Source: Botryllus schlosseri
Lineage: Eukaryota
Assembly (NCBI GenBank): GCA_051294905.1
Contig: CM119372.1
Coordinates: 19,718,001 to 19,782,000 of the forward strand
Reading direction: 5' to 3'
Length of the DNA: 64,000 nt
In this document: piece after piece, positions 1 to 64,000 of the stretch
Position numbering within the stretch: the first letter of the stretch is position 1
Layout: each line of letters starts with the position of its first letter
Translations under genes and position numbers: made by a program
Notes under the pieces: model-generated
What the model saw: the letters and a program-made list of their open reading frames with translations, nothing else
The model's database searches: none
Told to the model about the DNA's origin: nothing

Positions 1-561
1 GGTTTGGGGAGCGTCAGTTACGGTCCTGAGTAAATCTTACGCAATGTTCATGCCACGCGGAGAAGACTATTCATTAGTTTCTCGCAGATTAACTTCGAGC
101 TAGTCCATTGTTATTTATAACTTTGTTACATCAAGTTATTTCGCCATCCCCAGAAAATGATGCGCTATTGAAATGATATCAGTATCGCTCACGCGTACGC
201 GACCATACTAAAAGAAAAATATCTTTCGTGAGGCGCACGTGATTGCAAATTCTCATTTCTTCACGGAGTGCAGTATTTACCTATGCGGGCCGCACGTGTA
301 CCTCGGTTTCAGACTTCAGTGGTAAGACTATTCGCCGCTGGTAATGTTTCCTCTAATTTTTCATGAGTCTGCGCGCCTGCTTGGTCCCTTGGACAACTGT
401 GCGCAACGATTAAAAACGCATCACTTCGGATTTTTTGTGCGCAGCTCGGATTTTCTGTGCGCAGAGACTGTTTCAGCACACGCATTTGCGCACGTGCGCT
501 GCTTAGAGGGAACATTGCTCATTTGGCAAGGACATGATTATTCGGCGCTTGGACCCATAAC

Positions 562-1412
562 TGGGGCAAGTTTTTGCAACTTTTGCAACTTCTTTTACAG
601 CTTCCGACAGCTTCGTAGATATTCAGAATTTAGGTACTATGATGTTTTAAGCGGTTTCGAGGGATTTCATATTCAACTTTTTGCAACTTTTCTCTATTTT
701 TCATAGCCAATTTTTACTGCAACTTTTATCAAATATTGCTTAAATATGTAAAGGGGCGATTTAAAAACATGCTATCAGCTATTTCTAGTATGGTTCTACT
801 CTCTTCGATTTGCATAACAAAGATCTATACGATGGGCTAGCTGCATCTCACTGTTATCAATGAAACAATGGAGGAAAGTTCAACTCGCCTTGCCAAGCAC
901 GACGTTGCCCGAATAATATGTAAATAGATCGCTTTATTAATTCTATATCGTTTGAATTTGCAATGGTTTCCCATTTCACGAAAATTACATTTTCACTGGG
1001 TCCCCTTTTTCAGGCTATTGATTTTGTTAAAGTTGCCAAGAGTGAGTTTTTCTGTAATGCCTTGGGTTAAGTTTGCAGACCCAGGGGTTTGGGTTGTGTT
1101 ATTCTACTTGTTTTAGGGGGAGGTGGATATCGCTGTGCCGTTTGGCTTTTGGGTGGGAAATTATTCCCGCATCGCATGATTTTCTTGCTGTGTGTCGGAC
1201 AAAAATGTAATTTTGGGCGGTTTTGTCAGACCGTTAAAGGGCGAAGTAACAAATTTGGCAGCTCTGCAGGAACTAGGTTATACAACGGAACCTTTCGAGT
1301 ATTTCATACCCCAATAATTCAACAAAAATTATAAATGCAACCCTTTACTGCAACTTTTGTTAAAATTGCATGCAACTTTCTCTCGATTTTAGTGCAACAA
1401 AAACTTGCCCTA
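562..1412. mobile_element. hAT-like MITE, family A
   Basis: TIR TGGGGCAAGTTTTTG / CAAAAACTTGCCCTA; 8-bp TSD CCCATAAC/CTCATAAC. A second copy is at 39923-40794. Confidence 0.85.
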
Positions 1413-2464
1413 CTCATAACTATCGAGGATTTCGGCTAATACGCTAAATATTGTAGCCATATACCACGATCTACGAAAATGTCACCGGCTCTTGGCTACG
1501 CCAATGCGGCGGAACTGATATTTTAGACATCAAAATCCGAAATCAGATTGTGGTTATTTCATTTTGGTAATTTATTTTTTATGATAGAACTAATTTCGCG
1601 AATTACCCCGCGGGCCAACCAAAACCTTCTCGCGGGTCACATGTGGCCCATGGGCCACGGGTTGACCGGCCCTGAACTACGTTGACCCTTATGGCCGTTT
1701 TCGGTCGATCCAATTCATAGACACGATCGAGGCCTACGATACTTATATCGTAGGCCCCGGCACGATACACGAAAAGTCAGTCACAACTTTGTAAAAATTT
1801 CCGGACAGACACAATCAAGGAATAAAATTTAATGGTAATATTCTTTCCAGAATCCTAGTACTTTTTTACGGTGCATTAAGCACACCAAACTTCGTTCTCG
1901 TTGTACCTACAACATGCGTTCAGGACCTACTATTCAATAGACCTTTATGGCTAATGATTCTGTTCGTTGCCTGGTTAAAAAACTCATTGCCTGGTTAAAA
2001 AACTGATAACATTGATCAACTGAACATCTACGAATGCCGTTGGTGACTATTTCCGATAGAATGCGCAATGTCAAGTCAACGTTACCACCTTTACCACGTA
2101 TTCATACATCGGTTCGTTTTACTGGAGCTATTAATTTACGTATTTTCCAAACATATTCCCTTAGTTCAAAACGCCCCCTTTTACTCTTAGCGCACCCCTT
2201 TTCCCTCCACGTCCCCCTTTGTCTCAACACTCCCAATCGCCCACATCTTGCGCCCCCACTTTGTGAGCCACTACTGTAGTCAGACACTATCTATATTATT
2301 ATTAGTAAAGTATGTAAAGTTGAAAACATTGCGCATTGACGAGGCTATAAAAGTACTAGAATTTTCAAGAGGGCGCACTGTCGTCCGAAGTCGCAACACA
2401 ATCAGTGTAAACGGCCTTCTTAGCTTTAAGGATTTCCTGTGGTGATCTTCATCTATTCGAGCAG

Positions 2465-5400
2465 CACTGCGGGGGAGTGAACGACAGCGAATGCCCTACC
2501 AGCATGAAAATATCCGACGCTTGGCGGGTGGGATATTCTGGCAAGGGTGTCGTGGTTACTATCCTGGACGACGGTATCGAAAAGAGCCATCCCGACTTGA
2601 AACATAATTACGTGAGAATAAGACCGACGACACTATCTCGCCGCTTCAATCGACGGATGACATTTTCCTCGTTTCCAGGATCCTCGCGCTTCCCGTGACA
2701 TCAACGGCGACGACGATGACCCGACTCCGAGATACGACATCTCCAATGAGAACAAACACGGCACGAGGTGTGCCGGCGTGGTAGCTGCCGTTTCTGGAAA
2801 TAACATCTGCAGTGTCGGGACTGCTTACGAGGCAAAGATAGGCGGTAAATACTCTTGTTCTTTCACGGTATACATTCGCTGGCGACAGACACTCAAACCG
2901 TTCAAAATGTAATCAGGCATTCGCATGCTTGATGGCGAAGTCACTGATGCCGTCGAAGCCACCTCGCTGGGTTATCACCGTGATCACATCGATGTATACA
3001 GTGCATCGTGGGGACCGGACGATGACGGAAACACTGTTGAAGGTCATTAGTCTGAATTAACTGAGATTTCCAAGATTTACCGCCGTCGATTATTGACATA
3101 GGCCCGGGCGAGCTTGCCAAAGCAGCCTTCGAAGAAGGGGCGAGACTAGGGCGTGGCGGCAAAGGATCAATATTTGTATGGGCCTCCGGTAACGGCGGTC
3201 ATAACAAGGACTCGTGTGCATGCGATGGCTATATCAACAGTATATATACAATCGCAATCAGCAGGTAAATATTTCGTTGGTGGCGACCCTTGAATTGCAT
3301 TCATTTATCCCGATGTGTCGGCGTTCCATTAAGACCGGTATCTTTGAAGATAGCAAACATATTTCCCGCCGCGTCCTGCGTGTTAGTTTTCACCCGTAGC
3401 CATTCATATGCGTATGCCTCAAGTTGTGTTTAAACTAAAGCGCGATTTTCATCCCCTGGCGACATCAGTAATATTGTAATCGAAGAGGAAATCTGTTACA
3501 TTTAAGCAGCTAGTTAAATACAGCCCTATATTAATGTTACCTAGTCTCTTTTCCGACACATTGAAATAACTGGTCATAAGTAGAGCTGGGAAGAACGACT
3601 ACCCGGGTGATAACGCAACCAATGAAGCGAAAAAGAGACAGTTTGTATTGAGTGAAAATTATATTCAAAAATAAAATACAGGTTGCAGCGATACGATCCT
3701 TAGGGATCATCTATCAGCTGCATCGATGGAGTACAAAATCGTCTTTTGATAGACTCTCGCGTCAAGAATAAATTAAAAATAGGTAGGACAGTGGTAAGTG
3801 GGAACAATAACATAGTAATAGGCAACAATAATAATGAAGTAACGAATGAATGAAATACGATGAAAACAAAAGATAAATGGAAGATGAATAAATGTACAGA
3901 GTTGTCAGTTCAAATTCAAGAGAAAAATAAACAATTTGGCAACGTAAGATTATCAGATCCAATAAACGGCAATTACAATGCAAATCTAACTAACTTCAAT
4001 ATGACATATGTGAATGAGATTGAAACAGACATTTCCTTCATGGCTAATGGAATGTCATTCCATATTTTTGTTTTTTGATATATGATTGATCTGCGGCACT
4101 TACTATCCGTGACACGAGAAACTAACAATTTTGTAGAAGTCGAAGACCGAGTACGGCGTATACCGCTGTACGATTCCAAAGGGTGGAATTAGCCTCGGCT
4201 GATTTCTCATGCACCAGCGATATCAAAAAAATAATCACTACGGCACATTGGGAATATATATCATGATCGATTTTGCAAATCCGGTCATACGCAAAATGAC
4301 CTGTTTATGGATAACATTACCGATAATGCGTGAAAGTGAACTGTGAAGCCGTCACTGTTCAATTCAGTTAGGTCTGCCGTACATGGTGATTAGTGATTAT
4401 GTCGTGTGAAAATATTTCTTGAATACAAGTGTATACACCAAATATATTTCTTGAAAACAAAAATAGCGTAACGGTCGAGCATTCTATCCCGTGTCTACAT
4501 ATGAACCAAATATTATAATTTGTATGTTATTTTCAAACATAGGAAGTTGTGAATAAAAATATTGAGAAAATAATAAAAAGATGCCCTGAACAAGGGCCTT
4601 GATTTTAAACATTTATGTTCTGATGCATTGTCATTTTCAACAAAACCCGGCCTACATATACCATCATTGTTTTCGGAATTCCAGTGCGCATCTCGCTAGC
4701 GACGAAGCTTTCCGTATAGGGACGTCAGCGTCATAAGTTCTTGGAAATCAACATGTAGGCCTATATATTCGCACCCGTGGAAATGTAAAGGTTAAGTGAT
4801 AACACATAACACGTGCTCTTGTTTCAAAGTGTTTCCCAGAATGGGCATCGGCCTTGGTATTTGGAAAGCTGCGCGTCGACCTTGGCAACGACCTACAGCA
4901 GTGGCGAAATAAACGAAGGGAAGATTGTAAGTCGTTTTCGCGTACTGCACTACTGGTTATTCGCGATGATTGAAGGCTTGGCAGATTGCTATGGAATCTT
5001 AATTGCCCACGTCTGTTTGGGTCGCTCATCTCGCAACGTTGTGTCCTTTCAGATACAAACCTTTGCGTGATAGATAACAGTGCCACACAGTGCTTTCAAT
5101 ATGTCCAATGTCCATTACACTTACGTCCAGATAACCACTGATCTTCGCGGGCAATGCACATATCAACATACCGGCACTTCCGCCTCAGCCCCGATGGCTG
5201 CAGGAGTGATTGCGCTGATGCTAGAAGCCAATGAGCATTTGACATGGCGCGATGTGCAGCATATCATCGTGAGGACATCAAATCCAAACGGCCTGCAAGC
5301 TGGTGACTGGGTCAGCAACGGCGCTGGTTTCAACGTATCTCATGTTTTTGGATTTGGCCTGATGGATGCATTGTTGCTTACTCACGTGTCGCGTACCTGG

Positions 5401-8400
5401 ACAACCGTGCCGGAACAGACGCGGTGCGAAAATCCAATTGATTCAACCAGAAGGTATAACAATTGCATACGCTGATGCCGCGTGATATATACGGTAACCT
5501 GTGCCTTCGCGTGGTATTCACAGAACAATTACAACAACTAGTTTTGGAGTCGAGTTGAATAGTCAAGGATGTCATGGAACTGCGAACGAAGTCAACCACT
5601 TGGAACACGTCATTCTTAGAATGACCTTGCGTCACGTATCGAGGGGTTCATTACGGATATTCCTGAGGTCTCCGCATGGCACAGTTTCGAACATTCTCGA
5701 GAGAAGGTGAGCCCGTGTAGATATCAGATGTTGTTATGGTCCACTCTATACTCTATAGCCTGCCGGGCCATGTATTTTCGAAAGGTCTTATTCCGTTGTC
5801 TCGTAAATATGTTATACGGTATATGTTTCGTTGTATATATACTTATTAGAAATCACCGGAATCATGAAGCACTCGGACTGACTCGAAGAGCCGTCGCCCG
5901 CATTATCAGTAGGGCGATTTTTTGACCTGAAAAACGGAAGATTTTGCCCTAAAAATGAAAATTTTGGCATTTTGTGATGTTCAAACAACTTATGTTGACA
6001 AAATTTTGCCCCCGTGTATGTAAATTCGGCATTTTCGTACATAATGTTAGAATTGTACTACTTATCTTAATTTGTGGTTGGAACTGTCTGTCCTTGCGAA
6101 GTAGTTTGGCTGGAAAAAAATTTTTGACTTAAAAACTGACAGATTTTTACAAAAAAAAAAATTATATTAACGAAATCTGTAGCTACATTATGCATTATGG
6201 TGAAAAATATTTAAAATTTGTTGTTGTACAACGAAAGATGCTTTCCTACACGAGCAGACATTGGGCCGTCTAGAACGGTAGGCCTATACAGTATAAGCTA
6301 CATGTCAAATGTCAAATGATAAGTTCACCGACAGCGCAAACATCTACGATACAAACAAAATGCAGGTTACAAAAGAATTTGGACTTCATAAACAATTTTG
6401 ACAACACAACGCTACCATTTTGACAAAATTTGGACTTTTTTTGCAATGTCAAAAAAAAATCGCCCCAGTCATAATGGATCGGCGTGACTGTGGACGACTT
6501 CTCTATGAAAACAACCGCGTGTGTTACCATGCTAACTCACACCGGTGAAGTTTTAATAAGGTCGATCCCCGATTACTTGCGAGGTAGCCATAAAATTCCG
6601 GAGTTTTCCAATTTCCAATTATTAATTATTAATTATAAATAAATTCGATTTGAAATGACGGTAGCGGTTGATACGGTCAAATAAACAAAATTGGACATAT
6701 ATATTCTCATTATTCTTGGGCAATGTAGTAGGCGTCGTGTCGTGTCAAATCAATTTTGCTTTATTTTGCTGTCCACGTAAAAATGACGGTTGTATCATAA
6801 CTATACTGACTATCGACGTTCGAAACCTGGTACTTATGTAGGGCCTTCTGCAATTACCAGGACATGGCGGGCAATGATCGCTCACAGTCGCTAATATATC
6901 AATGTTGCTCACGGATTTTATAGTGTATGACTTGTGAAGGTATCATATAAGGTTTTGCGTATAACAATGAACATGAATATTGAATAATTGTAAATGTTCC
7001 AATTGCAAATGTTCAAAATTTCCGTGTAGACTTGAAACGGAAGAAATATCGTAGACTACGATGGTGCCGATGTACTTTGATCAAGATATATGTTCAGTAT
7101 TGAATATATTGTTCTTTTCTCATTTTTGGGAAGCGCTCGATGATGCCAATCGTACCCTCCGTTACAGATCTCTCGACAAGTCTAGGGAGGGGTTCGAAAA
7201 TTGGGATTTCATGACCACCCATCACTGGGGCGAGAGCCCACTAGGACTTTGGCGCTTGAAAATCGAAGATCACCCCTACCGACCGAAATATCGACATCTG
7301 TAAGTACACCTTCTTTGCACCCCCATACGCGCACCCGCACAACCTCACATCCCTTTGCAGTGGCCGGGATGTGTCCGCCAGTAATTTTCTCGTGAGTTGG
7401 CAGCTGATATTCTACGGGACGCTTGACCACCCGCAGCCCAACTTTTCGCTCGACGCCTGCGATGGTGAGAGAACAATTTTTGTTTATATGTTTGCGCGTA
7501 GCAAATGATTTCTTTGCGTTCGCAGCTTACCCGCAAAATCAGTGTCATGCCGAGTGCGACGGGTGCTGCGGTGCCACCGCTATGGAATGTAAATCCTGTA
7601 AGCACGCCTCGACAGCAACAGGTGTTTGCATCGCATCGTGTCCGTCGGGTTATTTTCCGAACGGGACAACAAGGATATGTCAAGTATGAGATTGAAAGTG
7701 CATTGGGTTACAGTGTTTTAGTAAATTATGACCGTTATTTATTCCGATTCGTGTTAAGACTACTCGCGAGTACGCTGGTATTATTGAAGGGCGATAACTA
7801 AGGCGAAACGCTATGTTATCGGCACAATGTGAATTTGAATTTGGAATGAAAAACTAACTTGTTGGGACGATTCTGTTTTATGTTGAGTCTACGGTATTTG
7901 CAAAACGTTACTAGGATTTTGAAGTGACATTTCTAATATTATTACGACTTCGAAATGGTGCCGGATTGTGCATTCTGATCCCTTTTGATTTTGATGCGAA
8001 GCTGACATCCGTATGAGTTACTGTACATAATAATTTGAAAGTATCAAACATCATTCCTTTTTGAAGTAATCACGTGTTAATTATATCTCAGCAAGAAGGT
8101 CTATAGCTCTAGAATAGTGTAAGCAGTGATTGTGGTAGAGATGTCTTCCGCTCAATATTGTCCTGTTCCAATAATTTTGCATTCTGCATCTGTGTGTAAA
8201 TGTTCTAAACGCAGTCCGTGCTTTTTCGTCATGTCTCGCTCAGTGTCTTGTGTTTTGAGTGGATAGATCCTAACACAGAGGTTCTGAAACTATAGTTTCC
8301 CTCGGGGCACCCTCCAAAAGGTATAAATAGTTCCTTGGCATCCTAGCACTTCTAGTATCCCGAGTGCGAGTAGTGGGAGACTGATTTGGCCAAGAGGACT

Positions 8401-11400
8401 AAAGGTCATAATGCTCAGCCCTATAGATGCTGATGCTAGCGACAAAATAGTTCTTCACTTTCGACCCAGCCTTAATCACGGCCTCATGGCCAGTTGAAGT
8501 GTATTTCTTGATGCGATTTCTAGTCATCAGCTTCCCATATGCTAGTCAGTATTTTAATGTAACTAATATATTGTTATGTCGATGGCACCCCTCAATATGC
8601 CATTTTCTAGCGGTACTCTGGCTGAGAACCATTATCTTAACGTAATCGGAGCGCCAACAGCCCATGCGGTCCATGATTCGGTGCAACTATAATTAAAATC
8701 TAGCGTTTAAGCAGGCGGATGTTTGATAGAGAGTAATATCCAGCTGCAGAAACTCGGATTTGTACTAATATTTGTAGGCCTACCCGCCATTTGTATACTG
8801 CTGATTCACTATAACTGCATAATCGTCCCTGACGGACACACATATATACCTCTCTCTATATATAAACCAGCTCTGCTCGGAGACGTGCAAGGAATGCTCG
8901 GGGCCTTACGCACAGAACTGCACTGCTTGCAACATCGGTTTCTCACCAGTCAACGGGCGCTGCATCCAGCAATGCTCCAGAGACTCGTTTCTGGACAACG
9001 GTTGAGAGAATTATCTTTTATCGAAGCCCCGAACCTTCCATTGACATTGTGATTCTAATTCAGTGACACAGCGATGCATGTCGTGCCACCAGAGCTGCAA
9101 GACGTGCTCGGGCAGTCGTGAAAGCTGTACATCATGCAAGGCCGGATTCCAGTGAGATTTGTCGCAGATTTTTGGTGAGACTTGGCAACCGCAATTTTCT
9201 TTTCTGTCACAGGCAAGTCGGGAATACGTGTCACGCGGCATGTCCGCAAGGGACATACATCGCGTCGTATCAGACTGGCTGCGCCTTTTGTCATCGCCAT
9301 TGCCTGGAATGCATAGGACCCCTCGAGGCGCAGTGTACGAGATGTGAAAACGGGATGATCCTGCACAGGAAGCGATGTGTAAGAACTTGCCCACGTCGTT
9401 CCTATCACGATACGGATCGACAAACATGTCGCACGTGAGTTGCTAGTATTATAAATTCCCCCCTTTTACCAGAAATTACGACACGGATATAATCTCTTTA
9501 CCGTATGCCTACGATCGAATTTCCTGTACACGTATAATACGTACACGTTTATAAAGCGATATGCAAGACTTCGTCCGTGGTTTCATTAGCGTCATACAGT
9601 GTTGGGATGACTCGAGTCGACTTTTTTGTATGACTTGACTTGACTCGAGTAACTTTGCAAAAATGACTTGACTTGACTCGGCACTTCAAAAATGCGGATT
9701 GACTCGTGACTCGGTCAAAATTTACGAGTCAAATTCAAGTCATCAAGTAAACGGTGTCGGTTAAATCACTGTATTTTTTGTATGTTCGTATTGTTCACGA
9801 TACGACTGGGTCGCATTGTGAGAGAAACCGCTAACCTAACTAACCATTAACCAGTTATTCACTGATTGGATGTTTCACTGATGATCCTCTATTGTTACAT
9901 CACAAATGAATTGAGCACAAACGAAATGATCACAGCTTACGTTGTCGTAGACGTAGTAGCAGTAGATTAATATAATAGCCAATAGCAACGTATCTGAGTT
10001 TCTCAGACGGCTTTGCGCAATGATCACCTTTATCAACCCTCTTGTATGATTAAAATCTAGCGAATATAGTTTTTGCGTTAATATTCTCCCGGATGTGTAT
10101 GGGTAGTGTATTGTATCATATCAATTTTTTTCAACTTCTCTACGCTTCGTATTCGATCCTCTTGGCTGATAATAACAGACTGTATCATGTAGCTATATAC
10201 AGTCACGTGCTTTATTTGCAACGTCTTCTTGCATGCATATTCAGCTATATATTCAGTATTTGATTCAAGATAAATGGCTAATTATTCTAACTTTAACACA
10301 GCTAGCAAAATGTAATGACTTTAAATCGTCACTGATACTTCGGAAATTCAGTTGGACTTGGCTCGTGACTTGATTTGACTTGAGTCACCTCAAAAAAACG
10401 CGTGACTTGACTTGACTCGAGTCACTTTCGAAAGGTAGTGACTTGATCCCAACACTGGATACTGACGCCATAAAGCGAAGGCGCAGTGTCACCTAGTTTC
10501 TCGTGTTATGCTTTTTCGACGGTGTGTGGGAGTGGTGAAACTGTTGATTCTCTTGGCACTAGGTCTATAACGGGAGTGCAAAGTGTATTAAAATGCCTAT
10601 TCTATAACAAAGGAAAGAAACTAGGTCAGGGATGTCAAACAGACGGCCCGCGGGTCGCATCCGGCCCACCATACGATTTCATCAGGCCCGCGAAGTAGAT
10701 TGAGAAATGCTTGTTGTATTATCCAGCATATTTCTAACTAATGTTGAGAAATACTTGCATTAAATAGTTCCTCAAGACAGAAAATGTCGAATGCGTTCAT
10801 AGGCCATAAGGTCAGCCGTTTTGACGCGTCATCGCCCCCCTATCGCCCCTTTCGCTATTTTCGCCCCCCCCCCATCGCCCCTTTGTCCATTTTCGCCCCC
10901 CTGTCGCCCCCTTCGTCATTTCCGCCCCCCTAGACCGCCAAATCGCCCCCTGGGGGGCGATATCGCCCACGTTGGGAACCACTGAGCTAGTCGATGACAT
11001 TGACACCTGATTCAAAGAAGGCAAAAAAGTAAACACTAAGTTCAGAAAATTGGAATATGGTTACATTCAGAATATAATAGTTATACAAAGAATACAATTC
11101 CAATAGGCCTATCATCTGTGGCCTCCAGAGAAATCAGAATTATGATTTAGTGATAATGAACAAAAAGTTCGCATTCCTGACAACGCTTGGGCTATCGCGA
11201 CATTACGACTAAAACAAAGAGGGCGTAGAAATTAGTGCGGAGCGGATCAGCAAATTATTTGGTCGTACTCCAATCCTGTTTTTTAAAGTTCTGGTCCGAC
11301 TCCTTGGTCGGATTCCAAAAATGACCGTGATCCGGCCCGAAAACTCCGATATTAATTTTTTACTCATAGGATGGTATTGAATATTGATTGAAACATAATG

Positions 11401-14400
11401 CAAACAGGACTGGTGTCGTTAGTTTATTAGTAGTACCCGTTTCTGCCTTAGCTGTGACAGCAGTAAAATCGGAGATGGCCAAGGTTTTCAGCGTTGATGC
11501 TCAAGTGGACGTATGAAAAAACGCTGTTACATTCTGCTGAAATATAAGCAGAAATACCGATTTCCATGACATGTCAAAATCCCTTCAAGCGGAACGAGAA
11601 ATGAAGGTAATAAAGTACGTGCGGGTATCTAGTTACAAAAAGATGATTTGATCGATGGGTGGCATATATTTATCCGTTGATCGGCTACTTAAAAATTGTG
11701 ATATTTATGGATATTCGCGACTAACGCCAAATGACTATAATGACACTACCAATAGTTACAATATTATTGTGATCCAGGTGATATACAGCGCAGTTCTTAC
11801 GACAATTTTGCCAAAAAAAGTGATCCAATCATATCCCAAACTACCATCTACTTTAAAAAATCCAAAGATTACAAATAAATTTATTTTACCGAAAGAAGTA
11901 TATATTCAAGTAGCCTAAAAACAGAGCCAAATGATCAAAGATCAAATCAAAGACCAAACCCAACCCTTATCTGAAGCAATTATGCCAACTGGGACTTAGC
12001 ATGTGGTCTATTTCCATGCACGTTTCACTTTACCTATTGATTCGAGGGTGGATGAGGGTAAGGCTGTCATATTCGTAGTAAAAAGGTACTGATCCGGCTC
12101 CGATCTGACTCCGGCCGTATCAGAAAAAGTACTGATCCGTCTCCGAACCAGCTCCGGCCAAAAATGAGAAAATCCGGCCAGATATCCAATCCGGCTCCGG
12201 TCCACGCTCCGCCCTAATAGAAATATGCCTCATTTCATCGTTAGGGCCACTGTTTTAGCGGTTTGCATTCAACCGGCCAATCAACGTATTCTGCCATAAA
12301 TTGCGAATAAGAACGTTGCAAATACAGAGCCGTTATGATCCGCATATGATGTAATATAATATTGTATATGTAGGTTTGATAATAAAGTATTCAAGTGCAA
12401 AAGAATCACTCGAATGGTCCAGGCCGCGAACGATCAAATAGTTTGAATCGCACGTATTGTGGTATAGTCATCAACAGGACCGTAATTGCCGCACCCAAAC
12501 CCCCCAATTGGGGGGGGGCTGAGCTCGAAGGGGGCCAAAAATTATTTCGCGAATTAGCATAAATTATAGAGTATTTTTTCAAAATTTATGCAACTTTTGC
12601 AAATATTTTTCCCGCTGCGCGCGATTTAAAGTTGCCAAATATCTTCATTTTTGGGTACGCTTGCACCGAGAAAAAATGCGCAAGATTTATAGAAATGGGC
12701 ATATCGGCGTTGGCCATTACCACGCCACGATGCACCAAGACGTATAAAGTTTTAGGCCATGTAACATGCGACTCGAAGAAGTGTGTCAGAGCGATCGGCA
12801 GCTAGAAAACCTGAGCCGAAAAGGACTGCCCGTATGCTGACCGAACACTTCGTTATATATCCAAAATACGTCTAGGTGCCTGTCCATAGGCGCCTAAATG
12901 ACTGGCGCCGAATGTTCCTGTGTTGGCAATCTGAACCTCACAAGACAAATACCATCCCGCAGGGAAAAATTATATGCCAGTGAAGAAATACCAATTTGAA
13001 ATCGTGTGCGTCTTTTAGTTTAGTAGCCTTGCGTTTGGGCGATTCTATTTTGATACAGCAGACAAGAGGCAAATCTGATTATGTGAGCAGAGAGGACAGG
13101 AAATTGATAGCAATATATATGCAATTCTTGATCTTATTGACCGATTTTATCATGAATGATCGAAAATTATCGCGCATCGCGCTGGCTCGGTGAATAGTAC
13201 GACTAATTTCGTGGCAAAAGCGAACAATGTGATTGGGGGTAGGTTTATCACGCTATGGAAGCGCAAGACCCAAGTTTATTTTGGGGGGCCTGACGAAGTG
13301 CTGTTTCGTTCCTGCCAACGGGTATACGCCCAAAGATGTCTATTAATTATTTATTGAGGAGTCCTACCTTTTCAAACACACCTCACTCGGCTCTACCTGT
13401 AAATCTGATTACGTGAGCAGAGAGAGGATAAAAATTGATGGCAATATATATGCAATTCCCGATCATATTGACCGATTCAGTCATGAATTATAGAAATTTT
13501 GCGCGCTTGGCGCGCTCAGGCGGGAAAAGCTGACTCAGTAAACGTCTCCCAATGCAGACAATAAGTAGCGATGAACAGGGTATAGCCGGATGGGGGTCTG
13601 GGGGGCTTCGCCCCCCCGAAGTTGACTTCATCATCATATGGGGGGCCCAAGACCGACGTTTTTTTTTGGGGGGGGGCTGACGAAGTGCTATTACGGCCCT
13701 GGTCATCAACATCTAAGATGTAGCAGGTTGATTGAAGGGCAATGAAGGCCGATAAGTTACATGCATATTGCATATCTCCAAAGAAACGTTGTCGATATCC
13801 TAATAACAATTGACAATCCAAAATGAGACTAATCGAATCAAACACCACCACCGGCAATGCGGTAACTCGATACCAGATTCTCGTCACTGGTAGGCTACAT
13901 TAACCAGAGCTGGGTGGAGATCTGGCTTACCAGTACGCAGTGCTTACGGCCTTACGCCTACCAGATTAATCTCAAGGATATCAACTCACACGTGTTATGA
14001 TTTCACTTTTCCATACGCATCAGTTGAAAGCGTGAAGTCGATTCCACTCTTATCCACCCGCAGGTGTCACAGGACTTGTAAAACTTGCGATGGTCCGTCT
14101 TCAACCGACTGCTTGAGTTGTGATAATGACCACGAATTGCGCGACGGTGAATGTCGCAGGCCATGTCGTGACGGTAAGAGTGATTTTATTCATCAAGCTT
14201 GTATCGACTAATATTATGAATGCATCCACTAATAATACTTTGAGCCTGTCTCCGGCAAATATTTAGAGAATTATCATCTAACGGTAAAATTCCAGACTAA
14301 TATATGAACTACCGTAATTTTCCGAATATAGTGCGCCCCCATGTACAATACGCACCCTTAAAATGACGTGTATATTCTGGGAAAAAGCCTGTACCCATGT

Positions 14401-15790
14401 ATAGTACGTACCCTGCATTCGCAGTACATGAGTACCTGAATAGTTGCGGTTTAGTATTCGATGTTGTTCTGTTTTGCGATGTCACTGTCGAACAATCGTG
14501 ACCTAATGATCGCTAATCGTAATACAATTAACGGCATTGTCTCTAAACGAGAGTAGATAGTAGCCAAAGCCTGTGAGGTCGGCGACTTGATAGCTCAGGC
14601 TAGCGACACACGACATCTTGCGCACGTGGCCTATTACAATTACAGATGCGATTGCTCAGGCCAACGGTTATGTCGGGCGCACCAGTCCTGTTGGAGATGC
14701 GACTGATTACGCAAGCGATTATATCTTGCGCACATGGCCTCTTGTGTAATGTGTATGCGATTGTTAAGGCCAGTCGTTGACGCGATGAATCAAGGATTGC
14801 CGCGCACGCTTGTAGCAATCAGCGACCTAATTTCGCTCGCGTACAAACGGCAAACCAACTCAACAACAGATCGCGTGCTTTGCACTTTGCAGACGACTCT
14901 CGTTAATTAGAAACACGCTTTTCGTTAATTGGCAACACGCTTCTCTATTTGGCAGCGCGTTACACTCTATAATACGAATTACGGGGCTCAATGGCTAGAG
15001 GTGATGCGCGATTTAAACAAACATGAAGAAAGGTGTGATTTCAAGTTTTTGATCGAGGGATTTTTTTTCAAGGCTTGCTGTTCCCATGTATAATACGCAC
15101 CCCCCTATTTTAGGGCAAAAAATTGGTAAACTTTTGCGCATTATACATGGAAAATTACGGTATGTACGTTCAATGCATGATGTTGCTATCCCTTTAATAT
15201 GCATTTGTCTTCTTTCGATTCAATGCTGCCTGTCCATTCGATACTGCGCTGCTCGTCAACCTACTGGTACTGTCTCTTGCATCGGCATATTTCTTCTGGG
15301 CGTCGCAATGCGGATCTTGCTAACTTTGGTGCTTTGTCGGCGTGCTTTTGAATCTATCACTGCTCTGGCGTTCATACTCGGACACGGCGTAGGGTACAAG
15401 GATGGATTCAATGAAAATCCGTGCTTGATAATTGTGGGACTAGACATGTGTCGTCATGAAGCGATCAGCATTCTGTGCTGTCATACTTGTATGCTGTACG
15501 AGTCTGGAGAGTTGTTCCTACCCGTGGACTTACCTTCGTTGAGTGAATTGAATTCATCGAGTATCTCAGACGACGACGTCTACCCTGACGACTATTACGA
15601 GCATGCCTACGGAGATGATGACTACGACGAGGCTACAGAGGACAACGAACTTCAGCTCCCCGCAAGAACAGGCGATTCCGATCCGCAGACGCCTATAATT
15701 GTCGATAGTGGTATTGGTGTCGAACAAAGTCAAGGTTCCGCAGCGATAACTGGTAGAGATGCGGAGCAAGCGGCTGACGGGGATGCGTGA
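2465..15790 (+). CDS. PCSK5: Proprotein convertase PC5/PACE4-like, copy 1 (signal/prodomain exons not found in window). Exons 2465-2611, 2679-2844, 2917-3042, 3102-3264, 4830-4926, 5131-5453, 5524-5706, 7168-7299, 7361-7464, 7526-7683, 8871-9000, 9064-9151, 9213-9434, 14064-14173, 15393-15790
   Basis: All introns are GT-AG with matching phases. Kexin-family motifs: ILDDG (Asp), NKHGTRCAG (His), WASGNGG (oxyanion Asn), HTGTSASAP (Ser). Also P domain (LEHV..., [11 protein letters not shown]), Cys-rich furin-like repeats and a PLAC-like CC..C end. The HCGG..EC.. start of the catalytic domain is PC5/PACE4-type. PCSK5 versus PCSK6 orthology is not resolved. Confidence 0.9.
3770..4175 (-). mobile_element. 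3' end of CR1/L2-type LINE
   Basis: Minus ORF 3973-4179 reads RTRSSTS..L..S.V....[17 protein letters not shown], a typical RT C-terminal motif. It is absent from the matching intron of copy 2. Confidence 0.65.
9597..10457. mobile_element. MITE with GACTTGACTC subterminal repeats
   Basis: TIR CAGTGTTGGGAT / ATCCCAACACTG. The site is empty in copy 2 (~47345). A related partial copy starts at 16450. TSD is unclear. Confidence 0.8.
11233..12216. mobile_element. hAT-like MITE
   Basis: Termini TAGTGCGGAGCG / CGCTCCGCCCTA; TSD GTAGAAAT/ATAGAAAT; ATCCGG-rich subterminal repeats. Confidence 0.8.
12475..13701. mobile_element. hAT-like non-autonomous element
   Basis: TIR CAGGACCGTAAT / ATTACGGCCCTG; perfect TSD GTCATCAA. 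An inverted relative lies at ~45735-46340, and a family end is at 1-28. Confidence 0.85.
14312..15160. mobile_element. Tc1/mariner-pogo (Tigger-like) non-autonomous element
   Basis: TIR CCGTAATTTTCC / GGAAAATTACGG with TA TSD. Copy 2 has the empty site (GACTATGTACG, ~48717-48727). Confidence 0.88.
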
Positions 15791-16590
15791 CATTTCAGCA
15801 CAATTCGATTCGAAACTCTATCACATGACAGATGGTAGCTTCCCAAGTGAATAGTGGCTCATCCCACACCACTATACCTATGAACAGCACCAACAATCCG
15901 TTCGGTCTCACACAACTAAATACCTCTCTACCATGCATTACGGCAGTAACCTCGAGCATTTCTTTGTATATTAACTGCTAATGGAATGCATGTGCTTGAT
16001 ACGAATCTAAATCTTGAGGGATATGACCGCATAAAACTTTTCAAATTTCTTACAGCGGCCAAACATTGTGACCACGTGTTGACAAGAGGCTATTGTAATA
16101 GGAGGATATGGTCTTGGCAGTGTTGTGGTACATGTTCTGGTGTTTATCGCTGATCGTCAGCACAAATCGTGTGCTAAGATGTTTCTACATTGTATGCTGT
16201 GCAAACGATGATACATCGCATTTTTATCCGTTGCTCATGTTTCTGACTGCTGCGCAATGCGTGTGATACAGTCGATGCTCGTTGCCGTGCCAATGGCAGG
16301 GTCAATATTTTGTACAAATAAAGAAACCAATTTTATCGTGGTTATATTGAGCCCGCAACACATTTTGAGGAACTTTCAATGTGTGGATGAAGACAGTCTG
16401 GATTCAACGGATCGACACACAATATACAGCCGTGAAGTCGTGTAGCCGGCAGTGTTGGTATGACTCGACCCTTGACTTGACTCGAGTCAACTTTTTCGTG
16501 TGACTTGACTTGACTCGGCACTTCAAAAATGTGGATCTACTTGTGACTTCGAGCAAAATTTACGTAAAAATGTCAAGTCGTAAAGTAACC

Positions 16591-17447
16591 CAGTGGTTCG
16601 TAACCTTTTTTCTCCAGCGCCGCCTATCAAAAATTGCCTGGGTATGGCACCCCCCTATTTTAAGGAGTGTAGTAAAAAAACAATGAGTAAGCGGTTGAAT
16701 TCAGGCTGGGGCTTCACAATTTGACCACTCGGTATAATTGTATGTGCTATTTTCGGGATCAAATCCGGGTTGTTACAGCTCTTAGCTTTAACATGATTGG
16801 GGTAACAACAATTAGCAGTATCATCCTTTATGATACGATGAAGAAATATTCTGACAATTTAATTTGCATCCTAGCGCTCAAATACAAGTATATTTATTCA
16901 TTTATTTTGGACAAAAAGCTTCAAAACATCTTCAATGTACAAAGGGCAAAGGTACCCTAGCCTACAGTGCCTTTTCGATATCGACACGCAGTGCGCTGCA
17001 GGATACATCATCTAGTTCAAAACATTTTGTGGAAAATAACCCGAGCTATCAGTAAGTATCAGTTCATTAATATTTTCATCATTTCAAAACAGCGATACAA
17101 TGAAAAGATGGGAAGGTGTCGAAATGACTTGTAGTAGCTAGCGTGACGGGAGTGTTTTAACGATGAATTGGCAATCCCAAAGTACGCCAAATTCATTTTA
17201 TATGAATTAAAATAAACCACTGCATTCGTGGAAAAGGCGCAACGAAAAACGTTTTGATTTGACAGCTTTTGTCGAATGTTAGTTTGCAATGAGAACTCAG
17301 GGATATATAGAACTATTGTTCTACTATATAATCACATGTCTCTACTACACCATCTACTGCGAGGCCATTCTTCTCCAGCACCCCCCATTTCTCCCCTGAG
17401 CGTTTCCACCCCCTGGGGGGCGCTGGAGACAAGGTTAAGAACCACTG
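16591..17447. mobile_element. Buster-type MITE nested in another MITE
   Basis: TIR CAGTGGTTC..AACC / GGTT..GAACCACTG; TSD AAGTAACC/AAGTAAAC. The host family copy at 9597 shows the empty AAGTAAAC site. Confidence 0.85.
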
Positions 17448-18699
17448 AAGTAAACGGTGTCGATAAATCACTGTATCTTGTGTATCTTCGGATTGTTCAC
17501 GATACGCCAGTGCCACTGTGAGAGAAACAGTCAACGTTTCACTGATCCTCCATTGTTACATCAAAATGAACGGACCCCAAACGAAATATGACAGCTTAAG
17601 TTGACGTAGCAGTAGTAGTAGTGGATTAATCTAATTCTAATAGCAACGTATAGCTGTTTATTAGACGACTATGTCCTTACGTCCTCACAGTTATAAACGA
17701 ATGAAAAGATACACAGTATATATACACAACACACACACGCACGGAACTTGATTCAGAGACTGCTGATGTATAGAAATAATCGAGACCTGATGACTTTCCG
17801 TTTTGTCGATAATGACAATGGGTGAATTAAAAACCGCGAGTAGTGTTCGCGGGCAGCAAAAATACCGACTCGCAGGCCGCATGAGGTACGCTTGCCAGGG
17901 TTTGGACCATCCTATTATAAAAGTATTTAGGCCCAGTGTATGTTGCCGCGGCAGTGGAAGCGTGACGACAACCAAGCATACTGAGCCTTCCTTGAATTCG
18001 GGAATGGTTTAACATAGCAGAAGGTGCGTAATGTATAGCAGACAAATACCGCCAAATATTCATTTTTTAAAATGAGAGATGCGGAATTGCGGAAAGAACA
18101 ATTTTCAGTGATATGGTAGCCAACGATACCACCCTTAAAGGTTATTTTGCGCTGTACAGTACACTCTCTTTGTGTCCGCGTCAGATCCTCGTGTATTCAT
18201 GAGACCGCGGAGCACTAAATAGGATTGTTTTTGAAACACCTACTATTAGAGTAAGCTACACCAAAAACAAATATGCAATATTTTCAGGGGATCGCTAAAT
18301 CAACGGCAGCCCTGATTTTAACTCACTGACTATTGCATAAGTGGTCCCGACGTATGTTTGTGTTGTGAACGAGGGATGATGAAAATTTGACCGCAACTAG
18401 TCGTTGGTAACGACTCACAGGCATAACGCCTGAGAACTTATTTATTACTGATCTCGCATTATGTCAAAATCACTTGGAATAGTTCATTGTCGTAAACAAA
18501 TTCAAAGTCACGCAACCGCAACAAAATTATGTTATATAGTCTACTCCGGAATAGTATAGAATTAAGCATCACTATCCTCTTAAGTCTTAGGCATGACTTG
18601 AAGACGATGTTTGATCATGGCGAACTGAGGAAACGGAAGACAACGATTTTGCTGCTTGAAATTCAGCCACATTTGGTGGGCTGGATTTATAATTCAACA

Positions 18700-19375
18700 G
18701 GTATGTGTTCTGTAGACAGAAGAACTGAAAGTATGATCTCGGAATCGAAAGTGAAATACAAATACCACTTCTAAAACGCGGAAAATATATTTCATGTATT
18801 TTGTCCAGAAAGCTTCAATTGTGGTTTGCTAAAACAGGTGTAACGTTAAAAAAAGTCGGTGTCCACTTTTCCGGATTAGCAGGACGCGTCATGGGCTGCT
18901 AGATTACGATATGATGTGTAATTGCTGGATTGCGAAAAGGTAGTTTGAAACGTTATGGTGGGCCCTATTTACTGTGATGAAATATTTGATATGAGCGACA
19001 ATGTGGTGTGAGCGGAGCCACGCAATCCGGTACCTAAATTATATTCACTAACACTTTCGTGCAAACGTACGTCACTCCATAACTACTGTGCGCGAAGCGC
19101 AACAAAAGTTCTGCGCTTTACTTGACTTTTATGAATATTAAATGTTGGTATTCCGTGAAAACATCCCCGAAATTTATCAGGCTATTTTTCTTATTGGAGG
19201 AATAAACTACTTCTACTTGACAAATTGAAAATAGCGAAAAGTAAGTAAGTCGATCATAAGATATTACGAAGTAGAAGTAAAGAAAACCATATCTACTTGA
19301 GTAAGTACCGGAAGTAGAGGAAAACTACTTGAGTACTTAGAAAAAGTAGAAGTACTTCGTTACTGACCACCTCTG
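18700..19375 (-). mobile_element. Partial hAT-like element with TACTTCTAC-rich ends (family of 59296-60569)
   Basis: Ends in TACTGACCACCTCTG and is reverse-complement similar to 59296-59900. The left boundary is approximate. Confidence 0.7.
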
Positions 19376-20719
19376 TATAGTGTATATATGCAATGGGCGA
19401 AATCTACTGAAGTGGTCAACGACAGGGTACTTCTACTTTTTCGGAGTACAAAAGGGGTCGATTATTACGTAAAACAATATTGATGTTTCCGAATGCGACT
19501 GGAGAAAAGTTATTCCCAAGCGTTCCGATCCCGGTGGGGCGTGACGCGGCTCGTGCCAGCTTCTTTGATCTCATCAGATAAAGGGTGTCGAGAAAGAGCG
19601 GAGATAATCCCACTGCGTCAATCTTTTGTAAAGATCGTGTTTTTCAGGGAGTTAAGTTACTGGTTGTAGAGTTTGTAGTGGTGCGAAAGCGAGGTTGGAA
19701 AATTGTAGCGTAGTTCGTTTCTGAGCGTTACGTTACTGCTATATTTACAATCGGGGACGGAACACGGGCAATCGAGCGTACCCATACAAAAGGCTAAGTC
19801 ACGATGACAGCAATAGCTTCGTAACACAGCGATGTGTAAGAATATAAAATATCGCGTGAATATTCAGGACGTTTCTATGTCAGGGTTCAGGGGTCAGGAA
19901 GCGCCTATAGTTATGGAATCTTGAGCAGCAAGTAAACCAGTGTCGTTGCGAGATCAATCACTGCTTATGTTACCTTGATCGCAATGATGTGGATATCTGC
20001 AACGTTTCTTCCAAGAGAATTACGTTCCCAAGTTACGCTGTTTTAGTCATTGCCACAAATCTGCGTCTGTTTCGCTATACCGTGGTGCACTTTCCAACGT
20101 TTTTCTATTACAAAAATAGCGTTTTCCCTACTAACATTTGATATCAAATCTTGCAGATTTGCGACCACTGTTACGTTTCACGGTTCGGGATGTCTGCTAT
20201 ATGCTCTTTGATTAATCAACGTATCGCACAATGCAAGACTTCTAGTCGGGTGCATAGAATTTGTGAGTGATATTAGCCGCCGGAGTGACAGTCACTAATA
20301 TTAGATGATTTTGAAAACAGGGGGTCCGTCCGAGCCCCTAAACCCGAAGATGGCATTGTCTTTACCTCTCAAAGACATGTTTATACTGCCCCCATGAATA
20401 ACTATTTTGTCCGTGATGAAAATTTACCAACAAGTCGCTGAAATATTGATCAATTCAGTACAAAAATAAATATTTGGCAAAGAGCCATATCTTATACCCA
20501 AAAGAGCCATATATGGCTCGCGAGCCATCGGTTCCCGACCACTGATATACAGGAATGGAGTGGAGCATGTGTCATGAATTGGGCCATATGTAATGTGAGC
20601 TATGGTGATTGCTACTTGCAAGGGTCTGCAATAGATTCCTCCACGGGCCGGATGAAATCATCTGGCAGGCCGTGACTGTCCTGTCAGGATTGTGTTTGAC
20701 AGCCCTGCTATACTGTTAG

Positions 20720-21525
20720 GTCGGTGCGGCTATCTGTTTATGCGTTTTAATCAGGTCTAAAACAACACTTTTTCTCCCCCCCCCCCCTTCCGACCAAAAA
20801 AGCACTGATCTTGGGCCAACCATAGGGTAGTCGATGTAACTTTCTGGGCACTTACTATATGCATTTGGCTGTTAAATTTTATGTATGGATTCTGTCAATA
20901 ATATCGATTCTTCCATATATTAGGCTATTATAAAATGCACCAGCAGGTTGCACATCCGGTGATTTCCAACCTTTCATGGTCGCGAACTCATTTCCCACTT
21001 GAAAATATCCCGTGGCAAAGCTCAAAACTTGATAAGCTGATTACTAAAAAAAAAACAGCTTGGCCAAACTTACTCACGGCCTAGGAAGCTGATTACGTCC
21101 AACATCATCGCGATCCCCAGATAAAGGCGAACGACCCTCTAAGATTTGGAACCACTGTCTGTGATTGAAGCATCTAATCCGCCTTAACCAATTCTAGGAA
21201 TATATCGTTAGCTTACAATTGCGATTACAATCAGACTTATTTCAGTGGATAATGATGATTATTATATTTCTTTTGATCGCATTTTTGGCGAGGGTGGTGC
21301 CTGGTGCCCATAATGATATCATTATACGTTGCATAAACAATTTTGAATAGCATATATCTACTTGAAAATGATATTGTTTATGTTGATTTACGAAAAACTT
21401 TTGAGCCTGGTTTCAGCCTTCAAAATTCCGGACATTTAGGCATATTTTAAAAATTCCTCCCGGACGCAGATTTTTCAGTGAAATTCCGGACATGTCCGGG
21501 AAATTCCGGACGTATGGCAACCCTA
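20720..21525 (-). mobile_element. hAT-like MITE, inverted partial copy of 22092-23186
   Basis: Ends in CCGGACGTATGGCAACCCTA; the interior is reverse-complement similar to 22092-23040. Confidence 0.75.
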
Positions 21526-22091
21526 CGCTAAATCGATTGTGGCCGGGAGAGATGCAAGCGAGACAGATCATTAAGTTCTGTAAGCGCAAGTTTGAGAATG
21601 CTATTTAGACGAACAATTTCGTAGTGAATGTTGAGGTATTTCGATGACGGTATCATCTGTCGTTTGCCAATTAGGCTGTCATCAATGCTCGATGTACTTG
21701 ATTCAAAACAGAAATACGGAAACTTCCTTTCGAGCGACCAGGCCAATGATGGCTTGATAGATAGATTGGATCGTACTGAGTGAAGGAGAACGAGACTCTC
21801 ATAGCAGCGACCAGCGATTTAATCTGCATTTGGAAAGCCACCGAAGGACCGTAAACTCTTAACTCGTTTAATTGTCATTTTATTTCGAGTTTGATTGGCG
21901 AAAGACCGTATACCGCTGAAGAATTTAGAACGATTACAATTTTTACACAACCAGAAGTTTTAGTAATAACCGCTTTGATACGCTGCCAGAGAGTTTTACA
22001 TAGTATCCTGGATTATCAAGAAATCCACCGGGAAACGATAACTGAATATGGTTAGTTTGGTCGTCTTGTGTTGTTATATGTAACCATATAG

Positions 22092-23186
22092 TAGGGTTGC
22101 CATACGTCCGGAATTTCACTGTTCAAACTAGCGTCCGGGAGGAATTTCTAAAATATGCCAAATGTCCGGAATTTTGAAGACTTGACGTAGGCTCATAATT
22201 TTTCCGTAAATCAGCATAAAAACAGTATTTTGTAGGGAATATTTATGCTGATGCATAATATTTTTCTTCGCGCTGTGCGCGATTTACTATTACATTTATT
22301 GAATTTGATATGGAGACTACCACCTCTCAAAATCTGCAATAAAATATAAATATAAACAACCTTCATTTACTGGAATAAGCCTAATTGTAATCGCAATTAT
22401 AGGAGAACGGTATATTCCTAGAGATCGTTAAGGCGGTTTAAATGCTTCATTCAAATTCAAAGAGAGTGGTTCCAAACGGGAGGGGGGTCGCTTGCCTTTA
22501 TTCTGGGGTTTGAGAATATGTTGAACGTTATCAGCTTACAAATTAGCTCGCGAGTAAGTCTGAGCAAAGATGCTGACTTGTTTTAGTAATCAGCTCGTCA
22601 AATTTTGATCTGGGCAACGGAACATTTTCAAATTGGAGATGGAGTCGCGACCATAAAAGGTTGGAAACCACTGGATGTGGGGTGTTTATAAAGCTCCGTG
22701 GTGCGCACCGGCATATAAGGCTGATGACTTAACGATGTGCAATTACGCTCCCTGTATTTTCGAACTCATTCATTATCCGCCACCAGCTCTACCGCTAACT
22801 CTGATCACGTGGGCGGAGAGTAGTATCTATATAGCAATATATGGAATATACGAATATTATTTACAGAATTCATTCCAATAATTCAACGACCAGATATGCA
22901 TATAAAAACCAAATTGATATAGCAAGCACCCCCACCCAGAAGTTGCATCGATTACCCTATAGCGTGGGCTCAGAATAATTGTTTATGTGGGCGGGAGGAA
23001 GCTGAAAACATGTGCTTTCGTTCCCGATTATAAAACACACACAGCCACATACTCCTGAACCGGATCGTGACCACCTCTGGTCTATGAGCAAAGGTTTGCT
23101 AGTGTGACGTCATAACTCATTTTGAAATCCACTAGTGGGCGCTAAAGAGTGTCCGGAATTTGAGTTGCTGAAATATGGTAACCCTA
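22092..23186 (+). mobile_element. hAT-like MITE
   Basis: TIR TAGGGTTGCCATA / TATGGTAACCCTA; perfect TSD CCATATAG (22084-22091, 23187-23194). Confidence 0.88.
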
Positions 23187-23948
23187 CCATATAGCCTATA
23201 GCAGTGGTTCTCAACCGCCGGTCCGCGGCAACATTCTTGCCGGTCCGCGAGACATATTCCAATTTTATATCCTAATCGCAAAATGCAAGGTGATGTAACA
23301 ATAACTTCATAGTGTTAACTTATTTAGCAAATGCCTTTCAACTGACTCACATCACTAGCCAACGTCTCGAATACGGGGAATCAATTTCGATACGTTTGTA
23401 GTATATCCTGTGTAACGTAGAGATGAAAATACAACTGCAAAACAGCGAGGTGCGGTAATTATCAATTCCGTCTTGGCAGTCAGTATGACAACACAATTGC
23501 CACAGAAGCGATAGTTCCGGCCGGCGCGTCAGATGTCAACAAATCTTTAACATCGAGGTCTTGGTCGTTTCGCATTACTTGCGTTCGATCAATGTGTTGG
23601 TGCTAATTTCTCACCTGAGCAGCAGTATAGAAACGAAATAAATTGCTTATTTCTAATTCGCGCAAGTCAACAGCTAGTTCAGGTGTTTACATGCCTAGCG
23701 GAATTCAGGGTAACTGCATACCCAAAACCTTGTCTGGGTAGGCTATGCGCGGTATACGTAGCCTACCTGCGTCCGGCGTCAATGATCACAACACATGCTG
23801 CTGGTACAGATATGAATTGTTGTGTACAGACGATTGTTTGACCTGTAAGTGTCGAACTTCCAAGACCAGTTGTATGTGAACGCTAAGAAGACTTTGAGCA
23901 AAATGTAACGAAATTTGACCGTTCATTTTAGTGAATATTGACATTATT

Positions 23949-25904
23949 ATGGAGTGTAGCAAACGGAAATGTATTGAGCATTTCTTTCGAGCGAAGGCCA
24001 GCAGTCAAATTGAAGTTAAAGGGTCTACCAGCACAGAGGAAGGATGTACTTCAGATTTACCACCTAGCGTGAAGCGGTCAGGCAATGCTGATATGGCTTA
24101 CCCAGAAAGCAAGAAGCGAAAAGTAGACTTCACAAGGCAGTACGATAGTATGTACTTATAGAGCTCGGATTTGCTATTGCTCCAAGCAGTGAAAAAGCAC
24201 CACTTCGCATGTGCTTGGTTTGTAACAAAATACTTTCAAACGATGCCATGAAGCCTTCAAAGCTTACTCGACATTTTCACTCACTGCATGCCGACCTCGT
24301 TGGGAAGCCTGTTTCTTATTTTAAAAGGCCACTGTACAAAGTTGAAAATGAAAGAATTTTACAAAAGATGACAGCTACTGATAAACATCTTCTCAGATCA
24401 TCTTATATAATTGCCCTCCTAATTAGCAAAGCGAAAAAGCCTTTTACTATTGGAGAAGATTTAATAAAACCATGCCTGTTAGCAGCTGCGAAAGAGGTTT
24501 TGGGTCCGGAACTAGCTAACAAACTTAAAGCCATACCACTATCAAATCATTCAATTCAAAGGAGAATATTGGATGTGGCAGTTGATGTGGAACAACAAGT
24601 TATTGAGCTAGTAAAGAATTCGAAATATTTTGCTATACAACTTGACGAATCTACGGATTTGAGTAATTGTGCAGTACCTGCTTGCTTTGTTCGATATGAA
24701 CATGAAGGTAGTATCATTGACGAATTTCTTTGTTCCCTGCAACTACCTGGACGAACGACCAGTTCAGAATTATTTCGATCTCTCGATACGTATGTCCAAG
24801 AACAAGGTTTAGATTGGGAAAAATTCGTCGGTGTTTGTACTGACGGTGCTGCTAACATGACGGGATGCTATTCGGGTGTAACTGCGAAAATTGAAAAAGT
24901 GGCAAACACAGATCTGCTCGTTACACATTGCATTCTTCACAGGGAAAATTTATGTGCCAAAAAATGTCTCCTGAATTGACCGAAGTTCTGAACGGTGCAG
25001 TGAGAATTATAAATTATATACGTGGCCGAGCATTGCATTCAAGGCTTTTTGAGACTTTGTGTGATAGCCTGGGTGCGCAACATCAACATCTTTTACTTCA
25101 TGCAGAAGTAAGGTGGCTCTCGAGAAGACGTGTTCTCACTCGACTATTTGAGTTGAGGGAGGAAGTCAAGCAGTTTCTGTTGGAGGGAAATTCTCCACTA
25201 AAAGAACTCATATCAGATGAGATGTGGACCGCAAAGCTAGCGTATTTAGCAGACATATTCAACCGCATGAATGAGCTGAATAAAGTCGCTGCAAGGAAAT
25301 CACACCAACAAATTTACGCTGCGTAACAAAACCGATGCCTTCAAACGCAAACTGATGTTTTGGAAGAGCAATGTTGAGAAAGATGATATTGATATGTTTC
25401 CCTCTTTGGAAGACGCCGTTTCCAATGCTTCCATAGACACACAGGAAATATTTGCTATCATACGTTAACACTTAGAGCAGGTATACAGGTCAGTTTTGAC
25501 AAATATTTTCCAGAAAGTGTAGACCCGCGAAAGGGAAATTACTGGATTGTTAATCCTTTTACAACCGACATAATAAGTGTAATCTTAAAAATATTGAGAA
25601 AGAATCGCTAATTGAGCTTTCCTGTGATGCCACCCTGATGTCTAAGTATAAAGACGAACCGTTGTCACAGTTTTGGATATCACTGAAAAATGAATATCCC
25701 GAGCTCAGTGATAAAGCTATGAAATTACTCTTTACTTTTTCCACAACATACCTATCCGAAAAAAGCTTTTCATCATTATCCCTCATCAAGACCAAACAGA
25801 GAAATCGTGCGGATGTCGCTGCTGTACTTCGCCTAGCAGAAACTTCAATTGAACCACGTATACCACGAATAATATCGAAGAGACAGGAGCAAATTGCTCA
25901 TTAA
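23949..25904 (+). pseudogene. hAT (Buster/ZBED5-like) transposase pseudogene
   Basis: ORF pieces 24209-24979, 24928-25326 and 25638-25904 carry CLVC..H...H (BED finger), FAIQLDESTD, VCTDGAANM, HCILH, HAEVRWLS and FSTTYLSEKSFS (hATC). They are broken by several frameshifts and stops. Confidence 0.92.
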
Positions 25905-26756
25905 CTTGAAGTTTACATTCTCCATTTGGAAGGGATGGCTATACGGCACTGCAGGCTACGGTAAAAAGATAAACTCGAGAAGAGGATGATTTCTCCTCAT
26001 GTTCTCGTCATTGATGACTTACATTGATTCTTTAAATTTGGCACCATATTCAATTACAACCGTAGCCTATTGATGTTTGTAACTGAAATTATCATGATCA
26101 TTTGAAAACACCGTGCACGTATAGTTTCAAGTTATTTCCTACGTGTAGGAAAGGTCGTCTGTACTTGTGTCGTTAGCAAAGCACCTCGTGTTACTTTCGG
26201 AGATTTATCGCCATTTCATAATCAAATTAGGCTTTGTTCTTCCAAATGATCAGTTGGAAGTTTCGTCATATTTCAGTGATTTTACATCTCAGGCGTGGAA
26301 TGCAAGGTATTGTGAGGTTTAGTATGCCGGTAGATGACAGAATATGCCAAAGCACTATTTCTGTGCTGTGTTGTGCTTTATGAGAGGGTGGTGGGGTGCG
26401 ATTATTTCATTACCCATACAAATATATACATTTGTTTTCGATATTTGGTGAATTTTTGGTAGGAATGAAGTTGGCGACCTGCTGTGTACCCCGCCTTCTC
26501 ACTGATATATCGTGACTCTCTGATGCAATCTTGAGGATCAGCGGTGAACAAATCGGGGAGATATTGATTTTCTCTGAAAAAGTTAGGCATATCGGGTCAT
26601 AAGACACCCCAGACTGCGATGTCATGATGGTGGTACCGGTTATGTATAGGCCTAGGCCAGCATCATTACTCGTTTTCACGGCCCAAGGGACCTTGTTCTA
26701 GTCTTCGGAAGGTATATAAATCTGAAATAGGAGAATATATTGTCCAAATTGGGAAA

Positions 26757-27067
26757 GAGTAGAGTAGCGTAATGGTTAAGCGTCCGGCTTCTTGATCGTT
26801 AGGTCGCGGGTTCGATTCCCGGCCGGGTCAGACCAAAGACCTGATTAGAAACACTGGTATCCATGGCTTCCCTGCTTGGCGCTCATGCATTACTGGGATA
26901 GCGTGGAGGGGTGGTGCATGACTTAGAAAGCCGTAAAGGCTATATGTGCACTTCCTTGTCCAGCGGCATATGCACATCATGCACATGCGCAGATCGTGTG
27001 TATGTGTATCATGACTCGGTGCATATGCCGCAAAAACATCAAGGACAAAAATAAACTACGTCCTTCC
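26757..27067 (+). mobile_element. tRNA-derived SINE, family 1 (Meta-domain-like core), nested in the Buster element
   Basis: Pol III A box TAGCGTAATGG and B box GGTTCGATTCC, followed by GGGTCAGACCAAAGAC...GGTATCCATGGCTTCCCTGCTTGGCGCTCA. A second copy is at 37755-38605. Confidence 0.8.
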
Positions 27068-27210
27068 GTAATCATATTTTGGGTTGATTTCCGTTTTCGA
27101 AGACCCGCCGGTCCGCCGACTATTTTTGGAAATTTTACCGGTCCGCGAGGTGAAAAAGGTTGAGAACCACTGGCCTATAGCAATATAGCGTTATGCGCGG
27201 CCTACGATAT

Positions 27211-27224
27211 CTCCATTTTCACAG
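27211..27224 (+). promoter_or_regulatory. Candidate 3' splice acceptor (cis or trans) for the native first coding exon of copy 2
   Basis: CTCCATTTTCACAG lies 49 nt upstream of GCAATGG (ATG 27274, good Kozak context). Confidence 0.5.
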
Positions 27225-27273
27225 TTCATCCGAATGTAGGCTAAGTTTGCAAATGTCGAACTAATAATCCGCA

Positions 27274-30200
27274 ATGGAATTATCAAAAAAAAGAAGACAG
27301 CTCTGTCTAAAACCGCGTGGACCAAACAACGGATTATCACGCCTGCCAAACTTCAGACCTTCTACCATAGGCGCCGAACGCTAATTCTCCTTAGGCATGC
27401 GAGTTCGATGACGTCACAAAGGAATGACGTCATGATCCGACGGAATTGAAAATTAGGGATAATATTGCATCAATTCATGAGAGTTAAGTGCCTGCATAAA
27501 TGCCGATTATGCAATATCTTCGTGTTAACAAACTTGCGCGTATGATAGGCTTGTCAACGAGTCCGGAAGTGCTGTCAATTAACGAGTTCCTGATCGCTAG
27601 CGAACAATTAAATACGCGGCTTATCAACGCGTATTACGTAACCTCGGCGACGATTTGCGCAAGGCAAAATGTCAGAGTTGTTATGGAATGTGTTCTATAA
27701 TGGCACCGATTTCAGGTTGTTCAAACCTTTCCCGTCTTTTACAACTCAAGCCTTGACAGTTGACACACATCTTCTGATGGTTATGTTTAGGTATTAGCGG
27801 AATTCACTTACGCATGCACGGCGCACTCACAATCGCACCTGTCTGCGGACATTCGATGTTATTCAGGTCAGCGATGTCGCTCTTTAATTACAATCGCTAA
27901 CCAATAAACACCTAACGGCATTGTCACCAAGCCATCGAGAGATTGGAACTAACGCATGGTAGGCTCGAGAGATGGGAGCCAACGCATTCTCGGCTCTAGA
28001 CGTGATAGTTGGCCAGCGATGATATCTTTTGTACCAGGCCTGTTGCAGATGCGATTGTGTAGGCAAGCGATAATATCGTGCGCGCCAATGCAGATGCGAT
28101 AGTGCAGGCAGCGATGGCACCGGACCTACTGCTGATGTGATTTCATGCTCTAGGCTTGTCGGAGACGCGATAAAGCAGGCTGAAAACGCTGATTGCCAAT
28201 CCAAAACGCTGATTGCCGAGCGCACGGCAATCAATGACACAATTTCGCGATCATCTCAGCGGGAGATCACGTGATTCACGTCGCGTTACATTGTGCACAG
28301 ACAAATCTCGTTAATTGGCAACGCGCTTTTAGCTAATTGGCCGCGCGCAACGGGTTACCTCACTCACATGAGCGGTAGCAGGTAATGTCGTAAACGGAAA
28401 TACATTACGATTCGTTCTAAATAACACAATCGGGGTTTATGCCGATTCATGCCAAACCGAATTCTAGGCATGCCGCATGCCTAAAAAAATGTCTAGGCAT
28501 GCCTGGCATGCCTTGCATGCCCAGGTTCGGCGCCTATGCCTTCTACCGAGAATTGTCTGTCAGTGTCGACCTATTTACGATTGAAATGTACCAGGCTGAA
28601 CTATGGCTTCATTATGGTGTTGGCAACATGCTGTGTTTCTATGGCGGTCGGTGTTCACGTAACTGAACTCCAAAGAGTAAACGACGCATCAAGACATTTA
28701 GTTCAACACGTGTATCAAAGTTACAAGAAACCAGTGACGTATCTAAATCAGATCGCAGTGAACTTGGATACTAACGACCACCAACTTGCCGCAGCGCTTG
28801 CATCAAAATACGGATTTATCTTCAAGGGCCAAGTGAGTATTTCACTACGTCAAGAACTTCGTAAATAATGAAAGGAAGGATTACGACCGGATATTGGAAA
28901 GTCAATGCCATCCAATACATTATGACAAAATGTCTCGCTCAAAGCGGCGCTTTGAAGATTCATTTCGTAATTATGATGCGCGACGCTATAATACCACATC
29001 TTCAAATTAAGCGGCTTTACATCTTTCGAGGCGCGACCGTCATTTAATAGCAATATTATATCCGAATAGATCAAACCCTTGAACGGGTGGTATCTGTTTG
29101 AGGACAAGCGGATAACCAAACGCTCGATCAGTGCGGCTCATCTACCCCTTTCAATGACCAGACTCGAAAAAGACCGACATGTAAGGGCGTAAGAATGGAA
29201 ATTACCCAGTGCTAAAAACATTGATACTATTTTAATTCAGGTTATGGTGGCAGAAAGGTTAAAGACGTTGAAACGAGTTCGTAGAAATCGCCGCCCTACT
29301 CTGTCGCGAGACCTCACTGGGCCATTAGGAAATCCGAACGACCCCGCTTGGAGATGGATGTGGTACATGGTTTGTTGCGTGATAATTCTTATAATGCCTA
29401 CGCTTTCGAAAAATAAGGACGTTGTAACATTCAGATTCTGCGTAGATTTGCGCGATCAACTATGTATGATTTTTGTATTGAAGACTATGTATGTTCGCGA
29501 TGACTGTGGTAGCGCTTGGATAAATGCATCATTACTAGGGCCATTTAAAGTCATTAAAGTCATATTTTTTTCTATGCATCAGTAAGTCGTGAAATCAATT
29601 TTAACGCGAAAACCACGCCCCTATGGGGTATATTAAGAAAGTTATTAAGTCATATAAAGTCATCTTTTCCTGGTTAGGTCATATTTGAGTTACAAAGTCA
29701 TATTGTTATATACTTTAAATAAAAAGTGGTGAATAGAAAGCGGTGAAACAATTAAGCACTAAGAAAGTGAGGCAATTTCTCATTGAACGAAGGCAAGCTG
29801 TAAGGTTAGCCTACATAACACTACAGTCACAGACCTATGAGGTCACACATTGCATTATGAGGTCACACGTTGCATTGTGTTGCTACACAATCTGTTTTAC
29901 TTCTGTGCACTGAAGTAGGACGTCATTTGAAGTTCAGTCAGTGGGTAAGCAGGCTAAAAAACTCTACCTTGGTCTAGTTATATACAAATGCATTTGGATT
30001 TGAATAAAATAGTATTTATGGTGGGCACCACTATAATAAATAATTGAAGAATTGATCACAGAAATATGCCTCCACTACAACAATATTTCAAACTTGATAC
30101 GGAAAATGGACCATCAGAGAGGCTAATGCTGATCTAAATCCCTTGATTTCAGAAAAGATCCGCTTGAGCTCAAAAATTACATTAAGAAACGATGTGAAAC

Positions 30201-33200
30201 AAATTATGGAGCTACAAAGGCAAGACATTTCACCAGCGCTGAATGCAAAACTGCAGAAGTGTCAGCCCACATCAGCGTCTGTGGAGCGCTCATTTTCCTT
30301 ACTAAAGTCATTTTTACGTCCAAATTGTCACTTTAAAGACTTCAATATTCCATACTACATGAAACTGTACTACAACAGTGGTTTAAAATAAAAATGGATG
30401 CGTATTACTGTTATGTTGTGTATGTTTTACTCGTCAGTTCCATGAGTGACGTTGGTTACATGTAAAAATGCACTATTTTCACATAAAGTCCTATAAAGTC
30501 ATAATTTCCATAAAATAAAGTCATATAATTGATTTTTTACTGTCATATAAAAATGGCCCTAATCATTACTAATGAATCATTCCAAAATATGATTTTGAGT
30601 GTTTAAATTCCGTGAACTGCCACTTGGTAATATTAATTCCTATACGCTTCCTAGAAATATGAACGTTCTAAACTTTAAAATTCTGCGTAAATTTGACCGA
30701 ATCACTATGCGTGATTTTATGTGTATTTAGGGCTGTGCAGTGTGCAGTGTGCATGTTCCGTCTTCACGGATAACATAAGCTCTCGGGTAACACGAGAGCA
30801 ATACGCTCATCAGCGTTGAACTATGCGCGGTTTCATGGCCATATATTAAAATTCTAAATACATTTCGCGCGATCAACTACGCATGATTTTATGTGTATGT
30901 ATGTTCGCGACAGCTCTGATAGTAATTGGCTAACGACATCATCACTAATTAATTGATATAAAATGCTATTTCGAGTGCAGGGAGATCGCGGTTTTGATTT
31001 CCGAGGTCTCCACATTTTACGACTTATTTTCAGAGCGCAGCACAACTGAACGATCATTGAATATACACTATAGCAATACCCTACTCAACTCAAGAGGACG
31101 CACTGTCGTCCGGAGTCCCAACACAATCAGTGTATACGGCCTTCAGCTTTGAGGATTTCCTGTGGTGATCTTCATCTATTCGAACAGCACTGCGGGGGAG
31201 TGAACGACAGCGAATGCCCTACCAGCATGAAAATATCCGACGCTTGGCGGGTGGGATATTCCGGCAAGGGTGTCGTAGTCACTATTCTAGACGATGGGAT
31301 CGAGAAGAGCCATCCCGACTTGCAACATAATTTCGTGAGAATAGGACCGGCGACACTACCTCGCCGCTTCCATCGACGAATGGCTTTTTTCACCGTTTCC
31401 AGGATCCTCGCGCATCCCGTGACATCAACGGCGACGACGATGACCCGACTCCGCGATACGACATCTCCAATGAGAACAATCACGGCACGAGATGTGCCGG
31501 CGTGGTTGCTGCCGTGTCTGGAAATAACATCTGCAGTGTTGGGACTGCTTACGAGGCAAAGATAGGCGGTAAATACTCTTGTTCTTTCACGGTACATTTG
31601 TTGGCGACAGACACTTTAAGTAACCAAACTCTAATCAGGCATTCGCATGCTTGATGGTGAAGTCACCGATGCCGTCGAAGCCACCTCACTGGGTTATCAC
31701 CGTGAATACATCGATGTATATAGCGCATCTTGGGGGCCGGAGGATGACGGAAAAACCGTTGAAGGTCATTAGTCTGAATCAACTGAGATTTCCACGATTT
31801 ACCGTCGTCGGTTACTGACACAGGCCCAGGGGAGCTTGCCAAAGCAGCCTTCGAAGAAGGGGCAAGACTAGGGCGTGGCGGTAAAGGATCAATATTTGTA
31901 TGGGCCTCCGGTAATGGTGGTCTTCACAACGACTCGTGTGCATGCGATGGCTATATCAACAGTATATATACAATCGCAATCAGCAGGTAAATATTTCGTT
32001 GGGGGCGACCCTTAAATTACATTCTTTTATCACGATATGTCAGCGTTCCATTAAGACCGGTATCTTTGAAGATAGCAAACATATTTTCCGTCACGTCTTG
32101 CACGTTAGTTTTCATCCGGTAGTCATTCATACGCCACGAGTTCCATTTAAACTAAAGCGCGATTTTCGCCGACATCAGTAATATTGCAATCGAAGATCAA
32201 ATTTGTCACATTCAAGCAGCTGTAAGTGACATACCTATAATAATTTCAACCAGTCTCGTTTTCGACACATTGAACTAACTGGTCAGAAGTAGGGGGCTCG
32301 GCAAAACGAGTACCTGAGTTAAAATTGGTCACCACTTTGAGTCGACTCCAGAATTACCCGCTTTTTTGCTATACTTCTGTGGTGTTGACTAAAACAAGTT
32401 CATCGCCCTGAGTCGACTCCGTAATGACCCGCTCGAAAGTTCGCATTACCTATTTCGCGTCATTTATGCCGATTTTCACTTGACTATGCCCATTAGCATA
32501 GCATGACTTTTTATTTAGTCAACACTACAGAAGTACTGAAAAAGGTGGGTTATCCGGGAGTCGAGGCGAAGTGATGACCATTTTCTTTAGTCAACACAAG
32601 ATTTCCAGTAAATATAATTAAAATGGTTGAAACTAGTTCAAAATGTGGGTGGCATGTTCAACGAAAGCCATGCGCAGCAGCATGCTCCTACGCCACTAAC
32701 TGTAAAAGCTGCAAAGGAGGAAGAATTGCCGAAATTGAGGGCATTTAGGCGACATCGGAGGACATTTTAAATTTTCCGAAATGGACAAATCCTCATAAAG
32801 GAGGGCGTATGGTAACATTAAGTTGTAGGCTTCAAATTGAGTCGAGCATTCATATCACTCATTGTGGCGTGGTACGAGTGTGAACGACGTGTAAAGTTCA
32901 AATACGTATGACGCATTAAAGATCATTTGGTAATTTTTTTACTTTACCTATTTCATTGCACTTTGTGATAATGCTGTGGATTAATCATATCTTCAAACAA
33001 ATGAATTTCCACTATTATGCGTAGCATTGTACCGCTTGCTTCGTATGCTATAATACACGATGTTTCCGGATTTCCACGACAGACAAATAGTAGAATTCCC
33101 GAATACTCGAGTCCTCGAGTACTCAAACTCGAATCGGTGTTTCCATAACCTGATAGATTCGATAAATAATTTGACCGGTATAACACAGGCAATGAAGCGC

Positions 33201-36200
33201 ACCTGATTGCGATTCCAAAGGGTGGAATTAGAATCGGCGAATTTCTGTTGCACCAGCGGTCTAAGAAAAATATTCATTACTGCACATTAGGGAGATACCA
33301 TATCACAGTAGGCCGATGCTCGATTTTGCAAATCCAGTCATGATGCATGATGACCTGTTTATGGATAGCATTAACGATAATGCGTGAAAGCAAAGCAGTT
33401 ACTGTTCAAATCAGCTATGTCTATGCCGTACATGGTGATTAGTGATTATGTCGCGTAAATATTTCTTGAATACAAGTGTATTGAATACACCAAATATATT
33501 TCTTGAAAACAAAAATAGCGGAACGTTCGGGCATTCTATCCCGTGCCAACAAGTGAACCAAATATTATCATTTTGGATGTTATTTTTAAACATAGGACGT
33601 TGTGAATAGAAATAACGAGAAAATAATAAAAATATTCTTTGAACAAGGGTCTTGTTTTTGAACATTTCTGTTCTGATGCATTGTCATTCTCAACAAATCC
33701 CTACATACGTCATCGTTGTTTTTCGGAATTCCAGTGCACATCTCGCTAGCTACGATGCTTTCCTTATAGGGACGTCAACGTCATAAGTTCTTGGAAATCA
33801 ACATGCATATATACGGACCCGTGGAAATGTAAAGGGTAAATTATAACACGTGCTCTTGTTTCAAAGTGTTTCCCAGAATGGGCATCGGCCTTGGTATTTG
33901 GAAAGCTGTGCGTCGACCTTAGCAACGACCTACAGCAGTGGCGAAACAAACGAAGGGAAGATTGTAAGTTGTTTTCGTGTACTGCACGACTGGTTATTCG
34001 TGATGATTGAAGGCTTGACAGATTGTTATGGAATCTTAATTGCCGACGTCTGCCTGGGTTTCTCATCTCGCAACGTTATGTGCTTTCAGGAACAAACCTT
34101 TGCGTGACAAATAACATTGCCACACAGTGCTTTCAATATGTCCAATGTCCATTGTAATTACGTCCAGGTAACCACTGATCTCCGCGGGCAATGTACATAT
34201 CAACATACCGGCACTTCCGCGTCAGCACCCATGGCTGCAGGAGTAATAGCGCTGATGCTAGAAGCCAATGAGCATTTGACGTGGCGCGATGTGCAGCATA
34301 TTATCGTGAGAACATCAAATCCAAATGGCCTGCAAGCTGATGACTGGGTCAGCAACGGCGCTGGTTTCAACGTATCTCATGTTTTTGGATTTGGCCTGAT
34401 TGACGCATTGCTGCTAACTCACGTGTCGCGTACCTGGACAACTGTACCGGAACAGACACGGTGCGAAAATCCAATTGATTCCACCAGAAGGTATAGCACC
34501 AGCATACGCTGATACCGCGTGATATTTAACCTTACCTTCGCGTGGGGTACGTTTCTTCACAGAACAATTACAACTAGTTTGGGAGTCGAGTTGAACAGTC
34601 AAGGATGTCATGGAACTGCGAACGAAGTCAACCACTTGGAACATGTCATTCTTAGAATGACATTGCGTCACCTATCGAGGGGTTCACTACGGATATTCCT
34701 GAGGTCTCCACATGGCACAGTTTCGAATATTCTCGAGAGAAGGTGAGCTCGTATAGTGCGTAGATATCAGATGCTGATATGGTGTACTCTATAGCCTGCC
34801 GGGCCATGTATTTTCGAAAGTTGTTTTTCTGTTGTCTCATAAATATGTCATATAGGTTATAAATACGCTATAAATATGCTATAAAAATGTTATAAATATA
34901 TTGCATATGTTTCCTTGTATATGTACTTATTAGAAATCACCAAAAAAATTAAGCACTCCGACTGACGCAAAGAGCAATCGCCTGTATAATGAATAGGGGC
35001 TATTTTTTGACCTAAACGGTAGATTATGCCTAAAAATGAAAATTTGGCCATTTTTGACATTAAAAAAGTTAATTTTGACAAAATGTCGCCGAGTGTCTGT
35101 AAATTTGGCGTTTTGGTGGTTTCTGATTCGCCGTAATATTTTACCATGAACTAGAGTCGGTCGAAGTTATCAGCGTTGCTACTCAAGTAGTACAAGTAAC
35201 GCCTCACATTTCTACTCAGTTACAACTAGAAGTAGTCATTTCTTCATTCGTGAGACGCTCACGATCCCGACTTGGTATTTCTTAATAGGGCCCATCATTT
35301 TCTGCAGTTCGCATTTGGACTGTAGGGCTTAGATTACAGTATTATATCAAAAACGAAAAATCTAAGTCACCCTGAATCGCAAAAAGCGCGAATAAAATTT
35401 TCAAGTCATAAATCTATCGACGATTTGGGAACCAATTCGTTATTTGTAACTGCATATTGACGGTCGCCAACACACGCCGCATAACTGTTGTTTAACGGCT
35501 GCATGCGACCGTACGTCTGCAGATTGGCCACCGCTGGCCTGTGGAAATGATGATGAACAAGGCTGCAACTTGTTTGAAATGCTAAATACTAATCAGGACT
35601 CGAGGTTACCGGACCACCTTCTAGCACAGTGGTGCTCAAACTCGACCCCCTAAGACAGCCTGTCCACGCCCATGCAATGATGTAGCCTACACTGCGCTAT
35701 TTAAAAGCACCTCGCAGAAAGTAACAATTTAATATTTATGAGCTGTCACGATGCATGGTTTCCTCAAAATTCATTGTAGACAGATATCGCAAGCGGAGCA
35801 TATTTCAAGTCCATCCTGTTGTACTCCAAAAGGAGCCAATTAGTCCATTACTCACGTTTAAATGATGGGGGAAACATTTGCATATGATATCACAAAAGGA
35901 ATGTAAGTTACAAGCTACGTACAGCTGATAGGAAAATTGTATGATATTGCACACCCGGCCAATATGTTCTAAAGCAGGGGTGGACAATGATTTTCCTCCG
36001 CGGGCCAAATGAGAAAAATAAATACGTTGGCGGGCCGCGTGAAAATTTTTAGCTATACTCTCCAGCGTATTTTAATTTAATTTCTAAATTACATTCTTAA
36101 TAAATGCTGCTCAGTGAATGTGTTGATATAAGGTAATGAGAAATTGACGGTTAATAAAATAGATACAGCCTACTTGCTGTCATGATTCGAAACAATGTTA

Positions 36201-39200
36201 AACATGATACATTTTAGCTATCTTAAAACCGATATCCACGTTCTTCTATTATGACTCTAAAACAGTGGTTCTCAAACTTTTTTTGGCACGCCTCCCTTTA
36301 TGATCGCGCGCTCTTATCATGATATCACTAAATAATAAAAAGTGCAACCAGAATGCTAGCAATCCCAACGGACAGTTTGATAGCACGGAAGATTATGGCT
36401 GTTGATGAGAGAATTGTGAAATATCTAAAGTCGGACAATACACAAAGCAACAACTATAAGCGGGGGGTATATCGCGCGGAGCATGAAATGTTTTTTAAAT
36501 AAACTTCGGCTTCGAGCCACCTTTCTGATGCTTTCACGTATCCCAGTTTGAGAACCACAGCACTGAAATGTATATGCAATAGTACAAAGCTTTACGTGGC
36601 GAGATAGCGCAGTGGTATAATCCGCGGGTGCAACACCAATGGGTGCGGGTTCGAGTCCGACCGAGGTCGACTTCCGAATTCCGATATCTAAGTGTTGGAG
36701 GTTTACCTAGGCTCCTCCTCTCCACCTCATCCGCGTCAGCGGTGTCTTACAAAAGCCTAGAGGTGGGCCGTGCTATAAGTCGGCAGTTACGGAAAATACA
36801 AAAAGAATATCGGCCTGGTGTAAATGACCATAGTAGTCGAGAAACACCATGAATACCAACAAAACAAAGCTTTATTTTCTTGGTCACTGCCTTCCGAGCA
36901 GTGTACATGTACAGGTACACGTACAGCTGAAATAGCCTTTATGTTGAGCGAAGCTTGCAGTTTTTCTGAACTTCGCCCTCCCTTGACCGAGTGCTTCGTG
37001 TTTTTGTCATTTTCATTAAAATCCTTAAGCTCGGCGACATGCTCGGCAAAAACTGAATGGATGGGTTTATCCCTGATTCCAGAATAACGTATTTAGTATT
37101 CTAAACGTAAACCTTCTTTGAATTTCCGCTTTCGTCTTTCTATTTTGAGCATGCCCGTTAATCCTTTATGGATGATAGATATGATGAGTCATAGTATAAT
37201 CACAAGCACTGATTGACTTGTTTTACGAATTAGGGATTTGGAAATATATCACGTAACAAAACACATACCGTATAATGCGTAATTTGACAGTGGCAACAAG
37301 GAAGGTTTGAACTAAACTATTCGGAAAGAATGATTTCTTGTGGCTTCAATTGCTACTCATACTTTGCCGCACTACCTTTATTTTGAATCTGGATTACGCA
37401 TGTCAGGTACGTAGGCAGCGTAATCCTGGCATATTAATGAACGGGCTTCAAAGTAAACGAATTTCCTGTTCATTTGATACAGCCTATGGTTTTAGTCATT
37501 TTCAAAAAGCAATTTTTATGTTTTGAATTTCAAGCAACCTTTTGCGGGCCGCACAGAATAGCTTCTTGGGCCGCATGTGGCCCGCGGGCCGCACTTTGCC
37601 CATGTCTGTTCTAAAGCATAAACTTGTCTGTTTATTGTGATAGCCTTAACTAGTCATCGGTCCATTTTAATGCGGATCTGGTACACCCCTGAACACCCCA
37701 TCTGAGTGGTACATTTTTTCAAAATTTTGGTACACGACAAGATAGCGTAATGCCGACAAGATAGCGTAATGGTGAAGCGTCCGGCTTCTTGATCGGTAGG
37801 TCGTGGGTTTGATCCCCGGCCGGGTCAGACCAAAGACCTGATTAGTAACACTTGTATCCATGACTTCCCTGCTTGGCGCTCATGCATTACTGGGATAGCA
37901 TGGAGGGGTGGTGCATGACTTAGAAAGCCCTAAAGGCTATATCTGCACTTCCTTGTCCAGCGGCATATGCACATCATGCACTCATGATATGCATATGCAC
38001 AGATCGTGTGTATGTGTATCGTGAGTAGGGCTGGGCACAATGATGCGAGTATTCGAATCTGAATCGAGTATTAATTTTGATGATTCGAGTCGAGTAGTAA
38101 AATACGATTTTTTTGAGTACTGAAATTAAACGCTCCTCGCCTCTGAACGTTAATTCATTAACGAGATTTATAGTATCGATACTAATTTTCACTGTTGAAG
38201 CCTTGAAACCTTGATTGGCCCTACCGTAGCATACGAACATATAGTGCAAAGCTACGAACGTTGCTGGAAATAGCACATTTCCGAAGTCATGATCATCCCA
38301 CAACGTTGTCGCCAAGTGCAATGAAATCGGTATGGTCGAAAAACTACCAAAGTATCTTTAATGTGATCGATACCAGGCATTTTATTATTTGTGGTCGCAT
38401 AAAAGGTACACATTTGAACTTTTACATATTAAATTCTGTCATGACGTCATAATGAGTGATACTCGATGACTCGACTCGACTCGAAGCATATTACGTGATT
38501 CGGAATCGAATCACTCAGATACTCGATTCTGCCCAGCACTAATCATGAGTCGGTGTATATGCCGCAAAAATAAACATCAAGGAAAAAAATAAACTACGTC
38601 CTTTCCTTGCCTAGGCCTAGGGTGCACGATACACCCGGTTGAAGAGCTCTGGTCTACATCACAATTTTTCATCGTGCGATTGATATAAGATCCAATGTCC
38701 ACGCAGTCTTGCTTCAGTTAGGGTATTGCGATACATTGAACTTAACGCCATGGGAACCTAATTGTTTCCTTTGACCGCATATGATTCACAATGAGCAGAC
38801 AATTGAGCCGTCTGCAACGACAGGCCTATGAAGAAGGCTACAAGATGTCAAATGTCAAATGATCAGTTCACCGATAGCGCAAACATCTACGATACAGAGA
38901 AATGCCGGTTTCAAAAAATGTGGACGTTAAAGCAATTTTGACAATTTTTTGACCTAACGATACAATTTTGACAAAATGTTGACTTCTGGTGCAACGTCAA
39001 AAAATTGCCCTATTCCGAATGGATCGGCGTGGCTGTGGACGACTTCTCTATGAAAACAACCGCGTGTGTTACCTTGTTAAATCACACCGGTGAAGTTGCA
39101 ATTAAAGGCTTACTTGTGAGGTAGCCATAGAATTCCGGAGTTGTTCGATTTCAAATTACACTGGTCAACACATATATTTTAAAATCAGGCAAAGTAAGAG

Positions 39201-42200
39201 TGGTTTTGGGGGTTTTGAAGAGCACTTATTCAGAATATGATATTCGTTTTTTCAATTTATCTCTTGTTTTGGAGATAACCCATTGGGAGGTTTTGACCAG
39301 AATCATCCATTTTCGCTGTAATGGCTAGATAGAAGATCGGCTCTGTCATACTATATAAAGTTTAGAAATTCAATCTATTTGTCATGTTTACACCCAGAAG
39401 ACTCTTTTAAATCAAAATACATAAATAAACTCCAGTAATGTATATAAGATTTACCAAGATCAGGGGTTGCCAACCGTTTTGCCATTCACGGCCGCATTTC
39501 GACTACTCACGTAGTCTGGCCGCATTCCAGGGCATCAGTGTTGGGATGACTCGAGTCATGACACTAATAATGTGATATTCGTAATCAGCAACCTCGAAAA
39601 CCCCAGAAACGGCTCTCAGATGTTCTGCCATTTTTTTAAAAAAATTTTGTTGACCAGTGTTATTAAGTATTATTATAAATAAATTCAATCTGACAGGACG
39701 GTAGCGGTTGATACGGTCAATTAAACTAAATTGGAAATTATTTATCATTATTATTAGGCAGTGTAGTAGGGGTGTCATGTCAAGGCAATTTTGCTTTATG
39801 TTGTTATATACGTATATAGGAAGGCAGTATCATAACAATATTGACTATCGACACTCGAAACTTGGTAGTTACGTAGGCCTGTCTCCAATTACCTGGACCA
39901 GGCGAACAATGATCATGATCACTAAGGCAAGATTTTGAAAGTTTTGCTACTTTTTTTTACACCTTCTTACAGCTTTCTATATACTCAGAATTTATGTACT
40001 ATGATGTTTCAAGCTGTTTGGAGGGATTTTATAGTGCAAATTTTCATGGCAAGTTTTACTTCAATTTTTATCAAATATTGCGTGAAAATGAAAGGGAAGG
40101 ATGTAAAAACATGCTCTAATCTATTTATAGTATGGTTCTATTATCTTTGATTTGCATAACAATGAGCTATATATGATGGGTTAGGTGCATCTGAATGTTA
40201 TCTATGACACAATGGCTTGCAAGCGAGAAGTTCAACCACCCCTGCCAAGCACGACCGTGCCAGTACAATATGTATATAGATCGCTATATTAATTCTGTCG
40301 TTTAAATTTGAGATAGTTTCCCATTTCACGTAGCCCAGGCGAGACCGTCGAAAATTACACTTTCACTGGGTCACCCTATTCAGGCTATTGATTTTGTTAA
40401 AGTCGCTAAGAGTGGGTTTTTCTGCAATGCTTTACGTCAACTTTGCAGACCTAGGGGGTGGGTGGGTTATTTTACTTGTTTTAGGGGGAGAGGGCTATCG
40501 CTATGCTGTTTGGCTTTTTTGGGGAAAATTATTCCCTCATCGCGTAATTTTCTTGCTGTGTACCGAAAAAAGGTGGATTTTGGCGGTTTCGCCCGTCGCC
40601 AGACCGCCAGTTGAATGCCAAAGTAACAAATCTGACAGCAAGGCACGAACTAGGTTATACAACGGAACCTTTTATTTCGAGTATTTCATGCCCTTATAAT
40701 TCAACAAAAATTATAAATGTAACTTTTTGCTGAAACTTTTGTTAAAATTAAGTGCAACATTCTCGCAATTTTAGTGCAACAAAAACTTGCCCCAATGATC
40801 GCTCGCAGTCGCTAATATATCAATGTTGCAACTTTTTAATGCTGTAAGCTTTCACATTTTATAGTGTATGACTGGTGACTGCATCATATGTGATGTGCCC
40901 ATAACAATGAACATGAATAATTGTAATTGTTCCAATTGCAAAGCTTCATGCTTCCTGTGTGGACTTGAATCGGGAGAAATATCGTAGTCTACGATGATGA
41001 CGATGTACTTTGATCAAGATATATGTTCATTGTTCAGTATTGAATATATCGCCCTATTCTCATTTTGGGGGAGCCCTCGGTGATGCCAATCGTACCCTGC
41101 ACCTTTACAGATCTGGCGACAAGTCTAGGGAGGGGTTCAAAAATTGGGATTTCATGACCACCCATCACTGGGGCGAGAGCCCACTAGGACTTTGGCGCTT
41201 GAAAATCGAAGATGACCCCTACCGACTGAAATATCGGCATCCGTAAGTGCACCTTCTTTTCACCCTACTCGCAATCGCAAAATCTCACTTCCCTTTGCAG
41301 TGGCCGGGATCTGTCCGCCAGTAATTTCCTTGTGAGTTGGCAGCTGATATTTTACGGTACGCTAGACCACCCGCAGCCCAACTTTTCGCTCGACGCTTGC
41401 GAAGGTGAGAGAAAAATTTTCATTTCGGTATTTACACGTTGCAGATTTTACTTTGCGTTCATATAGCTTACCCGCAAAATCAGTGTCATGCCGAGTGCGA
41501 CGGGTGCTGCGGTGCCACCGCTATGGAATGTAAATCCTGTAAACACGCCTCGACAGCATCGGGCGTGTGCATCGCATCGTGCCCGTCGGATTATTTTCTG
41601 AATGGGACAACAACGATATGTCAAGTAATAGATTGAAAGTGTATTGGGTTACAATGTTTTAGTAAATTGTTGCCTTTTTTGTCCCGATTCGTGTTAAGAC
41701 GCGCGAGTTCGCTGATATTATTGAAGGGCGATAACTAAGGCGAAACGCTGTGTAATCGCCACAATGTGAATTTAAATAAGTTGGAATGAAAAATTAATTT
41801 GTCGGGACGATTATGTTCTCTTTCTCATTTACGATACTTGCGAAACAGTACTATAGGATTTTGAAGTGAAATTTCGAATATTAATACGAATTCGAATTGG
41901 TGCCGGATTGTGCATTCTGATCCCTTCAGGATTGTGGTGCGAAACTGAAATCCGTAACAGTTACTGTACGTAATTTGAAAGTATCAAACATCCTTCGTTT
42001 TTTTGAAGTAACACATATGCTGAAGATATTTAAGCAAAAAGGTCTATAGTCTAGATCAGTGCTTTTCAACCTGTGTGACGGTTCGCACTGGTGCGAATGA
42101 AAAAAATGCAGTGCGAATGACGAGGGTGGTGCGAATGGTGCGAATGAAAAATCCGGATTATAGTGCGAATGAAAATCGTGAATAATTGTTAATTTTTCTG

Positions 42201-45200
42201 ACGTGGAATAATTCAAATACACGTAATAGGAAATTCAAGGGCAGTGTAACTGTTGTAGTTGAGACGTAATTGTAAAAACATGTTTAACTTGACGCACCAC
42301 TAATCGTAGCTCTCAGAAGCCGTAGTGAATTAATATTTTCGCACTATAATTATTACGTAATCAAAAGCCTGGTTTGGAAGCTGGTGTTGTAGCAGACATA
42401 CAGTATATCATCCCGTCTGAGCCTATGTCACAGGCTGTAAAAATGACGTCAAAATGACTTTCTGCTTTCTTTTGCTAAACAATCGTCATATTTTCGTAAT
42501 AACTGTTCGATTAGCGCGATGCACGAGGATAGTAGTAAATACCATCATTACAGACTCACATTTGCATGTTACTGTAACGCAAATTTTTACCCCTTCAGGG
42601 GTTATTAAAGTATGGACCACATGGGTATAATTTTGCGTCGACGCGGTGCGAGAGCTATCTGTTAATAGGTATGTAATATTTTTGCAAAAATCCGGCGATA
42701 TTTTTTACATATCCAAGGTCACTGTGTTGGCTACTGTAGTCAATAAACGAGACACGCTCAAAATATGGCTTGATCATGAGCATCAGCCGACGTTTGGTTT
42801 GAATTCATGATAAGATTTGTCCGAATGTTTTTTTCTGGAAAGCATGGATGAAGACTGTTGGGATGAACTATAGTGTAGAGGTGTGCAAGGAGAGAGTTCA
42901 GGCCTATGAGACTCATTCATTCCGAGGCCAACCCCTTCTGCGTCGGGGCACATGAAGACGTAAAGTTTTGGCTAACCGACCGCTGATAAAATGCGGTCCC
43001 TTCGCAAAAAAATGACCGTCACTGGATGGCCAAACCTTTCGATATAGATATATTCCGTTGTCGGCACGGAATAGTCCCGTTCTTGCAATCTAAGTAGACA
43101 GTAGTACGACTGTTACACGCAGAGGAATTTACTTCACCCTAATTTGAAATCACGAGCGTCAGACACATTTTATAGAGCTGTGTTGGGTAGAATTGTGGTG
43201 TGCGCGTTCTGTATGTCATACATGTCCGTAAAATCGTAGCACACTACTGTAATACTATAGAATGTAAACGTTTACATTCTATAGTAATACTAAAAATGAA
43301 TTCCTTTTCATGGGTGAGGCTCGGGTCGCGAGATGCCACAAACATTCAGATTTTGGTGGTAGTCTAAAAAGCTGCTTCAAGGTTAATACAACTGTCATGA
43401 ATTTTCAAGTTAGATTTAGCTAAATAGCCGAACAAACAGTATCGTGACTTTATTTGCTCTTCTCATATATTCGCGAGACAGAAATTGGGAAATCGAAAAA
43501 AAAAAACAGAACACAAGTTGGAGCAACGTATCGTAAGGTAGCGAGCTCTAATGTGCCTACTCTCCTTGATGTTACTGCACCTTACTTACCAATACATCAG
43601 GCATAAGCCTGAACACAAGCATGTCTATTTTCACCCTATCGACAAACTGGACCCTCCGGGACCTTTGTGTCATCTCCCCAAAACGATTTCTGCCAGCAAG
43701 CGTTTTTCACTCGCGGAAAATAGCTGTGTTTTGGATAGGAGTGCAGAACAGTTCTTAAGACCAGGCCATCCAAGCACCATGGTAGGGGTTATTGTACAAA
43801 AGCCAACAACTTGCCTGACCGACAAGCGTTTTAGTGAAATGGTTGAAATCAAAACGAGGGAAAAGAGTTGCCCTATTACTGAGACACTTAATGGCCTAAA
43901 AGCTATGCTAGCCAATTTGTTGCACATCTGAAGAGAATATTCTTACGTATCTTCATCTTCTTTTTGTATAACAATTTTCGGTTGGCTTGTGCGAAGGAAA
44001 TTTATTTTCCAAAAAAAGTGCGAATGAAGCTCAAAAGGGTCGAAAAGCACTGGTCTAGATAGCGTAACGGTTGGCTGAATTCGCATAATTTTACGGTAGG
44101 CCTAATCGTTCACAAAATTAAGAACTGTTGCCTCGTTATGGCACCACGTTTTTAGCTAACCATGATCATGTTCAATGTTCATACATGCGTCAAAGCTGGA
44201 TAGGCTAGATATACCGCGACTAACTCCGTAATTACTGTGTTGTGGGTATTAATCATACCCGCAATATCGTCAACTTCGTCTTCAGTACAGCACCGATGAG
44301 TAATTGCGCGGTTCAAAAAGCATGATCACTGTGCAATGTGCATGTGCAGTTCACAAAACTGGACTTATGTGAATATGGCTTATGTGAGCTGAACAATTTA
44401 ACTAATCAGGTACTGGACGAATATATAAGCGACAACAAAGCCTAAAAATGTCATCTTGCTGCACATGTCGATTTGGAGACGCGTACGGTGCAAAACACCG
44501 TCTCTTCCCTGAATTATAAGAGCTAAATTCTCGATTAAATCGTAAATTAAATCGTAGCGCGAAATTGGACAGTGTGTTATTGTTAGGGTTGTGATTAAAT
44601 CAAAAATCAATTTAAAACAAACATGTTCTATTCTTCTGACTGTCTTGCTAGCGCGCCTAGCATGGCTGTTTTTGACTCTGTCGATCAAGATGTTCTGCAG
44701 AGCTACCAGGAATGCCAACTGGTCAATACCATTTATTACACTCTGAAGAAAAACTACGCCAGCGAGCAAGGCGCTAGGATGGTCTGCATGGATGGCGCCA
44801 CAAAGAACGCTGGCGAAGTCATTGATAAAAAGACCCTGTTATTCAACCGATCGAGACAAGCTGTTATCACCACGGAGTTGATCGAAATTATATCGGGAAT
44901 GACAGCTCTTTAATATCGATATCTAAACTGTTGTCGACATGTTTCGGAGAAGGCCCTTTTGCTGTTTTTTCCAAGCCATGACGTCACGTATATTCAATTG
45001 TCACGTCATAATGGATCGATATTCACAATTAAAATATAGGGTAAATATAGCTCCTTTGACGAAATAGTCTTTCCACCCGGACCAAAAATATCTTTAACCA
45101 GGACTACATCGTCTTGTAGCATTTTTACGGTCGGCGTTCATCATCATCAGAACATTCGTTCCGTACCAATGATCTATATTAACGTACTGTAGCTATCAAA

Positions 45201-48200
45201 CCGACTATTTCGAGGGTCCCAACCATCCCATACCCTATATCTCGGCTATATCGGGTGGTAATCGTCGTCCGTATAGGCTCGCACAACATGTTTTTGGAAA
45301 GTATTTACACAAATATGGCATAATTATACAACTTGAAACGTACTACGTTTAAAAAAAAACATTGTTTAAAACACCGTGTGAAACATGTTTTAAACAAAGT
45401 CTTTTAAACAACCATTTGTTTTGAATGCAACCCTGGTTATTGTGTATGCCTACGAATTGTCGCGGTTCGAGCTAGTCAATGCGATGTTCGGACCCCCTGG
45501 TGTTGCATGAAAGAAGGCAATTAGTGATTGGATGATCGCTTTCCAGTTTGTAACTATCAGTTTTGTGTATTCATTCATGTGTGCTTGGTACACTCGTATT
45601 CCTGAATTGTCACACAATGTCAATTATGAGCGTGTAGTTTAACTTGTTACTGACACGGTGCATTGCGTACTTGTACAGTTCACGGCGTCGATTCGTTTGA
45701 AGAAATACCTTTATATTCCAGTATAGTCATGGCTGAAACAGCACTTCGTCAACCCCCACCCCAAAGCGTTGTTCTCGGGGCCCCCATAGGGTGATGAACC
45801 AAACTTCTGAGGGCATCGCCCCACATACACCCCATTGGGATCTACGTTATCACCACTATTTATGACCGAATTTTGTTATACTCAACAGTCAGCAGTCGAC
45901 GAATTTTTGTGGACGAATCGCCAAACGCGCGAAGTATTTGTCCTATGCGGTTCAGAAGGCCAGCACAGGAAGATTTGGCTCCAGCCATTTATGCGCCTTT
46001 AGAAATTTAGACATAGCCTATGCATATCTGTCAACATAAGAGTAGTTCTTTTCGGTCAAGGTTTTCTCGCTCCTGATGTTTTGGCACACTTCTCGGTGGT
46101 TCTATGCTGGCGTAAACTTCATATGTCATGATGCGTCGTGGCGTGATATTGGCCGACGCCGAAATGCCTATTTCTACAAACCATGCGTATTTTTTATTGG
46201 GGGAAGGGTACCCAACAAAGACATCAAGACACCAAAAAATGCTCTATAATTTATGTTCATTCACAAAATAATTTTGGTCCCACTTCGAACTTGCCTCCTC
46301 CCGAATTGGAGCGTTGGGGTACGGCAGTTACGGTTCTGCGTAAAATTGATCGGCACCGAACGGACTGATAACGAGGACACCAATATAGAATTTCAAACCG
46401 TTGGGTAGTTGGTGGAAATCGGATTTCTAATGATAAGGTCGCGACATGCGCTCATATGGCTCTTGGTGCTGTTACATTTGAATTATCGTACCAGATTGAA
46501 TTCAACTGTTTGGCTTGATATTACCGAGTGCAGTGCCGGTAGGCCTACCGCAATTTGTATACTACTGACTCACTAAAAAGCGTAATCGTATCTGACGGAC
46601 ATATATATATATACATATGTATAAACCAGCCCTGCTCAGAGACATGCAAGGAATGTTCGGGACCTTACGCACAGAACTGCACTGCTTGCAACATCGGTTT
46701 CTCACCCGTTGACGGGCGCTGCATCCAGCAATGCTCCAACGACTCGTTTCTGGACAACGGTGAAAGAACTGTGTTCTATCGAAGCCCCGAACCATCCATT
46801 GATATTGCGATTCTAATTCAGTGACACAAAGTTGCATGCCGTGCCACCAGAGCTGCAAGACGTGCTCGGGCAGTCGTGAAAGCTGCACATCATGCAAGGC
46901 CGGATTCCAGTGAGATTTGTCGCAGGTTTTTGGTGAGACTTGGCCACCGCAATATTCTTTTCTTCGCAGACAAGTGGGTAATGCGTGTCACGCGGCATGT
47001 CCGCAAGGGACATACATCGCGTCGTATCAAACTGGCTGCGCCTTTTGCCATGATCATTGCCTGGAATGCATAGGACCCCTCGAGGGGCAGTGTACGAGAT
47101 GTGAAAACGGGATGATCCTGCATACGATGCGATGTGTAAGAACTTGCCCAACTCGTTCCTATCACGATAGGGATCGACAAACATGTCGCAGGTGAGTTGC
47201 TAGTATTTGCAATTCCCCCGCTTTACCGGAAATTACGACGACGATATAATCTCCTCAACCGTATGCCTACGTTCTAATTTCCCGTACATGTACAGTACAC
47301 GTTTATAAAGCGATATGCAACACTGCGTCAGTGGTATCATCAGTGTTATACTGACGCCATAAAGCGAAAGCGCAGTGTTACCTAGTTTCTCGTGTTATGC
47401 TTTTTTGATGGTGAGTGGGAGTGGTTTAACTGTCGACTCTCTTGGCACTAGGTCTATAACGGGAGTGCAAAGTTTATTAAAATGTCTATTCTATAACAAA
47501 GAAAAGGAACTAGATCAGGGGTGTCAAACAGACGGCCCGCGGGTCGCATCCTGCTCACCATACGATTTCATCGGGCCCGCGAAGTAGATTGAGAAATGCT
47601 TGTATCAAATAGTCCCCCAAGACAGCAAATGTCGATTGTGTTCATAGGTCATATTATAGCCATTCGGCGGCAGCGTTCCGATTTCAATCATGTCACCAAT
47701 AGGGACTAGTCGATGACTTTGACACCAGATTCAAAGAACGCAAAAAAGTCAACACTAAGTTTTAAGGGTAATTGGACCTAAAAGTAGTTAGAGAAAACGT
47801 CAATGCGAAACCATTATATAAGCAGGTTACATGCATAATATAATAGTTACACAAAGAATACAATTCCAATAGGCCTATCAGTGGCCTCCAGTGAAATTCG
47901 AATTACATTTATCAATAATGAACAAAAATTTGCGTTTACAGTTAAATATTTTGTATTCCTCACAACTAGTGCTGGGCACAATGATTCGAGTACTCGAATC
48001 TGAATTGAGTATTAATTTTAATGATTCGAGTCGAGTAGTGAAAGACGATTTTTTCGAGTACTGACATTACATGCTCCTCGCCAATAAAAGGGAATTTATC
48101 GACGAGAATTATAGTTTTGATAGTATTTTCCAATGTGGAAGGCTTAGAACCCTGATTAGCCGCATCGAAGCATACGAAACACAGTACAAATGCTACCCAC

Positions 48201-49379
48201 GTTGCGGGAAATAACGCATTTCCGAAGTCATAATCATCCCATAACCTTGTCACGAAGTACAATGAAATCGGCGTGGTCGAAAAAATACTAAAGTCTCTTT
48301 AATTTGTTGGATACCAGGCATTATATTCTTTGTTGTGGCATAAAAGGTACATATTTGAACTTTGACATATTTCATTATGTCATGGCGTCATAATGAGTGA
48401 TACTCGAATACTCGACTCGACAGATTAATCTCAAGAATACCAAATCACACGTGTTATGATTTTACTTTTCCGTATGCATCAGTCGGAAAGTCGATTCCAC
48501 TCTTCTCCATCCACAGGTGTCACAGGACTTGCAAAACTTGCGATGGCCCGTCTGCAACCGACTGTCTGAGCTGTGACGGTAAGAGTAATTTTATTCCAAT
48601 CATCGAGCTTGTATCGACTAATATTATGAATACATCCACTAATAATACTTTGAGCGTGTCTGCGGCGCATATTTGGAGAAGTATCAACTAATGATAAAAT
48701 TCCAGACTAATATATGGACTATGTACGTTCAAAGCACGATGTTGCTATCCCTTTAACATGCATTTGTCTTCTTTCGTTTCCATGCTGCCTGCCCATTCGA
48801 TACTGCGCTGCTCGTCAACCTACTGGTACTGTCTCTTGCATCGGCATATTTCTTCTGGGCGTCGCAATGCGGAACTTGCTAACTTTGGTGCTTTTTCGGC
48901 GTACATTTGAATCTATCACTGCTCTGTCGTTCACACTCGGACACGACGTAGGGTACAAGGATCGTTTCGATAAAAATACGTGCTTGATATTTGTGGGACT
49001 TGACATGTGTCGCCACCAAGAGATCAGCATTCTGTGCTGTCAGACTTGTATGCTCTACGAGTCTGGAGAGTTGTACGTATCCGCGGGCCTACCTTCGTTG
49101 AGTGAATTGAATTCGACGAATGAATTGAATTCGACGAGTATCTTGGACGACGACTACCCTGACGACTATTACGAGCATGCCTACGCGGACGCAGATAGTA
49201 AATACGGCGACGCTACAGAAGGCAACGTCGACAACGAACTTCAGCTCCCAGAAAGAACCGGCGGTTCCGATCCGCAAACGCCTATGATTGTCGACAGTGG
49301 TATTGGTGTCGAACAAAGTCAAGGTTCAGCAGCGATAACAGGTAGGGATGCGGAGCAAGCGGCTGACGGCGATGCGTGA
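27274..49379 (+). CDS. PCSK5: Proprotein convertase PC5/PACE4-like, copy 2; first coding exon split by a transposon. Exons 27274-27365 [TE 27366-28538] 28536/28539-28832, 29070-29180, 29241-29369, 31188-31334, 31403-31568, 31639-31764, 31824-31986, 33867-33963, 34168-34490, 34563-34742, 41111-41242, 41301-41404, 41467-41624, 46630-46759, 46822-46909, 46970-47191, 48517-48578, 48952-49379
   Basis: Hydrophobic signal-like segment ([16 protein letters not shown]) and prodomain (YLNQIAV...[25 protein letters not shown]). Primary cleavage site KRVRR followed by [11 protein letters not shown]. Same catalytic, P, Cys-rich and PLAC exons as copy 1, with no stop or frameshift from 28536 onward. Confidence 0.88.
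27366..28538. mobile_element. Non-autonomous DNA transposon (hAT-like) inserted in coding exon 1 of convertase copy 2
   Basis: 14-bp TIR CATAGGCGCCGAAC / GTTCGGCGCCTATG, perfect 8-bp TSD CCTTCTAC (27358-27365, 28539-28546), and subterminal GGCATGC repeats. Confidence 0.93.
29536..30561 (+). mobile_element. Internally deleted hAT element
   Basis: TIR TAGGGCCATTT / AAATGGCCCTA; perfect TSD ATCATTAC; hATC remnant [15 protein letters not shown] (ORF 30143-30391). Confidence 0.9.
35975..37608. mobile_element. Buster-type non-autonomous element with nested MITE (36263-36560) and SINE
   Basis: Termini CAGGGGTGGACAA / TTGCCCATGTCTG; perfect TSD TTCTAAAG; GCGGGCCGC subterminal motifs. Confidence 0.85.
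36596..36865 (+). mobile_element. tRNA-derived SINE, family 2
   Basis: A box TAGCGCAGTGG and B box GGTTCGAGTCC followed by a non-tRNA body. An inverted copy is at 57545-57802. Confidence 0.75.
37755..38605 (+). mobile_element. tRNA-derived SINE family 1, interrupted by a MITE
   Basis: Close similarity to 26757-27067; the head GACAAGATAGCGTAATG is locally duplicated. Confidence 0.8.
38026..38541. mobile_element. hAT-like MITE with ACTCG-rich ends
   Basis: TIR TAGGGCTGGGCA / TGCCCAGCACTA; TSD ATCGTGAG/ATCATGAG. A truncated sibling is at 47967-48420. Confidence 0.85.
39158..39660. mobile_element. Tc1/mariner-like MITE
   Basis: TIR ACACTGGTCAACA / TGTTGACCAGTGT in an AT-rich site that is empty in copy 1 (~6620). 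Confidence 0.7.
39923..40794. mobile_element. hAT-like MITE, family A
   Basis: Similar to 562-1412; TSD ATGATCAC/ATGATCGC; empty site ATGATCGC in copy 1 (~6874). Confidence 0.85.
42057..44052 (+). mobile_element. Internally deleted Buster-type hAT element
   Basis: TIR CAGTGCTTTTC / GAAAAGCACTG; perfect TSD GTCTAGAT; GTGCGAATG subterminal repeats; hATC-like remnant [18 protein letters not shown]. Confidence 0.88.
44584..45435. mobile_element. hAT-like MITE carrying a captured host gene fragment (Pack-type)
   Basis: Termini TAGGGTTG / CAACCCTG with perfect 8-bp TSD GTTATTGT (44576-44583, 45436-45443). A related sequence without the cargo lies at ~53511-53670. Confidence 0.85.
44652..44913 (+). 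pseudogene. ATP5F1C: Fragment of mitochondrial F1 ATP synthase gamma subunit (C-terminal ~86 codons plus stop)
   Basis: [20 protein letters not shown]...[46 protein letters not shown] matches the conserved gamma-subunit C-terminus. It is preceded by an acceptor-like TTCTTCTGACTGTCTTGCTAG. Confidence 0.92.
47967..48420. mobile_element. Truncated MITE (family of 38026-38541)
   Basis: The left TIR TAGTGCTGGGCACAATG is present and the right TIR is missing. Confidence 0.75.
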
Positions 49380-50269
49380 CATTTCAGCACAATTCGATTC
49401 GAAACTCCAGGGCAGATGGTAGCTTCCCAAGTGAATAGCGGCTCATCCCACACCAATAAAAATGAACAGCACCAACAATCCGTTCGATCTCACACAACTA
49501 AATACCTCCGTACCCTGCATTACGTCTGTAACCTCGAGCATTGCTTTGTATATTAACTGTTAATGGATGCATGTGCTTGATACGAATCTTAATCTTCGGG
49601 GATATGACCGCATAAAACATTTCGAATTTCTTACAGCGGCCAAACATTGTGACCACGTGTTGAAAAGAGGCTATTGTAATAGGAGGATATGGTCTTGACA
49701 GTGTTGTGGTACATGTTCTGGTGTTTATCGCTGATCGTCAGCACAGATCGTGCAAAGATGTTTCTCAATTGTATGCTGTGCAAACGATGATACATCGCAT
49801 TTTTGTCCGTTGCTAATTTTCTGACTACTGCGCAAAGCGTGTGATACAGTCGATACTCGTTGCCGTGGCAATGGCAGTGCCAATATTTTGTACTAATAAA
49901 GAAACCAATATTATCTTTGTTATATTGCGCCCGCAACGAATTGGGTGACTTCGGGAATTTTCAACGTTTCGATGAAGGCAGTCTGAATTCAACTGATGGG
50001 CGCACAATACACATGAATAGGCAAATAGGCAGAATATGTATAAAAGGATGATTTAAGAGTATATGAGCAAGGCCGCATTGAAGGATAAGAAGGACCTCTC
50101 GTCTGCAAAAAATTAATTCAGGATGATCGAAATAATGCAATTCAATGCCGTAATTGTTCAAATATTCCTCTGCGTACTCGGCGTATAACTTAATGCTATC
50201 TGCCAATCTCGAGGTAGTATAGTCTGCTACTAACCGTGCGATACGGCTGATCTCTTCTGTACCTTTACG

Positions 50270-50894
50270 TACCAAACTATCGCCTTACTACCGTAAGCAC
50301 CGAATTTTGCAAGTTGACAAACTATACCGCTTCGAAGTATCAAAAGTCATTCACAAATATTTTTCCAATAGTTTGCCTCCTGTGTTTGATGACTTTTTCA
50401 TACCTGCCAAAAATGTCCACTCCCACTACACGAGATCCTCGTCTAAAGGAAACATCTACTTACCCCCACCCAATAGCAACCTAACTAAGAGATCTATCGA
50501 CTACTCGGGACCTATCATCTGGAATGCATTACCACCACACATCCGTGAATTGCCTTATAATAGATTCAAAAAAGCCCTACTTGATCACCTCTTGTCGTTA
50601 CACTAACACTGTTGCCCTACCTCGCCCAGACATTGCTTCATTGATCATTTGCTACCATCGTTTAATTTGTCTTCTATTTTATTTTTTTAACTACTGTAAC
50701 CTTTTTTACAGCCAGACTGCTTAGAGTCAAGTGTACCTGTTTGATGCTGGTGTGATCAGACTAGATGACCTTCACGGTCTTATCGATCATTCCTATCTAA
50801 TACCGAATACTGTGCAAGCATATTTTCTGTACCACCATCACTGCCGTGTGTTATGTATTTTGGTTGGATGAAAATAAAGACTCTCTCTCTCTCT
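50270..50894 (+). mobile_element. 3' end of CR1/L2-type LINE with (CT)n tail
   Basis: ORF 50307-50606 reads HSHYTRSS...TKRSIDYSGPIIWNALP..IR...FKK, then 3' UTR, AATAAA and a (CT)n tail. A short inverted tail copy is at ~51304-51390. Confidence 0.8.
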
Positions 50895-53800
50895 AAAGGA
50901 AATACCTAAGACTTTATTTCCCGAGCTTTGGAGACTTCACCGACCTGAAGACGGCGACACCAGTTCGCTCGTAGTTCGGCACGTAGCCAAAGTAGTATAT
51001 ATTCCTTTAGTTGGCTGGATATCGCCACCAACTCTTACGCAAAGTGCTTCATGTTTGGTAACTAGTCTGTTTGTGAAAGCTCTTTCACAGTTGCAAGCGA
51101 TTGAAAACCTACATACACTACACATGCACGCGGAACTTGATTCTACTCCTGATATAGAAATGATCGAGACCTGACGATTTTCGGTTTTGTCGATATTGGC
51201 AACGGGTGACGTAGAGCCCGCGAGTAGTGTTCGCGAACATCAGAAATACCGACTCTCAGGTCACATGAGGTACTCTTGCCAGGGTTTGGACCACCCTGTT
51301 ATAAGAGAGAATGAGAGAGAGAGAGTCTTTATTTTTTAATTCAACCAAAATACATAACAAACATACAGCAATGATGGTGGCACAGAAACTCCTAATCCAA
51401 TCCAAATCCGATGAAATTTATCCAGATCCGGGTTTTTCAAATCCTAATCCTAATCCATGCTCATTGCTCATCTCTGATAGTAAGGCGATAATTTAGTACG
51501 TACCGGTACGTGTAGAATTTGAACCCTGCAATATCGCTAGATACGGTTGATCGGCTGTAAAATGTCAACTGATAAGTTCACCGAAAGTGCGAAATCTACG
51601 ATCCAAACGAAATGTAGGCTGCAAAGAAGTTTCAACTTTGTAAACAATTTTGACATTTTTTGACCTAACGCTACAATTTTGACCTAATTTTGACTTTTTG
51701 GACATGTCAGAAAAAGATCGCCCTATTAGTTATAATAAAATAAAATTCAAATATCTGTGGTCAGCTCTTGTATTCCTTACAACGCACACGGAGCACGGGC
51801 TAGCGCCAATACACGGCTAAAAGAAAGAGAGCATAAAAATATGACAACTTATATCGTCGCCAGAGCCACTTTTTAGCCGTTTATAACTGCTGTATTCAAC
51901 CGCGATTTCGAATTATTGCCAATTCCATTGTTTGCGAATGACGGTGTAGCTAGAATAGAATCCATATGATCCGTAATATCATGTAATATACTATTGCGTA
52001 CAGAGGCTTGATAATAAAGTATTCAAATGAATAGCAAGGGCATGGTTTTTGATGGAATATTTTGGAATAATTTTACTTGTGCTTATAGAAAGCGATCCAA
52101 AGTTTTGAATCCGACCCGCGACGCAAGTTGCGTTTGACACATCTGCCCTAGGGTGTACGATACACCCGGTTTAGTAGAGCCCGGTCTAGGCCTACACCGG
52201 AATTTGCCAACCTTTTCGGCCAAAGGGCCACATGAGATTCACGAACCAGTGCGCCGGCCAGATTAATGTTGATGACCTTTTTAGTCGTCCAATTTTCGCC
52301 CCCTTTTTTCTCAAAATCGCCCACTGGGGGGCGATATCGCCAACGTTGGGAACCACCGAATTAGGTCGTCCGGGGCCTATGATATTCGTAGGCCCCGGGT
52401 CGTAACTTCTACCGCGGCAACTTTGCGCCAGATTTGGCCTGTTTTTTTTACCGGCCGGGTAGCTGCTGACAAAAAATAAATCACCAAGTTCGCTTGCGAT
52501 GGCCTTGAGTTTCTTATGTCCTTCACGTTAGCTCAGATGTTGTCTTTGCAAAGGTTAATCTTTTCACTAGCGGCCTTGTGCTGAATTCGGCATAACTTTT
52601 TCCTGCTTATCAGCAATTTGGTCGAGAGGCTGTCGAGAGGCCCAACGAAATCGTCTCGCAAGCCTCACTTTATCAGGGGGGAATTTCTACGGAAAGCATT
52701 TAAACATACATCTAGCTAAAAATATGTCCAAAGAAACAAATAATAGTAAAGAATTAGTTTCATACTTAACAGTTATACCATAAAAATCTGAAAATCTTGT
52801 GAACCCAGTGTATCTTCCGACACAACTCTAAAGCCAGATTTCCCCCTAAAAATTTCAAAATTACCCAAAGGGGGAATCCCCCCGACACAAAATATCTGAC
52901 TGGGGGATATTGCGCACGTTTTGTTCGATTTGGTGCTCGGCAAGCGAACATCGATATTTCGGAAGGTGGTGTTTGCAAACGAACCCTGTAAGGTTCATCA
53001 CTCTGAATATTTTATAAAATAGCAGATTTTACACTAATCATGACATCTTTGATAAAAATGTCTTATTTCTACCTCCGACCACTCTCTGTTTGACGGCGAC
53101 ATCAAGACGGAAATAGGATAAACCCATGTAATTATTCGAAATGCTATAGATTCTTGACAATTTTGGTTAAAACATCGCATTATTCCGCATGTGAATAATG
53201 TAGGTAGCTGCCTCTCTCACCGCTATGTGGTTAGCCCTGAAACAGGCCAGAACAGGGGTCGGCAACCTTCAGGATACAGGAGTTATCTGAACCTATATGC
53301 AGGTATATGAAACCAATTAGGGCCTCAAACCCAAAAATATCGATGACACCACATACAGTTTCTAAGTTTTAGTACATATTTCCCAAAGTATTTATGAAAT
53401 CAAAAAAATAAACCAGTGATTTTAAACTTATTGTAGCGATCTTTCCGTGGAAAGGTGGTATTTCAAGATAAATATTAAACCGGCAACTTCGATTCTATTA
53501 CGATCACAGCTAGGCTTGGATTTAAAACAAAATCAATTTAAAACAACCATGGCCCTTGTTTAAAACATGTTTTTATTGGTTTTTTTTCGAGTCATGACGT
53601 CACCAATCTTCAATTGTGACGCCACAGTGAATTTACATTGGCGATTGAAAATATAGGGTAAATATGGCTCATGCTTTCAATTGATAGAAATGACTAGAAA
53701 TTAATACTCCGCAGAATTTACTTGGCCCGCCAATTTATTTCCTGCTTCCTAGAAAAATAACTGCCCACCTCTGGGCTAGGAGTTATCAAGTCATTAAATG

Positions 53801-55152
53801 TGAACCACCGTACTCTGTCTCTGACCTAGCAATGGCTGCACCAACATCATTCAACAAAACACCGGTATCTATAGATTCATGCAAGAAGACAACACGCGCT
53901 TTTCAGTTGTTGGGCAACTAACAATACTTTCAAATGTGCAACTAGAACTAGAACTTGAACTACGCAAAAAACCGTTAGTTAGTTGACCGCCAACTAACTA
54001 AAGTAGTAGCTTGTACAAGTCTGCCTCCGATGGCGCCCACATATCCTTTTCGACAATTTGCCCTCTTTTATAGGTTTGAGAGTCAGGATATTGTACACGG
54101 ACAACTCGAAAATTCCATGAATGACGCCAAATCTGGATTTCGACGGCGGTCACGGCAAGGTTGACTGAAAAAAAGGTTAACCCCAGCCAATAATACGTTG
54201 GAGCGGTTGTTCCGGGAGTCGAGTTGGAAAATGACCTTCTTTTAGTCAACCAATAATATTTTCCGTAAAATGCTCAATTCATCCGTTTCTCTTAAGCTAT
54301 TATAACTTTTGTAACTTGTGAAAAGTACCTCTTTTTCGGATCCCAAAATAGGGTAACACTCGGACGCTTTTCTAACAAGAAGTTCTTGGCCGGGGTGTCG
54401 CAGCATCCTGGGGTAACAATCGGGTGGTGGGTTTAGGACAGAAATAGATCATGTCTAACAATGTTTTATGCATAAACAATGTTTTACACATAAGAATAGG
54501 ACATGATCTATTTCTGTCCTAAAGAAATATAATACACTAGGCCCAATTTTGACATAAATCTCCTGACTGGACAACTTCCGTTGAACGCGGTGTCTAAACC
54601 ACCATAGCGTGTACGACATATTTCCTTCATAACATCGGCCGACAACTATATAATGTTCGATCTCTGCGTGACTGCTGGAGCGTGAAACCCCTGTGGAAAT
54701 TTCGATAAATTGCAGTTCCATTACGGCGACGTTCTAAAGAAAATGGCTGCGGCCAATTTTTTTTTTCGTTTTGCCCTTCAATTTGAAATCTCATCATTTT
54801 TAGAGTGCAGTGCTAACCTTTCGGTCGGTAAAAATAAATAAGGTTCTAGTTCAAGGTTATTCATAAAATTCATCATTTCAAAACATCACAAGACTGCGAT
54901 ACAACGAAAGATAGGAAGGTGGTGAAACGACTTGGAGTAGGCCTAGTCTTTGAGATCATACACCTGTTCGTTCTGCTGTTTAGCGGCTGTGTATGAAAGA
55001 CATGGCGCTATGATATCACATATTCAAATATATCATATGGGTGGTAATTAACTTTGATGTTTTAACTGTGTTAATTTGACTATCGCGATTTTCATATATC
55101 ACTTCCTATATGCAGCCATTATTGCTCTTGCCGAATGTCGCAGGTGCTACCG

Positions 55153-55848
55153 CAGGGCCGGCCAACCCGTGGCCCGCGAAGGTTTTGAGATGCCCGCAAG
55201 GTCATTTCCAAAATTTTTAATATCATCAAAAATGGATTGCACAGATTGTGAACTTGCAAGGCCAACCAAAAATTTGATTATTCTGGCCGCAACACTTGAT
55301 GTGATGACTAAAATATCAGTTCCGACGCATTGACAGATCCATCAGCCATTCACATATTGGTATATCTTCGTACACTACAATAAAGCAGAATAATTTGCGG
55401 TAGATTTATCAAAGGTAAAAATTTTCTATAAGCTTGGCGCAACATGTTGTCACTCGATTTCTTGTTTTTAATATTGTTGCCCTTTTGTGAAAATGGAAGA
55501 ACACGTATCAGATTGAGTCTAACTATATTCGCGATTACGAGACAAAATATCGTTCAACATATGCGACATTGCGTTTTCGCTCGCAGTAAGACCGTTGGCT
55601 ATGAAACCTAGGCACGAAATGATTGACGCATGTTGGTCGCATCTTTCGATATCGATATGTCAATGCGCCGAATAGCCCTGTCCTCGCAAAATTAGCCCAG
55701 CGATGTACAACAGGCCCGCAATATAGTCAAATGACAATATTATTGACCTATGAACTTAAAAACTTTTCGCGCCTCGCGCGGCTATTGGCCCGCGCGATAC
55801 TTCGTCAATCGAATGTGGCCCGTTGGCTGAAAAGGTTGGCCAGCCCTG
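55153..55848. mobile_element. Buster-type MITE
   Basis: TIR CAGGGCCGGCCAACC / GGTTGGCCAGCCCTG; perfect TSD TGCTACCG. Confidence 0.9.
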
Positions 55849-57544
55849 TGCTACCGTATACAGCGCGTCTCTTCTGGATCGGTTTGCTGTACTTTTATAT
55901 ATGCGTTCTTGAAACGGCATTTTACTGGAAATATGGCCTATTCTGCGATACTTTTCATAAGGTATGATAGGGCAAGGTAAGGAATGGGCATTGTGTTTTA
56001 TTCAATACCCATATATTCCTTCGCTAAAAGGTTTCGATATTTTAGTTCAAGTAGACTCTATACTCGAATCGATACGACCAGTACAAAATTCCTTACTCGT
56101 TGTTTCGAATCATATATGACAAACAAGATTGCGTCCGTTCTATTTTATCCCTAAGTTCTAATGACACCCTTATATGGAAGTGGAAAATTCGGTTAGGTTC
56201 TGTATAGCGCTCAAATGTAGAATTTCATTCATCAAACAAGCGACATGCAAAGTGCTGCGCTTCGCGTTTCCGTCGACTGCTCAGTGATGGATTTTTCATG
56301 GGATTTAAAACTTGTCGCTGCGGTCGTATCACGCCCAGGAAGTCACTTTTGCGTCAGAGTGTATTAAGAAGCGTTTCGCTGTGTGTGATGCTGAGGTATT
56401 GCGTCACTAAACGCCGCTCTACGATGTTCAATGTTGCTAAATAACAGCTGTCACGGGGTTATTCCAAGCATTGTGTCCTCATCCCGGCAGGAGACGTAAT
56501 CTCAATCAGGTTGATGGTAAATTGGTGGTTGTCAGTTATCATGTCGCTAAGCTTTCTTCGATATCCGTGTATAGCCGTGGCATATATTCCGTTGAAGTCC
56601 GCATGTTTCTTTTATGAAAGTTATAACGACAATATTTGCTTGTAAGATCGGATGGGAACGCAACTAAAGTTTTACCAGGTGTAAGAAGTGCTAGTAATAG
56701 TTGTGTTTGACAAAAGACTTCAATTGCGAACGTAAATGCATCATACCGATGATCAGTGATACCGATATAGTAGAGGTATGAGATGCGATACGAGTGCACC
56801 AGAGTTATAAGAAGGCTGTTGATATCCTGTTTGGCCAAGTCTTTTGTGGTGCAACGTTTAGGCATATGCGGCGCTTAGTTCAGAATTGATAGAATTCGTG
56901 AGCCTGCGAATGACGTCGGCTGGTAAGTGCGGATTCAGCACGGTAGCACAAATTCAAGCGGAATAGCGTCTTACGCACAGGCATAATCAGTGTAGTCGGG
57001 CGGAGTCATAAGAGTGACTAAATATCGCTTGAAATTGCAACAATGTATTGCAAGTTATAAGCGGTGTTATTTTGAAGGATCTAGACTGAGTTTAGTTCAT
57101 AAATGTTGAGCAGGTTCTGTACATGCAACTGCATTGATTAGCACCCCTATATTACTTGGAAGTGAGATTCCATCTTTCCTACCAGAGTGGTACTTACATA
57201 AGAATACAATCTGAAGCTATAAATACAGGTGCGATATACCTGCGAAGCAATAGTAAGTGACGCCAACACTGTTACCCATACTGCAAGGAAGGCTAAAAAG
57301 GATGAACATAAAGGTTAGTAGCTACTCCTATACTCAAATTGTCTTATTTTTACAGCACCGCATACGCTTTTTCAAAAGTGCAGTATAAAGTGTGTGTTCG
57401 ATCGGTGTTTCCGTTACATGTGACTATGTGCGGGTTGAAACTTTCATTCGAATTGGTAAATATTAATGGACTTGTGTAGGCGAAAATGAACTTGCAATGC
57501 AGTGCAGGTACCACCAACCTTTTTGAAACCAAGATCTATTTGTT

Positions 57545-57802
57545 GTCCGTGTTATCCATGGTGATTGTCGACTACTATGGTAATTTACACCAGGCCAATT
57601 TTCTTCATTATATTCCGACTTGTAGCACGGCCCGCTTCTAGGATTTTATAAGACGCCGCTTAGATGGATGAGATGGCGAGGAGGAGCCTAGATAAACCTC
57701 CAACAGGAGGTAGGAATTCTGGAGTCGACCTCGGTCGGACTCGATCCCGCAACCCATTGGTGGTGCAGCTGTGGATTATACCAGTATACGCTATCTCGCC
57801 AC
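57545..57802 (-). mobile_element. tRNA-derived SINE, family 2
   Basis: Reverse-complement similar to 36596-36865. Confidence 0.75.
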
Positions 57803-59295
57803 CAAAGAGCCACGTCTTGGGTACTGATCAATGCGAGGGGCTTCCAGTTACTAACGCCGTTTATCCGTGCTATGTTGGACTTCTTTACTTAGGCATTCAG
57901 AGAACTGGGCTGGGTCCCCGCTCTTTCCGAAGAACAGAGACCTCTCTCCAGGACTCATACCAGCGTCTCCAAGTTCAGTTGGGTTGTTATCGCACTGCGC
58001 TCTGAAGCGCCAATAGTCGAGACTCGGCAATAGTAACTAGATTCCCGCTAAGCCTCCACGAGGAGGACGAAGACGATCAACGCCCCATAGTGAACCCTTC
58101 TCCGCTCTCACCTGTAAAGCTCTCATTTCAATATTTGCTTCGGCGACTGCGGGCGACTCAATTGGCCATGACGGGCACCCTGGCGACCATGGCCACGTCG
58201 TTGGTGACCCCTGATGTAGGGTATTCAGACATGAGTTGCTCAAGTTTAACTCTAAATTGCAATGTAATGAAATGGTTTTTGCGCAAACGCTACTCACCTT
58301 ACATTTATTGAAATGAGTAGCCTAATACCAATCACAATAACTGATTAGAAATTAATGTGAATTATTACTGATTCTCTCTGATTCAAATGGAATCAAAGTA
58401 AATAGCTCATTATTGGTTTGGATCCACTTTTTTTACTGCCCAAAGCGGTATCGATTAATAGCGCCCATTAATGGAACTGTCAAACTGCCTTGCGCGAGCC
58501 AGTTTCGTTATAGACTTGAAGCAGTGGCATATTCGGTACTCACGGACTACAACTACAATAACGTGTGTCATATTCGACTGTTTGAGATCTCGGTATTGCA
58601 CGTGTTCGATTTTTTCATTAAGATTATTCGATTCAATTCCAGCGCGTTTGTTGGCGTCCAATGCTAATTGAGTATAATTTGAAGTTGCCAGCTCTAACAT
58701 ATCGTGACCTTGAAATTTTGAAGCAAGAAATGCAGCTGACCATAGCTAGATAGTGCGGAAACTTGACTATTAGAATGGCTTATAACCCGATAGTACAGTC
58801 GGTTAATTCAAAATATAAATATATCTTGAACCACATTTACCAGTTGTGAAATGCAGTGATATTGGAGGTTACGGTTAAAACGTTAAATGCGTTTTGTATC
58901 GAAATGATTGATTGACATCAATCCATCAATCTTGGTTTGGCAAATATGATGTTATTTTAGTAGCTATCGGTACTACCTATCGCGAGCTGCATTACTGCAT
59001 GCCGTCTCTATGGAGTGTTTTTACAATTAACTGGATGGATTTCGAGTTGAACTTAAATTGCCATATAAATATAAATATATACCAACCTGCCTGCATGTGG
59101 GACCAAACCGGTCTTTCGATTTATACCTAGCATCACTCATTTTGTTTTTGGAGTAGGCCGTTATTGTTGCGTTTCCTTACCCAAATTCGATAATCTACTC
59201 AGGAATCCACGTAAGCATAAAGTATCAAATATACAGAAATGGGACACTGAAACCAATACAACATCATATAGTGCTATGAAAACATTGGGTGCTTC

Positions 59296-60569
59296 CAGAA
59301 GTGGTCAGTAATAAAGTACTTCTACTTTTTCGAAGTACCCAAGTAGTTTTCTTCTACTTCTGGTACTTACTCAAGTATATCTTTTTTTCGCTACTTCTAC
59401 TTCGTAATATTTTGTGAACTACTTACTTACTTTTCGCTATTTTCAGTTTGTCAAGTAAAAGTAGTTTAATCCTCCAATAAGAAAGATAGCCTAAGGCATT
59501 TCGGGGCTGTTTTCACGTAGTACCAACATTTAATTTTCATGAAAGTCATGAAATACCCAGAATTTTCGTGGCGCTTCTCGCACAGTAGATATAGAGTGAC
59601 AACTATGTTTTAACGAAGGTATCGCTGAATATAATTTAGATATTGGGCTGCGTGGTTCCGTTCACACCGCATTGTCTCCCATATCAAATAGTTCATCACA
59701 GTAAGTATGGCGCCCATAACGTTTGAAACTACCGTTTCACAATCTAGTAATTACCTATTATATCTAGCAGCCCATGACGTGTCCTAATCTGGAAAAGTGG
59801 ACTTACTTTTTTTTAACGTTAGACCTGTTTTAGCAGACCACCGTTGAAACTTTCTCGACAGAAGACATTAAATGTTTTTTCCGCTTTTTAGAAGTAGTAT
59901 TTGTATTTTTCTTTCAATTACGAGTATTGTACGTTGGGTTCTAATTATAGTTTCAGTTCTTTTGTCTGGAGGACATACATGTGGAAGTATAAAAACAATT
60001 GTAGTAATGCCTTATACGTTCCGAACATATAGCTGTACACTATATGGCATTTTTACGATCTGTCATATTTTTAATTAACGTATACTAATCGCGCAAAGTA
60101 TTAAAGCCGTATCCGACACAACTTCTCCGTAATGCTCTTCGATTGAACTAGGGGCCTTTAATGGGGGAGGGCGCCATGCCATGATATTCTCTAAAACGGG
60201 GTGTTCGAGTAAACAAAGGATTAGTATCGCATTCCCATATCAATACTATCATTTACACCCCATGATGTGGACGACTGCTTATTCTATCAAAAATTGACAC
60301 TTCCTGGGATGCATCAATATGAATCAAGCTCTCTACACCTTCCGCATAGCTCCATTTGCAGCTTTTGACCGTCCATGCGAACGAATTACGATCGTTTACA
60401 CAACTACTTACTTACTTGAGTACATTCGAAGTCAGGCAATTCTACTTCTACTTCAAGTACTTTTAGGTTGCCTATGTAAGAAGTACTTCTACTCGTACTT
60501 GAATAGATTGTTTCGTCGCTACTTCAACTTCTACTTGGATAGCTTTCTTGACTACTTTTACCACCTCTG
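59296..60569. mobile_element. hAT-like element with TACTTCTAC subterminal repeats
   Basis: TIR CAGAAGTGGT / ACCACCTCTG; TSD GGTGCTTC/GATGCTTC. Confidence 0.85.
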
Positions 60570-60651
60570 GATGCTTCTGGATTCATAAAATCGTTACGCA
60601 TCTGATAGCATGCAGTAACTAACGAGTGGTATCTTGTTATCTTGTATTCAG

Positions 60652-63600
60652 GTTTTATGCCTGCTAATGTCAGTGGCCTCTATCGACGCAGCAGATCCAC
60701 TTGGTGATGACTCGAGCACGTTTGATTATGACAACTATGGTAAGCTGTGTGTCTGTGTGTGAGTGAGAACTCGTACTTTGCTTATGACATTCGATGTACG
60801 TGTCATTGCAAATATGTGTCGACTTTACCGCATTAGTGGTAACTGCAACGTCGGAAAATCAGATGGTAGTGCTAATGCGTTGTTTTCGTGACGTCACTGT
60901 AGTCTAATAAGATGCTTGGATGCTATTAGGCCAAGCAATATTTGAATCTGGAATATCTGCAATATCTGAATATCTGATCCATCTCATCATATAGTCATTA
61001 GACTTTTAAAGTTGTCAATTGCAGAAATATACACATTTATACCATTATATGAATTATGCATTCAAACTCCCCTATTGTTTTATATCGTGTACAGACTACT
61101 TCGCCTTAGATGCAGACCATAGCAAGTGGGACATCAGTCAGCATGAAGATCTCGTTACCAAGTTATTCGGAAGTGAAGACGCGGCGCGAGCTCGCTTCTT
61201 GGACAAGCTATATGCTTCTCCATCCCAAGACATGTCGATCTGTGAATTCCAGAAGATATGGATCCTGGAGGATCTCAAGTCGACAGTTTTATCCGAAGGT
61301 GAACGTATGACAGATACGAGCGTGGTTCATATTTCGACATCCTGTTGTGATTCCGATTTTCGAAATGACAATTCATTTCGCCCAGAATTCATGACATACG
61401 GCAATATGACATATAATTTAGACTCCATGCTTCGTGATTTTGCCAAATCCCAACTTTTCATCATAGATTCGCGATTGACCGGGAATGATAAGCAGACATT
61501 AATTGACGTAATCGAAGTGGATTTGAGAAAGCCAATCAATAAAATGCACGGTGCTGTCGATTGCGGAGATCTACGCGAACAGTTGCAGAGCTCCCGGTGA
61601 GTTTGTTGCTACATCGCTATGGTTTCGTCGATGCCATAACCTCGGTGTCGATTTCGCAAATCTAGGTCGAACATGGATTGCGCGATAGGCCGCCGCAACA
61701 CGACCAAACTCTTAAGAACTATATTCAATGCGTCCACGACGGAGTGCTACCAGTTTGCTCCCGGCGCATGGATGGCGTTGGTTCAATCAACAGATTTTCC
61801 GAGCCGTTGCAACGTCACTCTTGTCTATAGTGACATGATACACATGTCCAGGGTAAGCATGATTTCACATCAACGATTAGTTCACTGAGCGTCCGAGTAG
61901 GTTTGTATCAATGGTATATCTCTCAGCTTGCAGCTACATTCTACAACGAACGCATCGCATGGGATGTACCTATAACCAGATACCGAGAGGAATTGGGCGG
62001 CGGCCTTTTGGCAGCGATATCATCAAAAAGACGTCTACGATATCTGACTCGTTCGCTATGTTCCGGCGTGAAAAATCTGGCCGACTGCGACGCAATCATA
62101 ACACCAGTGACTCGCACAATATGTGACACTGGCTTTAGGTAATTGTTAATCATACTATTTATAAACAAAATACAGTTTCTGCTGGAACTTCAAATACGCC
62201 AACTACTCATAAACGTTAGAATATATCACAGTATATTGGAGGTTATTGGCGGCACATAATGTCTAGTGCGGTGCCCGCCACTAGCAGACCAGGGAGCTCA
62301 TTCTGCCAGGCATGTGCCTCTCAGCTGAAAATAACTGAAACGTTTCGCATGATCCTAATGAGAAGTGCTTTGCGGTGATTCTGTTTATGTAGCACGCCAC
62401 GATGTGGTTTGCGCGTCGACCAATCAATCTCATATCTACCTGTTTACTTGCGATGGTATAAACATTTTAATTTGTACTGTGGCAGACTGGCAGTCCCCCT
62501 AATGTTAATGGAAAGTGGGTTTTTAGGTTCAGGATGACTTCAGTCAGCATCCGCCAGACTTCATGCGTATGTCCTTAATGACGGCATTCGGAAAACTAAC
62601 TATTCACTTTATCTATCAACTGAAACAGTCTGGATTCTGTCTACGGCATTGAAAACGTGGTCAAAATGGATAGTGTCAAACCGAATTTCGACAACCTGGA
62701 CGACGCTGAAATCCCGTTGGAGATATTGGAAGACGTCACTGAATTGATTCACTACGCATCGCGTAACCAAATCACCATCCAACCCAGAAACGTGGAAATA
62801 GCAGTTTCCAGTTTGGAGATATACATGTCCATTATGGACAACACGATCGGAAGCTCTTCAAAACACATTTGGTCTCAGGTATATGCAATGTGCGAAACGT
62901 ACAGAGGTTGTCAGTGACAGAGTACTTCTACTTTGTCGGCGTCTGCCTATAGTGCCTACTCGGTTTATTTAATAAAACGGTTATATTTTTAGACTATACT
63001 TCCACTTATGCTTGTACAGTATTTAAGGCAAAACTATAGAATTGAATGCTGGTAGGGGGCTCCGCAATCTGCATGCATACTGCCGTAACGGAATACAGTA
63101 AGTTATCTGGACAACAATGGCTGGTCTCTGGGTGGGAATGCATGTGGAATATGATAAGTTTCCAGCTTATAAGGGTGAAAATAGGGTTCCACGTTTTAGT
63201 GTGATTTTTTTATCCACCTTCAAAGGTGGGCACAGTTTTTAGAGTGTTGATTTTTTTAGTCCATGCGTGATATCGTAGAAAACACCTATATTAACGTGAT
63301 ATCGCAGAAAACGCCTATATGAGACAACACAGCATTTGACAACACCAAACACCTTTTAAGGTGTTTAGTTTTTACACGAAACGCTTTCTCTTTGGCGTTG
63401 TTACCATCAACGGAAAAATATTTAGAGTGTACTAACTTTTCACAGTTCGGATTTTCAAATGAGGAAGTTGTTTGCGACTAGATAGTATATAACTTTCTTG
63501 GGTGGAATTATCATAAAAATCGCGTGAAACAGTCCCCGTATCACGGTCACTCAATATATATTCGAAGATTGCATCTATTTGGAGTATATTTAGAGATTTT

Positions 63601-63980
63601 GTTCTAGTCTTGAATATGCAATCTGCAATTTCGAAAGTAGCCACCTCCGATTAACTGCTAAAAGTATGTGATCCCTTCACCAAATCTCTTTTTTGAAACT
63701 GCTTACTTGAGTACTCTTCGAACCTTCCAATTTCTACTTCCACTTGAAGTAGTTTTGATATGCTTTGGAAATCGCTAGTTCTACTTGCAATTGACTGGAA
63801 ATTACGGCGTTGCTTTTACATCTACATGAGTGAAGGAACGCTGCAGTACTTTGACCACCTCTGGTGACTCATCGTGCATTCGTTCGACCAGTGGAATACA
63901 AAGATATTCCTTTTGGACAGGTACCGGACAACCAAACGCTAGCTCGGTTGAGCAGGATACTGAAAAACAACGACAAGTAC
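60652..63980 (+). CDS. Multi-exon gene for a secreted or membrane protein, probably an adhesion GPCR (GAIN-domain start); incomplete at both ends. Exons 60652-60739, 61095-61596, 61666-61852, 61927-62138, possibly 62393-62455, 62629-62878, 63921-~63980
   Basis: The GT-AG exon chain is phase-compatible. It begins with a signal-peptide-like VLCLLMSVASIDA. The later segment ILEDVTELIHY...IQPRNVEIAVSSLE...MDNTIGSSSKHIWSQVPDNQTLARLSRIL resembles GAIN subdomain-A helices of latrophilin/CELSR-type receptors (by-eye similarity only). Confidence 0.55.
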
Positions 63981-64000
63981 GTATGGAGCATGTCCCGTCT

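Follow-up and report, generated by a model that had tools for sequence, protein, structure and literature searches.

A young transposon insertion divides the first coding exon of a duplicated proprotein convertase gene in Botryllus schlosseri

The window analyzed here, a stretch of 64,000 nucleotides of Botryllus schlosseri (assembly GCA_051294905.1, contig CM119372.1, positions 19,718,001 to 19,782,000 of the forward strand), carries the second member of a tandem pair of furin/PCSK5/6-like convertase genes; the first (paralog 1, or copy 1) is intact and lies 29 kb upstream. Judged by its sequence and domain content, this second gene (copy 2), host to the insertion described below, is a furin/PCSK5/PCSK6-type proprotein convertase. 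Its model comprises 18 exons and reads 1042 codons without interruption, down to a TGA at 49377-49379, in agreement with a first-pass annotation that had described all 17 exons downstream of the insertion as open, and exon 17 is 48 bp shorter than in copy 1 through an in-frame deletion. The predicted domain order is S8 pro-domain, subtilase, P domain and furin-like Cys-rich region; Pfam scans of the exon translations of copy 2 recover PF00082 and PF01483, with PF16470 (weak) and PF00757 falling below the cut-off, and a tblastn comparison of protein P0004 with copy 2 is collinear. The copy 2 translation has DDGIE, HGTRCAG, SGNGG and GTSASAP as its catalytic Asp, His, Asn (oxyanion) and Ser motifs, and shows 82% identity to a Styela clava protein over a 120-aa catalytic-exon query. 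The same convertase domain layout is seen in the PCSK6-like protein of Styela clava (P0003) and the kpc-1-like protein of Ciona (P0010). The host gene differs from these in being tandemly duplicated, and it encodes a fast-evolving N-terminal extension of 52 residues, which the orthologs of Ciona, Clavelina and Phallusia lack. The main features of the locus, in window coordinates, are as follows.

27225..27273, + strand: 5' UTR of the copy 2 mRNA in the empty allele (RNA contigs, acceptor PWM)
27274..27365, + strand: exon 1, first coding part, ATG 27274 and codons 1-30, ending in the left TSD CCTTCTAC
27366..28538, + strand: non-autonomous TIR DNA transposon of 1173 bp (TIRs, TSD, copies elsewhere in the genome)
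27382..27384, + strand: premature in-frame TAA within the element (translation of the occupied allele)
28522..28538, + strand: right tip of the element, with CAG 28522-28524, an 11-nt spacer and ATG 28536-28538 (acceptor PWM, frame check)
28539..28832, + strand: exon 1, second coding part, beginning with the right TSD copy (28539-28546)
28614..28616, + strand: downstream in-frame ATG, Met54 (ACG in run X6)
29070..49379, + strand: exons 2-18 of convertase copy 2, all open, catalytic D/H/N/S motifs present

The sequence at 27366-28538 is a class II DNA transposon with terminal inverted repeats (TIRs), present here as a non-autonomous copy. The TIRs are perfect (14/14 bases complementary), with CATAGGCGCCGAAC at 27366-27379 mirrored by its exact reverse complement at 28525-28538, and the element is flanked by an 8-bp target site duplication (TSD), CCTTCTAC, with copies at 27358-27365 and 28539-28546. 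Two copies of the TGACGTCA motif lie within it, at 27409 and 27425, where the first-pass annotation had placed them, and GGCATGCC-type repeats are found close to its right end. The insertion belongs to a family of at least 141 copies. Exact matches to the TIR 14-mer number 281 genome-wide, against none for a reversed control, and 38 of the 42 matches listed (40 of 2466 first-look candidates having been scored) are near-full-length copies with 87-100% identity. Identical 8-bp flanks, different in sequence at each locus, were detected by script at 27 of the 30 copies fetched; among these 30, the flanks of L022 agree at 7 of 8 positions and L018 is truncated, and the duplication at L003 fits if two extra tip bases are allowed, a judgement made by eye. 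The same TIR ends are present in 28 of the fetched copies.

No long ORF is present in the element, whose longest stop-to-stop frame spans 123 aa on the minus strand, and an Rfam scan of the element returned no match. A Pfam scan covering the ORFs of four longer TIR-bounded family copies likewise revealed no transposase for the element, the matches obtained there (RVT_1, THAP/DDE_Tnp_4 and YqaJ) corresponding to nested elements. No autonomous partner was found among these four copies: they consist of the same element with nested foreign inserts. Some hAT-like ORFs occur upstream in the window, and no TIR matching the ends of the element accompanies them. As befits a young insertion, the copy in exon 1 diverges by 1.1-1.5% from its nearest relatives, which contrasts with a dS of 0.22 between the two convertase paralogs; 32 alignment columns are private to it, 23 of them attributed to extra length and about nine to substitutions. 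On sequence features, the element would belong to either the hAT or the P superfamily. The 8-bp TSD is common to both and therefore does not discriminate between them. P-type transposase genes (PF12017) are abundant in the genome, with 120 matches, and one P family there also generates 8-bp TSDs. A blastn comparison of the element with the five P loci fetched yielded only two 14-nt matches (E 0.59), the right tip of one P family, CAAGCCCCGAAC, only loosely resembles the element end, and resemblance to the five P loci examined is confined to a CCGAAC-like tip. As regards hAT, the CATAG tip of the element does not match the YARNG rule.

The insertion cuts the coding sequence of exon 1 in two. 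With the element in place, the frame from ATG 27274 stops after 36 codons at the TAA in 27382-27384; when the element and one TSD copy are removed by script, this frame is open throughout the exon. Both results bear out the initial description of the locus, every sequence statement of which was confirmed, and the empty site that it anticipated exists both in the paralog and in other individuals. Paralog 1 carries CATTGTAC once where copy 2 carries CCTTCTAC twice, and a joint from 27357 to 28539, skipping 1181 bases, is present in runs X5, X6 and X7, which represent three samples from three studies. No RNA run was listed for 28480-29400, but X7 proved to be RNA, the splice between exons 1 and 2 being visible in it; X5 is RNA or RNA-like; and X6 is DNA-like, with introns covered and a depth of 89 at the joint compared with 98-130 nearby. 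The presence of the empty site in the runs of three other samples points to a young insertion that has not become fixed and continues to segregate in the species, and for this reason the openness of the downstream exons says little.

The empty allele also reveals the native organization of exon 1. Its spliced RNA contigs hold 27223-27357 joined to 28539 onward, ATG 27274 included. A native 5' acceptor (ttttcacag|T) is located at 27224|27225 and scores 6.9 (96.7th percentile) with a crude acceptor PWM built on 34 acceptors of the two paralogous convertase genes. In two RNA contigs (X7 record 16 and X5 record 1) the genome match ends at 27223, with 22 and 26 more letters, respectively. The 5' UTR contains two mini-uORFs, ATG-TAG at 27234 and ATG TCG AAC TAA at 27253. 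The second part of exon 1 encodes the hydrophobic signal segment, after which the S8 pro-domain begins, and the exon terminates at a donor (caa|GTGAGT) at 28832, where X7 contig 22 ends; in X7, its final 17 letters stand directly before 29070, in keeping with its splicing to exon 2.

ATG 27274, and not ATG 28614, is the native start, as the first-pass annotation had supposed, because the RNA contigs contain it, the corresponding frame is open in paralog 1, where the homologous ATG is kept and no indel occurs over 53 codons, and 28614 reads ACG in one natural allele. This last observation stems from X6, in which a T>C change at 28615 (89.2/89.2 depth) converts ATG 28614 to ACG, and 28614 is therefore not a conserved start. 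The contrary case, also contemplated in the first-pass annotation, would have translation begin at 28614 and turn the insertion into a harmless addition to an untranslated 5' region. We regard it as the least probable of the readings considered here. The upstream frame shows neither indel nor stop in either paralog, unlike the region before ATG 27274, which does carry indels between them, and the only population indel within this frame, in the X5 allele, is a 3-nt insertion, whereas the same allele has a 5-nt deletion in the UTR. Rapid evolution of codons 1-53 between the paralogs (dN/dS of 0.61) would suit an untranslated region, as would the lack of such an extension in phlebobranch and aplousobranch orthologs, but stolidobranch relatives possess still longer ones, with 70-80 residues ahead of the hydrophobic segment in the Styela clava protein and in a related transcript-derived protein. 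Even within a UTR, moreover, 1.17 kb of sequence with about 40 ATGs (40 between 27225 and 28535 in the occupied allele) would block scanning.

The right tip of the element combines an acceptor-like CAG with the terminal ATG. Under the same crude matrix, CAG|G at 28524|28525 scores 10.0, which corresponds to the 99.5th percentile of 1674 background AGs, exceeds the training median of 8.5 and surpasses the score of the native 5' acceptor; the acceptor function first proposed for this CAG accordingly stands as a site predicted from a high PWM score. ATG 28536 is, as initially reported, in frame with the convertase ORF; read from this codon, exon 1 has no stop, and both the signal segment and the basic residues preceding it are retained. 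These features, with the ATG 11 nt downstream of the putative acceptor, underlie the proposal that the insertion rescues itself: either a spliced leader (SL) would be trans-spliced at 28524|28525 or transcription would start in the right end of the element, the upstream part would be discarded, and the first AUG would be that at 28536, yielding a predicted convertase that loses only 28 N-terminal residues and retains its signal segment. SL trans-splicing at unpaired acceptors occurs in ascidians (PMC1488885), and the 22-26 extra letters of the empty-allele RNA contigs at 27224|27225 would fit a spliced leader or an upstream exon. Self-rescue is also in line with the existence of orthologs with short N-termini and with the precedents of transposon-borne rescue by Mu (bioRxiv 10.1101/2023.06.05.543741) and MRC1 (PMC5576905).

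Self-rescue is nonetheless unlikely in our assessment. Donor-like sites occur in the element upstream of the tip acceptor, at 27866 (6.8), 28381 (6.6), 28270 (6.4) and 27670 (5.9), and could pair with it; the tip acceptor is therefore not clearly unpaired and may be cis-spliced. The chance prior of an in-frame terminal ATG is 1 in 3, and the context of ATG 28536 is weak, with C at both -3 and +4. No join of the element to exon 1 was seen in four runs, which constitute a weak test because they apparently carry the empty allele or do not express the gene: three represent the empty allele, and in X23, a raw RNA run of which about 6% was read, exon 1 is not covered at all (zero depth) and exon 3 by about one read. 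Protein searches with the exon-1 peptide, including versions with element-derived residues, returned no database gene model or chimeric transcript. As to the further suggestion that rescue might be general to this CAT...ATG-ended family, a family-wide coding role for the terminal ATG was rejected, given that in 28 copies the median length of the outward ORF from this codon is 14 codons, compared with 10 for the other frames. By eye, the five longest of these outward ORFs look random. Conservation of the tip is accounted for by transposition, and the in-frame tip ATG is most simply a coincidence arising in a family whose ends read CAT...ATG.

Two further routes to a functional product can be envisaged from the occupied allele. 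Transcripts begun or processed somewhere within exon 1 or the right-hand portion of the element could be translated from Met54, giving a protein that starts at the hydrophobic segment. The good Kozak context of ATG 28614 (A at -3, G at +4), the occurrence of the same Met in paralog 1 and the hydrophobicity of the remaining leader are compatible with this partial rescue, but in the occupied allele two out-of-frame ATGs (28586 and 28604) and the in-frame ATG 28536 come first, the ACG of the X6 allele speaks against a conserved start, and transcript support is nil in the same four runs (three with the empty allele and one, X23, with zero exon 1 depth). We hence deem it very unlikely. The element might alternatively be spliced out of the pre-mRNA as a new intron, restoring a near-normal protein, in the manner of Ds and dSpm in maize and of Tc1 in Caenorhabditis elegans, elements that are removed from pre-mRNA as introns. 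Apart from the strong acceptor-like site at the right tip, this would draw on GT sites at 27304 and 27316, which lie in the right phase and provide an open frame when joined to 28525. These sites, however, score -0.6 and -3.1, respectively, compared with 1.4 for the weakest of the 34 training donors, and all better donors are located downstream of the TAA stop. Excision as an intron was rejected on the grounds that the best donor before the TAA falls below this training minimum, and it must be considered highly improbable.

The account that we favor, and that we consider probable, is that of a young, segregating insertion allele, most likely null or strongly weakened, which is tolerated through its non-fixation and the presence of an intact paralog. 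In this account, a non-autonomous cut-and-paste transposon of hAT or P type, with its 8-bp TSD, landed in codons 29-31 of exon 1. In the empty allele, an mRNA beginning at 27225 is translated from ATG 27274 into the 52-residue extension, the hydrophobic segment and the pro-domain. In the occupied allele, which is that of the reference assembly, the native frame ends after its 36 codons, with some 1.15 kb of the element, rich in ATGs, still to come, and because of this early TAA and the ATGs beyond it no convertase would be expected from transcripts with the native 5' end. Two circumstances could let the allele persist: it is not fixed, and the intact paralog 1 could cover the function. The element, its family, the empty allele, the native start and the intactness of the rest of the gene are established by the sequence data, whereas loss or weakening of function and tolerance through redundancy are what we infer. 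The strong score of the tip acceptor, the in-frame tip ATG and the open state of all downstream exons are counterpoints to a null reading. The existence of Ciona, Clavelina and Phallusia orthologs with much shorter N-termini suggests that an N-terminally truncated convertase, if made, would probably function. The recent knock-out of copy 2, listed as the alternative in the first-pass annotation, fits the data better than rescue does, with the reservation that it describes one allele and not the state of the species.

The case looks like an ordinary young disruptive insertion and constitutes a natural polymorphism with good documentation: a 1.17-kb transposon family, not described before and apparently active until recently, inserted at the coding start of one member of an ascidian convertase gene pair. 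As such, the insertion provides a marker of recent transposon activity and a natural allele for probing the redundancy of the two convertase paralogs. Were carriers to make leader-spliced mRNAs starting at the tip, the allele would also show how trans-splicing is able to buffer insertions in 5' exons.

The element resembles non-autonomous members of the hAT and P superfamilies in its 8-bp TSD, its short perfect TIRs, its lack of coding capacity and its recent activity, and differs from them in that no autonomous partner with shared ends was found among the copies and loci examined. Mu elements of maize, on the other hand, generate 9-bp target duplications, compared with the 8 bp of the Botryllus schlosseri element, and hcf106::Mu1 is reportedly a Mu-suppressible maize allele. 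In a study of Mu, an outward promoter is reported in 20 of 33 alleles, and transcription from the element end into the gene is interpreted by its authors as a way to lessen the harm of insertion (bioRxiv 10.1101/2023.06.05.543741). The two cases are alike in involving a TIR DNA transposon that has entered a gene, in its 5' part or its coding sequence, and in the proposal of transcripts running from the element end into the gene. They differ in that such transcripts were observed in maize, whereas none from the occupied allele was seen in the four runs analyzed here, and in that the proposal invokes an acceptor and a terminal ATG instead of a TIR promoter. In a Chlamydomonas suppressor allele, a truncated IFT46 is made from regulatory and coding sequence that MRC1 supplies, as documented by 5'RACE and western blot for an allele selected in the laboratory (PMC5576905). 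The likeness lies in an element contributing expression signals and a start codon to an N-terminally truncated, partly functional protein, as proposed here; the elements are of different kinds, and the outcome is proven for MRC1.

Transposon-borne rescue is not a new concept, maize Mu and Chlamydomonas MRC1 being earlier examples. In word searches of the open-access literature, no paper emerged in which a trans-splice acceptor carried by a transposon rescues a gene. That the present family, in an animal whose mRNAs receive a trans-spliced leader, carries a strong 3' splice site with an ATG 11 nt further on, such that the leader is trans-spliced at the tip, translation restarts and the protein is merely trimmed, is a possibility we hold to be quite doubtful. 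If it were true, the family would embody a trans-splicing version of the outward-promoter strategy of Mu, one that requires a 5' coding exon and insertion in the right orientation and phase.

The 1173-bp element in exon 1 of convertase copy 2 is built as the first-pass annotation described it, and the stop, in-frame ATG, CAG and motifs all lie where it had placed them:

27358-27365 and 28539-28546, + strand: target-site duplication CCTTCTAC, on both flanks of the element
27366-27379, + strand: left terminal inverted repeat (TIR) CATAGGCGCCGAAC, by sequence inspection
27382-27384, + strand: in-frame TAA inside the element, ending the frame from ATG 27274 after 36 codons
27409 and 27425 (starts), + strand: TGACGTCA motifs in the element, by sequence inspection
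28522-28524, + strand: CAG near the right tip of the element, by sequence inspection
28525-28538, + strand: right TIR, exact reverse complement of CATAGGCGCCGAAC, by sequence inspection
28536-28538, + strand: terminal ATG, the element's final three bases, in the convertase frame by frame check

Scripted removal of the 1173 bases and one CCTTCTAC leaves the exon 1 frame open throughout. The structural reading, that of a real, young and segregating insertion at the coding start of copy 2, is borne out, and is better supported than could be known from the sequence alone.

The exon translations of the host gene match S8 pro-domain, subtilase, P domain and furin-like Cys-rich families, and among named relatives a Styela clava PCSK6-like protein comes first (82% identity over a 120-aa catalytic-exon query), ahead of other ascidian convertases. 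With the element and one duplication copy removed, copy 2 comprises 18 exons and 1042 codons, ending at TGA 49377-49379, and RNA contigs confirm its exon 1-exon 2 junction (28832 to 29070). Copy 1, its paralog 29 kb upstream, has the same exon structure and 1048 residues, with exons 1-3 lying just beyond the window. The two copies show a dS of 0.219 and a dN/dS of 0.22 over 1031 codons, indicating that both were under purifying selection after they duplicated. Compared with copy 1 (14064-14173), exon 17 of copy 2 (48517-48578) is shorter by an in-frame deletion of 48 bp, which takes out 16 codons of a Cys-rich repeat, two cysteines among them.

Directly upstream of copy 2 lies a tRNA-derived SINE-like repeat (26755-27066) with a tRNA-like head (gtagcgtaatggttaag...ggttcgattcccgg, by eye) and a weak Rfam tRNA-clan match (26783-26823, 16.6 bits); DNA run X6 covers it at a depth of 5-8 x 10^5 versus ~100 for single-copy DNA, its raw RNA depth is ~2000-2800 per strand, and 751 reads terminate in poly(A) after 27065. 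A distinct ~75-bp repeat (27100-27178), with 1327 first-look candidates genome-wide, many of them 93-100% identical, is missing at the homologous position upstream of copy 1. Three adjoining open frames (24149-25904, + strand), located 1.4 kb ahead of the convertase start, resemble a hAT-type transposase in pieces, with a hAT C-terminal dimerisation match above cut-off (29.5 bits) and a DUF4371 match below it (E 3e-6).

Whether the element sits in coding sequence is decided by the start site. The homologous ATG is present in copy 1, where the 53 codons before Met54 are open, without indel or stop, while indels do occur immediately ahead of the ATG; dN/dS over these codons is 0.61 in the paralog comparison, a value indicative of weak constraint. 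In two other samples, RNA contigs (X7 record 16 and X5 record 1) run continuously from 27223-27357 into 28539 onward, placing ATG 27274 in the mature mRNA. Their genome match ends at 27223, beside an acceptor (ttttcacag/T), and the 22 and 26 letters beyond may stem from a spliced leader or a preceding exon. In the X5 allele, 3 nt are inserted after 27296, within the frame, and 5 nt are deleted from the leader at 27237, at the first mini-uORF. X6 has C at 28615, turning ATG 28614 into ACG, so that this downstream ATG cannot be a conserved start. A start at 28614, which would make the insertion 5' UTR, is very unlikely in view of the X6 allele and the open upstream frame. The hydrophobic segment is preceded by 70-80 residues in Styela and in a related transcript-derived protein, and by few in Ciona, Clavelina and Phallusia. 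Given the paralog frame, the RNA contigs, the X5 and X6 alleles and the Styela N-terminus, the insertion is in coding sequence, at codons 29-31. The 49-nt leader holds two minimal uORFs within 27234-27264 (ATG-TAG and ATG-TCG-AAC-TAA), both also kept in copy 1. The signal-segment region is highly polymorphic among individuals at 28615, 28623, 28651 and 28660 (read as Met54Thr, Ala57Thr, Gly66Val and Val69Ala); Val69Ala occurs in all three other runs and agrees with copy 1.

The empty allele, anticipated in other individuals, was found in three samples from three studies, with one contig each in X7, X5 and X6 joining 27357 to 28539 and skipping 1181 bases (the element and one duplication). X7, with spliced exons, is an RNA run; X6 covers introns at a depth of 98-157 and the empty-site joint at 89, and is therefore a DNA run with the empty site at or near full dosage. 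No element-to-exon 1 join appeared among the contigs and reads of these three runs and of raw RNA run X23 (~6% read, zero depth on exon 1), and the occupied allele is hence seen in the assembly only.

A search of the genome (495.5 Mb, 219 contigs) with the element returned 2466 first-look candidates, 40 of them scored; among the 42 matches listed, 38 span nearly the whole element at 87-100% identity. A script found identical 8-bp flanks, differing in sequence per locus, at 27 of 30 loci fetched, a set that counts the window's own copy; in the others, seven of eight flank bases agree (L022), the duplication fits by eye if two extra tip bases are permitted (L003), or the element is truncated (L018). 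The exact TIR 14-mer occurs 281 times genome-wide versus 0 for a reversed control, and the 25-base left end (≤2 mismatches) 141 times versus 0. Between the window copy and its three closest relatives, 13/1150, 14/1149 and 17/1150 bases differ; the window copy has 32 private alignment columns (1-4 in other copies), of which 23 are ascribed to its extra 23 bases, leaving about 9 private substitutions. From these small differences and private-column counts, we read the family as recently active and the window copy as young, not brand new. Four longer elements with the same ends are the same element carrying nested inserts (a reverse transcriptase, a THAP/DDE_Tnp_4 gene and a YqaJ gene), and none has a transposase of its own. 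P-type transposases are abundant in the genome (120 PF12017 matches); the five P loci fetched have no sequence in common with the element, and its superfamily is accordingly left as hAT or P. Among the P-type loci, a 99.7% identical pair of ~7.5 kb (extent estimated from locus coordinates; L054/L055/L059/L060), at G000:C8 near 17.40 Mb and C10 near 0.97 Mb, has transposase frames of ~800 aa each, 8-bp target duplications (CACTCAAC, CTAAATAC) and unlike ends (CACTGAGC... and ...GGGGCTTG), implying imperfect TIRs.

The most likely reading is that the occupied allele is probably null or weakened, and that heterozygosity and the intact paralog make it tolerable. Self-rescue through the right end of the element, including transcription starting inside it, would be possible but is unsupported, and we consider it unlikely. 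The candidate acceptor CAG/G (28524/28525), with an in-frame ATG 11 nt past it, scores 10.0 under a crude matrix from 34 non-independent cis acceptors of the two paralogs, at the 99.5th percentile of 1674 background AGs and above the training median (8.5) and the native 5' acceptor (6.9). However, donor-like sites precede it within the element at 27866 (6.8), 28381 (6.6), 28270 (6.4) and 27670 (5.9; training range 1.4-11.4), so the acceptor may be paired and cis-spliced, in which case the mRNA would still contain the stop and many ATGs; 27225-28535 contains 40 ATGs. In favour of rescue, leader joining in Ciona takes place at acceptors without an upstream donor (PMC1488885). The truncated protein would retain the hydrophobic segment and the Arg, Lys and Arg ahead of it, and other ascidians function with short convertase N-termini, but the terminal ATG has a poor context and its frame match is a 1-in-3 event. 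At ~0.8% private divergence, roughly one stop is estimated for a neutral 3-kb CDS, making the open downstream exons weak evidence. As for rescue by CAT...ATG-ended copies in general, as first suggested, the family gives no hint of any coding role: in 28 copies with the terminal ATG, outward frames run to a median of 14 codons versus 10 in other frames. Conservation of the tip follows from its being the TIR. In-frame removal of the element as an intron was also rejected, since no usable donor lies ahead of the TAA.

That transposons can restart expression of an interrupted gene is already established. Ds, dSpm and Tc1 can be spliced out of transcripts. A trans-splice-acceptor version of such rescue was not found by word searches within an open-access library. 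For maize Mu, outward promoters are reported in 20 of 33 alleles (bioRxiv 10.1101/2023.06.05.543741), and MRC1 is reported to have provided regulatory and coding sequence for a truncated IFT46 (PMC5576905).

Follow-up and report, generated by a model that had tools for sequence, protein, structure and literature searches.

Two proprotein convertase genes lie in tandem, and an intron of the second runs from 41625 to 46629 on the forward strand of the window (the whole stretch of DNA analysed, 64 000 nucleotides). This intron is 5005 bases long and lies in phase 0, and in the exon model of the window the convertase reading frame is open across the spliced intron. The initial annotation had placed a transposable element inside this intron, behind a phase-0 donor at 41624, and that arrangement held up. 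At least one further hAT element occupies the same intron (42057–44052). A transposase remnant at 24149–25904 sits in an element whose ends differ from those of the insert-bearing element.

The insert-bearing element (44584–45435; all features below are on the forward strand) is framed by an 8-bp duplication, GTTATTGT, at 44576–44583 and 45436–45443; the extracts of PMC3942097 give an 8-bp target-site duplication as a hAT feature. Its ends, TAGGGTTG and CAGGGTTG, agree at 7 of 8 positions and at 15 of 21 over the first 21 bases. The window has seven such end-plus-duplication pairs, whereas 100 shuffles gave 0.02 on average and 1 at most, and the bounding inverted repeats and target duplication described earlier are therefore real. 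The left part (44584–44627) comprises the terminal inverted repeat together with the 9 bases that open a subterminal palindrome. The remainder (44950–45435) holds the altered right arm of that palindrome, the body, an AT-rich hairpin (45348–45425; z −2.0, equalled by 4 of 200 shuffles) and the right terminal inverted repeat.

Without its insert the element would be ~540 bases long; it is short, non-coding and of high copy number. In run X1, depth was 4.3e4 over the left end (bin 44552–44635, with joints beginning at 44627) and 6.1e4–1.1e5 over 44972–45475; the summed contig depth of 4e4–1e5, against 14–19.5 in the unique flanks, is not a copy count. Copies lacking the insert are present, and the boundaries thus fit a multi-copy family: 5 of the 15 joints listed (of 354) run from 44627 to 44963–44974 and skip the insert. 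The left end of an insert-less relative at 53511–53670, also reported before, was recovered by sequence comparison within the window (83% over 42 bases, 79% over 90 bases); no right end matching it was found in the window. The insert-bearing copy is a very abundant non-autonomous hAT element of MITE-like form. An assembly artefact is ruled out, as insert-type contigs occur in two samples. An 18-base element pattern gave at least 120 matches in prokaryotic contigs, which are chance because none extends past about 32 bases in blastn, and a 23-base pattern gave 0 matches in viral contigs.

Between the two parts of the element lie ~310 bases from the gene for ATP synthase gamma. By comparison with homologues and from the letters themselves, 44626–44913 is an open coding remnant of the last 95 codons, where ~86 had been counted, with a stop at 44911–44913; at least 20 bases of 3' UTR follow. 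The first 20 of these (44914–44933) were delimited by 76 RNA reads of run X23, which match up to 44933 and then diverge; the parent mRNA continues beyond this point with a median loose end of 59 bases. The insert matches Pfam PF00231 (E 3.8e-27) and its best named homologue is from Styela clava (90%). The initial annotation was accordingly right about the C-terminus of ATP synthase gamma, about the stop with ~20 nt downstream and about the lack of poly(A) after it. The heptamer ACATGTT does flank the insert on both sides (44621–44627 and 44937–44943). The right end, however, is not at 44936: the mRNA departs after 44933 and family sequence is certain again only from 44950. The zone between (44934–44949), which contains the second ACATGTT, may, by hand comparison with the loose-end consensus rows, be filler followed by bases duplicated from the element, or it may represent a parent UTR allele that is shorter. 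Metagenome contigs contain 0 exact matches to a 24-base pattern from the insert, and a protein-based scan returned 42 loci, none above 59% identity.

The 5' part of the insert had been read as the 3' end of an intron, such that an intron end joined to the whole last exon would prove capture at the DNA level. The stretch 44636–44651 does resemble an acceptor, with a branch point, a pyrimidine tract and an AG, but it is coding by origin and at most a putative cryptic acceptor. Translation of 44626–44649 gives FYSSDCLA, in register with the remainder and with the homologues; 5 of its 8 residues are identical to homologue P0002 at the corresponding place, and among the 127 948 8-mers of the window the mean BLOSUM score is attained once, by FYSSDCLA itself. 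Six X23 reads cover 44636, and RNA depth declines gradually to 44625 without a step at 44652. Genomic parent contigs span 44625–44924 without an intron, and a 970-base contig from run X5 matches the window from 44625 onward; these contigs do not show the parent that had been expected, one sharing an intronic 5' part and an exon boundary with the insert. A retained intron is refuted by the in-frame match and the unbroken contigs, and we give the intron-end reading practically no chance. Since the stretch is coding, the proof of DNA capture from a retained intron fails. An intron within the parent segment had been named as a sign of retro-origin; as there is none in 44625–44924, none was lost, and neither retention nor loss is informative about the template.

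The parent itself lies outside the window, which reaches 44 kb upstream and 19 kb downstream of the insert: tblastn of four full or near-full homologues found the insert alone. A real gene with its exons nearby is thereby rejected, in keeping with the earlier claim that no upstream ATP5F1C exons are close. Sequence flanking the parent piece runs on unlike the insert-bearing element, and parent depth is 34.7 in X1 (two haplotypes) and about three haplotypes' worth in X5. Parent-type contigs differ from the insert at 10 of 101 and at 7 of 114 bases. At least five missense changes fall on the insert side, and missense changes affect four residues that are invariant in 8/8 tunicate homologues. Against the expressed gene, the insert has synonymous differences at 9 of ~56 sites and missense differences at 7 of ~202. 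This excess of synonymous change is beyond what neutral decay alone would leave, and a divergent donor allele must therefore be assumed.

Around 44627 the family letters make up a palindrome of 39 bases, 36 of which are self-complementary (counted by hand; the consensus agreement is 0.73 and 0.81). The insert-bearing copy has changes in both arms, and few element bases were lost at the insertion site. On the left, family letters match to 44627 and the parent contig matches from 44625, an overlap of 3 bases that depends on the alignment edge. On the right, CATGTT occurs 15–20 bases further on in the parent UTR, with a chance of about 0.8% within 25 positions, assessed post hoc; a 6-base match here requires a parent UTR 10 bases shorter. 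The proposal of capture guided by microhomology therefore keeps its short junction matches, including the CATGTT of the parent UTR, but both (3 bases left, 6 bases right) are tentative. Folding does not support a hairpin at either insert junction, and the related copy at 53520–53585 has a fold no stronger than that of shuffled sequences (z −0.02), which means that not every copy has retained the palindrome. No empty-site joint occurs among the 15 joints listed of 354.

We lean towards a copy made from the parent's last exon by DNA gap filling or template switching within the hAT palindrome, an account to which we give a slightly better than even chance. Breakage or stalling at the palindrome near the left end of the element would have been followed by a switch to the parent's long last exon at the 3-base match, and by a return at the 6-base CATGTT match, or via short filler, on the right. 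The template would be DNA and the capture would proceed without transposase. The absence of poly(A), the end inside the UTR, the short junction matches and the palindromic site together favour gap filling, and because the parent contigs show no intron in 44625–44924, a DNA copy of this length can be exon-only. Of the earlier claim of DNA-level capture, what stands is the presence, in a multi-copy non-autonomous hAT element, of a gene piece absent from its family, with no intron lost; the retained-intron proof does not stand. The insert contains no DNA-only base and consists wholly of transcript, from the 3' third of a gene that is well expressed; its composition matches the appearance of a retrocopy, and the 7-base flanking repeat may be the scar of a retro-insertion.

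These last features are those of an RNA- or cDNA-templated insertion, for which the resident element would be only the landing site, and we consider this possible though not probable. A nicked target end would have primed inside the 3' UTR at CATGTT, ~320 bases would have been copied by the reverse transcriptase of a LINE acting in trans or by a repair polymerase, and the 3-base match would have joined the other end, leaving two ACATGTT copies and no poly(A). All of the insert (100%) is exonic, with a bias to the 3' end, a 7-base direct repeat flanks it, the UTR contains the 6-base match that such priming requires, and parent RNA depth over the piece is about 90–125 in X23 against 2.4 on a convertase exon. 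Internal priming by LINEs occurs. Even so, poly(A) is lacking, the copy stops well inside the UTR, and a clean retro-insertion leaves the alteration of both palindrome arms unexplained; because no exon junction is spanned, the RNA route has no positive sign of its own. According to the extracts of PMC3136929, retrocopies are known in Ciona, but sea squirts have relatively few. In the extracts of their survey (PMC8277862), Tan et al. describe the same ambiguity for a single human case; cases of this kind are filtered out there. Repair by the locus's own transcript, as presented in the extracts of PMC12065846, does not fit.

Whatever the template, the piece may have been captured elsewhere and brought here by transposition of the loaded element, as part of a small multi-copy Pack-hAT family; we regard this as unlikely. 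Such a history would agree with the intact state of both ends and of the target duplication, and with the distance of the parent. In run X5, from a different sample, a 147-base contig at the depth of one haplotype (90) has the window letters at 44808, 44829, 44831, 44843 and 44883, accompanied by no window letters at 44739, 44749 or 44818, but two diverged alleles of one insertion fit X5 equally well. In X1 the summed depth of window letters is 54–81 at 44829–44843 against 17 for one haplotype, but overlapping contigs inflate a summed depth, which is no copy number, and over 44682–44749 the insert shows one haplotype's worth only (17, against 34.7 for the parent and 14–19.5 for the unique flanks). 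A search of the protein collection for further proteins of the insert type found none: its 23 hits reach 69% at best, and exact look-ups were negative. In the extracts of PMC8277862 only 4 of 281 animal Pack-TIRs are multi-copy. Transduplication, in the sense of an element moving with its cargo, is thus not supported at the one-haplotype depth of the best run; movement after capture keeps some probability because X5 holds a sister version.

The insert had also been proposed to act as a poison exon. It lies in sense orientation behind a phase-0 donor in an open host frame, and a splice from 41624 to 44652 would, as claimed, read R-A-stop (the last three codons before 41624 were used in the acceptor scan), so that the insert, used as a poison exon or as an alternative last exon, would leave a convertase truncated behind the first of its cysteine-rich repeats. 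Among the intron's 119 YAG sites, the AG before 44652 has the tract richest in pyrimidines (76%; the true acceptor has 47%), a YTRAY motif lies 12 bases upstream of it, and ATTAAA occurs at 45028. Against this, the putative acceptor is coding sequence by origin, and three X1 contigs are without 44636–44639. In RNA reads aligned to 44300–46800 only, the 16 listed sites carry parent letters, with 4 stray letters in X23 (none at 13 of the 16 sites) and 0 in X21, and none of the 15 joints listed (of 354) leads from the insert to 46630. The power of this RNA comparison is very low, with convertase depths of 2.4 (X23) and 0 (X21), and the insertion may be absent from the animals that supplied the RNA. 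A poison exon is a possible reading of the letters, and an improbable one; most likely the captured piece is inert intron filler. The case carries a warning that a coding stretch may pass for a textbook splice acceptor. Quite improbable, too, is the combined history in which internal priming on a housekeeping mRNA let its 3' end be reverse-transcribed into the fragile palindrome of an active hAT MITE, and the loaded element then moved; this would make a segregating multi-copy family with RNA-derived cargo, the first tunicate Pack-TIR, with one of its copies supplying a cryptic acceptor inside the convertase intron.

Capture of gene pieces by animal DNA transposons is an already known kind of event, and its description in the initial annotation as less often reported in animals was an understatement: the extracts of Tan et al. 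2021 (PMC8277862) give 370 animal Pack-TIR cases, 208 of them hAT, from a survey of 100 animal genomes in which Ciona (ci3) has 0. The present locus is a tunicate example; the open-licence literature searched yielded no tunicate Pack-TIR and no account of this hAT family. Its junctions point to the palindrome of a very-many-copy family as a repeated weak spot, countable genome-wide, and more cases would be needed before exon-only cargo of this kind could be assigned to a DNA or an RNA template.

As defined in those extracts (PMC8277862), a Pack-TIR holds a host piece of 100–5000 bases between the ends of one element, with a unique parent of at least 90% identity, no transposon in the 100 bases flanking that parent and no retroduplicate origin. 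Here the family joints from 44627 to 44963–44974 skip the insert, and the 10 differences in 101 bases and 7 in 114 agree with the identity limit. The same source reports, as typical rather than required, parents within 15 kb (57%) and breakpoint microhomology (68%), with a median element loss of 4.6%, a median host piece of 224 bases, exonic pieces in 13.4% of cases and several cases in host introns. Like the single-copy animal Pack-TIRs described there, the present case has non-autonomous hAT ends, junction microhomology and little element loss. Unlike them, it lies in a styelid-like ascidian, and no parent lies within 15 kb on either side in the window, which as an observation speaks against Pack-TIR-like capture with its usual short parent distance. 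A retro origin also keeps some standing here, unlike in typical Pack-TIRs, because the insert is exon-only.

Pack-hAT-N8_XT of Xenopus tropicalis, in the same extracts (PMC8277862), likewise has a ~300-base exonic (UTR) piece in a non-autonomous hAT element, but in three copies with distinct target duplications, whereas we have one site and hints of further copies. Turmoil-1 of C. elegans, in the extracts of PMC2572040, also carries coding fragments in an animal DNA transposon, one of them exon-only. It differs in belonging to the Harbinger superfamily, in holding the fragments in long inverted repeats and in being multi-copy, and one of its fragments keeps an intron, the proof absent from the present insert. 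From processed pseudogenes the insert is set apart by the missing poly(A) tail, the end inside the UTR and the lack of any exon junction within the piece. Their junctions carry a short direct repeat, as does the present insert with its 7 bases, of which the right copy may derive from the parent UTR. With the 5'-truncated processed pseudogenes in the extracts of PMC3136929 it shares its derivation from the 3' part of a well-expressed mRNA, and its decay.

The element at 44584-45435 has the structure of a hAT MITE. An 8-base target duplication, GTTATTGT, lies at 44576-44583 and 45436-45443, and the inverted ends are alike at 7/8 and 15/21 bases; PMC3942097 gives short inverted ends flanked by a duplication of 8 bases as marking hAT elements. 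A scan for this combination found seven elements in the window versus 0.02 on average over 100 shuffles, which upholds the boundaries proposed in the initial annotation. Six further elements with inverted ends and 8-base duplications lie at 12475-13701, 22092-23186, 23202-27172, 29536-30561, 42057-44052 and 55153-55848. Within 23202-27172 there is a broken hAT-like transposase (24149-25904), which we take to be of the Buster type.

We aligned two contig sets (X1 and X5) and samples of two RNA runs (~6% of X23 and ~3% of X21) to 44300-46800 at 88% likeness. Since contigs of X5 extend over the flanks within the intron, we took this set to be DNA; X1 is possibly the window's own source and is not independent support. 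Summed X1 depth was 4.3e4 to 1.1e5 at the element ends, 56 to 128 over the insert and 14 to 19.5 for unique flank contigs, and five of the 15 joints listed (of 354) run from 44627 to 44963-44974 in insert-less copies. The element thus belongs, as had been expected, to a multi-copy family with cargo-free members. Positions 45066, 45338 and 45422 are frequent points of break or difference among these copies. X23 contains 64 reads from a transcribed copy whose flank is consistent (agreement 0.84); this copy probably sits in the UTR of another gene.

The gene piece within this hAT MITE is real. Among named homologues it is closest to Styela clava ATP synthase gamma (90% over 87 residues), and an uninterrupted reading frame leads from the end of the element sequence to a stop at 44911-44913. 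The initial annotation had read the insert as the end of an intron followed by ~86 open codons. The eight codons at 44626-44649 are in register with the homologues, with 5/8 identical to the homologue P0002 and 4/8 to Styela clava; their mean score against four close homologues was reached by only 1 of the 127,948 8-mers in the window (itself), and the nine codons upstream of 44626 score about zero. A 970-base X5 contig on 44625-44725 carries the RNA letters at 7/7 listed sites, six X23 reads span 44636, and RNA depth declines gradually with no step at 44652. In-register coding and unbroken contig and RNA cover rule out an intron end; what was inserted is thus the final 95 codons with their stop, followed by 20 or more bases of UTR. 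Beyond 44933, 76 RNA reads diverge from the window, continuing for a median of 59 bases. An element-derived ATG at 44623-44625 opens a 96-codon frame running into the insert, with no match in the protein collection. Three contigs of X1, contributing 15.2 to a summed depth of 78.8, lack the putative branch point (44636-44639), which reflects an allele or an error.

The parent gene has no intron across the insert segment. An X1 parent-type contig (depth 34.7) covers 44666-44779, as judged from end distances at seven sites; X5 record 10, also parent, covers 44625-44725, and X5 record 12 lies entirely on 44811-44924. The link at 44808, a contig with the parent letter and 31 letters either side, may be a sister copy rather than the parent. 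Record 10 extends 869 letters beyond 44625, and an intron just upstream of 44625 is possible. A search with four homologues found no other ATP synthase gamma sequence in the window, and thus none of the upstream exons that would speak against capture. Since no intron was kept and none lost, both template tests of the initial annotation are non-decisive, and its proof of DNA-level capture from a retained intron falls. Over 44696-44924, parent-type depth in X5 is 280-282 versus 83-99 (about three haplotypes), with two in X1; the extra X5 depth reflects either one more duplicate or mixing within the sample.

Over 44682-44749, X1 insert-type depth is 17 versus 34.7 for the parent type, i.e. one haplotype versus two. 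An X5 insert-type contig at depth 90 (flanks 83-99), again one haplotype, has window letters at five sites, two of them missense, and no window letters are shown in X5 at 44739, 44749 or 44818. There are thus two insert versions in the species, as alleles or separate copies. X1 window-type depth is 54-81 at 44829-44843, which contig overlap may or may not account for.

Among the 40 rows of differing letters listed (of 324), 16 fall in the coding insert (nine synonymous, seven missense), so that these are minimum counts. For four of the missense sites, 8/8 tunicate homologues share the RNA residue without exception, and for a fifth the four closest do; these five changes are therefore assigned to the insert, where they make up at least about 2.5% of 202 sites. 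At the other two the insert has the residue of 5/8 homologues and the RNA is the deviant. Together with the synonymous differences (at least nine in about 56 sites), these two residues suggest that the donor allele differed from the alleles represented in the RNA runs.

At the left junction, family letters agree to 44627 and parent letters begin at 44625, a 3-base overlap. At the right, CATGTT lies 15-20 bases past 44933 in the parent UTR (consensus agreement 0.88) and 5-10 in the window; the chance of a 6-base match within 25 positions is about 0.8%, judged post hoc. Family sequence certainly restarts by 44950. In insert-less copies the letters after 44627 extend a 39-base palindrome (36/39 self-complementary, counted by hand). 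Both arms are altered in the window copy, where the insert interrupts the left arm after 9 bases. In the related copy at 53511 the left arm is changed, and its folding is no stronger than that of shuffled sequence. We lean slightly towards capture by gap filling or template switching. On the simplest version of this route, the DNA would have broken or a fork stalled at the palindrome, synthesis would then have moved to the last exon of the parent, and after about 310-320 bases it would have returned at the shared bases. An internally primed reverse transcript would look the same, and a piece that is purely exonic, comes from the 3' part of a well-expressed gene and lies far from its parent is retrocopy-like; the damage to both palindrome arms and the absence of poly(A) at the insert's 3' end, correctly noted before, weigh against this origin, the less likely of the two.

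The element lies in a phase-0 intron (41625-46629) of the second of two tandem furin/PC5-like convertase genes (2465-15793 and 28698-49382), each with an open spliced frame of 15 modelled exons and GT-AG introns. The closest named homologue of the host gene is a Styela clava convertase (83%), which together with the insert's best match marks the animal as a styelid-like ascidian. The two copies differ at 119 of 1856 bases in equal-length exons. Pro-domain exons of the first copy were not found within the window. Relative to its counterpart at 14064-14173 in copy 1, exon 48517-48578 of copy 2 is short by 48 bases, in frame, and the final part of the last cysteine-rich repeat is missing. The poison-exon frame holds: splicing from 41624 to 44652 would read R-A-stop, and of the 119 YAG sites in the intron it is the one just upstream of 44652 whose tract is richest in pyrimidines. 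RNA letters at 16 insert sites are of parent type. X23, with 29-126 reads per site, shows four strays at three sites, and X21, with 4-15 reads, shows none; convertase exon depths of 2.4 and 0, and RNA animals that may lack the insertion, give both runs weak power against insert transcription. AG sites before 44701 and 44710, with weak pyrimidine tracts (52%), are candidates for an in-frame join of the convertase to the last ~70 residues of ATP synthase gamma. The gene piece is probably inert.

Our favoured gap-filling or template-switch route is that of Tan et al. (PMC8277862), whose survey of 100 animal genomes yielded 370 Pack-TIRs (208 hAT, 4 multi-copy), with a median insert of 224 bases and 13.4% exonic; the vase tunicate has none in supplementary data 2, and we found no tunicate case in the open-licence literature. 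Turmoil-1 is an older animal case of captured gene pieces (PMC2572040). Gene-piece capture by hAT elements is thus an already-known animal phenomenon, of which the present element, with the earlier proof of DNA capture removed, is probably another case.
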